Shown: positions 1 through 64,000 of the stretch, piece after piece
How positions within the stretch are numbered: position 1 is the first letter of the stretch
Layout: each line of letters starts with the position of its first letter
Assembly: GCA_964354285.1 (NCBI GenBank)
Contig: CAYGYR010000001.1
Coordinates: 262,424-326,423, forward strand
Origin: an uncultured Methanosarcinales archaeon
GTDB lineage: Archaea; Nanobdellota; Nanobdellia; Woesearchaeales; ARS49
Direction: 5' to 3'
Length of the DNA stretch: 64,000 bases
The notes under the pieces: model-generated
Told to the model about the DNA's origin: nothing
What the model saw: only the letters and a program-made list of their open reading frames with translations
Database searches by the model: none
Program-made: the position numbers and the translations under genes

Positions 1-3000
1 TTGCTCATGAGTCCTGCCCAAATCAACAATGTTTTGCTTTATCCATTGCCTGTGGTCTGATGCAAATGCATCTTTTTCAGCGCGCCCCCATGCCATACTT
101 AGCCTTTCAATATATTTTTTCCTTGCCAAAAGATCTGGATACTGCTCATCATTCATATTCTTGTCAGAGGCAAGCCTTCTTACTTCTGGAATCTGATTGT
201 GATCAAAGTTAATGAAGTCAGTCATTCCTGGCCTAAGGCTGTAAAATTCAGGAACAAGCTGCGCTTCAAGGAAAGCAGGGTAGAGGCCATCATAGCCATT
301 GTTGCATAGGTCTGCAGGACTTTTTTTCATGATATTTGTATAATAATAATTAAGCGGGGCTATCCCTGATATCTCCAGGTCTGCTTTCATGCAATCCATA
401 TTTCTCTGGTCAAGGAACATGACAATCTCAGATGGAGCCCACTCCCGCTCAAGACCCAAAACTTCCCTTCTGTATTGGTCTGAGACAATATCTTTTGTAA
501 GCGAGTAATCTGCTCCACTAAAATCAAGATAGTTATACACTTTGATTGCGGCATAAAATTTCTTTAATTTTTCAACAGAGGCAGGATCAATTATCATTTG
601 CTCTCTGACATCAAGATAAGGAACAGCTTTGCCATCAATTGTTGTGCCTGCAAAATAAAGTGAATCAAGCAGGGCCCTATCAAAAGGGTTATAATGAATT
701 TGTAATGCTCCTGCATTCCATGCTTTCAATAATGCCTCATAACTATCAACCCTGCATCTTGGCAAGCCAAACCTTTGCATATACGCATCAGACCACTCAG
801 GAACTCTTCTCTCAATTCCTCCCCTATTGATGCATCCTGTTCCAGGATCACCAATATTATATCTCTGCAGCCTTCTGAAAAGCTCTTTTGCCCAGCCGCC
901 AGGGCTTGCATCAGTAACTTCCACATCAAATATCTGGATAATGCCTTCCTCTGCATCACGCAGCAAGTAATCAACCTCATCATCATAATCAAACAACAGG
1001 CTCATCTGCAGTAGCTGCCTGTCAGCATAGGCATACTTACTATAGATATCAAGCGCTTCCTTACAAGGAGCGTATGCAGTAACAGGAGAATTAAAAGGAA
1101 CTGCAACGCATTGGTCTTTGAGCATGTTTGCATTGTGGATTTCTGCAACAAACTCAGCCCTGAACCCTTGTTTCTCCTTAAGCTCATCAGCATACATCCT
1201 TGCTGCAAGAACTTCAGTTGCGAGATTAACAAGTTCGTCTGCGGCAAGGTGATGATATTTAATTAAATCAGGGGCGTCATTAACAATAGTCTGATGGAAT
1301 TGCACAGCCCTGTCACGAAGGAATCCACCAACGCTATATTTATCGTGGTAGAATTTCTCATCAGGCCTGCTCGAATCAGGTATTGTGGCATTGTGGTACT
1401 CATTTAATTCCAAATCTGTTATCAGCTCATTAAATGCATTCTCAAAATCTTTACAGGAAGTTAGGTCACGACCGCCTTCCAATGTACTAAAGCACGAAGC
1501 ACGTAAAGAAAGAACTTCTGCATACTTTTTCTTTGCAGGAGTGTATCTTGTTTTTGCAATCTCCCAATCTTCTGTCTGGTATTTTTTAAGGGCCTCCAAT
1601 AATTTTTCAGAATAGTAAAGAGGCCTGTCCTCATCAACAACATATTTGTAAAGTTCTTTTAAACCTGATCCTGCTCTTCCACAAGTCGCGCCACCCCGGG
1701 AAATGCAGGAAGCAACATCAAGCTCGATTTTTTCATACTGCTTTTCTGCACTTTCTGCTGACTTGTCTGCAACTGCAAGCCAATCAGCCTTGATGAGGGG
1801 ATCTGTGCTTCCGGCAAAAGCATAATTTTTGATTCCATATGCGGTTTCACCGCGGTGGAAATCAATAAAGAAAAGCCCATTTAAGTTATACAATGCATAA
1901 TATCTTGCTTTGACAGTAAGATAATCCGCAAAATTATTTCCTGCAGTAATTGTTTGAGGCTGTTCGCTCACAACTTTTGCCTCAATCTTGTCAGGAGTCC
2001 ATCCTGCATCTTTTACCAAGACATCATTCAAGCTTGCGAATCCGCTGTTCGTTAGCACAGTGTATGAGCTTCCTTTCTTTGCAAACAAATAATTTCCTGC
2101 AACAGCATACTCCCAGTCATATTTGCCGCCAACAAGATTTCCTGGAATCCATTTGTTTGCGCCTTGAGCCATCACTGCAGCTTGTATGGCATATCCTTGC
2201 TCCTGATCCCAAGGAACTGCAAAGAATCTTCCTGTATAGGAATCAATCTTGAACAAGTTGTTGTCGCCATCTCTTGCATAAAGAACATTTCCTATTCTTT
2301 TATACAGAAGCCCTGTCTTGCCTTTGCTTGGCTTCTGCCACACTAAGGAATTAACTTCGACAGCAAGCTCGTTTTGGAGCTTTTCCATCTCCTCGCTTAT
2401 ATTCAGGAATGTTATTGAGTTAGCTTTAACAGGCATTGTTCCTTCTGGGAAATTGTATAACTCAACAGAGCCAAGGTCTTCTGCCTGAACATAGCAGACA
2501 GCAGGATCATCTCCCTGAACAAGCAGGTCTGCTTTGCATGGGCTAGCAAGATAGAAGCGCAGCCCAGGCGGACTGTAATCTCTGCCTCTCAGCAGGCGAA
2601 GCAGGGGCGTGTTATTATACTTCAGAGGATATGGAGCAGGCCAGGCCGGACCAAATGATAGCCACATAGAATCTTTGCCACCATTCAAAGACCTCGCATT
2701 AATCCTGTCAATCATCTGCGCAAACAGGCCAGTGCCGAGCATCACGAGAAGCTTGTGGTCACGGGTAAGTTTTGCGCCAAAAACAGCACCTTTGCCAGTA
2801 TAGCCTGCGGCAGAAAGCAGTTTTCCAGCATACGGCACTTTTGTCCCCATCAGCCACACTTTTTCAGAATATGCTGTAAGCGCAGCAAGCGATAATTTTG
2901 AACTCTGACTAACTGTTGCATCAAGAGCTTGCAATTCCTTTTTTACAAGCATGTCATCAAATATTGTGTTAAATTCCTTGAACATTGCTTCCTGTGATTT

Positions 3001-4179
3001 TAAAGGAAGTGTGCCAAGGCTGTCAATCTGCTTTGACATTTGCGCAACAGCAGCATCGTCCATTGACCCAATTAATGTCTTGAAAGTTTCTTTCCTGCCA
3101 ACTAGCTCAACAAATTTAAGTTCAGACTTGCCAATAGGCGTAGCTACTTTCATTATGTTCTGCGCAAGCTCATCTGCACTTTTTGATATTGCCGTAATAT
3201 CTGCCCCCCGCATGCCTTTAGCAGTCGCAGTAAAGCCAAGCTCATCATAATTCTTGCCAAAATACTGCACAAGCTCGTCTTTAATTTGAGCTTGAGAAGC
3301 TTTGATAGAACCGTCCCTTTCGACGTGCTTGCTTAGGATTGCAGTCAAGTCATCTGCCTTGTAAGCATACCTTTCTGACACAGACCACAATTTTCCCAGC
3401 TCCCCTTTCAAGTAAGAATCAATTAATTTTATTTTTGCAGCCTTTTTTGCACCAAAACCAGAGTAAAGCCTAGCCATTTTTTTGAAAGGCCAGGCCATTG
3501 CCTTAAATGGAGCAAGCATCAATTTGAATGGCTCTTTCAATGCAGTTTTCATTGCATCCTTGCCCATGCCTTCAGTTATTGCTTTCTTAGTCGATCCACC
3601 AAGCCCTCCCGCAGGACCGAGAGCCGCGCTCACTATGCCAGAAACAGCAATTGCCACAACATCTGTGCTGAGCATATTGGCGCTCCAGTACTTATCCTCT
3701 CCATCTGGAAAGCTTTCGTAATAGAATAAGTATGCAGGATCTCCTATGCCTTGTATCCAATCCCTAACCATAGACGGCTGTATGTCTTGTGTAAGCTCAA
3801 AACCAATAACCTTGCATTTTGGTGCTTTCTTATTGATTAACTGCACAAGACTGCAGTCCACACAAACAGGACCATAGTGCACTCCCGGACAACTGGTTAG
3901 ATTAGTAGTATCACTATCTGAGCAATCTGTCTTGAAATCAATTTGCCCGTGGGCAACTGTGTTTGCTGCGCAAATAAATGCCCTTGCTGAATAATCAACA
4001 ATATCACCAACAGGCACACCAGGAACAAACTGCTCTGCAGAAGGAGGTGAAATCATTCCAAATATTCTTTCACCAACAATATGCCAAACTCCCTTTAATG
4101 GGGTGAGAAGCGTGGCTATTATGACTATGGCTGCAATGCCTCCTATGATTACACCCCATGCAACTGCTTTCTTGTTCAT
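1..4179 (-). CDS. Giant membrane-anchored protein of at least 1393 aa, partial because it runs off the window start. The ATG is at 4177-4179 and the N-terminal TM helix reads MNKKAVAWGVIIGGIAAIVIIATLL. It is not in the supplied ORF track because there is no in-window stop.
   Basis: I translated the minus strand by hand from 4179 down to position 1 and met no stop codon in about 1393 codons. All listed minus-strand short ORFs in this span lie in one other frame. The start ATG overlaps the TGA of the upstream small ORF in an ATGA pattern. The N-terminus is hydrophobic and the rest is large and soluble. Confidence 0.6.
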   Translation of the reverse strand, partial: MNKKAVAWGVIIGGIAAIVIIATLLTPLKGVWHIVGERIFGMISPPSAEQFVPGVPVGDIVDYSARAFICAANTVAHGQIDFKTDCSDSDTTNLTSCPGVHYGPVCVDCSLVQLINKKAPKCKVIGFELTQDIQPSMVRDWIQGIGDPAYLFYYESFPDGEDKYWSANMLSTDVVAIAVSGIVSAALGPAGGLGGSTKKAITEGMGKDAMKTALKEPFKLMLAPFKAMAWPFKKMARLYSGFGAKKAAKIKLIDSYLKGELGKLWSVSERYAYKADDLTAILSKHVERDGSIKASQAQIKDELVQYFGKNYDELGFTATAKGMRGADITAISKSADELAQNIMKVATPIGKSELKFVELVGRKETFKTLIGSMDDAAVAQMSKQIDSLGTLPLKSQEAMFKEFNTIFDDMLVKKELQALDATVSQSSKLSLAALTAYSEKVWLMGTKVPYAGKLLSAAGYTGKGAVFGAKLTRDHKLLVMLGTGLFAQMIDRINARSLNGGKDSMWLSFGPAWPAPYPLKYNNTPLLRLLRGRDYSPPGLRFYLASPCKADLLVQGDDPAVCYVQAEDLGSVELYNFPEGTMPVKANSITFLNISEEMEKLQNELAVEVNSLVWQKPSKGKTGLLYKRIGNVLYARDGDNNLFKIDSYTGRFFAVPWDQEQGYAIQAAVMAQGANKWIPGNLVGGKYDWEYAVAGNYLFAKKGSSYTVLTNSGFASLNDVLVKDAGWTPDKIEAKVVSEQPQTITAGNNFADYLTVKARYYALYNLNGLFFIDFHRGETAYGIKNYAFAGSTDPLIKADWLAVADKSAESAEKQYEKIELDVASCISRGGATCGRAGSGLKELYKYVVDEDRPLYYSEKLLEALKKYQTEDWEIAKTRYTPAKKKYAEVLSLRASCFSTLEGGRDLTSCKDFENAFNELITDLELNEYHNATIPDSSRPDEKFYHDKYSVGGFLRDRAVQFHQTIVNDAPDLIKYHHLAADELVNLATEVLAARMYADELKEKQGFRAEFVAEIHNANMLKDQCVAVPFNSPVTAYAPCKEALDIYSKYAYADRQLLQMSLLFDYDDEVDYLLRDAEEGIIQIFDVEVTDASPGGWAKELFRRLQRYNIGDPGTGCINRGGIERRVPEWSDAYMQRFGLPRCRVDSYEALLKAWNAGALQIHYNPFDRALLDSLYFAGTTIDGKAVPYLDVREQMIIDPASVEKLKKFYAAIKVYNYLDFSGADYSLTKDIVSDQYRREVLGLEREWAPSEIVMFLDQRNMDCMKADLEISGIAPLNYYYTNIMKKSPADLCNNGYDGLYPAFLEAQLVPEFYSLRPGMTDFINFDHNQIPEVRRLASDKNMNDEQYPDLLARKKYIERLSMAWGRAEKDAFASDHRQWIKQNIVDLGRTHEQ

Positions 4180-4319
4180 GGTCTTATCTGGCCGAGCAAG
4201 CCAATCATTCCGCCTTTTGACTTGATTGATATCACAATAATCAATGCAAGCACAAACAAGCCGATGATTAAGCCAACAATGTATCCCCAGATGGGGATAT
4301 CTGCTTTCTTATTTTTCAT
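4176..4319 (-). CDS. Small membrane protein of about 47 aa (MKNKKADIPIWGYIVGLIIGLFVLALIIVISIK...). It is translationally coupled to the genes on both sides.
   Basis: The internal Met start at 4317-4319 sits 1 nt after the TAA of the upstream gene (4321-4323). Its own stop overlaps the ATG of the giant ORF. It has a single hydrophobic helix. Confidence 0.35.
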   Translation of the reverse strand: MKNKKADIPIWGYIVGLIIGLFVLALIIVISIKSKGGMIGLLGQIRP

Positions 4320-4320
4320 T

Positions 4321-5304
4321 TTAGTCAAGCACATAATCGCAATTAGCTCCATTCTTGTTAAAAGGAAGTATGACACTATCATAAGGAACAACAACAATCT
4401 TGTCTGCCTTGTCCTGAGCATCAGCAGAACTGCCAAGGCCTAAAAAAGTGACGATTGGGCTTGTTACTGTTGCAATCTTATGCATGTTTATCCTTGAGTA
4501 AACAACAGCAATAGGCTGGTTCACATTATAGCCATAATTCTGCTGGAATGGCTTAAGCCAGTCAGGAAGTGTGTAAAGATAATAGCTCTCTGAAGTCCCG
4601 GGAACAGCATTAAACTGCATCCAAAGTGTTAAAGACTTTATGTCTGGTTTTGCTGCAAACTGTGATTTCACATCATCAGTAAGCTTCAACCTTGTGCAGA
4701 CAATGCAAAAAACAGGAGGCCTCTGGAATTTAAGATTCCATACTTTAAGATAGTCAAGGGATGTCATTGCTCCCGGTGTTACAGAAATGTTTTGCTGTGT
4801 TGCATTAGCGACTGTGGCTGGATCAAGAACAACATTTTGGTAATCAATCAATCTGTACCAGGAATCAAACAAAGGCATCTCTCCATGCCAGACCTTGTCC
4901 CAGCACTCGACCATTTCGTCAGCCACAATCTTGTTCATTGACCACTCTGCACGCATCAGCGGGTTAACCGGATCACTGAAAAGATTGCTTATTGCAGCAT
5001 AGTTCTGGCCTTTTGTCTTGTAGAACTGCATCATCTTTTCTGCAGAAGGATAGTTTGCCTGCAAATCAGCCATAGTCACGTTCTTGTATTTTGCCCTGCA
5101 CTCAACAGGAATATTCTCAAAGCCAAGTCCAGGAGTCCTTGTTAAAGCTGAAACAAGAACACTCCATTCACACTCTCCTTTTGAGCCAGCTGCATAGAGC
5201 TTTTCTCCGAACTCAGGAACAATGAAAAGAAAAACAACAAGAGCAATCACTGCTGCAATTGCGGCAACAGCAACAGATGTTATTTCATAGCCTTTCTTGT
5301 TCAT
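4321..5304 (-). CDS. Membrane-anchored exported protein of about 327 aa, function unknown.
   Basis: I trimmed the ORF-track entry 4321..5541 to the internal start MNKKGYEITSVAVAAIAAVIALVVFLFIV at 5302-5304. The longer N-terminus would overlap the pilin gene 5444..5713. It has an N-terminal TM helix followed by a soluble domain. Confidence 0.5.
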   Translation of the reverse strand: MNKKGYEITSVAVAAIAAVIALVVFLFIVPEFGEKLYAAGSKGECEWSVLVSALTRTPGLGFENIPVECRAKYKNVTMADLQANYPSAEKMMQFYKTKGQNYAAISNLFSDPVNPLMRAEWSMNKIVADEMVECWDKVWHGEMPLFDSWYRLIDYQNVVLDPATVANATQQNISVTPGAMTSLDYLKVWNLKFQRPPVFCIVCTRLKLTDDVKSQFAAKPDIKSLTLWMQFNAVPGTSESYYLYTLPDWLKPFQQNYGYNVNQPIAVVYSRINMHKIATVTSPIVTFLGLGSSADAQDKADKIVVVPYDSVILPFNKNGANCDYVLD

Positions 5305-5443
5305 ATCGCACCCTTGCTTTTCAGAACTGCAAGTATCATTATGAAAATTACCAAAATCAAGATTAGACTGATGATTAGCTCCCAGGCAATCCCTCTTTTT
5401 TGCATATATTAAAAAGTAAGAATAAGTATATATAAGATTTTCG

Positions 5444-5713
5444 TTATTTTTCACAGCAGACTTCATTAAAGCCAAGCGGCTCAAGCTGCCCTGTTGAATT
5501 TTTTTTGCCATAATCACCAAGCAAAGCCCTTTCGCAGTCATAGAATGACTTATTCTGGCCAGCAGGGCATTCTTTCAGTTCAGATGCTTCCTTGGTACCC
5601 TTGCCAAAATATCCTAGCTTGTTTATCACAGCATACAATAGAATGAAAAGAACAGCTAAGGCTAATGCTGCAATGACAATTGTTGTTATTGGCAAACCCT
5701 GAGCTTTTTTCAT
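5444..5713 (-). CDS. Type IV pilin-like protein with a class III signal peptide.
   Basis: The N-terminus MKKAQGLPITTIVIAALALAVLFILLYAVI is a charged stretch, then QG, then a long hydrophobic helix. The segment QGLPITTIVIAALAL is identical to the adjacent paralog. The protein is short, 89 aa. Confidence 0.55.
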   Translation of the reverse strand: MKKAQGLPITTIVIAALALAVLFILLYAVINKLGYFGKGTKEASELKECPAGQNKSFYDCERALLGDYGKKNSTGQLEPLGFNEVCCEK

Positions 5714-5765
5714 GTTATTAAGTTAAAAGCAAATAAAAGAAAAAATTAAAAGAAAAAAAAGTAAT

Positions 5766-6116
5766 TTAGTATGCTGTTGGAATACAGCAAGCAGCACAGG
5801 TAATCGGCTTGTTATCAGGGGCTAGTGTTCTTATTCCTCTTGCAATATACCCGCCTTGCACTTTTTGTTCATAAGTATTACATGCAGCAGTGGTTCTTGA
5901 AGCAGGATCACCCATCTTTTCTAAAATGCCGGGTTGCGCATTAATGCCTGTTGGGAAAGCATTAACGATACAAACTCCTCCGCATTCTGAAGCTGCTCCT
6001 GTAAAAATAGCTAATCTTCCTGTGGTTATTGCAAACAGAATAACAAGCACTACTAGTGCTAATGCTGCAATAACAATTGTTGTTATCGGCAAACCTTGAC
6101 CTTTATCCATAATCAT
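5766..6116 (-). CDS. Type IV pilin-like protein with a class III signal peptide, paralogous to 5444..5713.
   Basis: MIMDKGQGLPITTIVIAALALVVLVILF has a KGQ motif followed by a hydrophobic helix, typical of archaeal prepilins. Its globular part is Cys- and Gly-rich. Confidence 0.55.
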   Translation of the reverse strand: MIMDKGQGLPITTIVIAALALVVLVILFAITTGRLAIFTGAASECGGVCIVNAFPTGINAQPGILEKMGDPASRTTAACNTYEQKVQGGYIARGIRTLAPDNKPITCAACCIPTAY

Positions 6117-6317
6117 ACACCTCTATTAGTTTATGAGGATACTTTAAGCCAATTAGTATATAAACTTTTTGATGATTTAGTAAGCGACAAAATAACTCAT
6201 AATATAAATCGCTTACTAAAGCTTGCAGGACATAACTAGTTTATGATTTATTTATGTCCTGCATTGATTGAGACGAGAGATTAAAAAGTACGAGAACGTA
6301 CAGTACCCTTTCTTGAG

Positions 6318-6412
6318 GCCCTTCGGGCATTTACAACTGTATATGCGGACTGTTTTTCCATACAATACAACTGCGAGCAAAGCAGAGCTTTGCGAGCCTA
6401 GATGCCCGAAGG
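6318..6412. repeat. 12-bp perfect inverted repeat, cccttcgggcat ... atgcccgaaggg, flanking about 70 nt. This may be a structured element.
   Basis: I read it directly in the intergenic region between the pilin gene and lrp. Confidence 0.4.
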
Positions 6413-6441
6413 GCAATTAGCTTTTAACAAAAATAAAAAAT

Positions 6442-6915
6442 TCATGCTGCCGGGAACAGCATGTCAACCATGTCAGGCCTGACAAGAAAGTCTTCCTGCT
6501 TGAGGTCTTCGACTATGTAATGGATGTCTTTCACTTTCACATCAAACTTGTCATCAAGACTCTCAACAAAATCCTCGAGCTCGCAGGCATTCCTGAAAAT
6601 AAAGTCAGCCATGAAATCATAGCCGTTGTTTATCTTGTACAGGGAATTCACATTGGCAGACTGCATAAGAAACTCCCGCATATGCTCTTTTGTCTCCTTC
6701 CTTGCCTTGATAAGCACAGTTGCCCGAGTATTGTAGCCAAGCTTCGGATAGTTCAGCAGGGCAGTTGCCCGCAGAATCACCTCGCCCGCGCCAGACCTAA
6801 TCCTGTCAAATATCGTGCTAACAGGCACGCCTGACTTTCTTGACAGGGTTGTCAAGGGTATCCTCGCATCCTGCCTCAAGTAAGAGGCAAGCATCAAATC
6901 TTTTTTCTTAATCAT
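6442..6915 (-). CDS. lrp: Lrp/AsnC-family transcriptional regulator.
   Basis: It has an N-terminal HTH (DARIPLTTLSRKSGVPVSTIFDRIR) and a C-terminal RAM-like domain. The length of about 157 aa fits. I chose the start at the internal Met MIKKKD. Confidence 0.7.
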   Translation of the reverse strand: MIKKKDLMLASYLRQDARIPLTTLSRKSGVPVSTIFDRIRSGAGEVILRATALLNYPKLGYNTRATVLIKARKETKEHMREFLMQSANVNSLYKINNGYDFMADFIFRNACELEDFVESLDDKFDVKVKDIHYIVEDLKQEDFLVRPDMVDMLFPAA

Positions 6916-7050
6916 GTATATATCACCTCCAAGCGATATAATGTGTATAAGCAAGAACAAATTATATATTTTTGTCTTATACCTTATATATCACCTTATA
7001 ACTATATAAGAACAAAAAATTTATATATGCAATGACATATAAGGTATAAT

Positions 7051-7944
7051 ATGAAAAGAAAAGTAATACAGCTGGCGCACAAAACATTTGTTGTGAGCCT
7101 GCCCAGCAAGTGGGTAAAAAAACTTGGAATAAAAAAAGGGGATGAGCTTGAGGTTGATGACTCTGGAAAATCACTAAGCATAGCAACGCAAAGCAAAAGC
7201 AAGAGCACAGTCAGCATCCACCTAAATGGCCCTGAAGAGCTGATGCGAAGAAGGATAAACACAGCATACAAGCGTGGCTTTGACGAGCTCGAGCTAACTT
7301 ATGACGACCCAAAGGCAATAAAGGCAATACAGAAAGAGCTTGACCTGCTTCTAGGATATGAAATAGTAAAACACGGTGAGAAGCACTGCATAATCAAGTG
7401 CATAGCAAACACTTTAGAAGAAGAATATGACGTAATACTAAGAAGAATATTCCTCATGCTCCTGGAAATGGGAGAGGAAAGCCTCAAAGCAATAAAAAAC
7501 AAGGAATTTGACAGGCTGAATGAAATTGCCCTGCTAGAGCACACAAACGACAAGCTGACAAACTTCTGCAAAAGAGTGCTTAACAAAAACTGCAGCCAGA
7601 ACTCAATAATGCAATACTGCATAGTAAGAGAGCTTGAGCGCATTGCAGACTCTTATGCAAAAATCTGTACAAATATGCAGGAAAGCAAATTAAAAGCAAG
7701 CAGGGAAACAATTCTTTTCTATGAAAAAACAAATAATCTTGTGAGAGAGTTTTACGACTTATTTTATGATTTCAAAGAAGACAGGGCAGAAATATTCTCA
7801 AGGCACAGGGAAGAAATAAAAAAGCAAGGCAGCATCCTTACAAATGCAAAACCAAAAGAAGAGGCACTGCTCATACAAACAATATCAGGAATCGCATCGC
7901 AAGTAAACGCGGCAGCAGGGCCATTCTATGCAACGAAGCTATAA
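7051..7944 (+). CDS. Regulator with an AbrB/SpoVT-like swapped-hairpin N-terminus and a PhoU-like domain.
   Basis: The N-terminal KVIQLAHKTFVVSLPSKWVKKLGIKKGDELEV is AbrB/MazE-like. The C-terminal helical region resembles PhoU-family phosphate-uptake regulators. Confidence 0.55.
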   Translation: MKRKVIQLAHKTFVVSLPSKWVKKLGIKKGDELEVDDSGKSLSIATQSKSKSTVSIHLNGPEELMRRRINTAYKRGFDELELTYDDPKAIKAIQKELDLLLGYEIVKHGEKHCIIKCIANTLEEEYDVILRRIFLMLLEMGEESLKAIKNKEFDRLNEIALLEHTNDKLTNFCKRVLNKNCSQNSIMQYCIVRELERIADSYAKICTNMQESKLKASRETILFYEKTNNLVREFYDLFYDFKEDRAEIFSRHREEIKKQGSILTNAKPKEEALLIQTISGIASQVNAAAGPFYATKL

Positions 7945-9944
7945 TCCTTGAGCTGATCCAAAGCAGCATTCAGCTCAGAATAATTTTTTACTTCTCCCAA
8001 AGAAATATCTCCCCGAGAACAGAGTGTTTCAATATCTGTTGATGCATTCTTAATTGTATCAAGTGCAGCAGGCATCTCCCTCTGCCTTCTTGTCTTTGCA
8101 AAAAGCCAGTAAGCAAGCGCCCTGAGCGGGGTGCGCTTCCTGAACTCAATCAAGAAAGCAGTATCATTTATCCTGCGGCTGCTGCCAACAGCATTGTTGA
8201 AAGTTGGAAGATAATCAGAGCAGATAACATCATCTATTGCCTTGTCACCGTCTGAATCCCTGGAAAACAAAAATCCCCTTCTGAGCAGCTTGTTAAGGTC
8301 AGACTCAGGAGAGGTCGCTCCCCTGTAAGGAGTATCATACCTGACAAGAGAGCCACCATCTTCGCAATGAAACTGGCCTGTGTGAGCATCTGAATCAAAA
8401 ACAAGGCCAAAAGAATCAAAACCTGCAATAATTGCAGGAAGAGAATCACAGATAGACTGCTTCAGCTCTGGAGGAATATCTATCACTGCGAGGCTTGACT
8501 TGATATCCTCATAAATATTCTTTGTATCACCTTTGTGAGGAACCAAGGCATGAATAAGCGCAGTGCATTTTGCAGCTTCTTTAAGCAGTTTTACATCACC
8601 TGAATCAAGATAAGCTTCAGTCAATCTTTTTCCTGCAGCAGCAAACTCTGTGAGATAATAATTTTCATAAAGAGGCTGGATGCCAGGAGCATATATTGCC
8701 TTGTGGCCAATCCTCCTCAGGGCCTTGCCAATAATGCCCAGGAGATTTTTCTCTTCCAAAAGAGGCTCATACTGCTTTCCTTCCTTTAGTATGACCAGGT
8801 CTTTTGTGAACTTGTCAAGAACAATCCTGAAAACCCTGTAGCCATCAATTGACTCAAAATAATCCTGAACATTAGGCAACTCAATAAGATTTTTAATTGC
8901 TGAATTACATTCTTTATCTGTCTTTAATTCAAGCAAGTTCTCAAGAGATTCATTGCCGAACTCTTTGCTGAGATGCTCCTGCAGCTTACTGCCTGCTGAA
9001 CGCGGCAAATCTATCTCTTTAACAATATCTGAGATCACATGCAGGGTTTCAGCATACCCAAAACACATTGAAACGCTTTTATCATATTTCAGAAGCTCTT
9101 CAAAAGCTTGCAGGCCGTGCACAAAATCAAATTTGCTGAGAGCATAAAATGAATCAATCGGGCCAAGCCTGGGAAATATTTTCAAAACTGCCTTAATAAC
9201 AGGATAATGATAATATCTCTCATACAAGTTTTTTTCTTTTAATTCAGCCAGGAGACCTTTTAATGCCTTTGAATTGCAGATGAGGGCATTTTCTTTTTCT
9301 CCATACTTCAAGTAGACTGAAGCTTTTTCACCGTATATCCTATGCGGTCTTTTCAAATACAAATTCATTTTATCCAGATTGCTTATCTCTGACACTAAAC
9401 CAAAACATTTTGCTTGCTTTTGGCTGTAATGAAAATATTTAAAATAATTAAATAACTCTGGCGGCTTAAATCTATTAAGCCCTTGCAAAAACAACGCAGG
9501 AAATGCACCGCTCACTGCGGTCAGCATAAAATAAGTGCTGCGTATTTTATCAATTGCACCAAGGTTCAACATCTCAAAGCTCTTGTCTGAAGCTGCACAA
9601 AGCAGGGCTGTGTTTGCCATGCAGAAAAGCGATGCTGCAGCAGGATTATTGATTGCGGCTTCAAGAAAACTGCCCTCTTTTTTCAGCTTGTATTTCTTAA
9701 AAAGATATAATGCGCCAAGCGCAGAGAGAGGAACGCCACACAGCATCGACAGAAAAAAAGGAAAAAATATTTGCTTGCTTTTTTTGCGATTCAAATATTG
9801 CTCAGGAGATTCTAGAGCTATTTGCTTAGAAGTTTCTGCTTTCGGCTTCAGATAACCCACATAGCCAGTGTATGCCAGAGAGCTTCCTGCAATCAAAGCT
9901 CCTGCAATACAGCCTAATACTTTCTTTTTCCATCCCCCAACCAT
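7926..9944 (-). CDS. 672-aa membrane protein with two N-terminal TM helices and a large soluble domain. A kinase-like fold is possible.
   Basis: The N-terminus is hydrophobic. The motif LVPHKGDTKNIY...AVIDIPPE at aa 469-495 loosely resembles the HxDxxxxN plus IDxxE catalytic motifs of the APH/choline-kinase-like family. Confidence 0.4.
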   Translation of the reverse strand: MVGGWKKKVLGCIAGALIAGSSLAYTGYVGYLKPKAETSKQIALESPEQYLNRKKSKQIFFPFFLSMLCGVPLSALGALYLFKKYKLKKEGSFLEAAINNPAAASLFCMANTALLCAASDKSFEMLNLGAIDKIRSTYFMLTAVSGAFPALFLQGLNRFKPPELFNYFKYFHYSQKQAKCFGLVSEISNLDKMNLYLKRPHRIYGEKASVYLKYGEKENALICNSKALKGLLAELKEKNLYERYYHYPVIKAVLKIFPRLGPIDSFYALSKFDFVHGLQAFEELLKYDKSVSMCFGYAETLHVISDIVKEIDLPRSAGSKLQEHLSKEFGNESLENLLELKTDKECNSAIKNLIELPNVQDYFESIDGYRVFRIVLDKFTKDLVILKEGKQYEPLLEEKNLLGIIGKALRRIGHKAIYAPGIQPLYENYYLTEFAAAGKRLTEAYLDSGDVKLLKEAAKCTALIHALVPHKGDTKNIYEDIKSSLAVIDIPPELKQSICDSLPAIIAGFDSFGLVFDSDAHTGQFHCEDGGSLVRYDTPYRGATSPESDLNKLLRRGFLFSRDSDGDKAIDDVICSDYLPTFNNAVGSSRRINDTAFLIEFRKRTPLRALAYWLFAKTRRQREMPAALDTIKNASTDIETLCSRGDISLGEVKNYSELNAALDQLKDYSFVA

Positions 9945-9976
9945 GAAAGAGAATAATCAATAAGTATATATAAAGT

Positions 9977-10468
9977 TTAGCCACAAATCTCAAGAGTCAG
10001 CTTTATCTCAAATCCAGGCCTTACAGGAACAGGATGGGTCTTTGCCTCTTTCTCGCCAGGGCAAGGGGAACCGAATTTTATCTGCTCAACATCATAAGCT
10101 CCCGCTATTGAGAAATAATAATCCTTGTTCCACCTGATAATGGTCCTGTCAAGCAGTATCTCAATCTGCGAGCTCACGTAATCACAGGAATTAATCCCGC
10201 TGCAGTCAGTCGCGCCGCTTGTCAGGGCACAGTCCTGCAACAAGTCCCGAACAGTCCTGCCATAGCAGTCTGTTGTTGTGCTGAGCATTGTGTTAAGGAA
10301 GTTAGCTGCAACAATGCTCTCCTTGACAGCAGCCTCTGGCTTGCCGGTTGGGGCTTTCAGCAAGAACTGGACTGCAAAAAGCATTCCAATAGCTATAAGA
10401 ATGATTATGACAACAAGGCCCATGATTTCCATCTGGGACTTATTCTTCTGCATAAACCTCAACCTCAA
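9977..10468 (-). CDS. Small exported protein with a pilin-like N-terminal hydrophobic segment, possibly a minor pilin or pseudopilin.
   Basis: ...KNKSQMEIMGLVVIIILIAIGMLFAV has a motif (E-x-MG then hydrophobic) paralogous to 10440..10934. It is the first of an operon-like array that all lies on the minus strand. Confidence 0.45.
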   Translation of the reverse strand: MRLRFMQKNKSQMEIMGLVVIIILIAIGMLFAVQFLLKAPTGKPEAAVKESIVAANFLNTMLSTTTDCYGRTVRDLLQDCALTSGATDCSGINSCDYVSSQIEILLDRTIIRWNKDYYFSIAGAYDVEQIKFGSPCPGEKEAKTHPVPVRPGFEIKLTLEICG

Positions 10469-10934
10469 TTATGCCAAAATCATACCTATTGCCAATCACA
10501 TCATAGAGAAGTATTGGGCTCTGCGTTGAAATCTTTGAACTGTACTTATCAGGAATGTTCCTGTAAAGCACAAGCGGATTTTCTTCTTGGGGATAGAGCT
10601 GAGTTATTATTACATTTGAAAACCCAAACAGGTTATAGTAATCAACAAGATAATCTTCCTGAGGGCTCAAGCCAAGGTGCGAGCTAAGGATTGAAAGCTT
10701 CTGCTTGTCAAAGCAATTGTCTTTCTGCACGCTTGCGAATGAGCAATCAAGCTCTGGCATGTGCAGTGCCTTCTGGACAACCTGTATTGCCCTCAGCTGG
10801 ACCTGCTTCTCAAGCTCTGTTTGCAAGGAACTTTTCTGGATCTGGAAATAAAACGATGCAGCTGCAACAAGGAGAAAGAAAAATACAACCAAGACACCCA
10901 TTGTCTCAAACATCTTTATCTGCGCCTTTCTCAT
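10440..10934 (-). CDS. Small exported protein with a pilin-like N-terminus.
   Basis: MRKAQIKMFETMGVLVVFFFLLVAAASFYF has a positively charged leader and a hydrophobic helix. It overlaps its neighbours. Confidence 0.45.
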   Translation of the reverse strand: MRKAQIKMFETMGVLVVFFFLLVAAASFYFQIQKSSLQTELEKQVQLRAIQVVQKALHMPELDCSFASVQKDNCFDKQKLSILSSHLGLSPQEDYLVDYYNLFGFSNVIITQLYPQEENPLVLYRNIPDKYSSKISTQSPILLYDVIGNRYDFGIIEVEVYAEE

Positions 10935-10935
10935 A

Positions 10936-11997
10936 TCAATAAATCTCCGGGCATGAGAGATAGATTATGTTCCTGTTCTCCCGCTCAAGAGCTTCTTTTT
11001 TTGCAACAAGCGCGTTTGCATCCTGTATTTTTTCATAAACCTGCGGAGCTTCTGAAATGATTTTTGCAGATTCTTTTATTGCCTCAAGGTCATCAAGCAG
11101 GTAGATGCATTCTGTCCTGTTCTGCTGCTGCATTGTCTCCTGCAGCTTCTGCGCCCTTTCATAAACAACCTGGGCAACGTGAGCAGTGCGCGCAAAAGCT
11201 GCCCTCATTCCGCACTCATACAGGATCTTATCAGAAGCAAACATTGCTGCGAATATAGAAGGCTCCCCGATAAATATTGAAAGGCTTTTTACAAACATGA
11301 GCTCGTTTTCTTCTTTCTCAAAAAAAGAGACTAGCTTTGCAGATGATTCTATTGATACTGCAGAAACTTTTTCTTTCCTGAAAGAATCATCAAGGCCCTC
11401 AAGAGCAGGCTCTGCATCACTTGAAACATCAAGGAAAACAAACTTTGTCTCCTGAAAGCCTTCTGAGCGCGCATCTTTTATCTTGCCAAGGCCATCAATT
11501 GAGGCAATGTTAAGGCCAGGAGGCAGCTCAGTGCTTATCTGCCTGTAAAGCTTTGCTGAATCCTGGATTGAGGAATCATAAACAAGATAATACTTTATGT
11601 TCGGATTGGTAAGATAAAGAAAATTAGTCACCCTGAAAGGCATCTTGAATTCCTGAGCCCAGGCAATCGCGTCCTGCCCTGAAATCAGGCTCGGCGCGAA
11701 TATAATTTTGTCACGGAACTCTGTTGCCTTTTTACCAATCAGGAAATTGCATTCACAAGCTTGAGAGCAGCTAAATGCAATGCTGGTCCTTGGCACTGGG
11801 AGGGGCTGGGCAGTGCCTTTGCTCTCAATAGCTCCAGAAAAGACTGCTTCCATGTCTGTTGCGAGGGTTATGGAAAGCTTATCCTCAGATAGAGTTCTCT
11901 GCTTTTGAACAAGAGAAAAAAAGAACGCAAGTATTATCGCTCCTGCTATCAAAATAAAGACCCAGTGAAACTGCATCTCAAAAGCTTTTTTATTCAT
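10936..11997 (-). CDS. N-terminally TM-anchored extracytoplasmic protein of 353 aa, function unknown.
   Basis: It has a single N-terminal TM (FHWVFILIAGAIILAFFFSLV). It overlaps the upstream gene by 4 nt. Confidence 0.45.
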   Translation of the reverse strand: MNKKAFEMQFHWVFILIAGAIILAFFFSLVQKQRTLSEDKLSITLATDMEAVFSGAIESKGTAQPLPVPRTSIAFSCSQACECNFLIGKKATEFRDKIIFAPSLISGQDAIAWAQEFKMPFRVTNFLYLTNPNIKYYLVYDSSIQDSAKLYRQISTELPPGLNIASIDGLGKIKDARSEGFQETKFVFLDVSSDAEPALEGLDDSFRKEKVSAVSIESSAKLVSFFEKEENELMFVKSLSIFIGEPSIFAAMFASDKILYECGMRAAFARTAHVAQVVYERAQKLQETMQQQNRTECIYLLDDLEAIKESAKIISEAPQVYEKIQDANALVAKKEALERENRNIIYLSCPEIY

Positions 11998-12491
11998 GTT
12001 TGCTCTTCAGCAGGCCATTCAGAAATCTTTGCTTTCTTGCCAAGGCCCTCAAGCTTCAGGACAATCTTGCCATAGCTTGCGCCAACACAGACATAACCGC
12101 CATCAACAGCTATGTCCTCAAGATAAATCGGGGCCTCCTGCTTGGGAACAAGGAAAACATTCTCGCTGCCAGCCTGCCAGGCAGAATACATCAAGGGCCT
12201 TGCCTGCTCAAGATCGCCTGGCTGATTTGCCTTGTCAGGATCCACAATACAAACCTCTGTGTACCTGTTCGGCAGCCTTAACTCTATTTTTTTCACACTG
12301 CCATAATCCCTTTTGATTACCTCAACAGCTGACTCAAAATCTGTCTTAAAGTCAATCAGGGCAACCTGCTCTGAGCGCTGGAGAAAATTTGAGATTGCAC
12401 GATAGCCATATATTAGTATAAGAAGAAATATGAGCGCGGCTAGAACAAAAATAAAAATCTGGCCAATCATCTGCGCTTTTGCTTTTCTCAT
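11994..12491 (-). CDS. Small exported protein with a pilin-like N-terminus.
   Basis: The N-terminus reads MRKAKAQMIGQIFIFVLAALIFLLILIYGY. It sits 1 nt downstream of the giant adhesin gene. Confidence 0.45.
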   Translation of the reverse strand: MRKAKAQMIGQIFIFVLAALIFLLILIYGYRAISNFLQRSEQVALIDFKTDFESAVEVIKRDYGSVKKIELRLPNRYTEVCIVDPDKANQPGDLEQARPLMYSAWQAGSENVFLVPKQEAPIYLEDIAVDGGYVCVGASYGKIVLKLEGLGKKAKISEWPAEEQT

Positions 12492-12492
12492 C

Positions 12493-15400
12493 TTATTTTC
12501 CTTTCTTTAATTTTTTAAGCCTTGATAGGGCATCTTCTGATGGATTTGCCTTTACATCCCTGAGCTTTGAGATAGCCTCTTCCTTTGGCACTCTATCGAC
12601 AAGTTTTGGCTTTTTCTTAAGCTCCCTTAGCTTTTCAAGAGAATCGCCTGGCTTCTCTATTCTTTTCTTGATTTCTTCAAGAGAAATGAACTCTTCTGGA
12701 GCCTCTTTTTTCCTGACAAGCTTTCTTAGAGGATTTATCTTCTCCATAGGCATGGGCTTTGGAGCAGCTGGCCTTGGCTTTATCTCTGGCTGGATTTCCT
12801 CTGGGGGGGCTTTCTGAAGCTTTTTCTTTATCTCTTCAATCCATTTCTCAAAATATCCTTTAGTGTAGCCATAATACGCGCCATAGCCTGCACCACCAAT
12901 CAGAGCAAGGATAAAAATTATTTTCAGGAAAGTCAAGAACATGGATGACGGATGGCTTGTTTTATCAAGAGGATTTGTGCCTGCATCAATCTCCTGCTTG
13001 TCTGACCAGCCGTCTTTATCACTATCCCTTTCTTTTGGATTTGTTCCTGCACGGTATTCTTCAATATTATTCAAGCCATCTTTGTCTGGGTCTGCATCAG
13101 GAGCGCCATCACCATCACAAAGCACGCTTCCAAAATGATTAATTCTCCAGGCATCATCAATCTCATCATCACAACTGAACAGGTCTGCCATGTTAAAGCC
13201 TTCTGCAGTCGGATCACGGCAGGTCTTGCCAGCGCATCGCAATTCAGACAGGCAGTCATCCGCCAGATTGCAATTCTGCCCGCTTGCACACCTATCTGGG
13301 CACGCGCCGCCGCAATCAATATCTGACTCAGAGCCGTCAAGCACCCCATTCTCGCAGGGGCCTGGAATTATGCACTGACCATACTTGCATTTGCTTGAAC
13401 CACAATCAGTATCAACTGCACAGGTCTTGTTAAGCTCGCATTTCGCGCAGCCCGAGCCACCGCAATCAACATCTGTCTCTTTTCCATTCCTGAAGCCATC
13501 ATCACAAGCAGCTGCTGCACAGGTTCCATTTGTGCAGAACATTGAGTCGCAATCAGTATTTTCCTTGCAGAGCTTGCCTGCTGCGCATCCTGCGCAGCTT
13601 CCTCCGCAGTCAATATCTGTCTCATTAAGGTCAGCCTCCCCATTAACACAGCCAGGGGGAGCTTTTGTTGCATCAACAGTTACCCCATCGCTGGCAACTG
13701 GCTCTCCCTCAAGGCCTGCAATATTGACTGGCTTGACCCTGAAAATATACCTTGTGCCGTCTGTGAGATTTGCCTGAACATAAATCGGGCTACCATTAAG
13801 CTCGAGGCTAGGGGTCCAGTTGACAAGAACATCGCGAGTGAAAGCAGCCTCAAGCATGTAATAATAGCTCACAACCCTTGACTCATTATCCCCTCCGAGG
13901 AATCTCAGTCTTAGCTTGTTTGAATACCAGGAGATATCTGGCTGGCCCGGAAGTGTTGAGCTGTCATCAACCAAAACCATGAACGGCGGCGTATTATCAA
14001 CAGCAACTGTGATTGCAGTTACATTGCTCACTGCACCGCCAGCACCTGTGTTGCATTTCACATAGAAAGTATGAGTCCCTGCTGGCTTTGAAACCTGCTG
14101 GACATGGCTCGTGCCAAATGAGCAGTTGCCAAAACAGTTAGTGATTGCCTGCGCGTCTTCACCGAAATAGCAGAATGATTTCTTGTTTGCCTCAATGCTC
14201 AGGAAGAAAATGCCATCACTTGAATACGGCGGAGTTATGCTTGTAATCTTGAAAGACTGCGTAAGGTCAACATAAAACTTAATCATAACGGTCGGTGAAG
14301 CCAATCCTGAAAGGCTCTTGCATGCGGCATAGAAAGTCTGATTGGTTGTCTGCGTGACATTGACATCAGTAGAGTGTGATTTTTTTGGGTCCTCATCAAA
14401 GCCAGGGAAGAATCCTTCCATTTCTGCAAAATTCTGCTTTGACTGGCTGTACTTGCAGAACCCTTCCTTGTTTGCCTGGACTTGCAGCCTCGTCATATAA
14501 ACAGATGTGTTTGGAGCAATGGGCTCAACTATGGGGTTTGGCTGGGCATATGATGAAACAATTAATGGAGGTATGGTATCAACATGAATGTCAAAGCTCT
14601 CTTTTGTTGTCCCAAACTTTTCTGTCTTGCAGTAAACATGCATCTTGTGCACAGAGCCATCACCAAAGGGAATCTTGTTAAAGCCAGCAAGCTTGTGCTC
14701 AATCCCGCCTGTTGAATCAAAGTTAGCAAAAGTATCAAACTGGTCTTCTGGCGGAGGTGTTGGAACATCATAGATATACTTGCAGCTTGCAGCAGAAGAT
14801 GTCTCAACAATCACATCAAATGTGTAGCCAGGCGCAATTCCCCAGCTCGGAGCCTTAAGCCTCATCTGCGGAGCAGCTGTGATTACAGAAAAAGATGACT
14901 TAACAAGAACCTGGTTAGATGCATAATCCGTTGCCTTGACATTAACAACCTTTAACCCTTCCCTCAAGTTAGAGACAGTGCCTGCAAAAGACCTGTTATC
15001 AGTGGTCTTGAGCCTTGCAGGAAGGTCCAGAGGGAATGCTTTCTTGGCAAGCTTGTCAACAAAAATTATTTCATCAAGGCTTGTGCTTCCTAAAAGAACT
15101 GGCTCGCTAAAATTAAGCGCGACTGCAACACTTGCTGTGGTGAATTCTGACGCATCTGGCGGAGAAATCACAACAGTAGGAGGTGTGGTGTCAACCTCAA
15201 GCACAAATGAAAGAGGATCCTCCATCTGAACAGTATTATTATCAACAGAGTTAAGCGAGAAAACATATTTTCCTTCTGACAATGGGGAGTTTGGCCTGAA
15301 GGTGTATTGATAATTTGCGCCAGATGCAGGGGATGAGGCAATCTGCACGCCAAGAGACTCTTTTGCAAGGCTGGAGGCAGTAAGCTGCGCAGGCTTGTTA

Positions 15401-17364
15401 AATGTGACTGTGATTATTGGCTGGAGCGAATTAGTGTAGTATGCATCACCAACTTTTCTTGCATTTGTCACAGCAACACTGAGCACTTTTGGGCCAGAGC
15501 ACTTGTCGCACGCAAGCAGATTAATGCTCTTGTTGATCACCTCAGGATTCTTGTACTTATCAACAGAATAATACTTGATTACGCTCGTGCCTGTCTGAAG
15601 CCTGCCAATCACCTGCTGGCCATCCTGCAAATTAAGGTCATTTATGTTAAGCTGCGTTGCATTTGTGGATATTGTAAATTGAGATGCTGCATTGCAAGCA
15701 GTTGTGCTTGAGACAATGCAGAGATATGTCTTGCACCCAAGCTGCCCCTGCACCTCTCTCGGAGATACATCCCTGCTTGGCTTGTCCTTGATAACTATGT
15801 TAATGAAATCATGCCTTCCTGGCTTAAGGCCTGTTGCATAAAGAATTGTTTCAGGCGGCAGGTAATCTCTCTCGCAGGCCTGTGGATTATCAGCGCCATA
15901 GCAGTCCTGCCAGCCAGCTCCTGTGCTTCCATCTGCATTCTTGACACAGCCTGTATCAGAAGAATACTGGCAAACCTTTACTCCGCACGGATCGCTGCTA
16001 AAAGTCCTTAGTGAATTATCAGGATTAAGTGCTATTCCTCCTGCTGGGCTGCTGCATTGCGCCTGAGTGTATAATGTGCAGTCAGCTGATTCGCAGCTCT
16101 TTCCAAACTTCTGGTTCTTGTCAAAAAAACAGGTCTTTGCAGGCGTTGAGAGAGCTGCTGCTTTTTCTTCTGTGCATGCATCAAAGACAGAGTTATAGCC
16201 TTCTTTGTTGTTTGCATTAGTTGTGAATGATGCTCCGCAGATATTACAAGAATCAAACCTGGTGTCATAACAAGTTCCTGCACCAAGCGCAGGGAAAACA
16301 TCTTTCCACGCGCACTGGCCAATGCCGCAATTGTCTCTCTCGCAAGAAGCCTTGGAGTGATAATCATAGCACTTCATCTGCGCGCTGCACTGGTAGCATT
16401 TATCAACAATAGATTTTGACCTATCAAGGAAGCAGTAATTTTTTGTGGCTGTGGCTGTGCCCTCGCAAGAGGCAAGATTTGGGAAAAGGCCTAACTGTCC
16501 GCCAAGATTGCAGGCAGATGGCTCTGCGCACCTTGCGGCTGTGCCGTCTGAAACACAAATCTTGCTTCCAGTGCATTCAGTTGCAGGAGATGGCCTTGCT
16601 ACTTTGTTTGCCTGGTTGCAGAACCATGCTTTTTCGAACAATGAATTAAAGGTGCTCCTGACAGAGTCGCTGAAGTTTGAGGTGAAAGCATCATCACTTG
16701 TCATCTTGTAACCATTTGCTTTCAAATAAAGGCTTATATCATCCTGGCTGTAAAAAAATCTTGAGATGCAGAAGATGCTTGTGCCCTGCTGCCCCCAGCA
16801 CTCAATATCACCAGGATTTGCTGTAAGAGATGCATTAAAAGAATCACCAGCAATATTATAATGCGCCATGATGCGATAAGTGTATGCCTGGTCCCAGAGC
16901 AAAGAAGGGGAGCTGTCAGTATATGTGTTAGTGGGGGCAATTCTTGCAATCTCTGTAAAATTCGCGCAAACAGCCCCTTTGCACCTGAAAATCTTCACAT
17001 AATCTGCAGGGCATGGCATATTAAAATCAAGCTTTATTGCCTTCTGGCCTTTGACAGGAGAGGCAACTGCGTTTGATGGGGCTGGCTTGTACCCAGGAGC
17101 GCCGCACTGCCCAACCGGAGCGGCTGGCGGAACAATACGCGTTGCATTGCACATCTGGTTGCAGGTTGTTGTGATATTCTGCGGCGGGCCAATAAACCTG
17201 TAGTTTTTTGCAGCACAGGAAGTATAGCTCTCAAAAGTTCCTGTGCCTGTAACAGGATCACAGCAGCAGCCCTGCTGAGCCTGAGCATAAACACTTATTG
17301 CTGCGACTATGATAAAGAACATTGCTGCCAGCAATAATGTTTTTTTATTCATTGTTCTTTGCAT
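12493..17364 (-). CDS. Giant cysteine-rich surface adhesin-like protein of 1623 aa, with a signal peptide, Ig-like repeats, three tandem Cys-rich modules, thrombospondin type-3-like Ca-binding motifs, a TM anchor and a K/E-rich cytoplasmic tail.
   Basis: The signal peptide is MNKKTLLLAAMFFIIVAAISVYAQA. Repeated D(T/N)(T/I)PP domain linkers are present. Three tandem modules of about 45 aa each read NGxETDxDCGGxCxxCxxGxxCxxxxDCxSxxCxxGxC, at aa 1239-1383. DADPDKDG and DSDKDGWSD motifs lie at aa 1420-1466. The TM at aa 1474-1500 is followed by a KE-rich tail of about 120 aa. Confidence 0.8.
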   Translation of the reverse strand: MQRTMNKKTLLLAAMFFIIVAAISVYAQAQQGCCCDPVTGTGTFESYTSCAAKNYRFIGPPQNITTTCNQMCNATRIVPPAAPVGQCGAPGYKPAPSNAVASPVKGQKAIKLDFNMPCPADYVKIFRCKGAVCANFTEIARIAPTNTYTDSSPSLLWDQAYTYRIMAHYNIAGDSFNASLTANPGDIECWGQQGTSIFCISRFFYSQDDISLYLKANGYKMTSDDAFTSNFSDSVRSTFNSLFEKAWFCNQANKVARPSPATECTGSKICVSDGTAARCAEPSACNLGGQLGLFPNLASCEGTATATKNYCFLDRSKSIVDKCYQCSAQMKCYDYHSKASCERDNCGIGQCAWKDVFPALGAGTCYDTRFDSCNICGASFTTNANNKEGYNSVFDACTEEKAAALSTPAKTCFFDKNQKFGKSCESADCTLYTQAQCSSPAGGIALNPDNSLRTFSSDPCGVKVCQYSSDTGCVKNADGSTGAGWQDCYGADNPQACERDYLPPETILYATGLKPGRHDFINIVIKDKPSRDVSPREVQGQLGCKTYLCIVSSTTACNAASQFTISTNATQLNINDLNLQDGQQVIGRLQTGTSVIKYYSVDKYKNPEVINKSINLLACDKCSGPKVLSVAVTNARKVGDAYYTNSLQPIITVTFNKPAQLTASSLAKESLGVQIASSPASGANYQYTFRPNSPLSEGKYVFSLNSVDNNTVQMEDPLSFVLEVDTTPPTVVISPPDASEFTTASVAVALNFSEPVLLGSTSLDEIIFVDKLAKKAFPLDLPARLKTTDNRSFAGTVSNLREGLKVVNVKATDYASNQVLVKSSFSVITAAPQMRLKAPSWGIAPGYTFDVIVETSSAASCKYIYDVPTPPPEDQFDTFANFDSTGGIEHKLAGFNKIPFGDGSVHKMHVYCKTEKFGTTKESFDIHVDTIPPLIVSSYAQPNPIVEPIAPNTSVYMTRLQVQANKEGFCKYSQSKQNFAEMEGFFPGFDEDPKKSHSTDVNVTQTTNQTFYAACKSLSGLASPTVMIKFYVDLTQSFKITSITPPYSSDGIFFLSIEANKKSFCYFGEDAQAITNCFGNCSFGTSHVQQVSKPAGTHTFYVKCNTGAGGAVSNVTAITVAVDNTPPFMVLVDDSSTLPGQPDISWYSNKLRLRFLGGDNESRVVSYYYMLEAAFTRDVLVNWTPSLELNGSPIYVQANLTDGTRYIFRVKPVNIAGLEGEPVASDGVTVDATKAPPGCVNGEADLNETDIDCGGSCAGCAAGKLCKENTDCDSMFCTNGTCAAAACDDGFRNGKETDVDCGGSGCAKCELNKTCAVDTDCGSSKCKYGQCIIPGPCENGVLDGSESDIDCGGACPDRCASGQNCNLADDCLSELRCAGKTCRDPTAEGFNMADLFSCDDEIDDAWRINHFGSVLCDGDGAPDADPDKDGLNNIEEYRAGTNPKERDSDKDGWSDKQEIDAGTNPLDKTSHPSSMFLTFLKIIFILALIGGAGYGAYYGYTKGYFEKWIEEIKKKLQKAPPEEIQPEIKPRPAAPKPMPMEKINPLRKLVRKKEAPEEFISLEEIKKRIEKPGDSLEKLRELKKKPKLVDRVPKEEAISKLRDVKANPSEDALSRLKKLKKGK

Positions 17365-18671
17365 GCAATTGGGATAAACCTTACAGTCTGATAATCTTTC
17401 AGCTCGCCATCGTCTGCAGTCACTTTTATTTTCAAGCCACCTGTTGCAGAGTCTGTGTTATAAGAAGCAACTGCCCATGTTGCCCAGTAATCAACATCAA
17501 TCTCGTCAGCGCTTGGATTAATTGCGTAAGTCACGTTATCATTATCTGGATCAGAGACATTGAACTTTAAAGGAAAGATTTGAGCAACAGGAATGGATTC
17601 ACGGGCTGCGGCAGAGACGACCTTTAGCGGGGCAAATGTAAGCTGACTTCCGCCAAAACGAACCACGTTTCCAATGCAGTACATGTACAGGTCTATCTTT
17701 GTCTGATTAACCCATTGCAGCGCAGGCGCCCTATTTTTTCGCGCAATCCTGAATTCATATGGCTTGCCCTTGAGCTTTGCTTTTGCATCCTGATATATGA
17801 TCACATCATCTTTTCCAAAAACATCTTTATTGATTGCAATAAAATAATCGCTTGTTGCCTGCGGCTCATAACTGATGTTTGTAATGTCGCTGTCAATGAT
17901 TTCTTTCACTGCATAATAGATTTGGCCAAACCTGATTGGATAGCTAACAACAAACTGGTTAAGTGTTGTCTGCGCCTGTGTTGCATATTCCTTGACTGTG
18001 ACAGACCAGTTGAGGACAAATGAGATGTATTCCTCAGCCTCGAGCTGCGTTGTGTTTTCTGCAATAATCATCTGGACAGATGGCTTTCCTGCATCAATGT
18101 TAAGCCCCTGCATTTCAAAAGTGCCCCAGTTAGCGCATTTAAGAACATTTGTTACAATGCTTTTTTCAAGCTGGTCTTGTATGGAGAGCGTCCCGCTAAT
18201 TTCCCTGTAAAGCGGGGGAAGCTTTGAAACACCAAAATACCCATAATCCTGCTTTCCTCCTGCAACATAAGGGAACATCTGCCAGGGGTATTCAGGAGGC
18301 TCTGAGAAAAAAATGCTTCCCACATTTCCTGTTGGGGGAACAATGTCATAAATAAGTTTCAGGCCATCATAATCAAGATGCACTTTGCCTTTAAAAACAG
18401 GCATGGGTTCTTGTATCATCCCGCCCTGGCTCTCATAAAGCACGCCCCCTTGCTTTCCAATAAGCTCCATTGACTGAGCGGCAGCAACATCAAGGCAGCT
18501 TGTTATGTAATCCTTGACTGGCTGGACAACAGTTGGTCTCAAGCTTTGCATCATGCCCTCTTCGCTTTTTTTCCCTGCTTTGGAAGAAAAGAGATAAATC
18601 ATCATGCCTATGCCTATCAAAAGTATTATTCCGATGATTATGAATATGGTTATTTGCGCTTTTCTTTTCAT
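17349..18671 (-). CDS. TM-anchored extracellular protein with a C-terminal cadherin-like Ca-binding domain.
   Basis: The N-terminus MKRKAQITIFIIIGIILLIGIGMMIYLF starts at an ATG that overlaps the upstream TGA in an ATGA pattern. A C-terminal motif reads ...NVSDPDNDNVTYAINP. Confidence 0.55.
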   Translation of the reverse strand: MKRKAQITIFIIIGIILLIGIGMMIYLFSSKAGKKSEEGMMQSLRPTVVQPVKDYITSCLDVAAAQSMELIGKQGGVLYESQGGMIQEPMPVFKGKVHLDYDGLKLIYDIVPPTGNVGSIFFSEPPEYPWQMFPYVAGGKQDYGYFGVSKLPPLYREISGTLSIQDQLEKSIVTNVLKCANWGTFEMQGLNIDAGKPSVQMIIAENTTQLEAEEYISFVLNWSVTVKEYATQAQTTLNQFVVSYPIRFGQIYYAVKEIIDSDITNISYEPQATSDYFIAINKDVFGKDDVIIYQDAKAKLKGKPYEFRIARKNRAPALQWVNQTKIDLYMYCIGNVVRFGGSQLTFAPLKVVSAAARESIPVAQIFPLKFNVSDPDNDNVTYAINPSADEIDVDYWATWAVASYNTDSATGGLKIKVTADDGELKDYQTVRFIPIACKEQ

Positions 18672-19777
18672 GGCCTTAGTTTTGATGTAAGGTCCTGCCA
18701 TGCATCAATGCCTCCCGTGCCTGGTGTTTTCTTGCCAATTAAAACAAAGTCATTTGCAGTTGGCTGGCTGTCGCAGTAAATGTCCATGTCAGATTCTGCA
18801 TACTGCTTGAATATGTTTGTGCATGAGCTGTTGCCAAAGGAATATCCCTGATATCTTACCCCGAAATAGCTGTGCCTCAGGTCAGTCTGCTCAACTTCCT
18901 CAAAGGCAAAAATCCTTTTAGTGCCTTTTTCTGCATAATAAAACCTGTTAAACAAGGGCATTATGCTGAAAAATGAGAAGTTGGCTGCAGTGCCATGAAG
19001 CCTTGCCATGACATAATTGCTTAAGACGTCAAAATTGGGCTTGATATAATTTAAGTGCAGGGATGCATAATTTATTCCAGGAAGCAAGTTGTCTATCGGA
19101 AGATAAATCACGCTTTTGATTGAGGGATTGTAAAAGAAGTCACTTGAGCCGCATCTTGTGAAATCAACTGCAGATGATGAAACACCATTGCAAATGCTTG
19201 GCGATGCATTCATTGCAAGAAGGAAGGAATTGCTCGCATCATTAACTGGAACATTCATGCTTGCACCGACAGACACTCTTCCTTGATATTCAAGAACGCA
19301 AACATTGTTGATGCACGGCCCTGACTGGTTAAAGCACCTGAACTCACTGAAAAAAGCACTGACTCTTCCTGCATTAACATTATAATCAACCTGAGGAAGC
19401 GCTTTATCAAAATTATCGCAGTAAAGGACAAAATTCCCAGGAGAGACCCTTCTCGCAAAGTTAATCATGGTCAGGGCAATCAGCTTTGTTCTTGATGCCC
19501 AAGCCCCGTTATCGCAGTAATAATCAAGAATGTATTGAGTGTTGTTTATGCACCTTGGCTTTTCACTTGCAAAATACTTGTCTGGCTGGCTGTCAGCTGA
19601 TGAATTAAAATCAGGCCCGACGCCAACAAGGCACTGTGATGCAAGAGGGCAGTAATTAAGGTAAAGCTTCTGCTTCATCTCATACTTAGGTGTTGTGGGA
19701 TACCACTGAGCCCCTGCATAGACAAAGCTGGCTGCAAGAATTGCTAACAAGATTAGCAAAACTATTTTCTTCAACAC
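18668..19777 (-). CDS. Secreted cysteine-rich protein with many N-glycosylation sequons.
   Basis: The signal peptide is MLKKIVLLILLAILAASFVYAGA. It has more than 20 Cys and many N-x-S/T sites. Confidence 0.55.
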   Translation of the reverse strand: MLKKIVLLILLAILAASFVYAGAQWYPTTPKYEMKQKLYLNYCPLASQCLVGVGPDFNSSADSQPDKYFASEKPRCINNTQYILDYYCDNGAWASRTKLIALTMINFARRVSPGNFVLYCDNFDKALPQVDYNVNAGRVSAFFSEFRCFNQSGPCINNVCVLEYQGRVSVGASMNVPVNDASNSFLLAMNASPSICNGVSSSAVDFTRCGSSDFFYNPSIKSVIYLPIDNLLPGINYASLHLNYIKPNFDVLSNYVMARLHGTAANFSFFSIMPLFNRFYYAEKGTKRIFAFEEVEQTDLRHSYFGVRYQGYSFGNSSCTNIFKQYAESDMDIYCDSQPTANDFVLIGKKTPGTGGIDAWQDLTSKLRP

Positions 19778-19799
19778 TTCACCTCTTTTTTTAATTTAA

Positions 19800-22526
19800 T
19801 TATCTGCAAATAAATGCACTATCTCCCAGACTGTAATAATCACCTGAATCAACACACCTAAAGCCATCCCAGCACTGGTCATCGCTGCAGCAGCCTGTTG
19901 TTGATAGCACAGTAATTCCATAATCCAAAGGATCCCAGATTATGCTTTTTGAAACAGTCGCGTCTGCATCATTTGTGTAAAGCCAGACACCGCCAGGGCC
20001 GCAGACAGAATGATTGCCAGGGCCTGCTGCATCAAGCTTTATGTTAGAGCATGTTGCTGGAAGATTTGAAACTAAAGCAGTGTTTGTATGAGTATCTTTA
20101 AGCGCAAGGAAAGGCGAATTTGCGGGAAGAGCACATCCGAAAAAAGCTCCTTGATAGTTCAATATTTTAGGGGTCAAGAGGTGCCCTCTTTCAACAAAGG
20201 TTTTGTTCCAGCACCCGCCAAGAGCAAGGATTGGCTGCGCGGTTATTATTTTCCAGCGATACCTGCAAGGGTCTCCTGACTCGCCAATGTTAAGTATCTT
20301 TATGGTCTTGCTTTCCCATGGAGCAATATCAACAATGTCTGTGCTTAATTTAGGGCAGGCGCCTATGTCTGATGCTGATTCTGCAGAATATGTCTCGACA
20401 GCAAGCCTTGCAAGCCCGCTTATTGTAACATAATGGCCAAGATTGCTCAAAGTGATTTGCGCTGATTCAACCTGAGCACCTGCATGCCACGCAGTTGTCT
20501 TGCCTTGAGGATATTTTGCAAGGTCTGCCCTTGGAGAATCATGCTCATTGTAATATTCTGTGGGGATGTCATCCATCTCTGAGCAGCACATTGTGCCAGT
20601 CCAGTGAAATCCTGCCTTGTTGCATGAGCTCAGGTCTTTAATATCAAGGTCTGCTGTCCAGTCACCGTCTGCTGCGCAGTATTGATTTGCAACAGTTGTG
20701 CTTGGCTGAGCCTGGCAGTAGCTTGATGGATTTTTTGCATGCAGAGTAACAAGAGAGTGCCGTAAAACCTTGCCGTAAATTGCAACCTCATCAATATCAC
20801 CAATGAAGTTTCCGCCAATAATTATTGGCTGGCTAGACCAGGAGATATTTCCTGTAGTAACATCTTCAATAGGAACCCCGTCAAGATAAAGTTTTGCAAC
20901 ACTGCCGTCATAAGTCAAAGCCACATGATGCCAGAGATTTGGAACAACGTTTCTCGAGCCAAAATCAAGCATGCCTGCTCCTGTGTTTACTGCGCCCACA
21001 AGCAGCCCTGCGTCCATTGCAATCTTGAAAGTGCTTCCTTTCTCAATTATTTTTCTCACACCAGATGTCTCTGTCGGCCTGATCCACGCCTCAACTGAGA
21101 ACTCATTTCCGGCAGCCAAACTACCAGATGCCTCAACCCTGTCAGTGCCATCAAAAGAAAGAGCGCCACTTACTTTGCCTGTTGATGCTGTTGCGCCAAA
21201 GTTGTTTCCATTAAAAATTCCTTTTGTGTCTTTTGCAGTGCCATCATCAAAAGTCCAGTAAGAAAGAATATTTGGAGGGCACCCACCTGAGCCAAGAAGC
21301 TCAAATGTTGTTACGCCTGTTTCTGCAACAATATCCTGGTCATATGTATATGATGCAATGTCACCTGCGCATTCAAAAATCTCCCCGCTTGAACAGATGT
21401 ATTCGTGAGTGCCGAGGGTTCCTGAAATATTTGCGCTAGTGAATATATTATAATAACCTGTTGAGTCGGGCCATGGCGATGAGAAATCAAGCTTTCTCTG
21501 AATCCCTCCTGCCATAACTAATGTGTCTGAAACTCCCTGCACAGACTGCCCTTTGCAGCCATAGAAACCTCCGCGCCTATCAGAAACCAAACTTACACCT
21601 GGGCATGCAAGAAGCTCATGAATATTACCATAATCATCATTAAGAGGCACCCACTGCCATCTACCATCAAGGGTTTTTCCGCAGAATGCATTTAAATTAT
21701 CATGATATGTGCAGTTAACTGCTTCAAGATTCGTTGCTGCATAAATTGCACTAGGGTCTTCTCCGCAACATACGCCCTTATACCAGTCTGCGCCTGCATT
21801 AAAGCATGGTTCTGCCTGCTTGTAATCACACTCGCCATTTGCATCAACATCAACACACACATTCAAATAGTCATCTGCTGCAGGATCAAGCAGTTCTTTC
21901 TGAGCATTATACTCCTCTCCTTCCTTGCCAATCCAGCCCATAACCTTCTGAGTGCTCAACCCAAAATAGACAGTCTCTCCTGCAGGAGGAAGCTTGTCAC
22001 CCATTAAGTCATAGATTGAGCCAATTGATTTAACACGGTCTTCCTTGAAAACAGAACCGAGGCCAGAGATATCTATGTCAACATAATTCACCCAGATATT
22101 ACCATGAAAATAACAATCATATTCACCAGACCAATCACAGCTCCCTCCAAAAATGGCCTTGTCAGTAATACCAATAATAGGATCAGGGCCTTTAGCAGGG
22201 TCAGACCATCCTCGAGCATAATTGCCTGTTTTATAGTAAGCAGTTTGGGCATCCTTATAAAAAAGCTGCACTTGAGTCCTAACATGACATCGATTTTGGG
22301 ATGCACCCCCATTAGATGCAGTTGAGACTCCAATCACAGGCGCAGGAAGGTTCCTAATATTCTCGCACTCAACCTTAAAACAAGAATCTCTCTCTGTGAA
22401 TATAGACTTTCCGCAAGAATCCTCTGTTGCACTATTGCCAAGGGCCCACTCAAAATCAACAGCAATAGCACTGCTTGATAACAGAATTAACCCTAAAACT
22501 ATCAAAAGTGCCTTTTTGCTTCCCAT
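19800..22526 (-). CDS. Secreted 908-aa cysteine-rich protein with a LamG/ConA-like lectin domain.
   Basis: The signal peptide is MGSKKALLIVLGLILLSSSAIAVD. The region aa ~420-590 (SGALSFDGTDRVEA...NLWHHVALTYDGSVAKLYLDGV...GDIDEVAIYGKVL) matches the LamG jelly-roll signature. Confidence 0.7.
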   Translation of the reverse strand: MGSKKALLIVLGLILLSSSAIAVDFEWALGNSATEDSCGKSIFTERDSCFKVECENIRNLPAPVIGVSTASNGGASQNRCHVRTQVQLFYKDAQTAYYKTGNYARGWSDPAKGPDPIIGITDKAIFGGSCDWSGEYDCYFHGNIWVNYVDIDISGLGSVFKEDRVKSIGSIYDLMGDKLPPAGETVYFGLSTQKVMGWIGKEGEEYNAQKELLDPAADDYLNVCVDVDANGECDYKQAEPCFNAGADWYKGVCCGEDPSAIYAATNLEAVNCTYHDNLNAFCGKTLDGRWQWVPLNDDYGNIHELLACPGVSLVSDRRGGFYGCKGQSVQGVSDTLVMAGGIQRKLDFSSPWPDSTGYYNIFTSANISGTLGTHEYICSSGEIFECAGDIASYTYDQDIVAETGVTTFELLGSGGCPPNILSYWTFDDGTAKDTKGIFNGNNFGATASTGKVSGALSFDGTDRVEASGSLAAGNEFSVEAWIRPTETSGVRKIIEKGSTFKIAMDAGLLVGAVNTGAGMLDFGSRNVVPNLWHHVALTYDGSVAKLYLDGVPIEDVTTGNISWSSQPIIIGGNFIGDIDEVAIYGKVLRHSLVTLHAKNPSSYCQAQPSTTVANQYCAADGDWTADLDIKDLSSCNKAGFHWTGTMCCSEMDDIPTEYYNEHDSPRADLAKYPQGKTTAWHAGAQVESAQITLSNLGHYVTISGLARLAVETYSAESASDIGACPKLSTDIVDIAPWESKTIKILNIGESGDPCRYRWKIITAQPILALGGCWNKTFVERGHLLTPKILNYQGAFFGCALPANSPFLALKDTHTNTALVSNLPATCSNIKLDAAGPGNHSVCGPGGVWLYTNDADATVSKSIIWDPLDYGITVLSTTGCCSDDQCWDGFRCVDSGDYYSLGDSAFICR

Positions 22527-22629
22527 ATAAACCCTCTTTTTAGAAGATAATCCTATATTTCATATTTAAACCTTTTGCATATATCATAGGCGGACACGAC
22601 TGCATTTAATTTTACTTCGGCGGATGAAG

Positions 22630-22656
22630 AAAGTTTTAAATAGTTTATAAAAAGCA
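22630..22656 (+). promoter_or_regulatory. Archaeal TATA-box-like element (ttttaaatagtttataaaaag) about 25-35 bp upstream of the 22678 ATG. A divergent TATA-like element for the minus-strand surface operon lies at about 22563-22580.
   Basis: It is an AT-rich TTTATAAAA motif in a divergent intergenic region. Confidence 0.35.
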
Positions 22657-22677
22657 GAATCATAAAAAGAGGTAAAA

Positions 22678-23232
22678 ATGACAGATATTGGTTCTTCAAA
22701 GGAAGATTACAAAAAATACTTTTTCATGAGCGCAGTAAGCCTTATTGTGGTTATTGCAATTATTGCGGCGGTCTATTTTATTGCACTACAGCCAGAATAT
22801 ACACAATATTATAACGAGTATCTAAAGGAATGCACAGAACAAAACAAAGAGTTGTATCTTCTTCTGATGGCACAGAGAACAGGTGATGAAAAATACTGTG
22901 AAGAAAAACAAGTCCTCAAAAACAAATGCCTGGCTTACGCAAGAAAGAATCCTGATTTATACTGTAATGAACTGGCTGGAACAACTAAAGAAAGCTGCCG
23001 TGCCGAAGTGCTGCAGGATGCATCAATATGCCCAAAAGATGATATCTGGTGCTTAGCGTATGCTTCAGGAGACCCGCGAGTCTGCGATAGATTAGACAAA
23101 CAAGATACTGAGGAATGCAAAAAAGCATTTCCAAATAATGCAGAATATTGGGTTTCTAATGCTGCAGATGCGGAGTGCAAACAAATGGCAACAGCTGCTG
23201 CAGAAAGTATGGCCAAATTAAGGCCATACTAA
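22678..23232 (+). CDS. Membrane-anchored Cys-rich small protein, function unknown.
   Basis: It has a TM helix (FFMSAVSLIVVIAIIAAVYFIAL) followed by a domain with paired cysteines. Confidence 0.4.
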   Translation: MTDIGSSKEDYKKYFFMSAVSLIVVIAIIAAVYFIALQPEYTQYYNEYLKECTEQNKELYLLLMAQRTGDEKYCEEKQVLKNKCLAYARKNPDLYCNELAGTTKESCRAEVLQDASICPKDDIWCLAYASGDPRVCDRLDKQDTEECKKAFPNNAEYWVSNAADAECKQMATAAAESMAKLRPY

Positions 23233-23814
23233 TCCATCACTTGCTTCCTTCTGGTGCATCCCTATCGTAACAAAGAATGAAATTAAATCTTGCGGTGAGC
23301 GCATATCATAAGGATTTCTTGCAAAAGAAGCAATAACCACTTTGTTCTTGTATTTCCTGCAAAGAGAGATGTTCTGCTGCATCCTGCCGATTATCTGGGC
23401 TCTGAGCATTCCAGAGCAATTAAGCACAGAGCTGAATGAAAAGCCAATTCCTACATTGTTCTTTTTTGCCAACGTGCAGAGAACGTGATTAAGGCCAGAT
23501 GCTCTCTGATGAATATAATCATGCTTTTGCGCTTCCTCAAGCTCAAAAATAAAGTCCGGCCTTGATTTCTCAAAAGCAAACCTGTCATCACCTGTGCTCT
23601 TGACAAAAACAGGCACTAAGTTCTGCTTTGCCTGCTGGATTTTCTTCTGGTCAGAAATAAGGGCGCAGATTACCTTGGTTTTTGCGCCAAGCTTTGCAGC
23701 ATCAGCAAACCCTGCTTTTGAAGGATAAACAAAAACCAAGCTATCATAACCAAGTTTTTCCGCTACCTCAACAAACTCTTTCTCATTCCTGTCAGGAAAT
23801 ACAATATCAATCAC
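23218..23814 (-). CDS. rnp3: RNase P protein component 3 (Rpp30/Rnp3).
   Basis: The motifs GLNHVLCTLAKKNNVGIGFSFSSVL and SFARNPYDMRSPQDLISFFVTIGM match the archaeal Rpp30 motifs GIDHVLAKL..NVALGFSL and RYPRDLISLGVVIGM, which I recall from Pyrococcus. The length is about 200 aa. Confidence 0.75.
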   Translation of the reverse strand: MIDIVFPDRNEKEFVEVAEKLGYDSLVFVYPSKAGFADAAKLGAKTKVICALISDQKKIQQAKQNLVPVFVKSTGDDRFAFEKSRPDFIFELEEAQKHDYIHQRASGLNHVLCTLAKKNNVGIGFSFSSVLNCSGMLRAQIIGRMQQNISLCRKYKNKVVIASFARNPYDMRSPQDLISFFVTIGMHQKEASDGLVWP

Positions 23815-23867
23815 AGGTTTGTCTTATTGAGATAGTTATTTAAATCTTGCCATTTAAATAGCCTACT

Positions 23868-24560
23868 ATGGAAGAAAGAGTACAGAAAATAATGTCAGCA
23901 GCAGGAATTGCGGCCAGAAGAAAATGCGAGGAGCTCATATTTCAGGGCGCAGTAAAGGTAAATGGGATAACAATAAAACTTGGAGAAAAGGCAGACCCTG
24001 AACAAGACATAATAACAGTCCGGGACAGGATAATCCAGCCAGAGAAAAAAGTCTATCTGGCACTTAACAAGCCAAGAGGATACGTCACAAGCCTTTCAGA
24101 GCCGGGAAAAAGGACGATAAAAGAGCTGATAAAAATCCCCCAGAAAGTTTTCCCTGTCGGAAGATTAGACATGGATGCAGAGGGGCTGTTGATTTTAACA
24201 AACGACGGAGAGCTTGCCAACAGGATAGCTCACCCAAGATTCATGACTTACAAGACATATCAGGTTGAGCTTGACAGGATATTTATGGACTTCGGGCGGC
24301 TGACAAGAGGGATAACAATTGAGGGAAGGCGCGTGAAAATAAAATATTACAGGCCACTAAAAAGAGGCGTTGAGATAACAATACATGAGGGAAGAAAGCA
24401 CGTGGTCAAGAAAATCTTTGAAAAGATGGGGTACCACGTAAAGAGATTAACCAGAACCCAGATTGCAAACATAAGATTAGGCAGCTTAGGCTTGGGAAAA
24501 GCAAGAGCTCTTTCAAGAGAGGAGCTAAATGGCCTGAGAGCCCTTGTTCATGTGAGATAA
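23868..24560 (+). CDS. Pseudouridine synthase of the RsuA/RluB family with an N-terminal S4 domain.
   Basis: The S4-like N-terminus reads RVQKIMSAAGIAARRKCEELIFQGAVKVNG. The catalytic-core motif is FPVGRLDMDAEGLLILTNDGELA. Confidence 0.8.
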   Translation: MEERVQKIMSAAGIAARRKCEELIFQGAVKVNGITIKLGEKADPEQDIITVRDRIIQPEKKVYLALNKPRGYVTSLSEPGKRTIKELIKIPQKVFPVGRLDMDAEGLLILTNDGELANRIAHPRFMTYKTYQVELDRIFMDFGRLTRGITIEGRRVKIKYYRPLKRGVEITIHEGRKHVVKKIFEKMGYHVKRLTRTQIANIRLGSLGLGKARALSREELNGLRALVHVR

Positions 24561-25400
24561 AATCTGGCAGGCCCGGCATACCGCATCCTTGCTCGGCTCC
24601 CCGCATTCTGTGCAAAGATTCAGTTCTTTATTTGTAACAAATTTCTTCCTCAGTTTTGGAAGCTGCTTCAAGAAATATTTCACAATATTTATCTTGACAT
24701 TTGGATTAATCTGCTCATATTCATTCAATAAATTCCTGATGTAATTCCTGTAAGCGTCATGCGCGCAGGGGCATCTGCCATATTTTACTGGAAAGCCCAT
24801 TATTTTTGAGTATCGCGCAACATCTGACTCCTTAACAAGATACAATGGCTTTATTCGCGGAACAAAATTTTTATCACGGATAATGCCTGGCATTGGGCCA
24901 AGGCGCGCATTCATCTCCTGCTTGTTCTTCAAAAGATTCATCAGGTAAGCCTGAGCCTCGTCATCTGCATTATGGCCTGTCACAACCTTTGTCGCCCCGA
25001 TTTTTCTTACAAACTTGTTTATTAGATATCTTCTTAGAACCCCGCATACAGCACATGAGCGCATGTCAACCCCTTTCTGCTTAAGCAGGGACTGGATGTA
25101 GCATAAAGAGTAGCCAAACTTCTGCCTGAAAGAGATAACATGAAGCTTTATCTTCTGCTCTTTGCAGAATTTTTTTATGCTCTCAAGATTCTGCTTTGTG
25201 TAGTTTCCAATAAGGACGTCGACAGTCACTGCCTCAAGGGCATAGCCAAACTTTTTCAGCAGGTGCAGAACCGTTGTGCTGTCCTTGCCCCCAGAGACTG
25301 CAACAAGAACTTTATCCTTAGGGCTAATCAAATTAAATTTCTTTATCATGCCCTTCACTTTTTTCTCAAAGGATTCAACAAACTTTTTGTCTGAAAGCAT
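24525..25400 (-). CDS. PP-loop ATPase of the TtuA/Ncs6/TtcA family, a tRNA thiolation enzyme.
   Basis: It has an SGGKDS PP-loop (AVSGGKDSTT). An internal CAVCG and a C-terminal CTECGx9CRAC zinc/Fe-S motif are present. Confidence 0.7.
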   Translation of the reverse strand: MLSDKKFVESFEKKVKGMIKKFNLISPKDKVLVAVSGGKDSTTVLHLLKKFGYALEAVTVDVLIGNYTKQNLESIKKFCKEQKIKLHVISFRQKFGYSLCYIQSLLKQKGVDMRSCAVCGVLRRYLINKFVRKIGATKVVTGHNADDEAQAYLMNLLKNKQEMNARLGPMPGIIRDKNFVPRIKPLYLVKESDVARYSKIMGFPVKYGRCPCAHDAYRNYIRNLLNEYEQINPNVKINIVKYFLKQLPKLRKKFVTNKELNLCTECGEPSKDAVCRACQILSHMNKGSQAI

Positions 25401-26220
25401 CTAGTTCTTCCTCAATTTCTTTTGATTCATACGCAATCAATGGCCTCAAAACTTTTGTCTCGAGCTTGAATTCGCGCAATTTGTCAATAGTGTCATTGAC
25501 TGCAATAGCTTTTGCTTTTGTCTCCTTGGCAAGAGCATCAATCTCTGAAAAATCTTTTATTATTTTAAGCTCGAGCTTCTCACCAAAAAAATAGCCCTGA
25601 AGTAAAGTAATATCTCTTGTTTTAAACGCCACAGGAATTACGCTGCAGCCGCGCTTCATCATCTGCAGGCTAGCAAGCAAAGAACTGTCATCTTCGAGAA
25701 GAACAAGTATTTTTCCCTCAATGCCTACTGGAAGGCCTCCAAGGCCTTTTGTTTTCTCAGCAAAAAGATACACGAAACCCTGAATAATCTCTGCAGGGAT
25801 ATTAACATTAAAATCTTTCATCTTGACTTTAGCATTGGTTTTTTCCTGGATGAAAGCGCCAAGCTCAATCTCAAACTGCTGCGATGTTAATGGAAATGTT
25901 TTATCAATGCGCTGGCATGTCACCCTGAATGATTTTTCAGGCGTGATTTCTTTTGTAAACTCCAAAGATGCTTTTTTGATTTCGTCCAAGTTAAACCCGA
26001 CATTTATTGCGTGCGAGAAAGAAGCAATCCCGAAAACACACTGCAGGCATTTGCAGGGGTCATTTGCTGCAATCATAATCCTGCCATAAGGCCTTGTGAT
26101 GCTTTTGTAAGCTATCCTGTGAGCATCAAGGCAGGCTTTAATGTTTTTAACCAGAGTTTTCTCGAAGAACGAGCGGTTATTCCCTTTTAACCCGATTTCT
26201 GCATAGCGGACTATAATCAT
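25375..26220 (-). CDS. thiI: ThiI-like THUMP-domain protein with a degenerate PP-loop.
   Basis: MIIVRYAEIGLKGNNRSFFEKTLVKNIK is the canonical ThiI N-terminus. At 281 aa the protein is short. ILVLLEDDSS sits where the SGGxDS PP-loop would be. Confidence 0.55.
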   Translation of the reverse strand: MIIVRYAEIGLKGNNRSFFEKTLVKNIKACLDAHRIAYKSITRPYGRIMIAANDPCKCLQCVFGIASFSHAINVGFNLDEIKKASLEFTKEITPEKSFRVTCQRIDKTFPLTSQQFEIELGAFIQEKTNAKVKMKDFNVNIPAEIIQGFVYLFAEKTKGLGGLPVGIEGKILVLLEDDSSLLASLQMMKRGCSVIPVAFKTRDITLLQGYFFGEKLELKIIKDFSEIDALAKETKAKAIAVNDTIDKLREFKLETKVLRPLIAYESKEIEEELDAFRQKVC

Positions 26221-26585
26221 TTTTTCTTTTTCTTATAATCCTCAATTGCCTTGTGCAGAGCCTCGACTGCAAGAAGAGAACAATGAATCTTTATTGGAGG
26301 AAGACCTTCAAGAGCATCAACAATATTGTCTTTTGTCAGCTTTGATGCCTCATCAATTGTTTTTCCTTTAGCAAGCTCTGTAATCATAGAACTTGCTGCG
26401 ATGGCTGCTGCGCATCCCATTGTCTCAAACTTTATGTCAACAATCTTGTCATCTTTAACAGCGATATATAGATGCATGACATCACCGCAGGCGCGATTTC
26501 CGACAGTACCGATGCCGTCTGCGCCCTCAATCTTGCCGACATTTTTCGGATTCTTAAAATGCTCAAGTACTTTTTTGCTGTACAT
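26217..26585 (-). CDS. iscU: Fe-S cluster scaffold protein IscU/NifU.
   Basis: It has GNRACGDVMHLYI...ETMGCAAAIASS...IHCSLLAVEAL. I chose the start at MYSKKVLEHF. Confidence 0.85.
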   Translation of the reverse strand: MYSKKVLEHFKNPKNVGKIEGADGIGTVGNRACGDVMHLYIAVKDDKIVDIKFETMGCAAAIAASSMITELAKGKTIDEASKLTKDNIVDALEGLPPIKIHCSLLAVEALHKAIEDYKKKKK

Positions 26586-26586
26586 C

Positions 26587-27747
26587 TTACTTGTGTGCCT
26601 CGCTTTTTTGCTTGAATGGGGACATTGCCCGCAGCTTTTCAACAACTTCATTAACTGCCTTGATTGTGTAATCAATCTCTTCTTCTGTAGTGTATTTGCT
26701 CAATGAGAATCTTATGCTTCCGTGGCTCTGCTCTGGCTTCAAGCCGAGAGAAAGAAGAACATGGCTTGGCTCAAGCTTATGCGACGTGCAAGCAGAGCCT
26801 GTTGAGACAGCAATTCCCTTGTCATCAAGGCTCAAAAGCAAAGCCTCCCCCTCAATGTACTCAAAAGAAACATTAGCATTATTGCACAGCCTGTTTTCTC
26901 TAGAACCGTTGAGCCTTGTTCCTGGAATTTTCAGCAGCTCGCTGATTAATCTGTCTCTGAGCTTTGCCATTTTTTCAATATCTTTCTGTGCGACAAGCTC
27001 GGCGGCTTTTGCAAAGCCGACAGCGCCTGCAACATTCTCTGTTCCTGGCCTTATGCCCAACTCCTGGGCACCACCATCAAAAAGCTTCTGGGGCTTTGTT
27101 CCCTTCCTAATATATAGTGCACCTATTCCTTTTGGCCCATGGAACTTGTGGGCAGAGATTGAAGCAAGATCAATATTTATCTTCTTAACATCAATCTGAA
27201 CTTTAGCGAAGGACTGCACGATATCTGAATGGAACAAGACATTTTTTTCCTTGCAAATCTTCCCTATCTTGTCAATCTGCTGTATTGTCCCTATCTCGTT
27301 GTTTGCATGCATTATTGTGGCAAGAATTGTCTCTTTCTTGATTGCTTTCTTCAGGTCATCAAGCTTCACAAAGCCGTCTTTATCAACGCCAACATAAGTA
27401 ACAGCAAATCCTTCTTTCTCTAAAGCCTGGCAGGCGTGAAGAACTGCATGGTGCTCAAAAGCAGAGGTGATGATATGATTTCCCTTACTTTTCAAAGCAC
27501 GAGCAACTCCTTTAATTGCAAGATTATTGCTCTCTGTCCCGCCGCTTGTAAAGATTATTTCATCAGGATCTGCATTGATTATCTTAGCTATTTTTTCTCT
27601 TGCGCTTTCAAGAGCCTCTTTTGCGCTCTCACCAAAAGAATGGATGCTTGATGCGTTCCCATAAATCTCTATAAAGAAAGGCTTCATAGCCTCAACTACC
27701 TCAGGAGATGTTTTTGTTGTGGCTGCATTATCCAGATATATTTTCAT
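26587..27747 (-). CDS. iscS: Cysteine desulfurase IscS/NifS, a class V aminotransferase.
   Basis: It has a PLP-lysine motif (SAHKFHGPKGIGALY). The active-site Cys region is SGSACTS. Confidence 0.9.
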   Translation of the reverse strand: MKIYLDNAATTKTSPEVVEAMKPFFIEIYGNASSIHSFGESAKEALESAREKIAKIINADPDEIIFTSGGTESNNLAIKGVARALKSKGNHIITSAFEHHAVLHACQALEKEGFAVTYVGVDKDGFVKLDDLKKAIKKETILATIMHANNEIGTIQQIDKIGKICKEKNVLFHSDIVQSFAKVQIDVKKINIDLASISAHKFHGPKGIGALYIRKGTKPQKLFDGGAQELGIRPGTENVAGAVGFAKAAELVAQKDIEKMAKLRDRLISELLKIPGTRLNGSRENRLCNNANVSFEYIEGEALLLSLDDKGIAVSTGSACTSHKLEPSHVLLSLGLKPEQSHGSIRFSLSKYTTEEEIDYTIKAVNEVVEKLRAMSPFKQKSEAHK

Positions 27748-27829
27748 TGACGAAAATAACTGTATGGAGATTTATAAACCTTTTGCAAGTTTAATGCCGC
27801 ACGTTCGCGCGACATCGTGAATGCGAGAC

Positions 27830-28018
27830 CTCAGAAAACTTTGTTTTCTGATGGTGCTCGGAAACTTTACAAGTTTCCGACAGAAGAGTAAAACCTCTGT
27901 TTTGCAAAGCAAAACAGCCAATAAATTGCTTCTCAAGCACGAACGAGGAGCGCATTTTGATCAAACCTGCGCCGAACAGGGTTCGGCGTGGTCTCAAAGA
28001 GTGTTGCTCTTTGAAACT
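27830..28018. other. Cluster of five consecutive perfect hairpins with 7-9 bp stems and 3-5 nt loops in the iscS / rpl34e divergent intergenic region. It is a candidate structured RNA or an operator array.
   Basis: The hairpins are tcagaaaac/gttttctga (27832), cggaaact/agtttccg (27859), ctgttttgc/gcaaaacag (27896), cgccgaac/gttcggcg (27970) and caaagag/ctctttg (27996). Confidence 0.4.
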
Positions 28019-28070
28019 TTCCCAAAGTTTGTACGCAAGCTTTTTAAATGGCTCATTATTCTTTGCAGGT

Positions 28071-28343
28071 ATGGTCGAAGGCAAAAAGAAATCACGAACT
28101 TTCAGAAGGGTTTACGTGAAGACCCCTGGAGGAAAGACTGTACTGCACTATAGAAGGCGAAAGCCTGCCAAAGCACAGTGCGGCAACTGCGGGGCATTGC
28201 TAAAAGGAGTTCCGCAAGCAAGAGTGTACAAGATGAGAAACATGCCCAAGACCATGAAGAGGCCAGAGAGGCCATACGGCGGAGTGCTTTGCACAAGATG
28301 CATGCGCGCCAAGATTATTCAGAAAGCAAGAATCTCCTCGTAG
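28071..28343 (+). CDS. rpl34e: Ribosomal protein L34e.
   Basis: MVEGKKKSRTFRRVYVKTPGGKTVLHYRRRKPAKAQCGNCGALLKGV is the L34e signature with its zinc ribbon. I took the start at the internal Met. Confidence 0.8.
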   Translation: MVEGKKKSRTFRRVYVKTPGGKTVLHYRRRKPAKAQCGNCGALLKGVPQARVYKMRNMPKTMKRPERPYGGVLCTRCMRAKIIQKARISS

Positions 28344-28381
28344 TTTAAGGCGACTACTACGCGAGGTTTCGGAGGTTAAAA

Positions 28382-28810
28382 ATGATTGATATAGGAAGAT
28401 TATGCGTGAAGATAGCTGGCAGGGATGCTGGCAAGAAATGCGTTATTGTTGATATTCTTGATGATAACTTTGTTCTTATAGATGGAGAGACAAGAAGAAG
28501 GAAGTGCAACATATTCCATATTGAGGCATTTGACCAAGTGCTTGCAATAAAGAAAGGCGCAAGCCATGATGAAGTTGCAGATGCCCTGAAGAAAATAGGA
28601 GTAGAGGCAAGAAAAACAAAAGCAAAGGCAAAGACAGTAAAGCCGATAACATTGAGAAGAAGCAAACTGGCAACAAAGGCTCCTGCAGCAGCAACCTCAA
28701 AAAAAGAAGAGAAGCCAAAAGCAGCGCCTGCAAAAAAACCAGCAGTGAAAACAGAAGCAAAACCGAAGAAAGCAATCACGAAGAAACTTGCTGAGAAAAA
28801 AGAAGCTTAA
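28382..28810 (+). CDS. rpl14e: Ribosomal protein L14e with a KOW domain, fused to a C-terminal Lys/Ala/Pro-rich tail of about 60 aa.
   Basis: MIDIGRLCVKIAGRDAGKKCVIVDILDDNFVLIDGETRRRKCNIFHIE is L14e. The tail is KTKAKAKTVKP...KKEEKPKAAPAKKPAVKTEAKPKKAITKKLAEKKEA. Confidence 0.75.
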   Translation: MIDIGRLCVKIAGRDAGKKCVIVDILDDNFVLIDGETRRRKCNIFHIEAFDQVLAIKKGASHDEVADALKKIGVEARKTKAKAKTVKPITLRRSKLATKAPAAATSKKEEKPKAAPAKKPAVKTEAKPKKAITKKLAEKKEA

Positions 28811-28849
28811 GGCGTAAACAATATAAATTAGGCACTCATATCTCTAAGT

Positions 28850-29515
28850 ATGGAAGATGCTATGAGCTTCTCATTCACAGTAAACCTTAATCTGGGCGAA
28901 ACAACTAGCCAAGCGAGGTATTCTCTTACGAAATTAATAGCAAAAGAGGCGATTAATAAGAAGGCAATGCAGAAAATATATGAACTGCAAGGCCTGCTTG
29001 AATTTCTTGAAAACAAGCAACTGAAAACAATTGTTGAAATCGGAACTGCACTTGGCGGGACATTTTACGCCCTGTGCCAGATTGCGCCAGCAGATGCAAA
29101 AATAATAAGCATAGACCTTCCTGGCGGAAGATTTGGTGGGGAATTTAAAATAGAGTCCAGCCAAATAAAAAAATACGCAAAAGAAGGACAAACAGTGATT
29201 TTTCTTAGAGATGACTCTCACCAGGAATCAACAAAGAAGCAACTAGTGTCACATTTGGGCGGCAAGAAGATTGATGTTTTGCTAATTGACGGCGATCACA
29301 CATACGGAGGGGTTAAAAAAGATTTTGAAACGTATTCTCCCCTGGTTTCAAAGGGAGGAATCATAATCTTTCATGATATCTGCTTTCACCCCACTGTGCC
29401 AGAATGCCAGGTTGAAAAGCTTTGGAACGAGATAAAAAACACATTTGAGTATAAAGAAATAATCGATCCTCAAGACAAAGATTGGGGAGGGATTGGAATT
29501 CTCATAAATAACTAA
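28850..29515 (+). CDS. Class I SAM-dependent methyltransferase, CmcI-like (cephalosporin hydroxylase family).
   Basis: SAM-binding motif I is VEIGTALGGTF. The acidic motifs IDLPGG and LIDGDHTY are present. Size and order match the Methyltransf_24-type fold. Confidence 0.55.
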   Translation: MEDAMSFSFTVNLNLGETTSQARYSLTKLIAKEAINKKAMQKIYELQGLLEFLENKQLKTIVEIGTALGGTFYALCQIAPADAKIISIDLPGGRFGGEFKIESSQIKKYAKEGQTVIFLRDDSHQESTKKQLVSHLGGKKIDVLLIDGDHTYGGVKKDFETYSPLVSKGGIIIFHDICFHPTVPECQVEKLWNEIKNTFEYKEIIDPQDKDWGGIGILINN

Positions 29516-29524
29516 ATAAAAAAC

Positions 29525-31174
29525 TCAGCGGCCAATTGCCTCAAACAATTCTGTAAGGTTGAGCTCAAAAGCAGCTGCAGGCATGTCAATGCCGAAATTA
29601 TTCAAGACAGCAGGATGAATCTCTCCGATAAAAGCAACTTTCCTCTTGTTGACTATGATTCTTGCAACCCTGCCTGGAATAAATGTGCCGTGCTCTGCAT
29701 CCTCTATCTCATACGCAACACCAAGCATTCTTAGCAAGTAATCGAGAGCTTGCTTTATTTCGGTGTAGCTGGAGCTTGTGTGGCAGGTGATCGCTGCAAT
29801 GTACTCATAATCCAAAGCCTTATCATCTTTCTGGACAGTAACAAGCCCCTGCTCAAAGATTTTCTGAGGGTAATCTGTATGCTTGTTATGCATCAAGACA
29901 TCCATCAAGCCAGGAAGAATCCAAGAGCGCACAGCAGAGTAATTGAGGGACGTGTAATTCTCTATCTCAACCGTCCCAAAATCTTGAATGTTCATGCGTG
30001 AGTACAATGATTCTTTATTGACAAGAATAGGGCTCATTATCTCCTGATAGCCAAGGCCGACCATAACTTCTCTCACATTGTCAATAAACTTTCTTACTGG
30101 GAATGTCCTGCCAGAGGTGAATGTTGTGAGGGGCAGCGACAATATATTGCCATAGCCATACATCGTGCCAATGTCCTCAATAATATCAACAGGATGCATT
30201 ATGTCCTGTCTTATGCAAGGGACTGTTACCGTGTAGTTTGAGAAATCATACCTTGCCTTTTCAAGCAGCTTTTTTACCTCAGAATCGCTAAGATTTATGC
30301 CCAGCAGTTTATTTACGTCGTCCTTATCAATTTTTATTGTCTCTAGGCTGGTATCAGGGGTTACCTCCTGCTTGCGCGCATAAACAATCTTTACAGAATG
30401 TATCTTAAATCCCCGCGTGGCAAATGCATTTGCAAAAATATTTGCGGCGAGATTAACTGCCCTCTGGTCTGTCCCTGTTGCCTCAAAAAATATCTCATCA
30501 TCACCAATCTCAAGCTTCCCTGTCGCATTAGAGTTAATTATCGGCGGGAATGAAAGAACTTCTTTGTGCGCATCGACAAGCAAAGGATACCGCTTGCAGC
30601 CATTCAATATCCACGCATACTCCTTTCCTTTAGGGTGCTGCTCAAGAATCTGCAGCAGGTCCATCTCCTTGTCAAAATCCAGAGGGACAAAAGAAACAGT
30701 CCTTGGCTGGACAGCAACATAGCTTACAGGGAAAGTTATTTTCTTGCAGGGATAGATGCCGACTGCGACCTTCTGCCTTTTTCTGCCGTACTGTTCGCAG
30801 AATTTTTCCTGAAGCTGAATCATCTGCTTCAATAGGTAATCGTCAAGCTTTTGCCCTTTTGCAATAAATGCAGCAATGAACGGCCTTATTGCCTTCAAGG
30901 CCTTGTCAACAACTATTTTGTTGTCAGAGCTCTCGATTTTTATTCTTGGAACACCTTTTTCCTTGCCAAGAATGCCCTTGAATATCAGTGCCAGGCCCTC
31001 AGCAGACCAGAGGTAAGGAAGATTTGTGTCATTAAGCGAAGCTGTAACTTCATCTCCTGAAATTCCTTCAAGCTCCCCTTTTACCTGCTCAAAAAGGTTC
31101 TTTAGCTCTTCCTCCTTAAGCTTCTTGCCAACGAGGTTGTTCAAATCTTCGAGTGAAAATGTTATTGTTGGCAT
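29525..31174 (-). CDS. pheT: Phenylalanyl-tRNA synthetase beta subunit, archaeal type.
   Basis: It has B3/4 and B5 domain signatures, is 549 aa, and lies immediately downstream of pheS with a 1-nt overlap. Confidence 0.85.
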   Translation of the reverse strand: MPTITFSLEDLNNLVGKKLKEEELKNLFEQVKGELEGISGDEVTASLNDTNLPYLWSAEGLALIFKGILGKEKGVPRIKIESSDNKIVVDKALKAIRPFIAAFIAKGQKLDDYLLKQMIQLQEKFCEQYGRKRQKVAVGIYPCKKITFPVSYVAVQPRTVSFVPLDFDKEMDLLQILEQHPKGKEYAWILNGCKRYPLLVDAHKEVLSFPPIINSNATGKLEIGDDEIFFEATGTDQRAVNLAANIFANAFATRGFKIHSVKIVYARKQEVTPDTSLETIKIDKDDVNKLLGINLSDSEVKKLLEKARYDFSNYTVTVPCIRQDIMHPVDIIEDIGTMYGYGNILSLPLTTFTSGRTFPVRKFIDNVREVMVGLGYQEIMSPILVNKESLYSRMNIQDFGTVEIENYTSLNYSAVRSWILPGLMDVLMHNKHTDYPQKIFEQGLVTVQKDDKALDYEYIAAITCHTSSSYTEIKQALDYLLRMLGVAYEIEDAEHGTFIPGRVARIIVNKRKVAFIGEIHPAVLNNFGIDMPAAAFELNLTELFEAIGR

Positions 31175-32694
31175 CAGATCACCTTTGCGTTTCGCAGGTA
31201 GTTAATATCATGCGAGAACAGCTGTCTTATGTCAGTCAAGCCGAGCTTGAACATTGCAATCCTGTCAATGCCTATTCCCCAGGCAATAACAGGCATGTCC
31301 TTGCCGACAAGGGGCTTGACTATTTCCGGGCGGAAAATTCCGGCCCCGCCTAATTCTACCCAACCCATCACGGGATGTTTTGCAAAGAGCTCAACGCTTG
31401 GCTCTGTAAACGGGAAATATCCTGGAACAATCTTTATCTCCTCTGCGCCTGCAAATTCTTTTGCAAACATTTTCAAAATGCCAAAAAGATGCCTGATATT
31501 AAGGCCCTCTTCAATAATAATTCCCTCTGTCTGATAAAAGTCAGAGAGGTGCGTTGCATCAACAACATCTGGCCTGAAGCACCTCGCAATGCCAAAATAC
31601 CTTCCGGGAATCTCGAGATCTTTTGATGCAAGCATTCTAGCTGAACATGCTGTGCCCTGAGACCGCAATAACTGCCTTTTTGTTTCCTTTGCGTCAAAAG
31701 AATATCCCCAGCCCCTGCTTCCTGTGCCACCGCCAGTCTCGTGGACTGATTTTATTTTCTTGATCAGGTTTTCATCAACTGCCCCGTATTTGTGGTGTGC
31801 AACATAATACGCGCCGTGGATATCTCTTGCAGAGTGGAACTGCGGCATGTAGAGCGCATCCATGTTCCAGAATGCAGTCTCAACAAAAGGCCCGTTCATC
31901 TCTATAAATCCCATCTCAATGAATTTTTCACGCACCGTGTCAATGAACCTGCGATAGCTCTGCTTTTTTCCTGCAAATATTTTCGGGACATTTATCTGAA
32001 CATCATAGCGCCTGAAGCTTTTCTCACGCCACTCGCCGCTGCGAATCATCTGCGGAGTCAATACATCAGCTACTTTTTCGCCGCCAATGCCTGCATCAAT
32101 AATGCTTTGGCCTATATCCAGCAGCTCTACCTTCTTAAGCTTTTGAAGCTCGACCTTGACAATATCCTTTCTCTTTCTTAAGTTTTCAAGCGCGAGCTTA
32201 TCTTCCGGGTTTAGGTCTTTTATCTCAACAGGAAATGTTTTTTTCAGAAATGCTTCTTCAAGAAACTCTTTTTCAAGATAGCTCTTGCCCTGGTCTGTCA
32301 GTTTTACCTTCAGCTCCTTGTTCTTGATTATCAAGACTAGAGCTTTCTTGCGGAGAACACCGAGGCAGATATTAAGCTCTTCTTTGGATATGTTTGCTTT
32401 CTCAAACTTGGAGAGAGAAAGCTCCTTATCTTTCAGAAACTCTATGAACCTTCTTTCAGGAAGCTTTTCCTTGAGATATTTCAGGCCGTTCATGTCAAGG
32501 TCAGCAACCTCCTTGAGCTCTGTGCTTATGCTCACTGCCTTCTTGTTCTGAAGCCACTGCAGCGCTCTCATGACCTCAACATCCTTCAGCCCTGTCGCTG
32601 AAACAATCTGCGGCAGGGTCTTATACTTATCAAGAACAGGTAGTACTTTCCTCTCAAGAGGATGTAACGACTCAGCTAGTTTTTTTATGTCCAT
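31174..32694 (-). CDS. pheS: Phenylalanyl-tRNA synthetase alpha subunit.
   Basis: Class II motifs are present: FRPDVVDATHLSDFYQTEG and GAGIFRPEIV...AWGIGIDRIAM. Long archaeal N-terminal wHTH repeats are also present. Confidence 0.9.
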   Translation of the reverse strand: MDIKKLAESLHPLERKVLPVLDKYKTLPQIVSATGLKDVEVMRALQWLQNKKAVSISTELKEVADLDMNGLKYLKEKLPERRFIEFLKDKELSLSKFEKANISKEELNICLGVLRKKALVLIIKNKELKVKLTDQGKSYLEKEFLEEAFLKKTFPVEIKDLNPEDKLALENLRKRKDIVKVELQKLKKVELLDIGQSIIDAGIGGEKVADVLTPQMIRSGEWREKSFRRYDVQINVPKIFAGKKQSYRRFIDTVREKFIEMGFIEMNGPFVETAFWNMDALYMPQFHSARDIHGAYYVAHHKYGAVDENLIKKIKSVHETGGGTGSRGWGYSFDAKETKRQLLRSQGTACSARMLASKDLEIPGRYFGIARCFRPDVVDATHLSDFYQTEGIIIEEGLNIRHLFGILKMFAKEFAGAEEIKIVPGYFPFTEPSVELFAKHPVMGWVELGGAGIFRPEIVKPLVGKDMPVIAWGIGIDRIAMFKLGLTDIRQLFSHDINYLRNAKVI

Positions 32695-32724
32695 GTCAAA
32701 AAAAAGAATTAAAAAATTGTTGTT

Positions 32725-33528
32725 TTACTTCACATGCTTCATTGATTTCCAGTTTGCCTCAAACAGGTTCTCAAGGGCTTGCGCAAAGTATGGCGTGTTC
32801 ACCCAGATTCCAACATCATATGTCGGATGGACTTCCTTGTCGTCCATAATCATGAACACCAGCTCTTTGCCATCAACAATGCAGAACCTTGCTTTTGAAT
32901 CAGTGTGCCTTACCTCTGCGTAGGGTAAAACCTCACTAAAGGCCTGCTTTGTTTCTTTGGTAAGAGGCGCTGCAATTCTTATCCTCACGCCTTTCTTCTT
33001 TAATTTTTCAAAGACTGGCTTCAATCCCTCAACTTTTCTCATGAAACCCTGCGGCGTTGTCATTATCGTAACTGATTTTTGCGCGTTTTTGATTGCAAGC
33101 TCGAGATGGTTGTAGAGGTTATGCCTTCCTTTCAGGCTGCCGCTGAGCTCTGAAGGCTCAACAAGCTCTATCCCCTGCGTGTGCAGTGAATTTAGCTCCG
33201 TAATAACATCTGTGCTCTTAAGGTCTTCAAGCCTCTTTACCCGTTCTGTTGCCTCTTCTCGTAAATTTTTCTTAACTCGCTCAAGGACTTCCTGGGGAGC
33301 GACAGCAATGTATTTTATTGGCTTTCCAAGCTTCATAATAACATATCCTTTTTTTTCAAGGCTCTCAAGAACATCATAACTCCTGCTCCTTGGAACATTA
33401 GCAATATCAGAAAGCTCTCCTGCAGTGGCAACACCCCTTGAAAGAAGCGCAGCCCATACCTTTACTTCATACAAGTTCAGAGAAAAAATGCGCCTTAATT
33501 TGCTTAAAAATTCTTCTTTTACAATCAT
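32725..33528 (-). CDS. trmB: TrmB-family transcriptional regulator.
   Basis: The N-terminal wHTH reads LSRGVATAGELSDIANVPRSRSYDVLESLEKKGYVIMKLGKPIKYIAV. A C-terminal sugar-binding-like domain is present. It is paralogous to 53891..54682. Confidence 0.8.
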   Translation of the reverse strand: MIVKEEFLSKLRRIFSLNLYEVKVWAALLSRGVATAGELSDIANVPRSRSYDVLESLEKKGYVIMKLGKPIKYIAVAPQEVLERVKKNLREEATERVKRLEDLKSTDVITELNSLHTQGIELVEPSELSGSLKGRHNLYNHLELAIKNAQKSVTIMTTPQGFMRKVEGLKPVFEKLKKKGVRIRIAAPLTKETKQAFSEVLPYAEVRHTDSKARFCIVDGKELVFMIMDDKEVHPTYDVGIWVNTPYFAQALENLFEANWKSMKHVK

Positions 33529-33741
33529 GTATGCCTCCCCCCTTTTTTTGTTATTTGCCTGAGGTAAAACTTAACCACTATTTATATGTTACGGTTTGGA
33601 TGCACTACAAAGAGGGAACATAATAGTGGCCAAGACCGTCGCTATTTCATAGTGGAGAAAGTGCAAGCAGATATATAAACATTTATGTTATTGAGAATAG
33701 ATTTTGAAATGCAGCTGAACCAAAGTAGCAGTATTACAATA

Positions 33742-34791
33742 TTAGTAATGCAGTTTGAACCTGAGAACTGCGCCAAGACCGCTGAGGCCATCAAGCTTCT
33801 TTCCGCCAGCATGCTCTGATGAGACAATTGTTATTTTGGCTTTTATGCCATCTGACAACCGCATCAAGGCCTCAAGCCTTGAGAACGTTCCCTCCTCCCG
33901 CGTCTTTGCAATCAGGGAATCTGTCACAAGCAAATCACGTATTGCGCCCATTGTGGCTGCCTGCTCAACCTCATCAAATCCGTAAGCAGCAAGACCTTGC
34001 TTAGAGATTTCTGATAGAAGCTCCTCAACAAGAGCGATTTCCTTGCTTACCCTCTCCTCCTGCAGAGCCTGCTGAACTTCTGTTCTTTTTAGAACCTCGT
34101 CAACTGCAGACTGGTCAGCAGAAGAGCACGTTGCCGAGAGTATTTTCTTTTTCAATCCATCATTTTTCAAGACCTTGAAAAGCTCTTCCTTCCAAAAAGA
34201 AGGGCTGGCGAGGATTATCTTGTCAAGCTCGTATCTTTTGTCATACTCCTCAAGCATGTGAATTATTTCTGAATAAAAATCGCCTTTGACTGCGCCCTCA
34301 ACCCCTTTCTTTGCAACAGACCCTTTTATCTGGCTGAGAACCTCATACCCTGCCCGCTTCATCATTGCAAAAAATGCATCTTCCCTGTCAAAAACACAGA
34401 TTAAAATCTTCGGCATCTTTGCCTGGCATGCCTCTTTAAGGCGGTCCATCTGGTAGCCGAGCCACCTCTCCTTGGTTATGGAGATTATGGTGCCTTCCTC
34501 AACATTGAAAGTGTGATAGCTTCCTCGCGGGACATCCTCTGGCCCCTCTATGATTTTTCCTGACAGCCTAAGAACATTTGCTGAAAACTCTATTTTTTCA
34601 ACCTGAAGAGCAAGAAAGACGGGCTTTCTTATCGCTTCCCGTTCCTCTCCTCCAACCTTGATTTTTCTAAGGGTCTTTCCTTTAACAAAATCATCTTCAT
34701 CAATTATCTGGCTGAGATACCAAAGGTCATCTGAGTTCTCAACCTTTACCTTGACCTCTCCTTGCTTGAAATTAGTGCCTATGATTTTCAT
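33742..34791 (-). CDS. pelA: Pelota/Dom34 mRNA surveillance protein, aRF1-like.
   Basis: It has the MKIIGTNFKQGEVKVKVENSDDLWYL N-domain and eRF1-like central and C-terminal domains. I chose the start at the internal Met. Confidence 0.8.
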   Translation of the reverse strand: MKIIGTNFKQGEVKVKVENSDDLWYLSQIIDEDDFVKGKTLRKIKVGGEEREAIRKPVFLALQVEKIEFSANVLRLSGKIIEGPEDVPRGSYHTFNVEEGTIISITKERWLGYQMDRLKEACQAKMPKILICVFDREDAFFAMMKRAGYEVLSQIKGSVAKKGVEGAVKGDFYSEIIHMLEEYDKRYELDKIILASPSFWKEELFKVLKNDGLKKKILSATCSSADQSAVDEVLKRTEVQQALQEERVSKEIALVEELLSEISKQGLAAYGFDEVEQAATMGAIRDLLVTDSLIAKTREEGTFSRLEALMRLSDGIKAKITIVSSEHAGGKKLDGLSGLGAVLRFKLHY

Positions 34792-34955
34792 AACAAAATC
34801 AAAGGCCCTTTGACTTTTAAATCTTTGCCTGATACAAAGCCAAGAATAACAAACCCCAAGCACACTGCAACCAGCAAAACATTTATATATACTTTACTGG
34901 TAATAAACAATATAAAAACTCATAAGTAAGTAATACTGAAAAAAAAGGTGATTGC

Positions 34956-36122
34956 ATGATAACAAACAAGAGAGGCCAAGAGGCACCGGGCGGAGGTAGT
35001 GCAGCCACACTCGTTGGCATCATAACACTGCTTTTCGTTTTCTACATTCTGTTCCTGCCATCTGCAGAACGCGAAGAACTGCTGGCAGATGAAAAAGCAC
35101 CTGGAGTTATAGAGGCAGAAACGCCACTTCTGCAAGCTGCAATCGGTTGGCTTGAGACAGTTCCGCAAAACGAGATAGAGCACACTGTTCCTAATATTTA
35201 TCTGCAAGAGCTTAAATCAGCGCAAGTCATCTCCATGATGAGCCCTTTCACAATTAAAAAAACACTCACTAGCTCTGAAACAAAGAACTTTACATTTGGA
35301 ATTTCTGACCCTGCAAGCACAGAAAGCGTGATGCTGAGCTTTGCAGCACCCAAAAGGCAGGGAACACTCAAAGTAATATTCAATGGCTATAATGTATTTG
35401 AGGGCGAGATAACACAACTAAATCCTGCGCCAATTTCCATAGACAAGAACTACTTGCAGCAAATAAACACTGTTTTATTTGAGGTAAAGGGATTTGGCCT
35501 GCCACAAAAAGAATACAGCTTCACAGATGTTAAAGTAATCGGCGATGTTGTTGATGTAATGCGCATGACTGCCACAGAAACAATCCCGATATCAGACACA
35601 GAATACAATAATCTCGAAAGAGCAACACTAACATACTATACTGCATGCGACCAGCTTTCAGCAGGGCTGCTTGAGATAAGCTTCAACAGCAAACCTGTAT
35701 TTTCAGGAATGCCCTCCTGCGACAGCCCTAGCAAGCTTGACCTGTTCCAGGATGACATAAAGCCAGGCAAGAACGTGATTACATTCAAGACATCAAAAGG
35801 CAGCATTGGCATAGAGCAGCTAAAACTTGACACAACACTAAAGCCAACAAAAGGATACAGCAATTTCTTCACAGTATCGCAGTCGCTTTATGCTGCTGTG
35901 AAAAAAGGCGATGCAAGAGTTGTGCTAAATATCGAATTTGTTGACGCAGTTAATGACAAAAGAGTGCAGACAAACCTCAACGGAAGGCTTGACATCATTG
36001 ACCAGAAAGAGGCAAAATTTGAGCGCGATATCAGCAAGGTGATTGTGAACGGCAACAACTATATTGAGCTGACTCCTTTGACAAATGTAAACATCGCAAA
36101 GCTCGAGATAATGCCTGAGTAA
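34956..36122 (+). CDS. N-terminally TM-anchored extracellular protein of 388 aa, function unknown. It is the first gene of a plus-strand surface cluster.
   Basis: It has a TM helix LVGIITLLFVFYILFLP followed by a large soluble domain. Confidence 0.5.
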   Translation: MITNKRGQEAPGGGSAATLVGIITLLFVFYILFLPSAEREELLADEKAPGVIEAETPLLQAAIGWLETVPQNEIEHTVPNIYLQELKSAQVISMMSPFTIKKTLTSSETKNFTFGISDPASTESVMLSFAAPKRQGTLKVIFNGYNVFEGEITQLNPAPISIDKNYLQQINTVLFEVKGFGLPQKEYSFTDVKVIGDVVDVMRMTATETIPISDTEYNNLERATLTYYTACDQLSAGLLEISFNSKPVFSGMPSCDSPSKLDLFQDDIKPGKNVITFKTSKGSIGIEQLKLDTTLKPTKGYSNFFTVSQSLYAAVKKGDARVVLNIEFVDAVNDKRVQTNLNGRLDIIDQKEAKFERDISKVIVNGNNYIELTPLTNVNIAKLEIMPE

Positions 36123-36130
36123 TTCTTAAA

Positions 36131-37651
36131 ATGGCAGGACCCACAACATCCGGCGACAAACCATCAAAATTAAGCATGTTCGGTCTACTTTTCTTTGCCG
36201 CAGCTGTACATACAATGGATGCGTTCATGCGTCTGCCTGGCGGAAAAGTCAACTTCTATGTTTGGACTATGTTCTTTATACTGTATGCAATCCTTGCAAC
36301 AATGGGAACGAGCAGGCTGGGAACATGGAAGGGGCCGGCGATCGCATCAGGCCTCGCTGCTTTTGTGATACCATTTATATACGTGTACATTGCAAGAAGC
36401 TCTATTGTTATTGGAATGCTCATGCTATTAATGCCCACGTGGATAATTTACCTCCTAATTTTTCACGGAGAGTATTACCCCTGGACAAGCTGGCTCTACA
36501 TGATGTTCTGGATAATCTTCCTTGCATTCTCTTACATGCCCCAAATCCAAAACTATGCCTCAACACAAGGATATGAGCTTCCAACAATATCCCCAGGAAT
36601 AGTTGTGAGGTACACTGGAACAGCATTGATGCAAGGCTTCCAGAATGCAAAACAATCAGTACAATCCATGTACAGCACAGTGGGCAGAGAAATTAAGGTG
36701 TCAATTAAGGCTGCAAAAGGTGATTATTACACAGGCAGTGTAGACCAGAGCGCTGAAAAAATCACAGGAGTTTACGTTGACGGGCTAAAGCCTGTGCAGC
36801 AGGAATTTTTTGAGGGAAGGCCTGCGACAATACGCGGCCAAATACGCGCAGCAACTGTTGCACAGCCAATAAACATCCACTTAACATGCATTGCAGAGCC
36901 TGGAAACATTGCTGCAAAAAGCATAGAGCCTGAAAAAGATATCACTGTTGTAGGAAGCATAACAAAACCAATTTCCTGTGTTTTTGAGGGGCTGACTGCA
37001 AAATACTACACAACAAAACTCACTGTTGACTTTAATTTCGCAACAAGGGCATACCAAAGAGTTTATTTCATGAATGAAGAGAGGCTGCAGGAATACCTGA
37101 TTTTAGGAAAAGACCCCCTAGAGGGATACACTGACAAAATGCCGACAACACAATACTCTCCAGGCCCAATAATGATTGGGATGACAGAGAGCTTCCCAAC
37201 ACAGCCTGTTGGAATAACACAGGGAAAAAACGGGCCAATAGTAGGAATAACTGTTGATAATTTCTGGGGCGGGACGCTAAAAGAGGTAAAAGATCTTGTA
37301 ATTTACACGCCAAAAGGCCTTGATATAAAAGATATAAATGGAGTTTATCCACTAAAAATAAGCTGCTCAGACTTGCGCACAGAAGAAAGCGTCGGGTGCG
37401 ATGACAATCTTGAAAGCATATACAGGATGCCTCCTGCAGAGATGCAGATGCTAAGCCAAACAACAGTCAAAACATATGAAGCACATACTTTCGTGAGCGA
37501 CAGTGCTAAATTAATCAGCGACCCAAAAACAATCAAAGTCACAGTGGATTATGACTACAAATACACGCAGGAGCTTGGAATCAGCGTCAAATCCCGCCCA
37601 ACAACAACATCCCCTGCGACACTGCCATCCATACTAACAATAACATCATAA
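36131..37651 (+). CDS. Polytopic membrane protein with about 4 TM helices, fused to an extracellular domain paralogous to the three downstream lipoproteins.
   Basis: There are four hydrophobic helices in the first 130 aa. The C-terminal KVTVDYDYKY motif is shared with 37653, 38621 and 39589. Confidence 0.55.
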   Translation: MAGPTTSGDKPSKLSMFGLLFFAAAVHTMDAFMRLPGGKVNFYVWTMFFILYAILATMGTSRLGTWKGPAIASGLAAFVIPFIYVYIARSSIVIGMLMLLMPTWIIYLLIFHGEYYPWTSWLYMMFWIIFLAFSYMPQIQNYASTQGYELPTISPGIVVRYTGTALMQGFQNAKQSVQSMYSTVGREIKVSIKAAKGDYYTGSVDQSAEKITGVYVDGLKPVQQEFFEGRPATIRGQIRAATVAQPINIHLTCIAEPGNIAAKSIEPEKDITVVGSITKPISCVFEGLTAKYYTTKLTVDFNFATRAYQRVYFMNEERLQEYLILGKDPLEGYTDKMPTTQYSPGPIMIGMTESFPTQPVGITQGKNGPIVGITVDNFWGGTLKEVKDLVIYTPKGLDIKDINGVYPLKISCSDLRTEESVGCDDNLESIYRMPPAEMQMLSQTTVKTYEAHTFVSDSAKLISDPKTIKVTVDYDYKYTQELGISVKSRPTTTSPATLPSILTITS

Positions 37652-37652
37652 C

Positions 37653-38582
37653 ATGAAAAAAACAATTGCACTCCTATTAATCATTGTCACCATAACCGGC
37701 TGCCAGTTCATGCCTGTTAAGAAAGAACAGATAGCAGTGCCTGACATCCACACTGGCGTAAATGGCGTGACTCTTGAATTCCTTGAAAACGCGCCGCCTG
37801 CAGAGATTTACGAAGAACGCCCATTTGATATCATAGTCAAGGTTCACAATCAAGGCGCAAATGATGTTCGCGGCGGAATGTTACTAATTGGCGTTGAGGA
37901 ACAAAATGTTGAGCTCACAGGACAAAAAGACCTGAGATTTGACCTTGCAGGAAAATCAGCATACAACTCAGAAGGTGTCTTTGACATGAAACAGTTCAGG
38001 GCAACTGCAAGAAAACTAAGCCCTGCGGCAGGAAAAATATATCCGACAACAGTAACAGCAACCGCGTGCTATGCATACAAAACAGCAGCAACCGCGCTTG
38101 TGTGCATTGACACAGACCTTCTTGGAATTGTAAAAAACAAGCCATGCAAGACAAGCACACAAAGCCATGGCTCTGGACAGGGCGCACCTGTTGCAGTAAC
38201 ATCTGTTGTGCCAAAAATGCTGCCTCATGCAGACCCTGACATGATAACCCCTGAATTCACGATAAGCATAGCAAACCGCGGAGTGGGAGATGTTGTTGCA
38301 GGAGAAAAAGTATATGAAGCATGCAGTGGCAAAAAATTAGGGCAGGATAGCTGGAATGCAGTAAAAATCAGCGCATCACTCTCTGACCAATACCTTGAAT
38401 GCAAGCCATCTGTATTAAAGATAGTGACAGGAGAAAACAAAGCGGTGTGCACAATAACAGGCGGCATCAGCAAGGAACTTGGAACTTATCTTGCACCATT
38501 ATCGATTGAGCTGGACTATGGCTACATGAGCAGAAAAGTAAAATCCATGTCTATCACAAGATTGCTAGGCAGCAGTTATTAG
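37653..38582 (+). CDS. Putative lipoprotein of 309 aa, paralog 1 of the surface-domain family.
   Basis: MKKTIALLLIIVTITGC is a lipobox-like Cys after the signal peptide. Shared motifs are ACYAYKTAATALVCID and LDYGY. Confidence 0.6.
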   Translation: MKKTIALLLIIVTITGCQFMPVKKEQIAVPDIHTGVNGVTLEFLENAPPAEIYEERPFDIIVKVHNQGANDVRGGMLLIGVEEQNVELTGQKDLRFDLAGKSAYNSEGVFDMKQFRATARKLSPAAGKIYPTTVTATACYAYKTAATALVCIDTDLLGIVKNKPCKTSTQSHGSGQGAPVAVTSVVPKMLPHADPDMITPEFTISIANRGVGDVVAGEKVYEACSGKKLGQDSWNAVKISASLSDQYLECKPSVLKIVTGENKAVCTITGGISKELGTYLAPLSIELDYGYMSRKVKSMSITRLLGSSY

Positions 38583-38620
38583 TAAATAACAAAAAAATAT
38601 TTAAAAACGAGAACCAAAGC

Positions 38621-39571
38621 TTGAATAAAATGAGAAAAAACCTGTTCGCAATGATTACCTTGCTATTACTGCTGTCTGCATGCACAGGCACTCTGCCTGG
38701 GCAGCAAAGAAAATCGCAACAATTATACGGGCCAGAATACAGGACAGGAAGCGAAGGCCTCAGATTAAGCTTTGTCCAAAACCTTCCACCAGCAAGGCTA
38801 TTTGACACAGAACAATTTACTACAATGATACAAGTAGAAAACCTAGGAGCTTTCACTGTTGGCGGGCCAGGAGACAAGGTATACCTTTCTGGATTTGACC
38901 AAACAATAATCACAGGAATATCGCAGTGGGGCGCAGACATCCCAGTAACTGAAGGAAAAAGCCAATTCGTGCCAACGGGAACTGTTGATACTGTTGAATT
39001 CAAAGGAATGATTGCGCCGCTCAGGGCAAAAAATATAGACAAGTACCCTGCAAAACTGCTTGCGACTGCATGCTATGCATACGAAACAGTTGCTACAGCA
39101 AATGTCTGCATTGACCCAAGCCCGTATGCAACAAACATAAGAAAGATATGCACGCCAGCATCAGTATCTCTCAGCAGCCAGGGCGCGCCTGTTGCAGTTA
39201 ATCTTGTTGAGATAGACTCGAGCCCTGGCAGGGCAAGATTCAAGATACATGTTAAAAATGTTGGAGGGGGAGATGTTTTCAGGTATGGCGCAGACTACCT
39301 TATGAAGTGCAGCCCATTCTCCCAGCCGCTTTCATTCAATGACATAGATTATGTGGAGCTTGCAGACGTTTACGTTTCAGGAACATCAATAAAGCCAACA
39401 TGCAAGCCGCTGGATGACAATCACATTAGGCTGACTGGCGGCAGCGGCTCTGCGTTCTGCGAATTCATGACAAGAGGACAGGATGCATACACCACACCAA
39501 TCACAGTAACACTAAGATACGGATACAGAAATATCCTGTTTAAGGACGTCCAAATCGTTTCATCATACTAA
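38621..39571 (+). CDS. Putative lipoprotein of 316 aa, paralog 2.
   Basis: It has ...LLLLSAC TGT. Shared motifs are ACYAYETVATANVCID and LRYGY. Confidence 0.6.
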   Translation: MNKMRKNLFAMITLLLLLSACTGTLPGQQRKSQQLYGPEYRTGSEGLRLSFVQNLPPARLFDTEQFTTMIQVENLGAFTVGGPGDKVYLSGFDQTIITGISQWGADIPVTEGKSQFVPTGTVDTVEFKGMIAPLRAKNIDKYPAKLLATACYAYETVATANVCIDPSPYATNIRKICTPASVSLSSQGAPVAVNLVEIDSSPGRARFKIHVKNVGGGDVFRYGADYLMKCSPFSQPLSFNDIDYVELADVYVSGTSIKPTCKPLDDNHIRLTGGSGSAFCEFMTRGQDAYTTPITVTLRYGYRNILFKDVQIVSSY

Positions 39572-39588
39572 ACTGAGGTGAATATAAA

Positions 39589-40530
39589 ATGAAAAAAAAC
39601 ATTTTGATTGCAGTGCTGATCTCTCTTGCTTTTGTGCTGGGCTGCACCACTGAAGAGGGCGCAGAAACAGCATCGATGACCTCGCCGTTCCTTGGTGGAG
39701 CAGTGGGCGTTGTTTCTGATTTTGTAGACCTCCGGGCAGAGGTCTATGACAACGGAAGAGACCCTTTTGATATTGTGATAAAGCTTGAAAACCAGGGTGA
39801 ATCAAAGATTGCAAAAGAAGACATAAGGGTAAAGCTATCTGGATTTAATCCTGTAGAGTTCGGAAAAACAGAGCAGGACCTGACAAAAAACCCTGACGAC
39901 AGCCTTACTGAAAAAATGAAAGACTCACAAGGAAATGTCATTCCGAGCGCGCCTGTTTTCGTTGAGTTCAAGGGGCTTAATCACGCGGCAAAAATAACAG
40001 GGGCAAGAATTGACCTCCCAATAAGGGCAGATATCTGCTACATGTACACAACAGAAGCAATAAGCAAACTCTGCATCAGAAGAAACATCCTTAACCCCCC
40101 TGCAGGAGGGATATGCGAGATAACAGAAACCAAGCCTGTGTTTAACTCAGGATCCCCCATACAGTTCATGGATTTCAAAGAAATGTCAAGATCAAAAGAC
40201 AAAATAGGGTTCAGCTTTGAAATCAAAAATGTCGGGACAGGTGACTTGTTTGAGATGGGAAGTGTCTGCGACAGAAGCATGAGAGGATATGAGAACAAGG
40301 TCTATGTGAAAGTCTCAACAAACCTTGACGGCCTCAGCTGCACAGGACTCGAGTCAAAAGGCAGGATAGCAGAAGGATTTGTCTTACTGTTTGACAAGAG
40401 CAAGATAATCACCTGCACGCAAGCAGTCTCAACATCAACTGACTTTGAACAGGTAGTCAGCCTCGAAGGAACATATGACTATGAAGAGTTCAAGCAGGCA
40501 CAGATAACAGTCAAAAGCTCTGGAGAATAG
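39589..40530 (+). CDS. Putative lipoprotein of 313 aa, paralog 3.
   Basis: It has MKKNILIAVLISLAFVLGC. Shared motifs are ICYMYTTEAISKLCI and TYDYEEF. Confidence 0.6.
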   Translation: MKKNILIAVLISLAFVLGCTTEEGAETASMTSPFLGGAVGVVSDFVDLRAEVYDNGRDPFDIVIKLENQGESKIAKEDIRVKLSGFNPVEFGKTEQDLTKNPDDSLTEKMKDSQGNVIPSAPVFVEFKGLNHAAKITGARIDLPIRADICYMYTTEAISKLCIRRNILNPPAGGICEITETKPVFNSGSPIQFMDFKEMSRSKDKIGFSFEIKNVGTGDLFEMGSVCDRSMRGYENKVYVKVSTNLDGLSCTGLESKGRIAEGFVLLFDKSKIITCTQAVSTSTDFEQVVSLEGTYDYEEFKQAQITVKSSGE

Positions 40531-40566
40531 AAAGTATTTTTTTATTTCCTTTTTCTTTTTTAATTA
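40531..40566. terminator. Oligo-T tract between convergent genes, a probable archaeal terminator.
   Basis: The sequence is tatttttttatttcctttttctttttt. Confidence 0.4.
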
Positions 40567-40568
40567 AG

Positions 40569-41528
40569 CTAATTATTTACAGCAGTTATATGCGCAATAA
40601 GAGCCTCTAGCTGCAGGAATTCATCAGAACCCTCAACCATCCTGAACTCTATCTCACCGCACTTGTCAATAAGAGCAACCTTTTTCCTTGAATCAACGCC
40701 GAGGCCCCAAATCTCTTTTTGAATCTGCTTTATGACATCAATTCCTGAAAGGCCATAATTAAGCATGACATCAAGAAGTTTTTTCCTGGCAGAAAGAAAA
40801 TCACCTTTAAGCGCGATTTCAAGAAGCTCCTTTATCTCTTTTGGCTGCGCAAAAGATGCAAGAGAGTAAACAAGCTCTACATCAATGTTCTTTGAGACGG
40901 CTGCACAGCTCTGAAGTATGTTCTCAAGACGCCTGCAGTCTCCCTCTGAGACAACAAAGAGAGCGTCTTTTGCCTCAGGACTTATCTTGATCTTCTCTTC
41001 TTTTGCAATAGAATCAACCATGTCAAAAATGTCCTGCTTTTCAAGAGGCCTGAACTTGAATACAGCACATCTTGACTGTATAGGATCAAGTATCTTTGAA
41101 CTGTAGTTTGCTGCAAGAATAAACCTGCATGTGCTCGTATAATTTTCCATGGTCCTCCTTAATGCCTGCTGCGCCTCTTTTGTTAGCGCATCACACTCAT
41201 CAAGAAAAATTATCTTGAAAGGAACATCGCCCATTGCCTTTGTTCTGGCAAAATCCTTGACTTTTATCCTGACAACATCAATACCGCGCTCATCACTTGC
41301 ATTAAGCTCAAGAAAATTCTGCCTCCAGCTCTCACCAAACAGCTGCCTGGCAATCACCAGCGCAAGAGTGCTCTTTCCAACACCTGCAGGGCCTGCAAAC
41401 AAAAGGTGAGGCAGGTTTTTCTGGGCAACAAAAGCCTGCACCTTAGAAATTATCTCCTTCTGGCCCTTGACCTGCGCAAAAACAGTTGGCCTGTACTTCT
41501 CTGTCCAGATTGAACTTTCACCTAACAT
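40569..41528 (-). CDS. rfcS: Replication factor C small subunit.
   Basis: It has Walker A GPAGVGKST, the DEAD-like FLDECD, the SRC motif and the KYRPTVFAQVKGQ N-terminus. Confidence 0.9.
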   Translation of the reverse strand: MLGESSIWTEKYRPTVFAQVKGQKEIISKVQAFVAQKNLPHLLFAGPAGVGKSTLALVIARQLFGESWRQNFLELNASDERGIDVVRIKVKDFARTKAMGDVPFKIIFLDECDALTKEAQQALRRTMENYTSTCRFILAANYSSKILDPIQSRCAVFKFRPLEKQDIFDMVDSIAKEEKIKISPEAKDALFVVSEGDCRRLENILQSCAAVSKNIDVELVYSLASFAQPKEIKELLEIALKGDFLSARKKLLDVMLNYGLSGIDVIKQIQKEIWGLGVDSRKKVALIDKCGEIEFRMVEGSDEFLQLEALIAHITAVNN

Positions 41529-41575
41529 ACTTCCCCCTACTACTTTGAAAGACCTACACTATAAATAATTTTGGT

Positions 41576-41839
41576 TTAGACTATGTCTTCTTCAGAAATA
41601 ACCATGAAGTCGCCCATAGCAATTACTGCAGAGAACGGAACAAGCAAGTTGCCTTCCTTGTCTTTCTCCAGCTCAAGCTTTTCTGTGTATACAGTAGGGT
41701 TCTTGAGCACAAGATGTATGAGCTCCCCTGATTTCGCTTCAAATATTATGTCTCCCACTTCACCAAAACGCTTTCCTAGCTTGCTGACTACTGTCTTTCC
41801 GATCAGCTTTTTCGAGAATGTTTTTGGGTTTTCAGCCAT
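41576..41839 (-). CDS. PRC-barrel domain protein.
   Basis: The 87-aa protein reads LIGKTVVSKLGKRFGEVGDIIFEAKSGELIHLVL, typical of archaeal PRC-barrel proteins. Confidence 0.6.
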   Translation of the reverse strand: MAENPKTFSKKLIGKTVVSKLGKRFGEVGDIIFEAKSGELIHLVLKNPTVYTEKLELEKDKEGNLLVPFSAVIAMGDFMVISEEDIV

Positions 41840-41919
41840 TGTTTTTTCACCTTAATAATTATACAAAACAAGTAGGTCAAGTCATATTTAAATCTTTCGT
41901 TAAAATGGTATTAGCGCAT

Positions 41920-42762
41920 CTAAGCCTTTGCTTGCGGTATCTTCTGGGCAAGCTCTGGGTTATGACAAACCTCCTTCAAGCTGCAGCTCTTGCACTTATT
42001 CTCATTCTTATTTAAAGGAGGAAGCTTCTCTGACGAAAGCATGGCCCTAACCTCTTTAACAAGCTCCTTTACCTGATCTTTTAAAAAAGGATTAATCTCA
42101 ATGCTTCTTGCCTGGTTATCATCCAGGTATCTTATTATTCCGCTATTTATTGGAACCTTAAAACTATCCTCCAGCAGCAAGGCATATGCTGCAAGCTGAA
42201 TCTTGTGGTCTTCCCAAGCTCCTTCTTTTGGAGCTTTTCCTGTCTTTAGCTCAACTGGAAGAAGCATTGTTGGAAAAACCTGGACCTGGTCTATCTTGCC
42301 AGTAAGGTAAAGATTCTGCGAAGCAATTTTGTATTCTGACTTGAGCTTTGGCGTAAGCGCCTCCCACAAATCTTCACCATAAACCTTGTTTTTCTGTATA
42401 AAAGAGAAAAGATTTGCTGCGCGCACCTCTGCCTCAAGCCTGAAAAGCACAATATACTGCTTGAATGCATCCATTGGAAGAAGACTGACGAGTTTCAGCT
42501 GGTTCTTGCTCTGAATAATAACCATCCTGAGAATCTGGGCATATCTCTTGTTGTACATGTCAAGAATCTGCTCGTAAGCTGAGCTGCTGTCAATAGAGCA
42601 GATTATGCCTTTCTCTGTCTTCTCCATCTCCTCAAAGACACGGTGCTTTATTGCGCCCCTGACAAGAAACTCCTTTGGAATCTCTTCATAACCAAGAACT
42701 TTCTGAAGATAGAGCTTTCTTGCACAATAAAGATAGGCAGTTAATGATGTGACTGAAAGCAT
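41920..42762 (-). CDS. Cas4/RecB-like PD-(D/E)xK nuclease with a 4-Cys Fe-S cluster. It has no CRISPR context.
   Basis: The first cluster ligand is in the N-terminal YCARKLYL. A conserved ELKTGK motif is present. The C-terminal CKSCSLKEVC supplies the remaining Cys. Confidence 0.65.
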   Translation of the reverse strand: MLSVTSLTAYLYCARKLYLQKVLGYEEIPKEFLVRGAIKHRVFEEMEKTEKGIICSIDSSSAYEQILDMYNKRYAQILRMVIIQSKNQLKLVSLLPMDAFKQYIVLFRLEAEVRAANLFSFIQKNKVYGEDLWEALTPKLKSEYKIASQNLYLTGKIDQVQVFPTMLLPVELKTGKAPKEGAWEDHKIQLAAYALLLEDSFKVPINSGIIRYLDDNQARSIEINPFLKDQVKELVKEVRAMLSSEKLPPLNKNENKCKSCSLKEVCHNPELAQKIPQAKA

Positions 42763-42857
42763 AAATTCCTTGTATGATGCTAGATTTATATACCTTACGT
42801 AAATTTGTCCAGTGGAAGGAGAAAGGTTTTTATATTGCAGATTTAAAGGGAATATCT

Positions 42858-43934
42858 ATGGATATCAACAAAAAACTAGAGATTTTCAGGCAGGTTGGTG
42901 AAGAAATAATCTCAGAGGAAGACCTAAAACAACTGCTTGAGACAAAAAAGAACCCTGTTGCTTATGACGGCTTTGAGCCATCTGGAAAGATACACATAGC
43001 ACAAGCTGTTCTCAGGGCAATAAACATAAACAAGGTCACAAGCACAGGAACAAAATTCAAGATGCTTGTCGCTGATTGGCATGCCTGGGCAAACAAGAAG
43101 ATGGGCGGAGACCTTGAGAAAATACAGACTGTCGGCAAATATTTCATAGAGGTATGGAAGGCCTGCGGAATGGACTTAGACAATGTCGAATTTGTCTGGG
43201 TGAGCGACATGGTAAAAGACGAAGCATACTGGAGAAAAGTCATGCAGGTAGCAATAAACTCAACACTTAACAGAATAATAAGGTGCGGCCAGATAATGGG
43301 AAGAAAAGAGGCAGAGGTCCAGCAGGCATCACAGATACTGTACCCCTGCATGCAGTGCGCAGACATATTCCACCTTGGCATTGACATATGCCAGCTCGGA
43401 ATGGACCAGAGAAAAGTCAACATGCTTGCAAGAGAGACGGGCCCTGCGCTGGGATACTGGAAGCCAGTAATTGTAAGCCACCACATGCTCATGGGATTGA
43501 CGGCACCTCCTGCCACAGGATTAACAGGAGCAGAAAGAGGCATTGAGCTGAAGATGTCAAAATCCAAGCCAGAGACAGCAATATTCATGACAGACATAGA
43601 AGAAGATATCAAAAGAAAAATCAGCAAGGCATACTGCCCTGAAAAACAAGTTGCTGAAAATCCTATAATGGAGTACTGCAAATACATCATATTTGAAAGA
43701 TTCCCGACAATAAAAATAGAGCGGCCTGAGAAGTTCGGAGGAAATCTTGAGATTACAGGCTACGATGAGCTTGTGAAAATATACAGCGAAGGGCGGCTTC
43801 ACCCAATGGACCTAAAGACTGCTGTGGCAAAATATGTCAATGAGCTTGTAGAGCCAGTAAGAAAACACTTTGAGAAGAATGCAAAAGCAAAAAAGCTTCT
43901 AGAGCAAGTGCAGAGCTACCAGGTAACAAGATAA
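42858..43934 (+). CDS. tyrS: Tyrosyl-tRNA synthetase, archaeal type.
   Basis: EIISEEDLKQLLETKKNPVAYDGFEPSGKIHIAQ, KMSKS and ERPEKFGGNLEITGYDEL...HPMDLK align with Methanocaldococcus TyrRS as I remember it. I chose the start at the internal MDINKK. Confidence 0.85.
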   Translation: MDINKKLEIFRQVGEEIISEEDLKQLLETKKNPVAYDGFEPSGKIHIAQAVLRAININKVTSTGTKFKMLVADWHAWANKKMGGDLEKIQTVGKYFIEVWKACGMDLDNVEFVWVSDMVKDEAYWRKVMQVAINSTLNRIIRCGQIMGRKEAEVQQASQILYPCMQCADIFHLGIDICQLGMDQRKVNMLARETGPALGYWKPVIVSHHMLMGLTAPPATGLTGAERGIELKMSKSKPETAIFMTDIEEDIKRKISKAYCPEKQVAENPIMEYCKYIIFERFPTIKIERPEKFGGNLEITGYDELVKIYSEGRLHPMDLKTAVAKYVNELVEPVRKHFEKNAKAKKLLEQVQSYQVTR

Positions 43935-43943
43935 AGCTAATAA

Positions 43944-45011
43944 TTAAACCCTGAACTTCCCATTTTTCTGGAACAATTTGCCATCAAGATAAATTGCCCC
44001 ATTCATTCTCAAGTCTTTTACAAGGTCCCAGTGCAGAGCTGACTTGTTCTTTCCGTTGCATTCCTTGTATGCATTTCCTAGAGCAAGATGGATTGTTCCG
44101 CCAATTTTTTCATCAAATAAAGTATTATTAGTGTATTTAGTTATGTTCCTGTTGCAGCCAATGCCAAACTCGCCTATGTATGAAGCACCCTTGTCTGTGC
44201 GAAGCATTGCACGCAGAAACTCATTATTATTTTCCGCGCTTGACTTGACAACTTTGCCTTTCTTGAACTCAAGATATATTCCGCGGACAATGTTGCCATT
44301 CCTGACAGCAGGGTAATCGAAGCAGATATGCCCCTCTGCAGAATATTTGTCAGGAGCTGTAAAAATCTCCCCGCCAGGCATGTTCCGCAAGCCATCACAG
44401 ATGGCGCACTTCCCTTGCTTGATTGTAAATGAAAGGTCTGTATCTGTGCCAACAATTCTCACTTCTTTTGCCTTGTCCATGACTGCGGCAAGTTTTGCCA
44501 GCCTTTCTTTTATTTTGTTCCAGTTCTGGTTAACTGCCGTAAAGACAAAATCCTCATACTCCTGGTAAGACATCCCTGCTTCCTGTGCAAAAGCATTTGT
44601 GGGATAATCAAAAAGAACCCACCTTGTGTTTTCAGAACGCCACCTTGAGATTGGCGCCATTATTTTTGACCTTAAAACAAGCTTGCTTGGATCAATATTC
44701 GCAAATTCCCGCGTATTACAATTTGCAGAGATTGAGATGTAAACATCTGTGCGTTTTATCTCATACATCGCTGTTGCCGGAAAGCGCTTGAGCTGATGGT
44801 CTTTTGCATGCTTAAAAAAAATGTAGTTCGCACCCTGAAGAAGCATCCTGACAACAGGGTGAGCTCCTCTTTGAAGGCACAACTTGTAAACCTCAAGAAC
44901 AAGAGGCTCTGCAGCAGCCTGCGCAGCAATTATAACCCTGTCCCCTCTTTTGACTTTTGTGCTATAATCAACGATAATTTTTGCCGCTTTTTTTATCCTC
45001 TGGTCCATCAT
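43944..45011 (-). CDS. Aminopeptidase, M29/aminopeptidase T-like family.
   Basis: It has overall M29 architecture and a conserved EFGIGCN...HLALG C-terminal metal-binding region. Confidence 0.65.
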   Translation of the reverse strand: MMDQRIKKAAKIIVDYSTKVKRGDRVIIAAQAAAEPLVLEVYKLCLQRGAHPVVRMLLQGANYIFFKHAKDHQLKRFPATAMYEIKRTDVYISISANCNTREFANIDPSKLVLRSKIMAPISRWRSENTRWVLFDYPTNAFAQEAGMSYQEYEDFVFTAVNQNWNKIKERLAKLAAVMDKAKEVRIVGTDTDLSFTIKQGKCAICDGLRNMPGGEIFTAPDKYSAEGHICFDYPAVRNGNIVRGIYLEFKKGKVVKSSAENNNEFLRAMLRTDKGASYIGEFGIGCNRNITKYTNNTLFDEKIGGTIHLALGNAYKECNGKNKSALHWDLVKDLRMNGAIYLDGKLFQKNGKFRV

Positions 45012-45095
45012 GCGTTTCTGAAAAAATAAAAAGTATATAAACTTTTAGTTTTAAAATTTTCTACCATAAGGTTTATAAAGATTTATCATCTAAAC

Positions 45096-46238
45096 ATGCA
45101 CATGACTGACCCGAACATAAAAAAGATGAGCAACATCGTTTATGGCTATGACACTAATGCCAACTGGCTTGAAGAGGAGAATAAGTTCCTGAAAGAAAGC
45201 GTAAGCGCCCTGCAGCTGGAGCTTGAGAAATTCAAGAAAACGCCTCTAATTTCTTGCGAAATAAGGGACTTAATTGAAGGCAAAGCAATAGTCAAGCTTC
45301 CAAACGGCAATGAATTCCTGGTAGACATAGCAGAGAACTGCGAGAAAATAAAGCCAGGAGACACTGTTCTTGCAGAGCAAAAAAACCTCACAATCCTGAG
45401 AAAAATACCCACCTCAAAAAAATTTGACGTGGAAAAATTTGTCATACTTGAAAAGCCGACTGTCAGCTGGGACAAAGTCGGGGGGCTAAAAAAGCAAGAA
45501 GAGGAGATAAAAGAGGTAATAGAGCTCCCGCTAAAAAGCCCAGAGCTTTTCAAAAAAGTGGGAATAGAGCCCCCAAAAGGCATACTTCTCCACGGCCCGC
45601 CAGGAACAGGAAAAACCCTGCTTGCAAAGGCGGTTGCGAGCTCTACAAACTCAACATTTATTGAGGTTGTCGGCTCAGAGCTCGTGCAAAAATTCATAGG
45701 AGAGGGAGCAAAACTTGTGAAAGAGATATTTGACCTTGCAAGGGAAAAAGCACCGTCAATCATATTCATAGACGAACTTGATGCGATAGCTGCAACAAGA
45801 ATTGACATTGGGACAAGCGGCGAGCGAGAGGTGCAGAGAACATTCATGCAGCTGCTCTCTGAAATAGATGGGTTTGCGCCGCTGGGCAATGTAAAAATAG
45901 TCGGGTGCACAAACAGAATAGATATCCTTGACACTGCAATCACAAGGCCCGGAAGGCTTGACAGGCTAATAGAAATTCCATTGCCGAACGTTGAAGCAAG
46001 AAAAGAGATATTCAAGATACACACTGCATCCATGAGCATCGGCAAAACAGATATTGAAAACATAGCAAAAGCAATGGAGTACTTTTCAGGAGCAGAGATA
46101 AAAGCAGTTGCCACAGAGGCAGGCTATTTTGCAATCAGGGAAAAAAGAACAAAAGTGACAGAGGAAGATTTCTACAAAGCAATTGAGAAAGTAAAGGCCA
46201 AAGAAGAAGACCAAGAATACAAGAAGATATTTGGGTAA
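45096..46238 (+). CDS. pan: Proteasome-activating nucleotidase PAN, an AAA+ ATPase.
   Basis: It has an N-terminal coiled coil, an OB domain, Walker A GPPGTGKT, Walker B IIFIDELD and a second region of homology. Confidence 0.9.
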   Translation: MHMTDPNIKKMSNIVYGYDTNANWLEEENKFLKESVSALQLELEKFKKTPLISCEIRDLIEGKAIVKLPNGNEFLVDIAENCEKIKPGDTVLAEQKNLTILRKIPTSKKFDVEKFVILEKPTVSWDKVGGLKKQEEEIKEVIELPLKSPELFKKVGIEPPKGILLHGPPGTGKTLLAKAVASSTNSTFIEVVGSELVQKFIGEGAKLVKEIFDLAREKAPSIIFIDELDAIAATRIDIGTSGEREVQRTFMQLLSEIDGFAPLGNVKIVGCTNRIDILDTAITRPGRLDRLIEIPLPNVEARKEIFKIHTASMSIGKTDIENIAKAMEYFSGAEIKAVATEAGYFAIREKRTKVTEEDFYKAIEKVKAKEEDQEYKKIFG

Positions 46239-46240
46239 AA

Positions 46241-46645
46241 TTATTTCAATTCTTTAAGCACAGCATATAAATCAGTTAATTGCAAGTATCCTATTATTTT
46301 ATTTGCTGATGACCTGAATTCAGGAAATTTTAATCCCTCTTTTATTGCCAGTACATACTGTTTATTTCTTTCAACTGCCCTTTGGGATTCCATTTGCATG
46401 CCTTTGCTTGCATCAGCGGATTTCACAAATGCAAGAAAAATATCACACTCGTCAACTTTTTGAAGACCGTATTCATATTTCTGGTCTATAGAAAAATTAT
46501 TTCTTTTAAAAAAATCAGACAGCCAGAAGGTGCAGACAACCTCCTGTCCTGCTACATGCAGACTGTTGCGAATATTACCAAGTACTGTTTCAAGCTCTTT
46601 CGGATCTTCCCCTGTGAACCTGTATGCCAAAAATATCTTGCTCAT
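46241..46645 (-). CDS. Small protein of 134 aa with a TIR-like / nucleoside 2-deoxyribosyltransferase-like (flavodoxin-fold) signature.
   Basis: N-terminal MSKIFLAYRFTGEDP resembles the TIR beta-A strand motif (VFISYrxxD). A second hydrophobic strand DIFLAFV is followed by conserved acidic residues. Confidence 0.35.
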   Translation of the reverse strand: MSKIFLAYRFTGEDPKELETVLGNIRNSLHVAGQEVVCTFWLSDFFKRNNFSIDQKYEYGLQKVDECDIFLAFVKSADASKGMQMESQRAVERNKQYVLAIKEGLKFPEFRSSANKIIGYLQLTDLYAVLKELK

Positions 46646-46794
46646 AATACATCCAAGAAGCTGATGGTTTAAAAAGATAATTAATTGTGCGCACTCAGCC
46701 TTCCAGTTAATCTCATTGCCGCATTGCTGCGGCTTGATTGGGATTCACCTCGTCATCGTGCTTTGCACTAAAAGTTATTAAGAAATCTTAGTAT

Positions 46795-47622
46795 TTAAAG
46801 CAATCGGAAATCAACGCACACCCTGAAGACATACGGAGCATACTGCCCTGCTTTTGCTACATTGAGGATTTTGCACCTCTTCTTATGCTTCTTGCACTCA
46901 TTCTTTATTTTTTCAACAATATCCTTGAACTCATCCTCTCTTCCAAAACTGTAAAAGTGAATAATCGTTCCTTTTTTTGCTGCCTTGAATGCTGTCTGGA
47001 GAAAAGTCAGGGCTGTTTTTGGCATAGGCATTAAAATCCTGTCAAACTTTTCTTTCAGCTTAGGAACAACTTTTGTCACATTCCCCTTGAATAATATGAT
47101 TTTATGCCCCAGCTTGTTCAAGACAACATTTTTTTCTGCAAACTTATGCGCAACAGGATTAAGCTCAACACCGTAAATAACATCTGCCTTGCTATTTCTT
47201 GCGATGACAAGAGGGTAAGGCGCAACACCAGAGAACATCACCAAGACTTTCTCGCCAGGCTTAATCTGCTGTGCAATCCTAAGGCGCTCTGATCCAAGGC
47301 GCGAGCTGAAATAGCAATTCTCAAGGTCTACTTTCATTACAATCCCTGCCTCTTTGCACTCTGCAATCTTTGTTTTCTCCCCTGCAATAACTGTAAGCTT
47401 TTGCCTCCTGTACTTGCCATAATGTATTCCGCTCTTTTTAACAACAGTTTTTGCCTGCCTGAAAAGCTTTAGAAATTCCTCTGCAATCAATTTTTCTTTT
47501 TTCCTCAATTCATCTGGAATCTCAAGAATTGCAACGCCCCCAATAATATCAAAGCTTGACGGGACTAGCTCAAGCTCTTTTTTTGAAAGCTTTTGTTCAA
47601 GCGCCTGCTTTAGTGTTACCAT
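46795..47622 (-). CDS. trm5: tRNA methyltransferase of the Trm5/TYW2 (Met-10+) family.
   Basis: It has a class I MTase core (VLVMFSGVAPYPLVIA; VIYGVELNP) and a Trm5-like N-terminal domain. Confidence 0.7.
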   Translation of the reverse strand: MVTLKQALEQKLSKKELELVPSSFDIIGGVAILEIPDELRKKEKLIAEEFLKLFRQAKTVVKKSGIHYGKYRRQKLTVIAGEKTKIAECKEAGIVMKVDLENCYFSSRLGSERLRIAQQIKPGEKVLVMFSGVAPYPLVIARNSKADVIYGVELNPVAHKFAEKNVVLNKLGHKIILFKGNVTKVVPKLKEKFDRILMPMPKTALTFLQTAFKAAKKGTIIHFYSFGREDEFKDIVEKIKNECKKHKKRCKILNVAKAGQYAPYVFRVCVDFRLL

Positions 47623-48650
47623 CAGAACTCACCAAGGCTTTTCTGCTGCCTTTTTTCCTTCTGCTTTAGAAGAGGAGCAAGACTCCTCTCAACCCGCTCT
47701 GTGCTGAAATCATGCTTGTCAACAAGGAACTTCATAAGTTTCTCCTTGTCAGGATAACCAAACTTTATAGCATACTCATTTGTGGTATGCTCCTTCTTGA
47801 AGAGATTAAAGATATCTGTCCACGCAAAATCAAAATAATCATCCCACTTAACCTCTTTAAAGAGCTTATCAAAATCATTGTGCTGCTTGACAAGCTTTAT
47901 CGCGGTTTTTGGGCCGATTCCTTTTATCCCTCCAGGATTATAATCTGTCCCGACAAGAATCGCGAGAACTATCAGCTTATCCTGGTCTATGCCAAGATGG
48001 TTAAGGTTCTCTGCAAGATCAATAAGCTCTGGCTTTACTGTTTCATAGCTCAAGGCACCGAGCTTTTTCCTTTTTCCCGCAATTGAGAGGTTGTGGATTG
48101 CACGGTCTGCGCCGTATAGCAGGCTGTCATAATCCTGGCTAACAACGGCCCACGCATCGCCTCTTTTCACGAGATGAGACGCCTGCGCCTCTCCCTCACA
48201 AGGGGCCTGAACAACAGGGAGGCCAAGAAGATTTATTAGCTCTTTTGCCTGCTCAACCATATCTGCAGTCAGTGTTGCAAACCTGCCCCCATACTTCTTC
48301 ATTGCCTCAATGTCTTCTTTTGACATTGCCTCCTCGTATTTCAGCCTTGCCTCATGCTTAACTTTTGCCCTTTTTTCAATCGTTAATGCTTTAAGGACGG
48401 GCTTTTCACCGTCAAAAACAAAAACTGGCTTGAGGCCTTTTGCCATGAACTGGGTTGTCCTGCTGAAGAGACCGATCAAGTGCGATGTTACATTGCCTTT
48501 GCTGTCCATCAACGGCTTACCATCAGGAGTGCGTATTGTTGTCAAGAACTGGTAAAGCATGTTAAAACTATCAACTGCAAGAACTTTTCCCTTCAACTCG
48601 TCAATGCTTATTTCCCGCATCAACAACAAATCCTTGATATTAACTCCCAT
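47622..48650 (-). CDS. fen: Flap endonuclease FEN-1.
   Basis: It has N and I nuclease domains, a helix-3-turn-helix (LVGTDYNPGGIKGIGPKTA) and a C-terminal PIP-like motif QKSLGEF. Confidence 0.9.
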   Translation of the reverse strand: MGVNIKDLLLMREISIDELKGKVLAVDSFNMLYQFLTTIRTPDGKPLMDSKGNVTSHLIGLFSRTTQFMAKGLKPVFVFDGEKPVLKALTIEKRAKVKHEARLKYEEAMSKEDIEAMKKYGGRFATLTADMVEQAKELINLLGLPVVQAPCEGEAQASHLVKRGDAWAVVSQDYDSLLYGADRAIHNLSIAGKRKKLGALSYETVKPELIDLAENLNHLGIDQDKLIVLAILVGTDYNPGGIKGIGPKTAIKLVKQHNDFDKLFKEVKWDDYFDFAWTDIFNLFKKEHTTNEYAIKFGYPDKEKLMKFLVDKHDFSTERVERSLAPLLKQKEKRQQKSLGEF

Positions 48651-49740
48651 CTAACATCTTGACTGCAATGCCTTTCAGCTCTTTTGCGATTTCCTGAGCC
48701 TGCTTTGTAAGCTCTCCTGGAGCAATCACGAGCACAGGAAGCTTTTTCAACTGGCCCTGCACAAAAGCACTGCTTAAGTCAGCCTCACTAACTCTTTTTT
48801 TGTTTTTTGCCTTGCAAAAATAAGTCAAGGAGCCAACAACTGAGTTAAGCTCAACAATAAACTCATAATCTGTTTTCTTCTTAACTGTTTTTTGCTCAAG
48901 GACTTTGATATTATTCTTTTGGAAAAATCTCATTAACTGCCTGAGGAAAGGATCTGATGAATCAAAGCCAGGCACATAGCTCTCAGCAGCTGCTTTTATT
49001 GCGCTAGGCATTTCAGCAACAAAAGCTTGTTTTTCTTCCTTGACTTTTGTTTCTGTAATCTTTTCTATTTTTTCTTTTTCAATTCTTTCTCTCTTCTGCT
49101 GGACAGGAGCTTTCTTTTGAATCTCTCTAACAAGTTCTTTCTCCTCAGCAGGAGCCTCGACAAGCTTTTTCTGCCTTGCGGCACGTTTTGGCCTATCACT
49201 TTTGAGTGCGTCTGCTGGCTGAATCTGCTGCTCAACAGCTTGCTGCACAGGCTCTTGGGCCTGCTCTTGCACAACTTTTGGCTCAGGCAGTTTAGGCGCC
49301 TCTATATTCAGTATCTGCTTGATTATCACTTCTGCCTCTGAATCAAGAAGAAGATACCATTTCCAGAAAATCTCCTTTTTGTCATTAAGCGTGACTTCCA
49401 GAGGCCTTGAGAAATCTTTTATGCTCTTTATTGAAACCCTCGTCAGAGGGTCAAGCGTATCCTCTCTCAGCACTTTCTTTTCTTTCAGCAAGTCATACGC
49501 TTTTTTGTCTTTTTCATTAAGGCGGTCCGTATAGTTCTGCAGCTGCGCGCCCAGCTCAGGAATGTAATATAATGGAGAGCTGCCCATCTTAAGATTAGAC
49601 ACCTTGAGCAGGTCTTTTGACGCGAGCTCAGAAAGCATTGCAGAGGCAAACAAGGAGTTTGTGTTAAGCGCCTTTGCAACCTGGACGGGAAGAACTGGGG
49701 CAATCTTTGCCATCGAAAGTATTCTATCGCGATAATCCAT
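48640..49740 (-). CDS. Hypothetical protein with an N-terminal winged-helix domain and a Q/E/P-rich linker. It overlaps the fen start by 11 nt.
   Basis: A wHTH-like N-terminus (ILSMAKIAPVLPVQVAKALNTNSLFASAMLSELASKDLLKV) is followed by a low-complexity PEPKVVQEQAQEPVQQAVEQQIQP segment. Confidence 0.45.
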   Translation of the reverse strand: MDYRDRILSMAKIAPVLPVQVAKALNTNSLFASAMLSELASKDLLKVSNLKMGSSPLYYIPELGAQLQNYTDRLNEKDKKAYDLLKEKKVLREDTLDPLTRVSIKSIKDFSRPLEVTLNDKKEIFWKWYLLLDSEAEVIIKQILNIEAPKLPEPKVVQEQAQEPVQQAVEQQIQPADALKSDRPKRAARQKKLVEAPAEEKELVREIQKKAPVQQKRERIEKEKIEKITETKVKEEKQAFVAEMPSAIKAAAESYVPGFDSSDPFLRQLMRFFQKNNIKVLEQKTVKKKTDYEFIVELNSVVGSLTYFCKAKNKKRVSEADLSSAFVQGQLKKLPVLVIAPGELTKQAQEIAKELKGIAVKMLDGS

Positions 49741-49797
49741 GAATAAAGCAAATAACGAGTGAGTATAAATAAATTATGGTAGTATACTTAGACAAGA

Positions 49798-50337
49798 TTA
49801 CGGCCTAATCCACCTGACTTCCCAGTAGCTCACGTCACCCTCGTCATCAACAACGCCAATCATCAGCTTTTTCTTTGTGCTGTGGGCAACCCTGTTTTTA
49901 GCAGCAAACTCCTGCCAAGTTAGCGCATTTGACTCGTGAACAGGATATACAATCCACTTTGCATGGTCCTCTCCTGGCTTCACGCCGCGCTCATAAATCC
50001 TGAAATCAGCACCAAACTTCAGGGCGGTTTTTATGATATATCCTCTGCTTCTGATATCACTAAACACCTTATACCTTACCCAGAAATTCTTTTCAAGGCG
50101 AGACGCTTTTTTCATTACACTTTTTTCACTTATCTCCTTACTCCTGCCATCAATAAGCTGGAGCTTGCCTTTTTCTACAAGATACATGGCTTCAAGAAGC
50201 GAAAGCTGAACCCTGTTGTCAGGAAGAAGAGTGCCATATCTGCTTTGGTCAAAGAGCTCCTTGGCTTCTCCAGAGCACTCTGTGATGACTCTTCCGTTCT
50301 CAAATACTGCTTTGATGTTTGCTGGTGTTTTTGCCAT
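49798..50337 (-). CDS. endA: tRNA-splicing endonuclease catalytic subunit EndA.
   Basis: It has GADFRIYERG...HAKWIV catalytic motifs and is about 179 aa. Confidence 0.85.
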   Translation of the reverse strand: MAKTPANIKAVFENGRVITECSGEAKELFDQSRYGTLLPDNRVQLSLLEAMYLVEKGKLQLIDGRSKEISEKSVMKKASRLEKNFWVRYKVFSDIRSRGYIIKTALKFGADFRIYERGVKPGEDHAKWIVYPVHESNALTWQEFAAKNRVAHSTKKKLMIGVVDDEGDVSYWEVRWIRP

Positions 50338-50392
50338 TATTGTGCTTTAAAAAGTGCACATTTAAAAAGGTTTTTATATTTATTGAGACTAA

Positions 50393-51292
50393 GTGATAAA
50401 AATGCAGCTAACCATACTCGGAACATCAGCAACAGTGCCCACAAAAGAGAGGAATCACTCAGGATACCTCTTAACATATGATGCAGAGGGGTTGCTGTTC
50501 GACTGCGGAGAGGGAATACAGAGGCAGATGAAGATAGCTGGAATCAGCTTCTCAAAAATAACAAAAATACTAATCACACACTGGCACGGAGACCACATGC
50601 TCGGCCTTCCTGGGCTTTTGCAGAGCATGGCCATGCACGAGTACACAAAAAACCTGCACATCTATGGCCCACCGGGCTCTGCAGAAAAATTCAAGAAACT
50701 TCTTGATGCATTTGAATCATCATACCGAATAGAGGCAGTAATGCATGACATAAAAGAAGGCATGATACTTGACAACAAAGACTTCTATGTAGAGGCATAT
50801 CCTCTATCTCACAGCACAAAATGCTATGGCTACAGGTTTGTTGAGAAAGACAAAAGAAGAATAAATATGAGCGCCATAAAAAAAATGGAAATACCTGAGG
50901 GGCCGTTGATAGGAAAACTGCAGCAAGGCCAGCCCATCCTTGTGAAAGGAAAAAAAATAACACCAGACATGGTCTCAACACTCACAAAAGGGCGTGTTTT
51001 TGGCTACATATCTGACACGAGGCCAAGCAAAGGATGCAATGACATTGCAAAAGACGCTGATGTCCTGCTCTGTGAATCAACCTTTACATCTGACGAGAAA
51101 GCAAAAGCAGAGGAATACAAGCACATGACTGCTGAAGAGGCAGCACAGATAGCATCACAGAACAACGCAAAAAAACTGATACTCACTCATTTAAGCGCGA
51201 GATACAAAGACACGCACGTGCTAGAGACAGAGGCAAGAACTGTCTTTGATAATAGCTTTGCAGCAAAAGACTTCATGAAAATAGTATTCTAG
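50393..51292 (+). CDS. rnz: Ribonuclease Z, a metallo-beta-lactamase-fold tRNA 3' endonuclease.
   Basis: It has HxHxDH (ITHWHGDHM) and an RNase Z exosite-like region. Confidence 0.85.
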   Translation: MIKMQLTILGTSATVPTKERNHSGYLLTYDAEGLLFDCGEGIQRQMKIAGISFSKITKILITHWHGDHMLGLPGLLQSMAMHEYTKNLHIYGPPGSAEKFKKLLDAFESSYRIEAVMHDIKEGMILDNKDFYVEAYPLSHSTKCYGYRFVEKDKRRINMSAIKKMEIPEGPLIGKLQQGQPILVKGKKITPDMVSTLTKGRVFGYISDTRPSKGCNDIAKDADVLLCESTFTSDEKAKAEEYKHMTAEEAAQIASQNNAKKLILTHLSARYKDTHVLETEARTVFDNSFAAKDFMKIVF

Positions 51293-51300
51293 AAAAAGAC

Positions 51301-51531
51301 TCACCGCTGCTTTACAGCTAGCTTAATGTCTTCTGACTTTACTGTTTTTCTGCCAGCATGCTCTGCATAACGAATTGCATCCTTTGATATTTTTTCAACA
51401 ATCTCTTCAACAACCTCTTTCATCGCAGTCTTTGCCTTATCACTAACTCTTTCTGCTCCTGCCTGCTTGAGGATTCTTTCCATTGCAGCAAGCGGAATGA
51501 GCCTTTTTGTTGAATCTGACACGTATTTCAC
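51301..51531 (-). CDS. Archaeal histone of HMf type with a short N-terminal extension.
   Basis: RLIPLAAMERILKQAGAERVSDKAKTAMKEVVEEIVEKISKDAIRYAEHAGRKTVKSEDIKLAV aligns to the HMfB histone fold. Confidence 0.9.
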   Translation of the reverse strand: MKYVSDSTKRLIPLAAMERILKQAGAERVSDKAKTAMKEVVEEIVEKISKDAIRYAEHAGRKTVKSEDIKLAVKQR

Positions 51532-51610
51532 CTTATTTGGCAGAAAGGGGATTGATTATTTAAATTTTTCCAAGGCAAAGTATTTATAGGAAAGCAGCCA
51601 AGCAAAATGC

Positions 51611-52003
51611 ATGAGCCACAAAAGCAAAGGAATCAATGCCGAAAGGGAAATAATCCATTTACTCTGGAGCATACCTGGGTGGACTGCATGCAGGGTAGCT
51701 GGCTCAGGCTCGATGAAGTATCCCTCACCAGACATAATTGCTGGGAATGAGAAAAGAAAGCTGGCAATTGAGTGCAAATCACTGAAAGGAAAATACCAGT
51801 ATTTTGAAAAAGATGAGATTGAGCAGCTAAAAACATATGCCAGGCTTTTTGGCGCAGAACCTTGGTTTGCACTACGGTTTGATAGAGACAAATGGTATTT
51901 CCTGAGACCAGAAGACCTAAAAGAGACTGAAAACCTGTTTACTGCATCAATAGATACCGCCAAAGAAAAAGGCAGATCCTTCGAGTCATTTATAAGCTTA
52001 TAA
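51611..52003 (+). CDS. hjc: Holliday junction resolvase Hjc.
   Basis: It has GINAEREIIHLL...RVAGSG...SPDIIAG...IECKS, the PD-(D/E)xK Hjc motifs. Confidence 0.8.
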   Translation: MSHKSKGINAEREIIHLLWSIPGWTACRVAGSGSMKYPSPDIIAGNEKRKLAIECKSLKGKYQYFEKDEIEQLKTYARLFGAEPWFALRFDRDKWYFLRPEDLKETENLFTASIDTAKEKGRSFESFISL

Positions 52004-52189
52004 GCCAACATAATCCCTTTTTGTTAAATAGATTAAACGAAAGGTTTAAATACAGAAAAAACGGTATATAAGGAATTCTCTAAATTTATTTTGGAGAGTG
52101 AAGACAGACATATGAATCGAAAGAGAAAAACAGCGCACGGCAAAATAAGCGAAAAAACAACGCCAAAATCAGACGCAAACAACAAACAC

Positions 52190-52690
52190 ATGAAGCTGCC
52201 TGACGAGGAAATAGAAGACGTCGTGAGCAAGGTCGCGGGCGAGGACGTAGTCAGGCTAATTAAAGCTCTAAAAAACAAGAAAAATGTTTCTGAGTTTACG
52301 CTTGCAGATTCAATAAAAAAAGAGATTAACCTTACAAGGAACATGCTTTACAGGCTGTATGATTCTAGCCTTGTTTCTTTCATCAGAAAAAAAGACAAAA
52401 AGAAAGGATGGTATATCTACTACTGGACATTTAACACAGACCGCATAAAATACCTCGCGAAACAGATAAAGAAGCAGAGACTTGAGCAGTTAAAAGAAAG
52501 GCTGGAGAGGGAAAAAAGCTCGAGCTTTTTCACCTGCAAAAACCAGTGCATCAGGCTAAACTTCGAGCAGGCAACTGACTTTGAGTTCAAGTGCCCTGAA
52601 TGCGGAGAGCTTTTAGACCAAGTCGACAACACGCAGAAAAAAGCAGAGCTGGAAAAAGAGATAAAGAAGCTGGAAAAAGAGCTTAAGTGA
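52190..52690 (+). CDS. tfe: Transcription factor E alpha (TFIIE-alpha homolog). Whether the start is 52091 or 52190 is uncertain.
   Basis: It has a winged helix (VVRLIKALKNKKNVSEFTLADSIKKEINLTRNMLYRLYD) and a zinc ribbon (CKNQCx13CPECGE). Confidence 0.7.
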   Translation: MKLPDEEIEDVVSKVAGEDVVRLIKALKNKKNVSEFTLADSIKKEINLTRNMLYRLYDSSLVSFIRKKDKKKGWYIYYWTFNTDRIKYLAKQIKKQRLEQLKERLEREKSSSFFTCKNQCIRLNFEQATDFEFKCPECGELLDQVDNTQKKAELEKEIKKLEKELK

Positions 52691-53510
52691 AGAGCCAAGG
52701 CATTTCTTGTTCTAAAGAAGCAACAAAAGAAGAATGCTCGTAAATGCCGATCTCTGAAATTATTCCAGTTATACTGCCCGGAGATACCTCTTCTTGCTCA
52801 AGCAAATGGTAAATCGCACTGCCCCTCTTACTGGTCTTATAAGAAGCTAATGAGAAAACAGGTGTAAAAGACATTGCTGGTGAGCAAATGTAAACAGGAA
52901 TATTGCTGCCTTGCGCTATTTCAGCAACCAGCTGGCTTCCAGCGGCCTGTATTATTTTATCTGCCGTGATTGCACGGCATCCCATAACAACAAGGTCTGC
53001 AGTTTGCACAGCAGTCTTCACTGCACTGTCTGGAAAGCATTGAAACTTGATTTTGGCTTTATTGAGCTCTGAAACCAGAAAAGCATTTGATGAAACTGTA
53101 AGGATATCAAATGCCTTTTTTTTCATTGCAGACTGCAGAATCTCAAAAAGCAATCTGCCATCTCCGTGAACAAAAACAACCCCTCCTTTAGGGATTTTTT
53201 TCAACACAAATTCTTTAATTGCAGAATCTGCAGAACCAATTGATTTTATCGCGTTTTGAATCCTAAAAAGGTAGAGAGATTTAAGTTCTAGTATATTTCT
53301 GTTGCCTGCGGAGGCAAAACAATATTTCAGCACGTTATCAAGGTAAGGCTCATGTATTTTGGACTCTGCCTTGGCAAACTCTGAGATGTTCTTCTGAAGC
53401 AAATCAACAGACTCAAGTTTAGGATGAAGAACTATCACCTTTAACCTATTCAGGCAATCCAAAGAAATATCTCTAGCATCTTTAGCAGGCATTTTAGCGG
53501 GAAAAAGCAA
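52683..53510 (-). CDS. eIF-2B alpha/beta/delta-family protein, aIF2B-like and related to ribose-1,5-bisphosphate isomerase.
   Basis: It has a Rossmann-like core (VVFVHGDGRLLFEIL; DLVVMGCRAITADK). Confidence 0.55.
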   Translation of the reverse strand: MLFPAKMPAKDARDISLDCLNRLKVIVLHPKLESVDLLQKNISEFAKAESKIHEPYLDNVLKYCFASAGNRNILELKSLYLFRIQNAIKSIGSADSAIKEFVLKKIPKGGVVFVHGDGRLLFEILQSAMKKKAFDILTVSSNAFLVSELNKAKIKFQCFPDSAVKTAVQTADLVVMGCRAITADKIIQAAGSQLVAEIAQGSNIPVYICSPAMSFTPVFSLASYKTSKRGSAIYHLLEQEEVSPGSITGIISEIGIYEHSSFVASLEQEMPWLFT

Positions 53511-53518
53511 GCGGGTTT

Positions 53519-53722
53519 TTATTTTTTCCGCCTTATTGTCTTTTCAATTTTTAGTTCTTCCTTTAAGATTTTGTGGGCAACATTATCAATATGCATCTCG
53601 ATGCGCCCTATTCTTCTTTCCATAAGCACAAGAATTCTTAGGCTGTAAACAATTGCTGCGAGCGTGCCAACAACAACAGCAAGAGTGATTCTTAAAACTG
53701 CATCCTCAACCATATTCAACAC
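53519..53722 (-). CDS. Small single-pass membrane protein of 67 aa.
   Basis: It has a hydrophobic helix LAVVVGTLAAIVY. The call is weak. Confidence 0.25.
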   Translation of the reverse strand: MLNMVEDAVLRITLAVVVGTLAAIVYSLRILVLMERRIGRIEMHIDNVAHKILKEELKIEKTIRRKK

Positions 53723-53890
53723 CTCTTTTGATTTTAGAGAATAAAATAAAAAGGAGTATAAAAATGTTTTTATTTAATTACTTCAAATAAGCAGAAAGCT
53801 CCGCATTGAAGTGCGGATATGAAGGCTTTTTGAAGTTTAAAATCCGAATGCTAAAGCTCCAGGCTTTAGTTGGAGATAACTCGGATTTTT

Positions 53891-54682
53891 TTACTTGCCT
53901 TTGGCCCAAAGCATGTTAAATATGTTCTCAAAAGCCTTTGCAAAGAACTCTGTATTCACCCAGACACCAAAATCATTGTTTTGGTTGGCGCTTTCATCAA
54001 GAGCCATTAAAGTCACGGCTTTGCTGTCAATAACACAAAACCTTGCCTTGACATCATCGACGTGCTTGATCTGGCCATATTTTGAGAGTGATGCTGCAGC
54101 ATCCTTGTTTGTTTTTGTCAGAGGCGCTGCAATTCTTATTCTAACGCCTTTAGCTTTAGCTTTATTAAGTGCATTTTTCAGAGCTTCCTCTTTCAGAAGA
54201 AGCGTTTTCTCTGTCGCAAGAATTAAAACACTTTTCTCTGCATTCTTTATAGCTGCACTGAGATGAGAATAAAGGTTTCCCCTGCCTTTTACTGCGCCAG
54301 TTATATCCATTGGATCAACAAGCTCCAGGCCTGTCGTATGGATTGTGTTTAATTCAGTAAGAATTTCTGAATCTTTAAGGTTATCGAGCAATTGTGACTG
54401 CTTTTCAGCATCATCCTGAACCACTTTTTTAACTCTTTCAAGAACTTCTACTGGAGGAACCGCAATGTATTTTATTGGCTTTCCCAGCTTCATAATAACA
54501 AAACCTTTTTTTTCAAGGCTCTCAAGAACATCATAACTCCTGCTCCTTGGAACATTAGCGATATCAGAAAGCTCGCCAGCTGTAGCAACACCCCTGGAAA
54601 GAAGTGCTGTCCATAACTTTGCTTCATAGCTATTTAAGCCAAAATCCTTAAGTTTGTTTAAAAAATCCTTTTGAACTAACAT
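53891..54682 (-). CDS. trmB: TrmB-family transcriptional regulator, a paralog of 32725..33528.
   Basis: Its wHTH is near-identical (ELSDIANVPRSRSYDVLESLEKKGFVIMKLGKPIKYIAV). Confidence 0.8.
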   Translation of the reverse strand: MLVQKDFLNKLKDFGLNSYEAKLWTALLSRGVATAGELSDIANVPRSRSYDVLESLEKKGFVIMKLGKPIKYIAVPPVEVLERVKKVVQDDAEKQSQLLDNLKDSEILTELNTIHTTGLELVDPMDITGAVKGRGNLYSHLSAAIKNAEKSVLILATEKTLLLKEEALKNALNKAKAKGVRIRIAAPLTKTNKDAAASLSKYGQIKHVDDVKARFCVIDSKAVTLMALDESANQNNDFGVWVNTEFFAKAFENIFNMLWAKGK

Positions 54683-54699
54683 TGAAAATCCCTCCGAAA

Positions 54700-55132
54700 T
54701 TGAGTTTTTACGTTTTTTGCGTTTGTTACCATTACACAGGTGTGAAAAGTATTTAAAGCTTTCTGTTTTAGGCGGCTTTTATGACCCTGAGACCATGATT
54801 TCGCATGGAAAAAAGAGATATCTTTGCTGTATGACTTGACGAGTTCACTTTAGTTTTTATATTATATATTATATTATATGCATTGGTTTTTATATATTAT
54901 ATTATATTATTTTTTATATAGAAAAATAATAATAAATAATAAATAAATAATAAATTAATATATAAAATTTGTCTTAACAGATTTTTAATACATAATACCA
55001 ACTACACAATCTAACATAATTGTTGCAGTTAATGCACAAGTATTGTTTTATGATTAGTTAAATTTCTATAAGAAATCAAGGGGTAGGGCCAAATGGAAAA
55101 ATATAAATACCTCCCTTTCGTTTGGAACTTTT
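54700..55132. other. Candidate chromosomal replication origin (oriC). It has an approximately 95% AT unwinding element with tatattatat-type tandem repeats (54850-54960), repeated TGGAAAAA / ORB-like elements, and an ORB-like ttccaaacgaaagggagg element on the minus strand at 55111-55130.
   Basis: It sits immediately upstream of orc1/cdc6, which is followed by polD small and large. That is the arrangement known for Pyrococcus oriC. The region contains mini-ORB-like GGAAA cores and an extreme AT tract. Confidence 0.5.
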
Positions 55133-56344
55133 ATGTCTGAAAGGGGGCTGGTGGATTATTTTGAAAAGTTCTTAACAAGGGAGCCATTGTTCAAAAATAA
55201 GTCTGCACTGCAGTCAGCATACTGCCCTGAAAAAATTTTTCACAGAGAAGACCAACTACAAGCAGTAGCAAACATCCTTGCTCCATGCTTAAGAGGGGAA
55301 AAGCCATCAAACCTTTTTATTTACGGCAAAACAGGCACAGGCAAAACACTCACAGCAAGATATGTTTCAAAGCAGTTGCAAGTCATAGCAGAGGAAAGAG
55401 AGCTTTTAATCAAGATAATTTACCTCAACTGCAAGCTGAAAAAAGTTGCTGACACAGAATACAGGCTAATTGCCCAGCTTGCAAGAGAGCTTGGCACACA
55501 GATTCCACCAACAGGCCTACCTACAGATGAAGTTTACAACATATTCTACAGGATTGTTGATAAAGAAAAAAATATAGTCATACTTATCCTTGATGAGATA
55601 GACCAGCTTGTCAGCAAAGCAGGAGATGAAATGCTTTACAATCTAACAAGGATAAACTCAGAACTTAAGCAGGCGCAGATATCTATTGTAGGAATATCAA
55701 ACGATCTCATTTTCACAGAAAATCTTGATCCTAGGGTCAAGAGCTCGCTTTCAGAAGAAGAACTTGTGTTTCCGCCATATAATGCACTGCAGATACAAAA
55801 CATACTCCAACAGAGGGCAAAAGAGGCATTCAAAGACGGCGTAATAGAGCAGGGAGTGATAGAAAAATGCGCTGCATATGCTGCCAGAGAGCACGGCGAT
55901 GCCAGAAGGGCACTTGAATTGTTAAGGGTTGCAGGAGAGCTTGCAGAAAGGCAGAATGAAACAAAAATCATGCTCAGCCACCTTGACAAAGCAGAAGAAA
56001 AAATCGAGAAAGACCGCGTGCTTGAAATGGTAATAACACAGCCAAAACAATACCAAGCAACACTATACTCAATTTACCTGATTTGCGAACAGAAGAAAAA
56101 ACTTATTTTTACAGGAGAAGTTTATGAGCTGTACAAGAAGATATGTGACAAGACAAATTTGAGGCCGCTAACACAAAGAAGGATTTCTGACATTATCTCA
56201 GAAATGGACATGTTAGGCATCATAAACGCAAAAGTTATCTCAAAAGGGCGCTACGGCAGGACACGGGAGATCAGCATCTCAACTCAAGAAGAACTCAATC
56301 CTAAAATCAAAAAAATACTTGAAGAACAGCTTGGTTTTGCCTAA
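55133..56344 (+). CDS. cdc6: Orc1/Cdc6 replication initiator.
   Basis: It has an AAA+ domain (GKTGTGKT; ILDEIDQL) and a C-terminal winged helix. Confidence 0.9.
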   Translation: MSERGLVDYFEKFLTREPLFKNKSALQSAYCPEKIFHREDQLQAVANILAPCLRGEKPSNLFIYGKTGTGKTLTARYVSKQLQVIAEERELLIKIIYLNCKLKKVADTEYRLIAQLARELGTQIPPTGLPTDEVYNIFYRIVDKEKNIVILILDEIDQLVSKAGDEMLYNLTRINSELKQAQISIVGISNDLIFTENLDPRVKSSLSEEELVFPPYNALQIQNILQQRAKEAFKDGVIEQGVIEKCAAYAAREHGDARRALELLRVAGELAERQNETKIMLSHLDKAEEKIEKDRVLEMVITQPKQYQATLYSIYLICEQKKKLIFTGEVYELYKKICDKTNLRPLTQRRISDIISEMDMLGIINAKVISKGRYGRTREISISTQEELNPKIKKILEEQLGFA

Positions 56345-56353
56345 GCTTCTAAA

Positions 56354-57826
56354 ATGCTCGAGCCACAGCAGAAAAAAAAAGAAATAGTATCATTTTTGTT
56401 AAAGAAAAAGGTACTTGTAACTCCATCTTTTCTTACAAAACTAGAAGACCTGGCAAGACTGGAGCAGCTGTATGCGCAATTGAGCCAGCCAAACGCAGAA
56501 CAGCTGCTTGCCGCTGAAGCAATCAACAGCAGTGCAGCTGACGGCGGCGAGCAAAAAAGCCAGTATCAGGTAAAAGTCCTGTGGGATTATAAAGAAAAAG
56601 AGAAAAAGCGCACAATGCAGGATTTCGTAAATTATTTTAATGCACGATATAAGCTGCTGGAAAAAATGCTGTCCGGCAGGCCAGAGCTTGAAAGCCTGAC
56701 ATCAATCGGAAGATTGGCAAATAAAAAAGACAGGGAAGCAGTGTCAGTCATAGGCATGGTCGGAAGCAGTCAGGTAACAGTCAACGGCAACATAATCATG
56801 AAAGTGGAAGATGCCACAGGGGAGATAAGCGTCTTCTTCAGCAAAAACAAGCAAGAGCTTTTTGAATCTGCAAAAGATGTAATGCTTGATGAAGTTATAG
56901 GCGTAACAGGGACAAGCGGCGACAAAATAATTTTTGCAAACAGCTTCGTTATTCCTGACATACCCATACAAACTGAACTGAAAAAAGCAAATGATGAAAC
57001 GTATGTGGCAATCCTGTCTGACACCCACGTTGGCTCATCATTCTTTCTTGAAGATGCATTTAGCAAATTCTTGAAGTGGATAAGGTGCGAGATAGGCAGT
57101 GACGAGCAGAAAGCAGTGGCGCAGAAGACGAAATACATCTTCATCCTAGGAGACCTAGTTGACGGTGTTGGCGTTTATCCTGGCATGGAACACGACCTTA
57201 AGGTGCTTGACGTCCGGGAGCAGTATAAGAAGTGTGCAGAGCTGCTGAAACAGATACCTGCGCATATTAAAATAATAATCTGCCCAGGAAACCACGATGT
57301 AGGCAGGATATCAGAACCGCAGTTAAAGCTATCTGAAGATTATGCAAAACCGATGTATGAGATTCCAAATGCCATAATGACATGCAACCCCGCTTTCGTA
57401 AACGTGCACGCCTCACAAGATTTTCCGGGGTTTAACTTTTTATTGTACCACGGCTATTCCTATGACTTCTATGCAGAAAATGTTCCATCAATTAAAAACA
57501 GCGGAAGGCACCTCTCAGACAGGACAGGCCTGATCATGAAATACATGCTCCAAAGAAGGCACCTTGCCCCAACGCACGCGACAACACTTTATATTCCTGA
57601 TGCGAAAACAGATCCATTAGTAATAGAAACAGTGCCTGACTTTTTTATTTCAGGCCATTTGCACAAATCTGTTGTCGCAACATACAGGGGCGTTACAATA
57701 ATCTGCGGGAGCTGCTGGCAGTCTCAGACCCCATTCCAGGAAAAAGTCGGGCATGTTGCAGAGCCAGGCAAAGTCCCCTTGATCAACCTAAAAACAAGAG
57801 AAGTAAAGCTAATGAATTTTGTGTGA
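56354..57826 (+). CDS. dp1: DNA polymerase II (PolD) small subunit DP1.
   Basis: It has a calcineurin-like phosphoesterase domain (ILGDLVDGVGVYPG; ICPGNHD) and an OB fold. Confidence 0.9.
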   Translation: MLEPQQKKKEIVSFLLKKKVLVTPSFLTKLEDLARLEQLYAQLSQPNAEQLLAAEAINSSAADGGEQKSQYQVKVLWDYKEKEKKRTMQDFVNYFNARYKLLEKMLSGRPELESLTSIGRLANKKDREAVSVIGMVGSSQVTVNGNIIMKVEDATGEISVFFSKNKQELFESAKDVMLDEVIGVTGTSGDKIIFANSFVIPDIPIQTELKKANDETYVAILSDTHVGSSFFLEDAFSKFLKWIRCEIGSDEQKAVAQKTKYIFILGDLVDGVGVYPGMEHDLKVLDVREQYKKCAELLKQIPAHIKIIICPGNHDVGRISEPQLKLSEDYAKPMYEIPNAIMTCNPAFVNVHASQDFPGFNFLLYHGYSYDFYAENVPSIKNSGRHLSDRTGLIMKYMLQRRHLAPTHATTLYIPDAKTDPLVIETVPDFFISGHLHKSVVATYRGVTIICGSCWQSQTPFQEKVGHVAEPGKVPLINLKTREVKLMNFV

Positions 57827-60800
57827 GAACATGATAGCAAGCCCAGAAATGCAACAGTACTTCAACCACATCAAGAGAAATGTCACTGCGTTATTCGGGC
57901 TTGCAACAAAAGCAAGAAAAAAAGGATATGATCCAGAGCAAAAAGTTGAGATAAGCCTCGCAGAGAACATGGCAGAGAGGGTTGTTGGCCTTATTTCTAT
58001 CATCGCTCCACAGCTAGTCAACAGCGGCGTAGTTGAAAGAATCATAGAGCTGGAAAAACAATACGGAGCCCTGGACTGGAGGGTTGCCCTGAAGATAGCA
58101 GAGGAGCTTGCGCAGGAGAAATTCTGCAAGTTCAAGGACCAAAAAGAGGCAATAAGCGTCGGCATAAGAGCAGGGTTTGCGTATGTAACGGTCGGCGTTG
58201 TTTCTTCACCGCTTGAGGGAATTGCAACAATTGACTTCAAGAAAAGAATGGATGGCCGCGGGGAGTACATGAGCCTCAGCTATGCAGGCCCAATACGAAA
58301 TGCAGGCGGAACAGCAGCAGCAGTCTCTATGCTTATCGCGGATTATATCAGAAAAAAATTCAAGTATGATGTCTATGACGCGCAAGAGATTGAAATCAAA
58401 AGAACATACACTGAAATGCAGGATTACAGGGACAGAGTTGCTCCGAGACAGTACTTTCCGGCTTATGGGGAAATAGAATTTATCATGAAAAACATCCCCA
58501 TAGAGGTTGCAGGAGAGCCCTCTGAAAAATTTGATGTATCAAACTACAAAGACCTTCCAAGAGTCCCAACAAACAAGATAAGAAGCGGGTTCTGCCTGAT
58601 GATGACAGAATGCATCCCTCTAAAGGCACCGAAGCTGTGGAAGCAGCTAAGCAAATGGGGAAAAGACATGGACATGGAGCAGTGGAATTTCCTTGATGAA
58701 TTCCTGAAGATACAGAAAGAAGCCAAGGCAAAAGGAGAGGGCCAAAAAACAGAACAAAAATCAGGTGAAAAAATAAAGCCTGACTACAGCTTTATCCACG
58801 ACATCGTTGCAGGGAGGCCAGTATTCACGCACCCTCTCAGGGCAGGAGGATTCAGGTTAAGATACGGCAGGTGCAGAACATCAGGATATTCTTCTTGCGC
58901 AGTGCATCCTGCAACAATGGCTGTAACAAACGAATACCTTGCAACAGGAACCCAGCTAAAACTTGAAAGGCCAATGAAGGGAACCGCAATAACATCCTGC
59001 AACACAATCGAGGGGCCGATAGTCAAGCTGAATGACGGGTCTGTTATCTTGCTTGAGAGCAGGCAGAAAGCAAAAGAGTGCGTCAATGACATAAAAGAGA
59101 TTCTTTTCTTAGGGGATCTTCTTGTCAATTATGGGGATTTCCTCGACAGGGCGTACATCCTCGTTCCAGCAGGGTACTGCCAGGAGTGGTGGATACAAGA
59201 GCTAGAGAAAGCAACTGTCGGCCTTTTCGGAACAATAGATTTTGAAAAACTTTCAGAACACACAGAGATACCTGCGAAGATACTGGAAACCTTATTTGAG
59301 AACCCGCTTGCAACAAAAATCAGCGCAACCTATGCAATAAGCATCTCAAAAAAACTCTCAATACCCCTGCACCCAAGCTATACATACCACTGGAAGACCA
59401 TTTCAGTCGAGCAGCTAAAAGACCTTGTAGATTGGTTCAGCAAGCTAAGCATTACAAAAGATAAGAATAATGAAATTGAAAAGATGATACTTCCGCTTGA
59501 GGAAAAGCCAAAAAGAGTGCTTGAATTGCTCGGGGTTCCGCACCAAGTTGCCACGAATGAATTCGTGATACTCGATAAAAATAGTTCATACGGGCTCATC
59601 GCAACACTTGATCTGGACAACAAAGAAATCGCTGATATCAAACAAGTCATTGAGCTGAACAACGGCAAAAATGCCCTTGACATAATCAACGCAATATCAA
59701 AAATAAAGGTGCGGGACAAGTCAGGAACCTTTATTGGCTCAAGAATGGGCAGGCCTGAGAAAGCAAAGATGAGAAAGTTAACAGGGAGCCCGCAAGTTCT
59801 TTTTCCAGTCGGAGAACAAGGGGGAAAATTCAGGTGCTTCCAGAGCGCCCTTGAAACAGGAGCAATAAATGCAGACTTCCCAAAATATTACTGCTCAAAG
59901 TGCAAGAAAGAAACAATCTTTGGCGCGTGCGAAGAGTGCGGGCATATAACATCACGCCAGCATTACTGCAAGACCTGTAAGCAATGGATGCCTGAACCGA
60001 CGTGCAAGGCCCATGGTGAATGCCAGGGGTATGAAAAAAGAAATATTGACATAAAGAAATACTTTGAATACTGCCTCGGAAAACTCGGAATGAAGACATA
60101 TCCTGACTTGATAAAAGGCGTGAGGGGAACAAGCAACAAAGACCATACCCCAGAATACCTTGCAAAAGGAATACTCAGAGCAAAACATAGCGTATGCGTG
60201 AACAAGGACGGCACAGTAAGGTATGATATGACCCAGCTGCCCATAACACACTTCAAGCCAGTCGAGATCGGAACGCCTGTTGAAAAGCTAAAAGAACTCG
60301 GCTACGCAAAAGACATCCACGGAAAGGAGATTGCAGACGAAAATCAGGTGCTTGAGATACTTCCGCAAGACATAATACTTCCAAACTGCGATCAGTCCCC
60401 TGATGAAGGCGCAGGCGCAGTGCTCTGCAGAGTTGCAAATTTGATTGATGACATGCTCGTCAGCCTTTACGGCCTTCCGCCATTCTATAAGCTCAAAAGC
60501 GAAAACGACCTTGTTGGCAATCTTGTTGTCGTCCTTGCTCCACACACCTCTGCAGGAATGGCAGGAAGAATCATCGGCTTTTCAAAAACACAAGGATTAT
60601 TTGCGCACCCATATATCCACGCCGCAACAAGAAGGGATTGTGACGGTGACGAGGCATGCGTCATACTCATGCTCGATGCCTTCCTTAACTTCTCACGAAG
60701 ATACCTTCCGAACACGAGAGGAGCGACCATGGACGCGCCGCTCGTTTTAACATCGGTGCTGCTTCCTGCAGAAGTAGACGACATGGCATTCCACCTGGAT

Positions 60801-61385
60801 ATTGTGTGGAGGTACCCGCTGCAGTTTTACGAGGCAGCGCTTGAGTTCAAAAATCCGTGGGATATCAAAGTAAAAACAATTACAGATGTTCTCAACACCC
60901 CAGAGCAATACCAAGGAATGGGCTTCACCCATGACTTTGACAATATGAACAACACAGTAAGATGCTCTGCATACAAAACTCTGCCCAGCATGGATGAGAA
61001 GCTCCAGGGGCAGATGCTTCTTGCAGAAAGGATAAGGGCAGTTGATACTAGTGATGTCGCAAGGCTAGTGATAGAGAAGCATTTCCTTAAAGACACAAAA
61101 GGAAACCTGAGAAAATTCTCGATGCAGTCCTTCCGCTGTGTGAATTGCAATGAAATCTTTAGGCGGCCTCCGCTTGTTGGGAAATGCACAAAATGCAACG
61201 GAAAAATAATATTCACGATATCAGAAGGATGCATAATTAAATATCTCGAATCAACTGTAAAGCTTGCAAAGAAATACAATGTCTCACCGTATTTGCAGCA
61301 AAGCATAGAGCTTCTTCAGAAAAGGATAGAAGGCGTTTTTGGCAAGGAAAAAGAAAAACAGGCAGGACTATCAACTTTCATGTAA
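57819..61385 (+). CDS. dp2: DNA polymerase II (PolD) large subunit DP2. It overlaps dp1 by 8 nt.
   Basis: It is 1188 aa with a catalytic RRDCDGDEA motif and zinc-binding Cys clusters. No intein is apparent. Confidence 0.9.
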   Translation: MCENMIASPEMQQYFNHIKRNVTALFGLATKARKKGYDPEQKVEISLAENMAERVVGLISIIAPQLVNSGVVERIIELEKQYGALDWRVALKIAEELAQEKFCKFKDQKEAISVGIRAGFAYVTVGVVSSPLEGIATIDFKKRMDGRGEYMSLSYAGPIRNAGGTAAAVSMLIADYIRKKFKYDVYDAQEIEIKRTYTEMQDYRDRVAPRQYFPAYGEIEFIMKNIPIEVAGEPSEKFDVSNYKDLPRVPTNKIRSGFCLMMTECIPLKAPKLWKQLSKWGKDMDMEQWNFLDEFLKIQKEAKAKGEGQKTEQKSGEKIKPDYSFIHDIVAGRPVFTHPLRAGGFRLRYGRCRTSGYSSCAVHPATMAVTNEYLATGTQLKLERPMKGTAITSCNTIEGPIVKLNDGSVILLESRQKAKECVNDIKEILFLGDLLVNYGDFLDRAYILVPAGYCQEWWIQELEKATVGLFGTIDFEKLSEHTEIPAKILETLFENPLATKISATYAISISKKLSIPLHPSYTYHWKTISVEQLKDLVDWFSKLSITKDKNNEIEKMILPLEEKPKRVLELLGVPHQVATNEFVILDKNSSYGLIATLDLDNKEIADIKQVIELNNGKNALDIINAISKIKVRDKSGTFIGSRMGRPEKAKMRKLTGSPQVLFPVGEQGGKFRCFQSALETGAINADFPKYYCSKCKKETIFGACEECGHITSRQHYCKTCKQWMPEPTCKAHGECQGYEKRNIDIKKYFEYCLGKLGMKTYPDLIKGVRGTSNKDHTPEYLAKGILRAKHSVCVNKDGTVRYDMTQLPITHFKPVEIGTPVEKLKELGYAKDIHGKEIADENQVLEILPQDIILPNCDQSPDEGAGAVLCRVANLIDDMLVSLYGLPPFYKLKSENDLVGNLVVVLAPHTSAGMAGRIIGFSKTQGLFAHPYIHAATRRDCDGDEACVILMLDAFLNFSRRYLPNTRGATMDAPLVLTSVLLPAEVDDMAFHLDIVWRYPLQFYEAALEFKNPWDIKVKTITDVLNTPEQYQGMGFTHDFDNMNNTVRCSAYKTLPSMDEKLQGQMLLAERIRAVDTSDVARLVIEKHFLKDTKGNLRKFSMQSFRCVNCNEIFRRPPLVGKCTKCNGKIIFTISEGCIIKYLESTVKLAKKYNVSPYLQQSIELLQKRIEGVFGKEKEKQAGLSTFM

Positions 61386-61447
61386 GATCGCTGCCTGTGC
61401 ATGCGGAATTTTATTAATCGCTTACGAGTATTAACTATACTTTTGCC

Positions 61448-61855
61448 TTAAATCTTGCTTTTTACTGATTTTTTGGCACCACACGCAGTGCATTTAAGAA
61501 ATGTAAATTCTCCTTCCTTAACAAGCTCTGTATCAGGCTTTCCACACTCATAACAGAGTACAAACTCATACGCATATTGCTTTATTTTCTCGTTAATTCT
61601 TGATGCATTAATCTTTGATCCAATAACGAGCAAATCCCTTCTTACCTCGCCAGGTGCCGCAAGCTCTCGCAAGATATATTTTAGCAAATGCTCAGGCTGC
61701 CTTCTTAGCGTGCTTGCAATCTGCAAAAAGTTGCTTATGACTGTTTTATTGCCTTCCAGATGCCCCTTAACTTTGGGTATCTCAAAGCGCTCCTTCTCAA
61801 AAACAGCTTCTGGCATGTGCTGCCTTGCACGCTTGAGCATTTCTTGATATTCCAT
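61448..61855 (-). CDS. Translation initiation factor aIF2 beta subunit.
   Basis: It has a C4 zinc ribbon CYECGKPDT...CTACGAKK and an eIF2beta/eIF5 core. Confidence 0.8.
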   Translation of the reverse strand: MEYQEMLKRARQHMPEAVFEKERFEIPKVKGHLEGNKTVISNFLQIASTLRRQPEHLLKYILRELAAPGEVRRDLLVIGSKINASRINEKIKQYAYEFVLCYECGKPDTELVKEGEFTFLKCTACGAKKSVKSKI

Positions 61856-61971
61856 TTTATTAAAAATATTGCTGGCTTGTTTATAAAATTAATGCTTTTA
61901 GGCGCTTTTTAGCGCATCAGCAAGGTTTTCAGCAAAAAGTATTTATACCCATTTTAAAAACAATCGAAACA

Positions 61972-62820
61972 ATGGTACTTGAAGCAATACTGAATCCATT
62001 TACAGCATCCAAGAGACCGTGGGAAACATTCATCATAGGCATAGTTTACAGCTCAGCTGCCCTGTTTCTCAGCCTATGGATATTTGAGGAATATGCAAGC
62101 CTCGTGATGGTATTCCTCACAGTTATGGCGTGCATTCCCTTATTTTACCAAACCATGATTGCAGAGGAAGAAAAAGATGATGTTATTGACTCAGAGAGGC
62201 AGCTGCTTAAGGAACACAGCAAAGCAGTGATATTTTTGATGGTTTTATTCCTGGGAATAACTGTTGCATTTTCCTTCTGGTATACCTTCCTTCCATCAGA
62301 CCTATCCAACAATGTTTTCAAGGTGCAGACGCAAACAATTGCAAGCTTGAACCAGCAGGTGACTGCATCTGTGGCGAGACTAAACTTATTGAATAAAATA
62401 TTCCTTAATAACATAAAAGTCCTGATTTTCTGCATACTTTTCTCAGTTATCTATGGCTTTGGCGCCATGTTTATCCTCGCATGGAATGCATCCGTCATAG
62501 GCGCGGCAGCAGGCAACTTCATAAGAACACATCTTGCAAGCTATGCGGAAGCCACAGGCGTTTATAGAATCGCATCTTATTTCCATGCGACAGCTCTCAG
62601 CATCCTGCGTTATGCCATACACGGCATCCCTGAGATACTCGCATACATAATTGCAGGGCTTGCAGGGGGAATACTTTCTGTTGCAATCGTGAAACATGAG
62701 TTTGGCACAAAGAATTTTGAGAGAATACTTCTTGATGCCTCTGACCTAATCTTGCTATCTGTATTTGTGCTTTTTATCGCGGCAATCCTGGAAGTTTTTA
62801 TAACGCCTTTGTTCTTTTAG
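61972..62820 (+). CDS. Polytopic membrane protein, SpoIIM/DUF95-like.
   Basis: It has multiple TM helices. The conserved HGIPEILAYIIAGLAGG motif near the C-terminus is typical of the DUF95/SpoIIM family. Confidence 0.45.
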   Translation: MVLEAILNPFTASKRPWETFIIGIVYSSAALFLSLWIFEEYASLVMVFLTVMACIPLFYQTMIAEEEKDDVIDSERQLLKEHSKAVIFLMVLFLGITVAFSFWYTFLPSDLSNNVFKVQTQTIASLNQQVTASVARLNLLNKIFLNNIKVLIFCILFSVIYGFGAMFILAWNASVIGAAAGNFIRTHLASYAEATGVYRIASYFHATALSILRYAIHGIPEILAYIIAGLAGGILSVAIVKHEFGTKNFERILLDASDLILLSVFVLFIAAILEVFITPLFF

Positions 62821-62825
62821 TCATA

Positions 62826-62932
62826 AAAAATTGTGCGGGTTTATGTCAGAAACCCGCGGTTTCTGAGCACATTAGAAATGCTTTGCATTTCAAATGATAC
62901 TCCTTACGTTAGTGCGCAATTTTTTTTTAATC
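62826..62932 (+). terminator. Two mutually exclusive hairpins (gcgggttt/aaacccgc and tcagaaacc/ggtttctga) followed by a T9 tract. This is a probable terminator downstream of 61972..62820.
   Basis: I read the hairpins and the oligo-T directly from the sequence. Confidence 0.35.
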
Positions 62933-62986
62933 CCGCAGACTCACTGACTGTACTGCGAGCTTTTAATATCCTTCAGCAAGTCTGCG

Positions 62987-63652
62987 TCACTCAAGAACCT
63001 TAAGTTTTCCCGGGCTTACCTCAAAAACCTCTCCATTCTTCAAAAGATTCAAAAGCGTTTTTTCAGCGTTCTCAACGCCCGCCTTTGAAACAACAGCCTC
63101 GTAATCTGCCCCAGAACCAACATCGAGGCTCCTTATCTGGTCAAGAATTTTCTTTGCAGAGCCGTCATCATCAACAAAATCTTCTGCAATGCTTTCCTTT
63201 TCGGCACTAGCTTTTATTTCAGGCTCAAATGCCTGCTCTGCAACTGGCTGCTTGTTCAGCTCTAAAGCCCTTAACTCTACCCAGTGCATATCTGCCACAG
63301 GCTTGATGATTTCCGGAAGGACATAAATCTCGCGGCCGTACTCACGGGGCTTTCCTATCGCAAAAACAACATCTCCAACCTGCCTGGCATCAAGCATTAT
63401 GTTTTGCTCAAAAGAGCGCACAGAGAGCTTTGCTGTCCCGTCATCTATGTAAATACTTTTGTATCCAGTGTCCAAGTTAACTGAAACAACTGTGCCAAGA
63501 ATGTTAACCCTTGAGACTTTTCGCCCGTCTTTCAGCAGGACATAATTTGGCCGCATGCCTTCTTCTTTGATGTACTGCCCGTTAATCAAATCAGAGACTC
63601 TTAGCTTTACAGCAACTTCTCGTTTGAACTGCTGTTTCTGTTCCATAAACAC
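62987..63652 (-). CDS. OB-fold protein with a C-terminal winged helix, RPA32/Stn1-like organisation.
   Basis: The OB-like core is VSRVNILGTVVSV...IDDGTAKLSVRSF...VVFAIGKPREYGREIYVLPEII. An acidic linker is followed by a wHTH-like C-terminus. Confidence 0.45.
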   Translation of the reverse strand: MFMEQKQQFKREVAVKLRVSDLINGQYIKEEGMRPNYVLLKDGRKVSRVNILGTVVSVNLDTGYKSIYIDDGTAKLSVRSFEQNIMLDARQVGDVVFAIGKPREYGREIYVLPEIIKPVADMHWVELRALELNKQPVAEQAFEPEIKASAEKESIAEDFVDDDGSAKKILDQIRSLDVGSGADYEAVVSKAGVENAEKTLLNLLKNGEVFEVSPGKLKVLE

Positions 63653-63739
63653 CCCCTCTGCAGGAGTTTTGACAAGAACATTTATATACTTTTGTATTCT
63701 TTAATAAACACAATAATATTTCCAGGGTTGGCAAAAAAG

Positions 63740-64000
63740 ATGGTGAGGGAAAGCTTAACAGAATACATAACCAGGCTTCTGAAAGCAGGCTATGCTCCTG
63801 GCGTCATAAGAAACACGCTACTTAACGCAGGATACTCCCCGCAGGAGATTAATATGGCGATGGAGTACACGCAATCAACAGCAACCTCCAGGCAAAAAAC
63901 AGTGTCCATTACAGGCAAGACCTTAATTATTGCAATAAGCGCATTAATACTATTAATTCTGCTGGTCATAGGCGGAATCATTCTACTGTCGCCCAAGCCA
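63740..64000 (+). CDS. Partial ORF that runs off the window end. It has a soluble N-terminal domain and then a TM helix, function unknown.
   Basis: MVRESLTEYITRLLKAGYAPGVIRNTLLNAGYSPQEINMAMEY...TLIIAISALILLILLVIGGIILL is open to the window end. Confidence 0.35.
   Translation, partial: MVRESLTEYITRLLKAGYAPGVIRNTLLNAGYSPQEINMAMEYTQSTATSRQKTVSITGKTLIIAISALILLILLVIGGIILLSPKP

Follow-up and report, generated by a model that had tools for sequence, protein, structure and literature searches.

A conserved cluster of genes for pilin-like proteins, with a giant strain-variable gene, in an uncultivated woesearchaeote

In an uncultivated DPANN archaeon (Woesearchaeota), the minus strand of positions 1–6116 of the window (the whole 64-kb stretch of DNA that was analysed) carries a gene cluster that is both real and conserved. 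Its six genes encode pilin-like protein 1, pilin-like protein 2, a 34-aa peptide, a 327-aa protein, a 47-aa peptide and the product of a giant ORF, and none of the protein families involved has been characterised so far. We favour, with moderate confidence, the reading that the cluster specifies the building blocks of a surface structure of the type IV pilus-like (type 4 filament) kind, with the genes for its assembly machinery located elsewhere in the genome; the giant gene probably encodes a strain-variable surface protein of 1535 residues. Woesearchaeota and other DPANN archaea are believed to spend their lives attached to other cells. To our knowledge, the molecules that make this contact are largely unknown, and we know of no pilus characterised in any member of this lineage. 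The cluster provides concrete candidates for such contact, namely a lineage-restricted pilin family, the family of the 327-aa protein, two head-less mini-subunits and the giant protein. If the pilin reading is true, the subunit catalogue of archaeal type 4 filaments gains families that current profile libraries miss, together with a strain-level specificity determinant that could be traced in metagenomes, the giant ectodomain being exchanged between otherwise near-identical strains.

The gene for pilin-like protein 1 is real, but the start at 6116 given in the earlier note (116 aa) is two codons too long. The ATG at 6110 is likelier, since it lies 7 nt past a conserved Shine-Dalgarno-like AGAGGTG (6118–6124, minus strand) and agrees with homologues and with the NCBI-derived protein P0006; the gene, also represented by an AlphaFold model, would then span 5766..6110 and encode 114 aa (MDKGQ...) with predicted cleavage at MDKG|QGLPITT.... 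Also on the minus strand, and read from the sequence and from homologues or conservation, are the genes for pilin-like protein 2 (5444..5713; 89 aa, predicted cleavage MKKA|QGLPITT...), a 34-aa class III-like peptide without a head domain (5301..5405; MQKRGIAWELIISLILILVIFIMILAVLKSKGAI, site MQKRG|IAWELIISLILILVIFIMILAVLKSKGAI), the 327-aa pilin-like protein (4321..5304; MNKKG|YEITSVAV..., likewise modelled with AlphaFold), a 47-aa class III-like peptide (4176..4319; MKNKKA|DIPIWGYIVGLIIGLFVLALIIVISIKSKGG...) and the giant protein, of which codons 1–1393 of 1535 lie at 1..4179 (MNKKA|VAWGVIIGG...). The last four form an overlapping chain: the 34-aa gene runs into the 327-aa gene through an ATGA overlap of stop and start, the 47-aa gene starts 1 nt past the TAA of the 327-aa gene, and its own stop overlaps the start of the giant ORF, again by ATGA. 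A coupled chain running on from the pilin genes had been described; this is correct for the 327-aa, 47-aa and giant genes, but the pilin genes stand outside it, with spacers of 52 and 38 nt to their neighbours, and the 34-aa gene had been omitted. The listed ORF 4321..5541 is over-extended, as had been suspected: the true 327-aa gene is 4321..5304, and the related locus L007 has a stop codon just 5′ of the conserved start. Scans of the 64-kb window for tRNA genes and Rfam families returned nothing.

By the published definition, a class III signal consists of a hydrophilic leader, closed by Gly or Ala, and a stretch of some 21 hydrophobic residues behind it (PMC8179133). Each of the six products fits this: a short basic leader whose last two residues are Lys or Arg and then Gly or Ala precedes 23–28 uncharged residues. 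The ATG-started ORFs of at least 30 aa that end at 331 distinct stop codons of the window were scanned with a class III rule that was written ad hoc and differs from the published FlaFind algorithm; 14 were flagged, including 6/6 genes of the cluster, five in an adjacent locus (9977–18701) and an ORF at 34956. The two short genes had been reported to share an identical N-terminal segment resembling a class III or type IV pilin signal, and both points are borne out: QGLPITTIVIAALAL is common to the two exactly, and Gly or Ala at −1 and Gln at +1 are found in 34/34 members of the pilin family. The class III pattern extends to the 34-aa, 327-aa, 47-aa and giant products of the window, from which the +1 Gln is absent. 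In Methanococcus maripaludis, the EppA peptidase cuts its substrates at KG|Q or RA|Q and needs the +1 Gln, and the Epd pilins have Glu at +5 (PMC4371748); the +1 Gln of both pilins of the cluster points to an EppA-like enzyme.

The pilin family comprises about 60–85 proteins, all unnamed and all from Woesearchaeota/Nanoarchaeia, and is probably a lineage-restricted family of major pilins. Its alignment shows hardly any change over some 35 residues at the N-terminus, against a hypervariable head that keeps its cysteines. Paralogy between pilins 1 and 2 is confined to the N-terminal ~45 aa (60% identity by BLASTP; 82% nucleotide identity across 77 nt of the genes), their C-terminal domains differ, and beyond this pair no paralogy was detected among the class III-like proteins of the window. 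The 327-aa protein belongs to a family of 213 clusters of pilin-like proteins of 300–350 aa. Gly or Ala directly follows the last Lys or Arg in 47/59 of its members (80%), and most of the remaining 12 have Gly one residue further on; Gln is the commonest +1 residue, and P0223, a member of this family, carries a textbook prepilin site (KKA|FTLIEM). Profile–profile alignment places the KKGQ-plus-hydrophobic segments of the two families in register. In both AlphaFold models a helix at the N-terminus leads into a beta or alpha/beta head: in pilin 1 (pLDDT 81.5) a helix at 9–36 precedes six beta strands, and in the 327-aa protein a long helix precedes a confidently modelled, cysteine-containing alpha/beta ectodomain. 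The conserved cysteines indicate that these domains are extracellular. The 34-aa peptide is kept at the same place in L001, L007, L008, L010/L015, L011, L013 and L014, and two public annotations, of L010 and L011, record its counterpart as a 35-aa or 40-aa gene. The 47-aa peptide is 100% identical in L001 and L008, with diverged homologues at the equivalent position in L007, L010, L014 and L016.

Many Woesearchaeota/Nanoarchaeia keep the gene order, with further pilin-like genes and large adhesin-like proteins encoded in a second block next to it, and it recurs where the pilin is 43–78% identical to that of the window; a scan of species-representative genomes, which do not include the source genome, with a 12-sequence alignment found only six loci. 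In relatives a further class III-like set comes after the giant gene, and in more distant Nanoarchaeia the pilin gene adjoins homologues of the adjacent locus's minor-pilin-like genes and a large adhesin-like protein. Immediately 5′ of pilin 1, and oriented like it in all relatives that span the position (L001, L007, L008, L010, L011, L013–L016), lies a gene for an Lrp/AsnC-family transcription regulator (6442..6915, minus strand; 157 aa). It was recognised from weak Pfam and NCBIfam matches to HTH_AsnC/AsnC_trans_reg and Lrp; its start is placed at the ATG at 6915 because homologues begin MIKKKDL, and it is a candidate regulator of the cluster.

Within this conserved frame, two proteins vary strongly between strains. 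Pilin 1 is 80% and the giant protein 28–54% identical in strains whose neighbouring genes are 88–100% identical, while pilin 2 is 98–100% identical in sister strains where pilin 1 reaches only ~80%; identical copies of the 89-aa pilin 2 also occur on six public contigs, each of at most 6 kb. In a blastn comparison of the window with the sister strain L008, nucleotide homology to the giant gene ends at about codon 55, although the 6.6 kb upstream are 86–92% identical except for a strain-specific stretch at 6180–6423. The first ~55 codons (4015..4179, minus strand) are kept as a unit and the rest is exchanged from strain to strain; this suggests that a conserved handle at the N-terminus bears an exchangeable ectodomain. 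Such variability of pilin 1 and the giant protein is what exposed surface or adhesion proteins would be expected to show.

Archaeal promoter boxes were read by eye and then checked by conservation. A BRE/TATA-like box, AAAAAGTTTATATACT, lies 5′ of pilin 1 (6155..6170, minus strand) and is kept at the same distance from the ATG in L001, L007, L008, L010, L011, L014 and L016. A second, AAATCTTATATATA (5426..5440, minus strand), about 26 nt 5′ of the ATG of the 34-aa gene, is kept in L008, L010, L013 and L014 and is present in L001 too. Both boxes are putative promoters, and the placement of the second suggests a leaderless or short-leader transcript that would start the four-gene chain. Right after the stop of pilin 1, a T-rich tract (5721..5760, minus strand; T8 at 5753–5760, with more T runs after it) resembles the oligo-T terminators of archaea, and a weak pilin 2 promoter may coincide with part of it. 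The single polycistronic transcript from 6116 to 1 that the earlier note had envisaged is unlikely, given the conserved boxes 5′ of pilin 1 and of the 34-aa gene and the T8 run after pilin 1; the conserved TATA-like boxes suggest three transcription units instead. Having its own strong promoter-like box, Shine-Dalgarno-like sequence and terminator-like T run, pilin 1 is a candidate major subunit. A scan for bacterial sigma-70 promoters, irrelevant for an archaeon, did no better than on shuffled sequence.

The motif QxSxExxxL, which defines the Pfam model Class_IIIsignal (DUF361), is absent from the two pilins, whose mature N-terminus, QGLPITTIV, has no Ser at +3 and no Glu at +5. Searched against Pfam and NCBIfam, the six proteins matched no pilin, archaellin or Flp model at or near family cut-offs, and the 34 members of the pilin family gave only single weak matches (Flp1_like, E 0.0024; Pilin_N, E 0.089). 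Fold searches with the AlphaFold models of pilin 1 and the 327-aa protein found no significant match to solved structures, pilins included. Sequence searches of the PDB gave chance-level matches only, such as that of an archaellin N-terminus to the profile of the 327-aa family (E 1.7), which is at most a lead. No ATPase of the T2SSE type, platform protein of the T2SSF type or A24 prepilin peptidase (Peptidase_A24) was found among the ORFs scanned in the 64-kb window, which is part of a 585-kb contig. Likewise, no ATPase, platform protein or prepilin peptidase was seen around the related loci L007–L011, L018 and L020 (up to 10 kb on each side as far as the contigs reach, from gene calls and, where recorded, precomputed Pfam matches), and no assembly genes were seen among the neighbours of more distant pilin homologues. 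Since profile, fold and assembly-gene matches are all missing, the 'appendage locus' of the earlier note is something we infer; the class III pattern and the conserved gene order speak for it.

These same negative results would suit bitopic (type II) membrane proteins with uncleaved signal anchors, which would form a lineage-specific envelope complex, such as one for S-layer anchoring or cell contact, and work independently of type IV pilus machinery; each of the two small peptides (34 and 47 aa), moreover, amounts to hardly more than a single transmembrane helix. We regard this as unlikely. A plain anchor needs neither an invariant small residue after the leader nor a +1 Gln, and both occur without exception in the aligned pilin family, with Gly or Ala after the last Lys or Arg in four-fifths of the 327-aa family; near-invariance of the N-terminal residues beside a variable head is, further, the pattern of an assembly interface. 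Processing by a prepilin peptidase need not, however, imply a long adhesive pilus. In Sulfolobus, class III signals also serve surface assemblies other than pili, the bindosome and sugar-binding proteins (PMC4371748, PMC4858521), and the cluster and its neighbours encode an unusually large variety of class III-like proteins that bear large ectodomains, as might be expected of a short pseudopilus or bindosome-like assembly that displays large proteins. The features of pilin 1 are those of an abundant, independently expressed major subunit, and we consider such a short assembly distinctly unlikely, although the sequence data do not separate it from a long pilus.

For the giant protein, the question is both whether the frame is genuine and how its product is arranged. 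As the earlier note had claimed, a single frame is open without interruption from 4179 to the window edge (1393 codons), and it was absent from the ORF list solely because the tool drops ORFs that run off an end. The full ORF, which that note had wished to see recovered, was found in the protein database: the 1393 residues are 100% identical to residues 1–1393 of the independently predicted, 1535-aa NCBI protein P0001, so that 142 residues fall outside the window. No entry was returned when the 327-aa protein, P0001 and pilin 1 in its 116-aa form were looked up as exact proteins to extend the contig. Full-length homologues of 1174–1704 aa occupy the same position in other assemblies, and L002 and L004, from other sequencing runs, are 99.97–100% identical over 3.8–5.2 kb; the GC content of the cluster (0.41–0.44) lies within the window's range, its flanking genes are housekeeping genes and its gene order is lineage-wide. 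That the long frame is an assembly chimera or pseudogene, or that a mobile element or provirus carries the cluster, is thus extremely improbable, and we reject these origins.

Only about eight relatives of the giant protein were found among 5.8 billion proteins, and an N-terminal profile search added just two fragments; the protein had no match in Pfam, NCBIfam or PDB sequences, nor did its homologues in Pfam or NCBIfam. Behind the class III-like N-terminus it has an N-terminal domain with six cysteines, a Lys-rich, helical, Cys-free region (~190–545) and a large region with closely spaced Cys pairs. A second hydrophobic segment at residues 169–187 has a Kyte-Doolittle mean of 1.87, above the 1.6 taken as the usual cut-off for transmembrane segments, and its hydrophobic character is kept in homologues. 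The protein might then be a polytopic scaffold that crosses the membrane at 10–28, 169–187 and ~477–495, with a Lys-rich cytoplasmic domain of ~285 aa, and that anchors or organises the structure. The Cys-free stretch (~123–547), net positive just after residue 187 and flanked on both sides by cysteines able to pair, would fit this arrangement; were 169–187 to cross the membrane, extraction of the protein into a filament would be impossible. Residues 477–495 are, however, weakly hydrophobic (1.16), less so still in L010, and a Hessa-type hydrophobicity sum supports the N-terminal segment only and not membrane insertion of 169–187; we hold a polytopic arrangement to be rather doubtful. A more speculative and, we believe, improbable idea is that the 34-aa, 327-aa, 47-aa and giant genes form a Woesearchaeota-specific host-contact device, in which the handle plugs interchangeable ectodomain cassettes of 1100–1650 residues into a filament or envelope complex, and replacement of the cassette between strains determines to which host cell or surface the symbiont can attach. 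In a more radical variant, the giant protein would be multi-spanning, with a Lys-rich cytoplasmic domain, and would itself form a novel type of trans-envelope scaffold independent of the canonical type IV pilus machinery.

Under our preferred reading, that the cluster encodes filament subunits, all six products would enter the membrane through their N-terminal class III signals, and a prepilin peptidase of the A24 family would cut after the Gly or Ala that follows the basic leader. The hydrophobic alpha-1 helices so exposed would be polymerised by an ATPase of the PilB/ArlI type together with a platform protein of the TadC/ArlJ type. Pilin 1 would be the major subunit and pilin 2 an alternative or minor one, and the overlapping 34-aa, 327-aa, 47-aa and giant genes would be translated together as a distinct module that supplies minor or accessory subunits. 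The giant product itself would be a modular pilin or adhesin, its ~55-residue handle serving membrane insertion or assembly and its large ectodomain, replaced between strains, probably being used for contact with surfaces or hosts.

Among known systems, the Epd pili, or 'system 1', of Methanococcus maripaludis share with the cluster a short basic leader, cleavage sites of the K-G|Q or K/R-A|Q type with +1 Gln, and a wide assortment of pilin-like genes, some for tiny, essentially head-less subunits and some for large adhesin-like partners; DPANN archaea carry a type 4 filament 'system 1' with many pilins and its own peptidase (bioRxiv 10.64898/2026.04.22.720090). In contrast to Epd pilins, the proteins of the cluster belong to no such profile, lack QxSxExxxL and the +5 Glu, and have head domains without detectable similarity; the epd genes are also clustered with an ATPase gene, two platform genes and a dedicated peptidase gene, none of which lies near this cluster. 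Location away from such genes is familiar from Haloferax volcanii, whose archaeal pilin genes pilA1-6 lie apart from, and are not co-regulated with, pilB/pilC. PilA1-6 are likewise paralogous pilins that combine a near-identical hydrophobic N-terminal domain with different heads, although they belong to Pilin_N/DUF1628 and are processed by PibD at R/D-A|V-S, whereas the pilins of the cluster have no Pilin_N/DUF1628 match.

Large proteins beside pilins also have precedents. Adhesins of the PilY1/DUF2341 type are large secreted proteins found beside about five minor pilins in archaeal T4P loci (Makarova et al. 2016). The giant ORF has no matching domains (no LamG, DUF2341 or beta-propeller match), whereas the adjacent locus of the window, with a 908-aa protein bearing a ConA-like Laminin_G_3 domain and a 1623-aa protein with Ig-like and TSP3 repeats, resembles loci of this type. 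Modular type IV pilins, such as PilB and PilC of Streptococcus sanguinis, CofB and GspK, join a small N-terminal handle of the pilin type to a bulky functional module whose presumed place is the filament tip (PMC8179133). The giant protein differs from them in being archaeal, in having no recognisable pilin-module fold or known adhesion domain and possibly a second hydrophobic segment, and in its size, 1535 aa against 860 aa for the largest protein in a survey of bacterial modular pilins (PMC8179133). It would nevertheless share their layout, in that a conserved handle of ~55 residues precedes a module which strains exchange.

The locus at 1–6116 comprises six genes, all on the minus strand. 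Two small proteins with the common segment QGLPITTIVIAALAL, described in the earlier note, are indeed encoded by 5766..6116 and 5444..5713, here called candidate pilins 1 and 2; the first gene is real, though translation most likely begins at the ATG at 6110 and not at 6116, giving a 114-residue protein (5766..6110); a conserved AGAGGTG precedes this ATG by 7 nt. Next come, as that note had it, the genes for the 327-aa (4321..5304) and 47-aa (4176..4319) proteins and the giant ORF (starting at 4179), preceded by a 34-aa ORF (5301..5405) that it overlooked. This small peptide persists in relatives that show just 30–50% identity in their other proteins, and its ORF is annotated as a gene in two public assemblies. 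Translational coupling holds for the last four genes only (ATGA, then TAA-N-ATG, then ATGA); the pilin genes stand apart from their neighbours, with spacers of 52 and 38 nt. The listed ORF 4321..5541 is over-extended, as had been suspected, for the related locus L007 has a stop codon just upstream of the conserved MNKKG... start.

The giant ORF runs in one frame without a stop through its 1393 in-window codons, as far as the edge, and it is missing from the ORF list solely because the tool skips ORFs that run off the window end. Its full length was recovered through the protein database as a 1535-aa protein from a 585-kb contig (P0001), whose residues 1–1393 are identical to the part encoded here. 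An assembly or frameshift artefact was rejected, as two contigs from other sequencing runs (L002 and L004) match 3.8–5.2 kb of the locus at 99.97–100% identity. The GC content of 1–6000 (0.41–0.44) is inside the range of the window, which is archaeal, encoding PolD, Cdc6, RFC, aRF1, RNase P p30, a tRNA-splicing endonuclease and both PheRS subunits; scans of the window found neither tRNA genes nor Rfam families. Named relatives of the locus proteins all belong to metagenome-assembled genomes of Candidatus Woesearchaeota or Nanoarchaeia.

Each of the six products opens with a basic leader that terminates in [KR][GA]; 23–28 uncharged residues come next, and this is the published class III signal pattern (PMC8179133). 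A simple rule was run over the window's ORFs with an ATG start and a length of 30 aa or more, which end at 331 distinct stop codons. It flagged 14: six in this locus, five in the neighbouring locus (9977–18701), a single one at 34956 and two probably spurious ones. Family-wide residue conservation is the stronger test. Among 34 pilin homologues, position −1 is G or A and position +1 is Gln in every member; the ~35 N-terminal residues are nearly invariant, and the sequence past about residue 45 is hypervariable, with conserved cysteines. In the 327-aa family, G or A immediately follows the last K/R in 47 of 59 scorable members, and in most of the other 12 a Gly lies one residue further on; one member has KKA↓FTLIEM. 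Over the KKGQ-plus-hydrophobic segment, the profiles of the pilin and 327-aa families are in register (hhalign 93%, E 2.4e-7); this alignment is composition-biased and therefore supporting evidence only.

Pilin 1 belongs to a family of about 60–85 unnamed proteins, and the AlphaFold model of pilin 1 has a helix at 9–36 followed by six strands (pLDDT 81.5). The 327-aa protein, whose family has 213 cluster representatives, has a confident model (pLDDT 85.4, pTM 0.82) with helices at 7–28 and 30–54, then an alpha/beta head that contains six conserved cysteines. No sequence match in Pfam, NCBIfam or PDB supports membership of a known pilin family. The proposal of class III, pilin-like N-termini stands as to the signal itself; the case for "pilin" is thus built on signal, predicted architecture and genomic context, not on homology to known pilins.

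A conserved box, AAAAAGTTTATATA, lies at 6157–6170, followed by a Shine-Dalgarno-like sequence ahead of pilin 1; a T8 run follows the pilin 1 stop codon, and a second box, CTTATATATA, is found ~26 nt ahead of the 34-aa gene's ATG. Distant relatives keep both boxes. Judged from sequence, these signals argue that pilin 1 has a monocistronic and probably abundant transcript of its own and that another spans the 34-aa gene to the giant gene; they speak against the single transcript from 6116 to 1 previously envisaged. An intergenic insert of ~250 nt (within 6171–6441, minus-strand sense) separates the pilin 1 box from the stop codon of the Lrp gene; it is strongly structured and contains three long hairpins (arms of 16, 15 and 12 nt; RNA minimum free energy −85.9 kcal/mol, z-score −7.7 versus shuffles). 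L001, L003 and L005, relatives with 88% identity, lack it, and the sister strain (L008) has different sequence there; it has no Rfam match, and 35 nt of one hairpin arm, used as a probe, match the window only once. The insert may be MITE-like, or it may encode a non-coding RNA specific to the strain.

Relatives share a recurring order: Lrp regulator, two pilins, a 34–40-aa ORF, ~325-aa, ~50-aa and giant (1083–1704 aa) genes, then an opposite-strand gene of 186–215 aa (L007–L010 and L013–L016, with a variant form in L011). In L010 (10327–10479) and L011 (10297–10458), an extra hydrophobic ORF of 50–53 aa, absent from the window, immediately follows pilin gene 1. Wherever the shared order recurs, the cluster adjoins homologues of the neighbouring locus (9977–22526, minus strand), which encodes five class III-like proteins (163, 164, 353, 165 and 440–450 aa), several with Gln at +1. 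It also encodes proteins of 1623 aa (with Ig-like and TSP3 repeats) and 908 aa (with a ConA-like Laminin_G_3 domain) and a secreted one of 369 aa. Among more distant Nanoarchaeia, homologues of the minor-pilin-like genes of that neighbouring locus directly adjoin the pilin gene. Given the conserved joint order and this adjacency, the two loci probably belong to one system. Between them lie a 297-aa AbrB/MazE-plus-PhoU-domain gene (7051–7944, plus strand), divergent from the Lrp gene, and an adjoining gene for a 672-aa membrane protein without a family match (7926–9944, minus strand), possible regulators or accessory proteins given their conserved positions. Past the giant gene and the opposite-strand gene (203–210 aa there), L013–L016 carry a further class III-like run (~100, 170, 365, 170, 130 and 280 aa), which an RPA-like gene follows. 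The whole pilin-like region therefore extends over ~30–35 kb with roughly 17–20 such genes; in the window, the equivalent run would sit beyond position 1. The products of a third cluster without Pfam matches (34956–40530, plus strand) are a protein of 388 aa whose class III-like N-terminus has KRG↓Q, a polytopic membrane protein of 506 aa and three lipoprotein-like paralogues (309, 316 and 313 aa) with lipobox-like Cys residues.

The most striking property of the giant protein is its variability. Against the sister strain, identity is 100% for the 47-aa peptide, 98% for pilin 2, 94% for the Lrp regulator, 88.5% for the 327-aa protein and 80% for pilin 1, whereas for the giant protein it is ~28% across the whole length. 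Nucleotide identity is 86–92% over the upstream 6.6 kb, the strain-specific stretch 6180–6423 excepted, and homology stops abruptly at about 4015 (codon ~55 of the giant gene); in another relative, L009, it is kept to about codon 193 and is patchy beyond. Only about eight relatives were found among 5.8 billion proteins. The class III-like N-terminus is followed by a 6-Cys domain (residues 70–122), a moderately hydrophobic segment (169–187), a Lys-rich, Cys-free region reaching about residue 545 and, beyond it, close-set Cys pairs (548/562, 825/833, 896/909 and others); motifs around GFEL and GDPxYLxYYESFPxGED and the C-terminal ...AWPN are conserved. The protein resembles a replaceable ectodomain mounted on a handle formed by its conserved N-terminus.

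On balance, we favour a cluster of subunit and accessory genes serving a surface structure that is type IV pilus-like, with machinery that would be encoded elsewhere; the major subunit would be pilin 1, and the giant protein may be a strain-variable adhesin borne on a pilin-like handle. That the giant protein is instead a polytopic scaffold seems unlikely. On its topology, Kyte-Doolittle values favour a second membrane segment and a Hessa-type sum does not. We are similarly doubtful that the locus products are uncleaved membrane anchors, and a pseudopilus or bindosome-like display structure appears somewhat less probable still.

Neither the window nor the DNA fetched around related loci showed an ATPase, a platform protein or an A24 peptidase; in Haloferax, pilin genes are known to lie remote from pilB/pilC, and type 4 filament systems 1 and 4A have been reported from DPANN archaea (bioRxiv 10.64898/2026.04.22.720090). 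The EppA peptidase of M. maripaludis needs Gln at +1, and the sites of its substrates match K-G↓Q and K-A↓Q of this locus (PMC4371748). Modular pilins follow a handle-plus-module logic of this kind (PMC8179133), which the giant protein would show on a far larger scale.

Follow-up and report, generated by a model that had tools for sequence, protein, structure and literature searches.

An operon of eight genes, whose order is kept in many uncultivated Woesearchaeota, most likely encodes, as judged from sequence, three large cysteine-rich surface proteins together with five accessory subunits of a type IV pilus-like filament. It lies on the minus strand of a 64,000-nt stretch of DNA (the window), which also carries genes for RNase P p30, eRF1, RFC, PolD and Cdc6 and is thus archaeal. 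The operon homologues bear Woesearchaeota names. We put it at somewhat better than even that the locus is the pilin/surface-protein operon of a type IV filament of the Epd/Tad-like archaeal pilus kind, conserved across the Woesearchaeota.

Organization of the operon

Eight consecutive minus-strand ORFs fill positions 9977-22526, exactly as an earlier note on this DNA had placed them, and neighbouring ORFs are separated by gaps or overlaps of no more than 34 nt. That note had also given every product a signal peptide or an N-terminal transmembrane segment, and Kyte-Doolittle analysis bears this out with a hydrophobic N-terminal segment in 8/8 products, for all of which either export or anchoring in the membrane is predicted. 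The features are, in the direction of transcription:

22563-22570 (-): archaeal TATA-box-like element TTTAAATA, read from the sequence, some 40 nt 5' of the ATG of P8
19800-22526 (-): P8, first operon gene, 908 aa, 34 Cys, Sec-type signal peptide, predicted to be secreted
18668-19777 (-): P7, 369 aa, 12 Cys, Sec-type signal peptide, predicted to be secreted
17349-18701 (-): P6, 450 aa, modular pilin-like; the true start is likely Met11 (about nt 18671), giving MKRKAQ-ITIFIIIGIILL
12493-17364 (-): P5, 1623 aa, predicted type I membrane protein
11994-12491 (-): P4, 165 aa, minor-pilin-like, MRKAKAQ-MIGQIFIFVLAAL
10936-11997 (-): P3, 353 aa, large pilin-like, MNKKA-FEMQFHWVFILIAGA
10440-10934 (-): P2, 164 aa, minor-pilin-like, MRKAQ-IKMFETMGVLVVFFF
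9977-10468 (-): P1, 163 aa from a TTG start, minor-pilin-like, 6 Cys; the true start is likely the ATG at 10453, giving MQKNKSQ-MEIMGLVVIIIL

The TTTAAATA element is inferred to be a candidate operon promoter, and a purine-rich AGAGGG stands immediately 5' of the P8 start codon.

Five products with prepilin-like N-termini

P1 (163 aa), P2 (164 aa), P3 (353 aa), P4 (165 aa) and P6 (450 aa) share an N-terminal design consisting of a short Lys/Arg leader ending in Gly, Ala or Ser, a Gln at +1 and about 22 hydrophobic residues. The exception at +1 is P3, with Phe in the window protein and Phe, Ile or Leu across the family. The earlier note had counted three pilin-like subunits; the pilin-like N-termini stand but the number does not, since four such ORFs lie in 9977-12491 and the 450-aa P6, described there as cadherin-like, also has a prepilin-like N-terminus and brings the count to five.

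The motif is conserved within each of the five families, in 30-72 orthologues apiece. The leader [KR][KR][G/A/S] is kept in the families of P1, P2, P4, P6 and the small downstream protein S116 (described below), and appears as KK[G/A] in P3, while Gln at +1 is invariant or nearly so (Q7 in P1, Q5 in P2, Q7 in P4, Q16 in P6 and Q7 in S116). Among 69 sequences of the P1 family, invariant positions are Q7, E9, G12, L13 and three Cys (alignment A2); among 72 of P2, Q5 and E10 (alignment A3); and among 53 of P4, Q7, C81 and C135 (alignment A4). In P3, four Cys are invariant and the C-terminus carries an SCPxIY motif. By hhalign, similarity between the families is confined to the N-terminal segment, the five being otherwise non-homologous. 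AF2 models P3 with an N-terminal helix of 56 residues (3-58, pLDDT 89.6) and P6 with one at residues 13-40, followed in P6 by an alpha/beta domain and, at the C-terminus, a beta domain in which DPD and DG..DYQ motifs are conserved.

These N-termini are predicted to be of class III (prepilin type) and to be processed. They do not have the Glu at +5 of the DUF361 motif (QxSxExxxL): P1 has Glu at +3 and P2 at +6, and P4, P6 and S116 have none. PF04021 is not matched among the proteins scanned with Pfam, and the pilin models of Pfam and NCBIfam match no protein (E up to 0.1), the sole trace being P1 against TIGR02523 (PilV) at E 0.023, far below the model cut-off. P3 matches no solved pilin by fold; P1, P2, P4, P6 and S116 match none significantly by sequence profile, and P4 has no Pfam, NCBIfam or PDB match at all.

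The large surface proteins

P5 opens with a Sec signal peptide followed by the mature sequence QGCCCDP and contains about 77 Cys and 22 N-X-S/T sequons. Pfam detects an Ig-like region (Big_3_3, aa 684-735, 27.1 bits against a cut-off of 27), and three CGG-type Cys repeats follow at aa ~1241-1400. Calcium-binding TSP3 repeats (aa 1447-1467, nt 12964-13026; TSP3_bac PF18884, 27.6 bits against a cut-off of 25) sit directly before a C-terminal transmembrane helix (aa ~1475-1497, nt 12874-12942), and the protein ends in a Lys/Glu-rich tail of 126-130 aa, predicted to be cytoplasmic. Orthologues preserve this plan. Among 49 full-length sequences many open with a signal peptide and then G-C-C-C-[DEN], 39 have the C-terminal helix and 32 the TSP3 motif DxDxDGxxDxxE; PF18884 is matched in nine sampled orthologues (best E 2.2e-13), and the charged tail is conserved at 118-228 aa. 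P5 has no PDB relative by sequence. Because of its C-terminal helix and cytoplasmic tail of about 130 aa, the sequence defines P5 as a membrane-anchored type I protein, not a free adhesin; the label "giant adhesin" in the earlier note overlooked both features.

P8 carries a Laminin_G_3 domain (aa 459-590, nt 20757-21152; E 3.4e-19, 69.9 bits against a cut-off of 27.6). This segment is matched solely in the closest clade; a sample of 31 large proteins, comprising the window P5 and 30 orthologues (of P5, P8 and P7), has it in 3, so that on sequence it is a lineage-specific feature. No known domain is found in P7, and in one related locus (L003) P8 and a P7-like part are fused in one ORF. Pfam finds none of the PilY1-type features (C-terminal beta-propeller, N-terminal vWA, archaeal DUF2341) in P5, P7 or P8, nor in the 31 sampled proteins. 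Four large Cys-rich proteins had been proposed for the operon, a description that holds for P5, P7 and P8 but fails for P6, which has only 4 Cys (0.9%). Similarly, the LamG, TSP3 and Ig-like (Big_3_3) adhesion modules are recovered by Pfam, whereas the cadherin assignment is unproven.

Linked genes downstream

Further genes on the same strand follow P1:

7926-9944 (-): F672, 672 aa, membrane-associated, 32 nt downstream of P1
5766-6116 (-): S116, 116 aa, small pilin-like, (MI)MDKGQ-GLPITTIVIAALALVVLVILF
4321-5541 (-): S406, pilin-like, an internal Met giving MNKKG-YEITSVAVAAIAAVIALVV; follows S116
1-4179 (-): second giant ORF (>1393 aa), cut off by the start of the window; N-terminus pilin-like, MNKKA-VAWGVIIGGIAAIVII

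F672 is a possible ninth operon gene; it has no known domain in Pfam or NCBIfam and is poorly conserved, with tblastn matches in 7 loci only. S116 (alignment A6) has, behind its pilin-like N-terminus, a Cys-rich head of some 60 residues with CC at its end, and is a candidate for the major filament subunit on the strength of its sequence. It lies downstream of the operon on the same strand in 29 of 44 loci, in 12 of them directly after P1 at a distance of 62-751 nt. Its family comprises 381 representative clusters, and distant homologues likewise adjoin P3-P2-P1. The Thermus narrow-pilus pilin PilA5 gives a weak full-length PDB match to S116 that is not significant (E 0.3-0.5). S406 homologues follow S116 in 18 loci, and distant lineages have runs of up to about nine extra small ORFs with Gln at +1. 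Neither S406 nor the second giant ORF has a Pfam or NCBIfam match.

Conserved gene order

The gene order recurs across dozens of species-level genomes, more than chance would produce, and the operon is real. Colinearity of P3, P2 and P1 extends to 72/72 related loci and that of the full set of eight to the 21/21 loci that hold it, the P3 family being present in 185 species genomes. P4 is directly upstream of P3 in 50 of 79 loci, P5 upstream in 42 of 52 and P7 homologues upstream of the core in 26 of 46. The most conserved core is P3-P2-P1 with the small pilins, which persists in loci without a detected P5 homologue. Adjacency to the RNase P p30 gene and a MazE-PhoU gene is kept across distant lineages. 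The conserved synteny that the earlier note had suggested looking for in related genomes is therefore present, and homologues are not scattered in unrelated contexts. The host attachment that the earlier note had raised is a hypothetical role. Divergence of the operon proteins roughly keeps pace with that of the adjacent housekeeping genes; this points to a core structural function and not to a fast-evolving host-specific adhesin.

No assembly machinery was found in cis. Among all ORFs of at least 110 aa in the 64-kb window Pfam finds no T2SSE, T2SSF or Peptidase_A24 match, in agreement with the earlier statement that an assembly ATPase, platform and prepilin peptidase are missing here. T2SSE and T2SSF are likewise unmatched in the related loci scanned, and no ORF with a T2SSE-type Walker A motif (G.[TS]GSGK[TS]) occurs within 10 kb of 82 related loci and two re-assemblies of the window organism.

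Comparison with known systems

The earlier note did not recognize the architecture as a described system, which overstates its novelty: comparable archaeal type IV pilus loci have been described (PMC4858521, PMC3875500). By analogy the layout matches such loci, especially Epd of Methanococcus (archaeal TFF system 1/clade 1). In M. maripaludis, EppA substrates have leaders of 5-13 aa ending in Gly, with Gln at +1; the Epd minor pilins are 130-156 aa, the major pilin is tiny and encoded at a distant locus, and the Epd operon is without ATPase and platform genes, which are at a separate locus (PMC3875500). Epd-like (System 1) machineries have also been reported in DPANN archaea (bioRxiv 10.64898/2026.04.22.720090). 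Shared with Epd are the short basic leaders with a small residue just before Gln at +1, the several minor pilins (about 130-160 aa) accompanied by larger pilin-like proteins in one long operon, the presence of other surface proteins in that operon, essential in Epd and large here, and the absence of ATPase and platform genes from it. The very small Epd major pilin encoded elsewhere may find its counterpart in S116. Unlike Epd, the Woesearchaeota operon has no Glu at +5, no DUF361/Class_IIIsignal Pfam match and no EppA gene, and it adds the 1623-aa Cys-rich anchored P5 and the Cys-rich P7 and P8.

In the archaeal type IV pilus loci surveyed by Makarova, Koonin and Albers in 2016, at least five class III minor pilins typically occur together with large proteins resembling adhesins and an S-layer-like protein that is rich in Cys and anchored at its C-terminus (PMC4858521). 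The operon resembles this plan in its five or more class III minor pilins, its large adhesin-like proteins with signal peptides and its Cys-rich S-layer-like protein with a single C-terminal transmembrane helix, conserved cysteines being common in both. An ATPase-TadC pair, however, was the basis on which those loci were defined, and no such pair accompanies the operon in cis. The bacterial minor-pilin priming or tip complexes FimU-PilVWX-PilY1, GspH-I-J-K and ComGD-GG offer a further parallel in a conserved set of four minor pilin-like genes side by side, one of them far larger than the rest, with the major pilin encoded separately. P3 (353 aa) is the outsized member here, comparable to GspK, and the set adjoins a very large surface protein. 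P6 shows no significant structural or sequence similarity to the modular pilin PilB of Streptococcus sanguinis, and its module is not a vWA domain.

A model and its alternatives

The favoured model builds on the observed genes, motifs, motif conservation, synteny and domain matches. A single transcript would run from the TATA-like element 5' of P8 through P1. P8, P7 and P5 would be exported via Sec and fold as disulfide-rich ectodomains, P5 being held in the membrane by its C-terminal helix with the charged tail in the cytoplasm. P6, P4, P3, P2 and P1 would be inserted through their N-terminal helices and cut after [KR][KR][G/A/S] by a class III signal peptidase encoded elsewhere, exposing Gln at +1 or, in P3, Phe, Ile or Leu. 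P4-P3-P2-P1 may then form a minor-pilin priming or tip complex used by a distant ATPase and platform, with the small pilin S116 as the filament shaft. The modular pilin P6, with its Ig-like end, may provide binding surfaces together with P8 and P7, and P5 may be an S-layer-like envelope component through or beside which the filament emerges. The five non-homologous class III families and the genomic link to the small Cys-containing pilin-like gene S116 support the reading as a structural locus for a surface appendage, which the earlier note had put forward. Against a pilus stand the lack of matches to pilin models and solved pilins, the missing Glu at +5 and the failure to find assembly genes in the window or a T2SSE-type Walker A ORF near the related loci (10 kb). 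P5, too, with its predicted anchor and long cytoplasmic tail, fits poorly with a tip adhesin of the PilY1 kind.

P5 could instead, possibly with P7 and P8, form or organize a surface layer, the processed pilin-like proteins being a short membrane-embedded stalk or pseudopilus that anchors or organizes the layer in the manner of a bindosome. This is possible though rather unlikely. P5 would suit it as a conserved protein, about 1600 aa long, that combines a Sec signal with Ig-like and TSP3 modules, a C-terminal anchor and 22 sequons; so would the setting of the operon among housekeeping genes and its divergence at their rate, which a core part of the envelope would be expected to show. Class III signal peptides also occur on non-filament surface proteins such as the sugar-binding proteins of bindosomes, and archaeal type IV pilus loci are known to include S-layer-like proteins that have a C-terminal helix and conserved Cys (PMC4858521). 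Yet Pfam S-layer families match none of 15 P5 proteins (that of the window and 14 orthologues), and the core of P3-P2-P1 and small pilins persists where P5 is not detected. A cytoplasmic tail of 118-228 aa and some 77 Cys are unusual among S-layer proteins, which also weighs against the envelope function.

It is very unlikely that the N-termini are ordinary uncleaved signal anchors of surface proteins tethered to the membrane as a complex, serving for instance in cell-cell contact, and unconnected with type IV filament machinery. In its favour, pilin family models and solved pilin folds give no match, Pfam finds no assembly genes among the window ORFs of at least 110 aa, and the 10 kb around the related loci showed no ATPase of T2SSE type. 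A plain signal anchor, however, needs neither an invariant Gln nor a conserved [KR][KR][G/A/S] in five unrelated families, and pilin loci typically show a link such as the recurrent one to S116, a protein of about 100 aa made up of little more than such a helix and a small Cys-rich head. The probability of a mobile or defence island, or of a gene-calling artefact, is negligible given that PADLOC finds nothing, the GC content resembles that of the rest of the window, the place beside the RNase P p30 and MazE-PhoU genes is conserved across distant lineages and every ORF has full-length homologues.

A bolder extension of the pilus model is quite unlikely. The operon with S116, S406 and the second giant ORF would be the long-missing pilin set of the Nanoarchaeia-Woesearchaeota and would build a dedicated, lineage-wide host-contact organelle. 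Its short filament would be primed by a four-protein minor-pilin complex of a fold unlike known pilins, and coupled to P5 as a giant disulfide-rich receptor whose long charged cytoplasmic tail would relay information about contact to the inside of the symbiont.

Implications

Woesearchaeota are abundant, uncultivated archaea with small genomes that are thought to live attached to other cells. The locus appears to contain at least nine families without a relative in Pfam, NCBIfam or the PDB, two of which already have confident predicted structures that lack a solved relative. The 2016 census found pilus ATPases in nanoarchaeal genomes, though their cognate pilins were not identifiable (PMC4858521); candidate pilins are now supplied for this lineage. 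Vertically conserved and hitherto wholly unannotated, the operon is a concrete, testable candidate for the attachment molecules of Woesearchaeota. Its parts are defined: the pilin-like subunits number five, and with them come a candidate for the shaft pilin, the anchored giant P5 and the Cys-rich proteins predicted to be secreted.

Gene order and genomic setting

Eight minus-strand genes, numbered P1 to P8 by position, form an operon in which P8 is the first gene and P1 the last. They lie exactly at the coordinates claimed in the earlier note, and all junctions are overlaps or gaps of 34 nt or less.

Operon genes P1 to P8
9977-10468, minus: P1, 163 aa
10440-10934, minus: P2, 164 aa
10936-11997, minus: P3, 353 aa
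11994-12491, minus: P4, 165 aa
12493-17364, minus: P5, 1623 aa
17349-18701, minus: P6, 450 aa
18668-19777, minus: P7, 369 aa
19800-22526, minus: P8, 908 aa

Judging by the N-termini of orthologues, the true starts are probably the ATG at 10453 for P1 and Met11 for P6, which would shorten two of the overlaps. The P8 start codon is preceded, at a distance of about 40 nt, by a TTTAAATA element, a plausible candidate archaeal promoter that would be compatible with a single transcription unit. A ninth same-strand ORF (7926-9944, minus, 672 aa) starts 32 nt past P1 and is poorly conserved. Convergent with it, with a 19-nt overlap, is a gene (7051-7944, plus) for a 297-aa fusion protein, with a MazE/AbrB-like domain at its N-terminus and then a PhoU domain. 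The operon has this gene as a conserved neighbour in 32 related loci, and the product may be a regulator. Divergent from the P8 promoter region, a 184-aa protein (22678-23232, plus) has 10 Cys and a single TM helix, at its N-terminus; tblastn (E up to 1e-4) matched it in none of 84 loci, namely 82 related loci and two re-assemblies of the window organism.

The window is archaeal, with genes for RNase P p30, eRF1, RFC, PheRS, Cdc6 and PolD, and its placement in the Woesearchaeota follows from the source names that homologues carry. No tRNA genes or Rfam families (gathering threshold) were found in the 64 kb. A Cas4/PD-(D/E)XK nuclease gene is present (41920-42762, minus), with no other cas genes among the ORFs scanned. 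GC content is even across the whole window, ruling out a foreign island, and PADLOC returned no match for all nine proteins, ruling out a defence island. Together with the synteny described below, these results reject a mobile or defence island, or a gene-calling artefact, as the origin of the operon.

Pilin-like N-termini

The earlier note counted three pilin-like proteins, a number that rises to five in the operon (P1, P2, P3, P4 and P6). The N-termini of P1, P2, P4 and P6 read M-x-[KR]-[KR]-[G/A/S]-Q and continue with some 22 hydrophobic residues, as does that of S116, a small pilin-like protein of 116 aa encoded outside the operon. This pattern is kept in 30-72 orthologues per family, the Gln being invariant or nearly so. 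In its strict form the motif occurs in 6 of 55 gene-like ORFs of the window, five of them between 5.7 and 18.7 kb. P3 has a different N-terminus, KK[G/A]-[F/I/L]-E-[M/L]-Q-F-[H/N]-W-I-F-I-L-I-A-G-A. Profile-profile comparison with hhalign confines the likeness among the five families to the N-terminal helix segment and finds no homology beyond it; similarity restricted to this segment is usual between pilin families. Curated pilin models do not match the pilin-like proteins.

The substrates of EppA, the prepilin peptidase of the type IV-like Epd pilus system (system 1) of Methanococcus maripaludis, carry a class III signal peptide whose leader is 5-13 residues long and has Gly as its last residue, with Gln at +1 (PMC3875500). 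P1, P2, P4, P6 and S116 share this design, but the Glu found at +5 of the M. maripaludis pilins is absent from the Woesearchaeota proteins.

Conservation and synteny

The P3 family comprises 130 clusters in a set of 5.8 billion proteins and occurs in 185 GTDB species genomes. Its records are named Woesearchaeota, Nanoarchaeia or Nanoarchaeota, with several 'uncultured Methanosarcinales' of the same synteny. Many operon-bearing GTDB records (L007, L011, L014, L017, L019, L023 and others, all TPA assemblies) bear the title 'uncultured Methanosarcinales archaeon' and share the Woesearchaeota gene order, including the RNase P p30 neighbour; these titles give the impression of placeholder or mistaken taxonomy.

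Conserved synteny, proposed earlier as a check, is found over the 82 related loci. The trio P3>P2>P1 is colinear in 72/72 loci, P4 lies directly upstream in 50 of 79, P5 is upstream on the same strand in 42 of 52, and the counts for P6, P7 and P8 are 29, 26 and 21 of 46, respectively. Where all eight genes are present they are always colinear (21/21). In many lineages the operon is flanked by RNase P p30 and the MazE-PhoU gene. Median identity to the window proteins is 32-48% for the operon versus 36-46% for the flanking housekeeping genes, so the operon is a vertically inherited core feature rather than an island of hypervariable adhesins.

In 29 of 44 loci S116 is found downstream on the same strand, at 62-751 nt from P1 in 12 of these. 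Its relatives number 381 clusters from 1.84 billion representatives scanned, and Pfam assigned no pilin family to the 149 clusters searched. Distant S116 homologues likewise adjoin genes of the P3-P2-P1 type, and further small ORFs with Gln at +1 come in runs after the trio in distant lineages.

Other pilin-like and surface modules

S116 itself belongs to a second pilin-rich module (1-6960, minus), whose order AsnC-S116-S406 is repeated in related loci.

Genes of the second module, in order
6442-6960, minus: AsnC-type HTH gene
5766-6116, minus: S116, small pilin-like protein
4321-5541, minus: S406, pilin-like protein
1-4179, minus: second giant ORF, >1393 aa, pilin-like N-terminus, running off the window start

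Five consecutive plus-strand genes (34956-40530) have no Pfam or NCBIfam match. The first encodes a 388-aa protein with the class III-like N-terminus MITNKRGQ|EAPGGGSAATLVGIITLLFVFYILF, and the second a 506-aa protein that combines a large extracytoplasmic domain with several TM helices at its N-terminus. The remaining three encode paralogues, each about 310 aa long, whose signal peptides are lipobox-like (ITGC, LSAC, VLGC). The set may be another uncharacterised surface system.

The large surface proteins

P5 had been described as a Cys-rich giant adhesin, and Ig-like repeats and TSP3-like motifs had been listed for the large proteins as a group. In P5, Pfam confirms the latter (TSP3_bac), and the Ig-like repeats are a borderline match (Big_3_3). 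Its orthologues share a Sec signal peptide and about 76-83 Cys. The TSP3 repeats directly precede a C-terminal TM helix, present in 39 of 49, which leads into a cytoplasmic tail rich in Lys/Arg and 118-228 residues long; P5 is thus an anchored type I membrane protein. Straight after the signal peptide (P5 aa 29-36), the mature N-terminus of many orthologues is G-C-C-C-[DEN], usually GCCCDP. Three consecutive Cys at a mature N-terminus are unusual. P5 itself has 77 Cys. As an anchored protein it is closer to a kind of S-layer-like protein known from archaeal pilus loci, which has conserved cysteines and a TM helix at its C-terminus (PMC4858521), than to a free tip adhesin.

The LamG domain of P8 is real (Laminin_G_3, E 3.4e-19). 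Of 31 large proteins sampled, 3 have it, and its segment aligns in the closest clade only, other lineages having the flanking Cys-rich parts without LamG, so the lectin domain is a lineage-specific insertion and does not define the system. Cysteine richness holds for P5, P8 (34 Cys) and P7 (12 Cys) but not for P6, which has only 4. The cadherin-like label of P6 has thin support: its DPD...DG..DYQ motif is real and conserved, but He_PIG touches only 1 of 34 members (E 0.016) and there is no PDB profile match. At locus L003 the P8-like and P7-like parts are joined in one ORF, which points to a functional link between the two.

Structure and family searches

The AlphaFold2 model of P3 (24 sequences) is confident (pLDDT 89.6, pTM 0.84) and combines a beta domain and a Rossmann/CheY-like alpha/beta domain with a 56-residue helix at the N-terminus and a helical bundle at the C-terminus. 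In the P6 model (pLDDT 79) the N-terminus is again a helix, the alpha/beta core is well predicted, and the beta domain at the C-terminus is weaker. Among its best 60 fold matches, all weak, ten are type IV pilins or pseudopilins (EpsI, XcpV, PilX, FimT, PilA5, TTHA1218/1222, S. sanguinis PilB and two Shewanella pilins), an enrichment that is no more than suggestive. PDB profile searches with P1, P2, P3, P4, P6 and S116, and single-sequence searches with P5 and P8, gave no significant relative; the best match overall, S116 with Thermus PilA5, is not significant (E 0.3-0.5). Pfam and NCBIfam have no family for six operon proteins (all except P5 and P8), and the protein families of the operon are all unannotated, without a Pfam, NCBIfam or PDB relative.

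A proposed pilin and surface-protein set, with no assembly machinery nearby

Pfam scans detected no assembly ATPase, platform protein or A24 peptidase in the window, in line with the earlier note. No T2SSE-type Walker A ORF occurs within 10 kb in any of the 84 loci, ruling out a pilus ATPase adjoining any family member, and T2SSE and T2SSF have no Pfam match in the surroundings of three distant S116 homologues. M. maripaludis keeps its pilin operon, its ATPase/platform locus and the gene for its major pilin at separate places in the genome (PMC3875500), and a recent census reports the Epd-like system 1 in DPANN archaea (bioRxiv 10.64898/2026.04.22.720090). Machinery encoded apart from the operon is therefore plausible.

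On balance, the operon is somewhat likely to be the pilin and surface-protein set of an Epd/Tad-like type IV filament. P1-P4 would form a minor-pilin priming or tip set, P6 a modular pilin, P8 and P7 secreted binding proteins, P5 an envelope component and S116 the filament shaft subunit. The same parts could instead build an envelope or S-layer-associated complex whose stalk, of a pseudopilus-like kind, would be no more than short, a less probable arrangement that still deserves serious weight. That the N-termini are plain signal anchors is improbable, as an invariant Gln and a basic leader across unrelated families speak against it.

The earlier view that this is not a described system is overstated, since the architecture is already known in kind (PMC4858521, PMC3875500). 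The literature searched on Woesearchaeota and DPANN contains no description of this gene cluster, nor of its conservation across a whole uncultivated order.

Follow-up and report, generated by a model that had tools for sequence, protein, structure and literature searches.

The window, i.e. the whole stretch of 64,000 nucleotides analysed here, belongs to an archaeon of the Woesearchaeota (DPANN); among GTDB genomes, it is Woesearchaeota or Nanoarchaeota MAGs that have the L34e loci closest to it. The region under study is the spacer between two divergent genes, which the earlier note had labelled iscS and rpl34e, in agreement with the Pfam matches obtained here (Aminotran_5 on the left, Ribosomal_L34e on the right). 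The left gene, on the minus strand with its ATG at 27747, encodes a cysteine desulfurase of the iscS/nifS type and is followed by genes for NifU_N, ThiI and a tRNA-thiolation ATPase. The right gene, on the plus strand with its ATG at 28071, is rpl34e; the KOW-domain gene next to it is rpl14e by its N-terminal sequence and the gene order, the Pfam KOW match being weak. Most genes in the window are preceded by a BRE/TATA motif resembling AAAGGTTTWTAAAT, with a 9-nt TATA core ending approximately 22–24 nt before the ATG, and leaderless mRNAs are therefore predicted, including the iscS and rpl34e transcripts. The TATA box predicted for the iscS operon (Table 1) is a perfect palindrome; the corresponding 9-nt core, TTTATAAAT (27770–27778), ends 22 nt before the ATG, has an AAAGG BRE-like stretch on its upstream side, and the box is conserved in four related loci (L001, L066, L089 and L003). 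The box predicted for the rpl34e-rpl14e operon is invariant across all aligned relatives, and both predicted promoters are invariant or nearly so in every relative examined. Between these two core promoters, and upstream of both, lies the string of hairpins described below. The possibility raised earlier that it forms a leader is not supported, since the predicted TATA cores of the two genes end 22 and 21 nt before their respective ATGs and the hairpins are not located between predicted promoter and ATG.

Table 1. Features of the iscS–rpl34e spacer, with positions in the window; arms and loops of the hairpins are separated by hyphens.
Feature	Position	Strand	Remarks
Palindrome-rich insert, 230 nt	27802..28031		presence/absence polymorphism within the species
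Imperfect hairpin Ha	27798..27825		crosses the left end of the insertion; the CGCA of its outer 5' arm belongs to the flank
Hairpin 1	27831..27851		TCAGAAAAC-TTT-GTTTTCTGA; with a bulge reaches 27828–27855
Hairpin 2	27858..27880		TCGGAAACTT-TAC-AAGTTTCCGA, 10 bp
Small hairpin	27885..27898		AGAG-TAAAAC-CTCT; overlaps hairpin 3; joint feature 27885..27917
Hairpin 3	27897..27917		CTGTTTTGC-AAA-GCAAAACAG
Imperfect hairpin H3b, 13-bp	27923..27957		two U-G pairs on the plus strand
Variable block	27968..28014		hairpins 4 (27970–27988) and 5 (27994–28014); swapped in allele B
Hairpin 6	28014..28030		AAACTTT-CCC-AAAGTTT
Predicted TATA box, iscS operon	27771..27778	-	TTTATAAA; matches the window's promoter pattern
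Predicted TATA box, rpl34e-rpl14e operon	28041..28049	+	TTTTTAAAT; ends 21 nt before the ATG at 28071
Spurious ORF, 110-aa	27821..28153	+	truncated in allele B
Spurious ORF, 97-aa	27791..28084	-	split in allele B

From 27802 to 28031 the spacer holds six perfect hairpins, whose stems of 7–10 bp contain no mismatch and whose loops measure 3 nt in five cases out of six; these hairpins occupy 55% of the segment. The five palindromes of the earlier note were all recovered at the places it gave, and for the second of them the palindrome itself is present whereas the stem comprises 10 bp instead of 8. Hairpin 6 comes in addition to these five, and three imperfect hairpins (Ha, the small hairpin and H3b in Table 1) bring the string to nine in all. 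When perfect stems of at least 7 bp are counted, 5000 shuffles of 27802–28031 yield 0.06 hairpins on average and never more than 2; given the density of 0.58 hairpins per kb elsewhere in the window, the Poisson probability of finding at least six is about 7e-9. The assertion that this is structure beyond chance is thus borne out. The folding z-score of the whole spacer amounts to -5.4 on the plus and -6.6 on the minus strand. The hairpins are not identical to each other, and they carry (G/A)AAAC...GTTT(T/C) cores in strict alternation, which corresponds to the shared GAAAC/GTTTC core pointed out previously; moreover, GAAACTTT is common to hairpins 2 and 6. As a dispersed motif GAAAC...GTTTC is found at 2 sites in the window vs. 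0.7 expected, which is not significant. The centre-to-centre spacing of the palindromes is irregular (28, 38, 72, 25, and 18 bp) and the GC content of the segment is 0.46 vs. 0.42 for the window. The same insert is found in independent ENA, JGI and Logan assemblies, and it is for this reason no assembly artefact. A CRISPR-repeat-like reading of ...TTTGAAAC was rejected, as there are no direct repeats, and so was a replication origin at the hairpins, the likely origin being located at 54683–55132, next to cdc6. Other hairpin islands occur in the window at 6117–6441 and 62821–62986, and one contig retrieved for comparison ends inside the hairpins.

Comparison with other strains and lineages reveals that the whole segment can be absent. 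In a contig of the same species (L066), whose L34e protein is identical and whose flanks share 95.7% (left) and 98.2% (right) nucleotide identity with the window, the BLAST alignment breaks off after 27801 and continues from 28032, a single nucleotide of L066 lying in the gap; a second alignment (A1) agrees that 27802–28031 is missing. The insert is also absent from the nearest sister lineages, L001 and L089 (80–83% nucleotide identity, same gene order), in which the spacer measures 86–96 nt and contains the same two TATA boxes approximately 40 bp apart. As the empty state has the ancestral length seen in these two lineages, insertion is the parsimonious polarity, and the most parsimonious account is a gain in part of this species. 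Three further contigs of the species (L068, L081 and L097) carry the version of the window, hereafter allele A, and three others (L067, L069, identical to L077, and L070) carry a second one, allele B. The sources of L066–L070, L081 and L097 are SRR12594517, ERZ27248148, ERZ27247880, ERZ27247916, ERR3804373, JGI 3300032156 and the Ga0315288 sample. Among the 7 contigs only the empty site and the two full alleles were encountered, without any allele of intermediate length or any stepwise form. The identity between strain contigs is mosaic (89–100% per 200 nt), which indicates a recombining population with the insert segregating in it; from these contigs, the three states (empty, allele A and allele B) coexist in one such population. 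The insert is placed exactly between the back-to-back core promoters, as predicted, of the iscS-iscU-thiI and rpl34e-rpl14e operons, and the one effect it has for certain is on the TATA boxes, whose distance from each other grows from about 40 bp to about 270 bp.

Over the first 166 nt from the left and the last 20 nt on the right the two alleles are ~99% identical, and between these parts the ~47 nt that contain hairpins 4 and 5 in allele A are exchanged in allele B for 52 unrelated nucleotides, i.e. 5 nt more. This block can be written as TTTTGAT-CAAACC-ATCAAAAACGC-TTTT-GCGTTTTTGG-GGTT-CCAAAAAAC-TAAA-GTTTTTTG and consists of four overlapping perfect hairpins with loops of 3–6 nt, so arranged that the 3' arm of one hairpin is also the 5' arm of its successor. 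The shared TTTTGAT, upstream, is the template of the first arm and, according to a hand-parsed alignment, 31 of the ~52 nt are the reverse complements of the directly preceding 7–9 nt, in four successive steps. New sequence that is the reverse complement of adjacent pre-existing sequence, separated from it by short loops, is one of the marks of inverted repeats derived from fold-back synthesis, and the allele B block bears it. Among 567 hairpins in the 689 kb examined, a chain of four was observed in allele B only and chains of two or three are rare. Shorter overlaps of hairpins do occur in the window, at 27885–27917, 27991–28030 and 62835–62866; within the insert, AAAAC-CTCT-GTTTT runs into hairpin 3 and an extended hairpin 5 runs into hairpin 6. 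Apart from this one non-homologous block swap, carriers differ by 2 SNPs, both of them private to the window and both pair-breaking: 27821 G>A disrupts a C-G pair of Ha and 27935 G>A a G-C pair of H3b, the other carriers keeping both pairs.

The same comparison settles the status of the two overlapping ORFs, which had already been considered to look like artefacts. Allele B cuts the plus-strand ORF from 110 to 65 aa and splits the minus-strand one, and in the empty allele neither exists. When the ORF translation was searched against 5.8 billion proteins, an approach meant to catch copies of the insert elsewhere via miscalled genes, its sole relative was a JGI gene call on the same locus (L069). 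A protein-coding gene was rejected, given that the ORFs are not kept between alleles and are without relatives outside this locus.

On the other hand, so strong a predicted folding could be the property of an RNA, and a structured non-coding RNA was among the readings offered at first. As a conserved molecule it is not supported, in view of the distribution of the block, which is without counterpart in L066, L001 and L089, of the lack of any match to a known RNA family, and of a folding that is symmetric with respect to the strands (-93.7 kcal/mol for the plus vs. -91.8 kcal/mol for the minus strand of the insert, single hairpins being split in their preference). Indeed, the hairpins are not conserved in related genomes, and the covariation term of RNAalifold (+2) gives no support to the pairs. 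Rfam 15 produced no match in the whole window at the gathering score and nothing in the region at E<=1; with 27600–28250 as query and E<=10, only chance-level matches were obtained (E ~1 or above, 10.8–20 bits vs. gathering scores of 47–91). ARAGORN found no tRNA, and RNase P, SRP, C/D and H/ACA RNAs were dropped as candidates for want of boxes, pockets and model matches. What could still be envisaged is a lineage-specific small non-coding RNA of ~220 nt, transcribed from the plus strand between ~27820 and the T5 run at 28041–28045. Such an RNA would consist of hairpins in a row; part of the population would have acquired it, and it would evolve as one hairpin takes the place of another. The weak TATA-like AAGTTTAAT at 27787–27795 is situated at the genome's usual distance from ~27820, the T5 run follows hairpin 6, the imperfect helices (Ha, H3b and an extension of hairpin 4) use G-U pairs on the plus strand, and the swapped block holds two hairpins in both alleles. 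We nevertheless regard such an RNA as unlikely: in addition to its absence from a strain of the same species and from the sister lineages, and to the outcome of the Rfam search at E<=10, hairpin 5 folds better on the minus strand, there is no conserved long-range helix (the sole candidate, GAGACC/GGTCTC, is lost in allele B), and each of the two private SNPs disrupts a pair. In old functional RNAs, moreover, triloops and flawless stems are not usually met with.

The position of the hairpins upstream of two divergent promoters also recalls regulatory DNA, and the earlier note had proposed an array of operator sites. According to this reading the palindromes would be operators for dimeric regulators, for instance of the Lrp/AsnC type, controlling the divergent iscS and rpl34e promoters. 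Several of them do possess 5-bp cores around a 3-bp centre (AAAAC-TTT-GTTTT, TTTGC-AAA-GCAAA), an arrangement that the 13-bp sites of archaeal feast/famine regulators resemble, and the window contains, at other places, TrmB-type regulators as well as a single AsnC-type HTH match that is weak and falls below the Pfam cut-off. However, the arms differ in every palindrome, the centres are not all A/T and the spacings are irregular. The species can do without the array altogether, and in some of its strains unrelated palindromes have taken the place of one part; upstream of the other genes in the window the motifs are not found again, and Pfam identified no regulator gene among the neighbours of the iscS/rpl34e locus. 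An operator array is for these reasons highly unlikely. The spacer might instead harbour a bidirectional terminator, whose A-run/T-run hairpins would stop stray wrong-way transcription from the symmetric TATA boxes, or else an insulator, in which cruciforms would absorb negative supercoiling between the two divergently transcribed operons. Stems with A- and T-runs create T-runs on both strands (T4 in allele A, T5–T6 in allele B), the iscS TATA box is symmetric as stated above, and at 62835–62891, beside a T9 run, a comparable cluster of hairpins separates convergent genes. Against this, in close relatives a distance of 40 bp between the TATA boxes suffices, and the T-runs of allele A are mostly only 4 long; taken jointly, terminator and insulator have in our opinion very little chance of being correct.

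The spacer holds extra DNA in other lineages as well. L003 (L34e identity 74%, gene order unchanged) has at exactly this point a palindrome-rich insert of another kind, ~210 nt long, comprising two perfect hairpins (one of 11 bp with a 3-nt loop, the other of 9 bp) inside a 13-bp inverted repeat. In L101 an IS with a DDE transposase and terminal inverted repeats ends just upstream of the rpl34e TATA box. As the window species, L003 and L101 each carry insertions there, three lineages have extra DNA at the same place, and on this comparison the iscS–rpl34e spacer is an insertion-tolerant site. This counts in favour of a mobile origin: the insert could be the remnant of a mobile element or a non-autonomous one (a MITE, an IS200/IS605-type palindrome-associated element or a REP/BIME-like cluster), with the enzyme encoded elsewhere in the genome. 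The presence/absence polymorphism is clean and the ends are sharp, the two-hairpin block has been replaced as a module, and a similar palindrome, TCAGAAACC-CGC-GGTTTCTGA, is present at 62846–62866. The ends of the insert (CGTTCGCGCG... and ...CCCAAAGTTTG) are, however, not complementary and hence do not form terminal inverted repeats, and the flanks GCCGCA and TACGCAAG show no target-site duplication when compared to the empty site in L066. Inspection of 27802–28031 by eye did not reveal GTAG, CTAC, CGTC or GACG, that is, neither the GTAG nor the CGTC tag, and no two of the hairpins are the same, which sets them apart from REP families.

Neither did we find a second copy. Searches of the spacer against the window and ~100 related loci with nhmmer and short-word blastn retrieved the same locus only. 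A scan of JGI metagenomes with the hairpin 2 palindrome and a free loop yielded 18 matches, 2 of which are this locus (L077 and L081), whereas the 16 others are unrelated, mostly high-GC bacterial contigs that share the hairpin 2 palindrome alone; Rfam returned nothing for eight of these unrelated palindrome loci. Several of the unrelated contigs contain 23-bp perfect palindromes beside a second palindrome. Five patterns scanned against IMG/VR gave 0 to 3 chance matches each, with unrelated flanks, and blastn against plasmids and phages gave no match. These copy searches detect exact or near-identical copies only, and their coverage of the genome itself is one piece of 64 kb, within which the palindrome at 62846 resembles the hairpins and no second member of a REP family was found. 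Neither 45 long ORFs of the window nor 9 genes of the locus gave a Pfam match to a transposase, RAYT (Y1/HUH) transposases included, or to an integrase, a reverse transcriptase or any other HUH enzyme. In the sequence examined the insert lacks the features of a MITE as well as those of a REP that were looked for (the tag and the repeated family). We consider a mobile element as unlikely as the small RNA. A bolder variant would be an archaeal hairpin-cassette system, not yet described, in which a dedicated enzyme that recognises hairpins, and whose gene lies in another part of the genome, would insert modules of ~20–25 nt at permissive intergenic sites, exchange them and link them into chains. 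It would be a counterpart of REP/RAYT with non-identical modules. Its possible traces would be the A/B swap, the L003 insert, and the chains of A-run triloop hairpins in L101 and at 62835–62891; we judge it quite improbable.

On comparison of the strains, the insert is demonstrably young, dispensable, non-coding, palindrome-dense and remodelled within the population. The explanation that we prefer, with a confidence that stays slightly short of even, is that of a young, probably neutral palindrome island at the DNA level, situated at an insertion-tolerant spot and built or remodelled by fold-back (template-switch) DNA synthesis. We infer that the hairpins are DNA-level palindromes and not selected RNA helices. 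The palindromes would arise, and would still be reshaped, by snap-back or intrastrand template-switch synthesis while DNA is replicated or a break is repaired, the most recently made stretch serving each time as template for its reverse complement. Such a process would account for the perfect Watson-Crick stems with minimal loops of 3–4 nt, for the GAAAC/GTTTC core passed on from hairpin to hairpin and for arms serving two successive hairpins, as well as for the strand symmetry, the absence of homologues and the absence of constraint. The site would tolerate palindromic DNA because it lies upstream of both promoters, where nothing is disrupted, and the island has probably no effect on fitness. 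That perfect inverted repeats and new hairpins can originate from fold-back or template-switch synthesis is well established (PMC8794818, PMC11724301, PMC11292364), two forms of it being fold-back inverted insertions at breaks (PMC11724301) and the stem-loop extension by Pol theta (PMC11292364); the fold-back insertions documented are short, about 5–34 bp (PMC11724301).

Several observations weigh against fold-back synthesis. An insert of 230 nt needs many rounds, beyond the documented single events, the few contigs compared include none with an insert of intermediate length, hairpins 1–3 are discrete and not chained, and approximately 45% of the insert lies outside perfect hairpins, with no template identified for it. 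The source may also be mobile DNA outside the sequence sampled, the insert may have a role as RNA, and the presence of two hairpins at the same place in both alleles could reflect selection for structure. If fold-back synthesis is nonetheless the origin, the locus would be a natural case, in an uncultivated DPANN archaeon, of replication or repair errors making perfect hairpin arrays from nothing, arrays which would be raw material for later small RNAs, terminators and protein-binding sites. The process would then still be acting, because the empty state and alleles A and B coexist in one recombining population. For annotation, the locus is a warning that folding as strong as this (six perfect stems, z about -5 to -6) can come from young, dispensable DNA, which comparison at the strain level quickly separates from functional RNA.

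The insert can be compared with several known systems. With the operator arrays of Lrp/AsnC (feast/famine) regulators it has in common several short palindromes with a 3-bp centre upstream of promoters, whereas it has no single consensus, its spacing is irregular and it is dispensable. It shares a high predicted stability (z about -5 to -6) with the structured RNA families of Rfam 15, from which it differs in that no family matches it, its conservation ends with one population, neither strand is preferred in folding and a long-range architecture is lacking. REP/BIME clusters are described in bacteria, and 'palindromic elements' in archaea too (PMC2817692, PMC3733652, PMC12306157). The insert resembles them as a group of extragenic palindromes of ~20 nt clustered in one intergenic region, strain-variable and non-coding; REPs, however, form one family with tens to hundreds of members per genome, a GTAG or CGTC tag and a RAYT transposase, whereas the hairpins of the insert are all unlike, without tag, without a copy found and without such an enzyme in the window. 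MITEs and IS200/IS605-derived elements are likewise small, structured, non-coding insertions with presence/absence polymorphism, and a real IS occupies the site in L101; the insert departs from them in having neither terminal inverted repeats nor a target duplication, in not being confined to an architecture of subterminal hairpins, and in being single-copy within the sequence searched. The hairpins produced by template switching or fold-back synthesis (PMC8794818, PMC11724301, PMC11292364) are perfect inverted repeats with minimal loops that arise in one step, in which the arm just made can be reused as the next template, as in the allele B chain, and which need no selection on RNA. The known events are single and short (tens of nt) and come mostly from studies of eukaryotes, whereas the insert contains about nine hairpins over 230 nt, in an archaeon. 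In its workings the insert would come closest to inverted repeats derived from fold-back synthesis, although here the scale is larger, the events are serial and the host is an archaeon.

Counting perfect inverted repeats of 9 bp or longer, with loops of up to 120 nt, across the window gives a total twice the shuffle mean; 24 of the 58 repeats are intergenic, although intergenic DNA makes up 7% of the window, and all those of 12-13 bp are intergenic. ARAGORN found no tRNA genes in the 64 kb. Apart from the 230-nt palindrome-rich insert between the iscS and rpl34e promoters, two intergenic regions rich in such structures are detailed in the table. For the first, as for the insert's own spacer, folding is predicted to be very strong (z -8.6 and -7.7); it contains three long perfect inverted repeats, gave no Rfam match and adjoins a gene of 157 aa whose AsnC-type HTH match is weak and under the Pfam cut-off. 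The other, flanked on either side by convergent genes, holds three perfect hairpins, two of which overlap to form a chain; chained hairpin b is similar to hairpin 1 of the 230-nt insert, a T9 run follows the cluster, and one Logan contig ends within it.

Coordinates of the features discussed (window positions unless a contig is named)
Feature	Position	Sequence or detail
Folded intergenic region	6117-6441	
Its inverted repeat 1		TTTAGTAAGCGA..TCGCTTACTAAA
Its inverted repeat 2		TGCAGGACATAA..TTATGTCCTGCA
Its inverted repeat 3		GCCCTTCGGGCAT..ATGCCCGAAGGGC, GCAAAGC-AGA-GCTTTGC inside
Strain comparison	24839-31343	200-nt steps
TATA-like sequence	within 27787-27823	AAGTTTAAT
Start of spurious 110-aa ORF	27821	ATG
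Stand-alone Cas4/PD-(D/E)XK nuclease gene	41920-42762	
AT-rich spacer	54683-55132	450 nt, 26% GC
cdc6/orc1	55133-56344	
Hairpin cluster	62835-62891	
Its chained hairpin a		GCGGGTTT-ATGTCAG-AAACCCGC
Its chained hairpin b		TCAGAAACC-CGC-GGTTTCTGA
T9 run	62921-62929	
Insert of L003	L003 2757-2965	bounded by TTGaCCAATAGCGC / GCGCTATTGGCAA
IS of L101	L101 1-1177	DDE_Tnp_1; ends GGCTTCATCCGAAAAAA
Hairpin chain of L101	L101 1901-1954	3-nt loops

The spacer directly upstream of cdc6/orc1, which is followed by two PolD subunit genes, contains several AT-rich inverted repeats; it is likely a replication origin and lies about 27 kb away from the 230-nt insert. Neither a CRISPR array nor further cas genes accompany the Cas4 gene in the window.

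Around the insert, identity to the same-species contigs L066 (without insert), L068 (allele A) and L067 and L069 (allele B) varies from about 89% to 100% in a mosaic fashion, a pattern which suggests that homologous recombination is frequent in this population. The spacing between the TATA-like sequence and the ATG of the spurious ORF is the one typical of leaderless genes in this genome; in all other carriers of the insert that codon is GTG.

The iscS-rpl34e site holds other DNA in relatives. In the related Woesearchaeote L003, a palindrome-rich insert of about 210 nt, unrelated to the 230-nt one, occupies the same inter-promoter point and is bounded by an inverted repeat, each arm of which is preceded by CGCAAGG. 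Contig L101 carries an IS, its ends formed by inverted repeats, a short distance upstream of the TATA box of rpl34e; beyond the IS, three overlapping A-run hairpins are chained in the same style as those of the 230-nt insert.

The exact palindrome of hairpin 2 (10-bp stem, TAC loop) also occurs in unrelated, mostly high-GC contigs (L071, L073-L076, L079, L082, L083, L085, L088), where it is often a 23-bp perfect palindrome and has a second palindrome (CCGTTTTCTTTCAAAGAAAACGG or TCCGATTTCC..GGAAATCGGA) directly beside it. Eight of the unrelated loci with this palindrome were scanned and none matched Rfam; the two neighbouring palindromes may represent a conserved two-palindrome element of bacteria.

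Follow-up and report, generated by a model that had tools for sequence, protein, structure and literature searches.

Genes and promoters around the intergenic gap

The stretch of DNA analysed here (64,000 nucleotides, referred to below as the window) carries an orc1/cdc6 gene followed on the same strand by the two PolD genes. Upstream of this group, a gap of 450 bp separates orc1/cdc6 from a divergent regulator gene.

53891-54682, minus strand: gene of an HTH regulator of the TrmB type whose C-terminal part is weakly PLD-like, forming the left boundary of the candidate origin
54683-55132: intergenic gap of 450 bp, candidate oriC, between the divergent TrmB-like gene and orc1/cdc6-DP1-DP2
55133-56344, plus strand: orc1/cdc6 initiator gene (403 aa; Pfam Cdc6_C, Cdc6_lid and AAA domains)
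56354-57826, plus strand: PolD gene DP1, codirectional with cdc6 (Pfam)
57819-61385, plus strand: PolD gene DP2, codirectional with cdc6 (Pfam)

The product of the TrmB-like gene matches the TrmB family of Pfam with an E value of 3.4e-21, the PLDc_2 match being below cut-off. For comparison, 16 Cdc6 homologues were aligned and 80 loci were collected from species-representative genomes, mostly labelled Woesearchaeota or Nanoarchaeota, in which Cdc6 is 63-76% identical to that of the window. The presence of cdc6, dp1 and dp2 downstream of the gap, already pointed out in the preliminary description, is borne out by the Pfam assignments; the genes are on one strand and their order is of the Pyrococcus type. 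Both order and strand are kept in the related loci, with DP1 found in 72 and DP2 in 71 of 73 eligible loci. The TrmB-like gene is found less regularly, an ortholog being the divergent left neighbour at 33 of the 50 eligible loci. Genes for TFE-alpha, an IF-2B-family protein and aIF-2-beta were identified close by with Pfam, which argues for a location in the core chromosome and not in a mobile element. No Rfam family and no tRNA was found in the gap or in the 64-kb window.

The closest named homologues of the window Cdc6 are annotated as Candidatus Woesearchaeota, and a protein identical to it is recorded on a contig of 585 kb. Among the solved structures, the best scores were obtained with S. 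solfataricus Orc1-1 (2qby_A, 1e-106) and A. pernix ORC1 (2v1u_A, 9e-105), as compared with 3e-48 for Orc1-3 and 5e-19 for the ORC2-type paralogues. As judged from sequence similarity, the window Cdc6 is of the Orc1-1 class, like the ORB-binding initiators for which DNA complexes have been solved.

Predicted promoter elements of both flanking genes lie in the gap.

54690-54695, minus strand: ribosome-binding site GGAGGG of the TrmB-like gene, from the sequence
54750-54757, minus strand: predicted TATA box TTTAAATA of the TrmB-like gene
55094-55109, plus strand: predicted cdc6 promoter, composed of a BRE-like A-rich TGGAAAAA and the TATA box TATAAATA (55102-55109)

On the TrmB-like side, the block TTTAWAAAGCTTTCT is kept in all six relatives with upstream DNA, and archaeal promoter geometry suggests that 54750-54757 would serve as a promoter element. 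On the cdc6 side, TATAAATACC is invariant in seven aligned sequences. There, the centre of the TATA box is located about 27 nt before the ATG, the standard archaeal spacing between TATA box and start of transcription. Thus, the cdc6 mRNA would be leaderless.

The gap was aligned with that of relatives whose Cdc6 is 97%, 90% or about 75% identical, and the spacers were seen to diverge or to be deleted. In the same alignment, both promoters, the three origin recognition boxes described below and the centre of the AT-rich tract stay conserved.

Origin recognition boxes and the AT-rich tract

An unbiased k-mer enrichment, comparing upstream regions with coding controls, recovered TCCATAGGAAA, GAAATCAAGG and AAGGGGTG, which by their sequence are parts of the classical origin recognition box (ORB). 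A 29-nt ORB weight matrix was then derived from the 80 related loci, the window being left out. When both strands of the 64-kb window were scanned with this matrix, three matches scored above 23 bits, all of them in the gap, and the fourth best reached 13.0 bits. The maximum was 19.9 bits in 100 composition-preserving shuffles of the window and 14.4 bits in 2000 shuffles of the gap. These three boxes and the AT-rich tract are positioned as follows.

54785-54813, minus strand: ORB-L, TTTTTCCATGCGAAATCATGGTCTCAGGG (core 54793-54810), 24.6 bits, exact match to the IUPAC consensus
54853-54970: predicted AT-rich duplex unwinding element (DUE), from AT content, in two blocks (54853-54878 and 54887-54970)
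55061-55089, plus strand: ORB-R, AATTTCTATAAGAAATCAAGGGGTAGGGC (core 55063-55084), 29.4 bits, the best match of the window
55102-55130, minus strand: ORB-P, promoter-proximal, AAGTTCCAAACGAAAGGGAGGTATTTATA (core 55110-55127), 23.5 bits

ORB-L and ORB-R are inverted and 247 bp apart, with the AT tract between them. Both have their TTCCA end turned toward the tract and their G-string distal to it, and both appear as conserved blocks in the alignment. ORB-P is nearly invariant in the relatives. Its 3′ end overlaps the TATA box of cdc6, and the cdc6 start (55133) lies 3 nt past the box.

The counts in the related loci are partly circular, the matrix having been trained on those loci, whereas the result in the window is not; with this reservation, a minus-strand ORB is found to the left of the AT tract in 52/56 loci, a plus-strand ORB to its right in 56/56 and a minus-strand ORB on the cdc6 side in 41/56, in most cases about 27-34 nt before the cdc6 start. 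Under the same reservation, the inverted pair surrounds the AT tract in 52/56 loci and the full layout, ORB(-), AT tract, ORB(+), ORB(-), is present in 36/56 (window included in both counts), genomes at 55-59% GC being no exception, and ORBs in the 56 loci occur at 2.79 per kb over the 1 kb preceding cdc6 versus 0.015 per kb elsewhere. ORB-like repeats are therefore conserved in the relatives.

Both a mini-ORB core and a G-string are recognizable in the clade consensus, TTCCAyAnGAAAynAAGGkGT. The euryarchaeal consensus from the literature, GTTCCAGTGGAAAC-AAA----GGGGG (PMC1868953), has the TTCCA...GAAA core and the G-string in common with it, but the spacer is shorter in the clade. The window boxes agree with the classical 14-nt core at only 8-10 positions. 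The promoter-proximal boxes form a class of their own, with the consensus TTCCAnAnGAAAnrrAGGTwTwTAww, in which the TATA box of cdc6 is fused to the 3′ end.

The preliminary description had assigned ORB-like character to two kinds of elements. The first, ttccaaacgaaagggagg on the minus strand, corresponds to the core of ORB-P (55110-55127), whose score of 23.5 bits exceeds the shuffle maximum of 19.9, and this assignment stands. The second, a set of three TGGAAAAA-type elements, does not constitute a motif: the sequence is exact only at 54806 and 55094, and near 54750 it reads TGTGAAAAG. Moreover, TGGAAAAA is not enriched, with 13 matches in the window as against 8.4 +/- 3.0 expected. These copies are not ORBs; each is explained as promoter or ORB-flank sequence. 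The copy at 54806 is the reverse complement of the 5′ flank of ORB-L, that at 55094 is the A-rich stretch directly preceding the TATA box of cdc6, and the element near 54750 is the predicted TATA box of the TrmB-like gene. The best box, ORB-R, as well as ORB-L, had been missed.

A stretch of about 110 bp with about 95% AT, made of short repeats, had also been noted in the gap, and it is recovered here as the maximum of the window. The 100 bp at 54858-54957 are 95% AT, the next highest 100-bp value being 82% and the mean of the window 57.5%. Within the tract, the 84 bp at 54887-54970 reach 98.8% AT. Short-period repeats of 5, 7 and 11 nt are present. On the plus strand, the left half of the tract is T-rich and the right half A-rich, and this T-to-A switch is the stronger switch between the inverted ORBs in 37/52 loci. 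It may be proposed that the T-rich strand on each side of the tract centre would serve as the leading-strand template. Orc1 of A. pernix favours T-rich single strands (PMC8287685).

The position of the tract was compared in about 55 related loci with enough upstream DNA. In nearly all of them, the most AT-rich 100 bp of the locus, about 13 kb in length, are found 170-800 bp upstream of cdc6. In related genomes at 55-59% GC, the upstream tract is still 87-92% A+T. Such a tract is therefore maintained by selection; base composition does not account for it. Elsewhere in the window, the segment 6957-7056 (82% AT) was considered as a second origin and rejected; it has no ORBs and corresponds to an ordinary divergent promoter.

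Interpretation of the gap as a replication origin

Archaeal origins contain an AT-rich DUE with flanking ORBs (PMC5333045). The sequence components of an ORB-DUE-ORB oriC are found at the gap: an adjoining orc1/cdc6 gene, a predicted DUE, repeated ORBs, their inversion and their conservation. With its Orc1-1 initiator, its AT tract, its inverted ORBs and its synteny, the locus therefore fits the archaeal oriC family in every sequence feature tested other than nucleotide skew. Thus, the region 54683-55132 very likely represents the origin from which the chromosome of a small Woesearchaeal archaeon (DPANN/Nanobdellota) is replicated; it would be of the oriC1 type, with linkage to orc1/cdc6, and would function as such in vivo. 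The oriC reading of the preliminary description is hence supported, with an initiator now placed in the Orc1-1 class, a conserved AT tract, inverted ORBs confined to the gap and a conserved gene order.

The closest parallel in architecture is oriC1 of Sulfolobus (Saccharolobus). In both cases, the origin is directly upstream of an Orc1-1-class gene, inverted ORBs surround an AT-rich DUE, a third ORB is found on the gene side and a short conserved motif is located roughly midway between the inverted ORBs. The window Cdc6 is also most similar to Sso Orc1-1. The DUE of Sulfolobus oriC1 lies between ORB2 and ORB3, which are inverted; an Orc1-1 monomer binds to each of them with a defined polarity, and neither box can be dispensed with in vivo (PMC12141716). 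ATP-bound Orc1-1 alone is enough for the recruitment of MCM (PMC12141716). Unlike the third ORB of Sulfolobus oriC1, that of the window overlaps the TATA box of cdc6.

By analogy with Sulfolobus oriC1, Aeropyrum and Pyrococcus, initiation at the gap may be envisaged as follows. Orc1/Cdc6 monomers would bind each ORB with a defined polarity. ATP-bound Orc1/Cdc6 would then recruit MCM hexamers onto the AT-rich DNA between the ORBs, this DNA would melt and two forks would leave in opposite directions. The overlap of ORB-P with the promoter further suggests an autoregulation of cdc6. Orc1/Cdc6 bound at ORB-P would cover the region from the TATA box to the start and would so repress its own, probably leaderless, transcript.

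In gene order, the locus resembles the origin of Thermococcales. In Pyrococcus, an operon of orc1/cdc6, DP1 and DP2 is preceded by oriC (PMC10989965; PMC2643942). The order oriC-cdc6-DP1-DP2 is common to both, as are ORBs in which a mini-ORB core is combined with a G-string (PMC1868953). However, the ORB sequence of the window clade (TTCCAyAnGAAAy) differs from that of Pyrococcus (TTCCAGTGGAAAC), with a shorter spacer before the G-string, and the upstream neighbour is a TrmB-like regulator in the window but radA in Thermococcales (PMC11005403). As compared with Pyrococcus, neither RFC genes nor ORB copies inside DP1 were found in the window. A likeness to oriC1 of Haloferax volcanii may also be noted, with a gap between divergent genes including orc1, an AT-rich DUE amid ORBs and DP1 nearby (PMC1868953). 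In contrast, haloarchaeal origins have many ORBs, with extended G-strings specific to halophiles, and a haloarchaeal genome has several origins and several orc paralogues, whereas the window has three ORBs and the initiator is reported as single-copy for the phylum. The latter information comes from a preprint of 2026 dealing with 208 closed genomes of Nanobdellota, in which ORC1/Cdc6 is used only as a rotation marker.

GC skew does not contribute to this interpretation. The cumulative GC skew of the window has a local minimum near 54-55 kb. This minimum arises because cdc6-DP1-DP2 are on the plus strand, and it is gone once the coding strand is modelled. Third-position skew was regressed on the coding strand and on the side of the origin. 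In the window, of which only 9 kb lie to the right of the site, the side effect on GC3 is not significant (t=-0.8). It is absent when 422 genes of 51 related loci are pooled (t=-1.4); in the same 51 loci, AT3 shows a weak side shift (t=3.3). GC skew as a mark of the origin is thus uninformative both in the window and over the 51 loci. Genes tend to point away from the site, with 146 on the minus and 84 on the plus strand to its left, and 154 on the plus and 38 on the minus strand to its right, the polarity on the right being dominated by the conserved cdc6-DP1-DP2 operon. This divergence of genes and the weak AT3 shift speak for an origin at the site, and the lack of a GC switch speaks against it.

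Another reading of the gap would be that it contains only a divergent promoter and operator. Orc1/Cdc6 would act at the three boxes as a transcription factor for its own gene and for the TrmB-like gene. The AT tract would then represent a spacer within promoter DNA, and replication would be initiated at another site or through recombination. Indeed, the gap contains the conserved TATA boxes of both flanking genes; the promoter of cdc6 is overlapped by ORB-P, and ORB-L is found just upstream of the promoter of the TrmB-like gene. No skew switch was detected in the window or in the pooled loci, and replication independent of origins exists in Thermococcales (PMC11005403). However, 84-120 bp of 95-99% A+T are more than a promoter requires, and such a tract would not be expected to persist in genomes at 55-59% GC. 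The other AT-rich divergent promoter of the window (6957-7056, 82% AT) is without ORBs. Moreover, an inverted ORB pair around an AT tract is the very element that is essential for firing in Sulfolobus (PMC12141716). Finally, regulation and origin function are not mutually exclusive. A role of the gap in transcription alone is therefore unlikely.

It may also be imagined that the gap contains an origin of canonical appearance which is dormant or seldom fires, replication being mostly initiated at an unlinked site elsewhere. Dormant cdc6-linked origins are documented in haloarchaea (PMC4595724). In Thermococcales, the use of oriC varies with growth phase and the canonical oriC is little used under some conditions (PMC11005403). 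In addition, the present view is limited to 64 kb of the genome. Against such dormancy, ORC1/Cdc6 was reported to be single-copy in Nanobdellota (2026 preprint), strong purifying selection acts on all the cis elements in loci with Cdc6 proteins 63-76% identical, and no other ORB cluster is present in the 64-kb window. A dormant origin thus appears very improbable.

The view that the gap is low-complexity sequence, was misassembled or resembles an origin by chance is effectively refuted. AT-rich simple repeats are admittedly hard to assemble, and among the 80 related contigs, 21 break off no more than 320 bp upstream of cdc6, but a separate Logan contig (run ERR3804374, the relation of its sample to the window not being established) carries the whole 450-bp gap exactly, the 97% relatives are near-identical in sequence and the ORB scores are never reached in shuffles.

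The interpretation of the gap as an origin would account for the many MAG contigs that break just upstream of cdc6. In the searchable literature, DPANN origins are presumed from the location of orc1/cdc6 instead of being described, and no paper was found on ORBs or on a DUE for DPANN or Woesearchaeota. The locus and its about 55 relatives provide a testable map of cis elements for Woesearchaeota, including an ORB consensus, the polarity of the boxes, a promoter-overlapping ORB and the palindrome described below. This map can be used to anchor closed genomes at the true origin instead of at the start of a gene.

A palindrome at the centre of the AT-rich tract

The design of the probable origin is that of an ordinary archaeal one. 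One feature goes beyond expectation, namely a palindrome in the middle of the DUE.

54910-54926, centre between 54917 and 54918: near-palindrome TTTTTTATATAGAAAAA, a copy of the clade consensus

The clade consensus of this element is TTTATTTTCTAT|ATAGAAAATAAA, and the conserved palindrome reads TTTTCTAT|ATAGAAAA. In the related loci, the palindrome is found at the T-to-A switch, its median distance being 111 bp to ORB-L and 123 bp to ORB-R. In the window, the 84-bp core of the AT tract consists of A and T with the sole exception of the G of TTTTTTATATAGAAAAA, and ATATAGAAAA has a single copy in the 64 kb, at the palindrome. The element is invariant in the 90-97% relatives.

Its enrichment was evaluated in the spacers between the inverted ORBs. 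There, ATATAGAAA is present in 37 spacers out of 52, when shuffles lead to an expectation of 1.6. For the forms CTATATAG and TCTATATAGA, the corresponding figures are 22/52 (expected, 0.22) and 18/52 (expected, 0.06). In addition, 22 copies of CTATATAG occur in 13.9 kb of spacers versus 7 in 582 kb outside of them. Metagenome contigs were also scanned for the 16-mer TTTTCTATATAGAAAA. Out of the 80 stretches examined, among at least 120 that match, 4 are Woesearchaeal origins carrying Cdc6 and ORBs, and therefore this 16-mer alone is not diagnostic outside the clade. The other matches look like chance AT-rich sequence.

The TrmB-like regulator was considered as a possible binder of the palindrome. 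Since the presence of the palindrome does not track that of the gene (25/34 loci with the gene versus 12/18 without it), this regulator was rejected. With respect to secondary structure, a hairpin predicted over 54885-54950 (-9 kcal/mol, z=-1.85) is modestly more stable than in shuffles. Given this modest hairpin potential, a cruciform is neither supported nor excluded.

In Sulfolobus, a short motif called ucm lies midway between ORB2 and ORB3; it is essential for firing and is bound by UBP (PMC12141716). UBP contacts MCM and was reported to be restricted to Sulfolobales and Desulfurococcales, the authors asking whether analogues exist elsewhere (PMC12141716). The two central motifs are nevertheless different. 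The ucm motif (probe ATTATACAAAAG) is asymmetric and bound by a UBP monomer, whereas that of the window is palindromic. Furthermore, ucm has more than 300 genomic sites, whereas the palindrome is concentrated at the origin. When ucm (ATTATACAAAAG) itself was searched for in the gap, the best matches had 3 mismatches in 12 and were in generic AT repeats.

By analogy with ucm, the palindrome would most likely be either the binding site of an additional factor or a preferred point for melting and for the juxtaposition of helicases. More specifically, it is conceivable, though this can be put forward only tentatively, that a dedicated and probably dimeric origin factor of Woesearchaeota/Nanobdellota would bind there, between two MCM hexamers recruited by the ORBs. 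The literature that was searched gave no description of such a central palindrome. If this tentative view were true, the palindrome and its factor would represent a non-homologous functional counterpart of the ucm/UBP module of Sulfolobus. A third cis element with an accessory protein would then be recurrent in archaeal origins and not a crenarchaeal peculiarity. The palindrome is a candidate answer to the question raised in 2025 with ucm and UBP, concerning extra essential origin motifs in other lineages.

Promoter-proximal ORB and expression of orc1/cdc6

The origin recognition box (ORB) closest to orc1/cdc6 merges with the promoter of that gene:

55102-55130, minus strand: promoter-proximal ORB, its 3' end common with the cdc6 TATA box (55102-55109, plus strand).

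Among the related Woesearchaeota and Nanoarchaeota cdc6 loci (given L numbers below), the distance from this overlap to the ATG is fixed in most cases. This layout suggests autorepression, in which Orc1/Cdc6 would repress its own transcript through exclusion of TBP. The cdc6 transcript is probably leaderless.

A palindrome within the AT tract and strand asymmetry

A conserved element is found midway along the AT tract, where the T-rich part turns A-rich:

54910-54926: palindrome, consensus TTTATTTTCTAT|ATAGAAAATAAA.

The same palindrome sits between the inverted ORBs of each locus concerned (within L004-L080); it is carried by 37 of 52 loci, with strong origin specificity within these loci. 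Its position is similar to that of the ucm motif of Sulfolobus, whereas the two sequences are unlike.

Nucleotide skew was considered on pooled related loci, over 6 kb on either side of the origin and with correction for the coding strand. Third-codon-position AT skew changes across the origin (t=3.3), whereas GC skew does not shift (t=-1.4). Should this hold genome-wide, the usable replication-strand signal in this clade may be AT skew and not GC skew.

Another AT-rich region of the window offers a comparison:

6957-7056: second most AT-rich spot (82% A+T), a divergent promoter region preceding a small AbrB/SpoVT-like gene (7051-7944, plus strand).

No ORB matches were found at this spot, and it can serve well as a negative control within the window.

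Neighbouring genes and database records

Two genes of the neighbourhood lie on the minus strand:

53891-54682, minus strand: TrmB-type HTH protein, whose C-terminal part resembles PLD below the threshold; there is also a weak DUF7436 match.
61448-61855, minus strand: aIF-2-beta gene, convergent, directly past DP2.

In 33 of the 50 eligible related loci, a TrmB-type HTH gene flanks the origin in divergent orientation; its presence is not correlated with that of the mid-tract palindrome. A convergent aIF-2-beta gene past DP2 also occurs in 33 related loci (L003-L035 and others), about 6.3-7.2 kb downstream of the cdc6 start. Linkage of replication genes with aIF-2 subunits was noted earlier in other archaea (PMC2643942).

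Of the 80 related contigs, 21 terminate no more than 320 bp before cdc6, either at the AT tract or inside it (L009, L011, L014, L019-L021, L024, L027, L032, L036, L037, L043, L050, L053, L056, L060, L061, L065, L066, L068, L079). The origin seems to be a systematic break point of MAG assemblies in this clade, probably owing to low coverage or low complexity in almost pure A+T.

Numerous third-party MAG records with the title 'uncultured Methanosarcinales archaeon' (L005-L007, L016-L018, L022, L032, L035, L036, L038, L041, L042, L045, L047, L051, L054, L055, L066, L070, L072, L076) have a cdc6 of Woesearchaeal type (63-69% identity) and an origin layout matching that of the window, with GC contents down to 26%. 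The 'Methanosarcinales' organism labels on these records look wrong.
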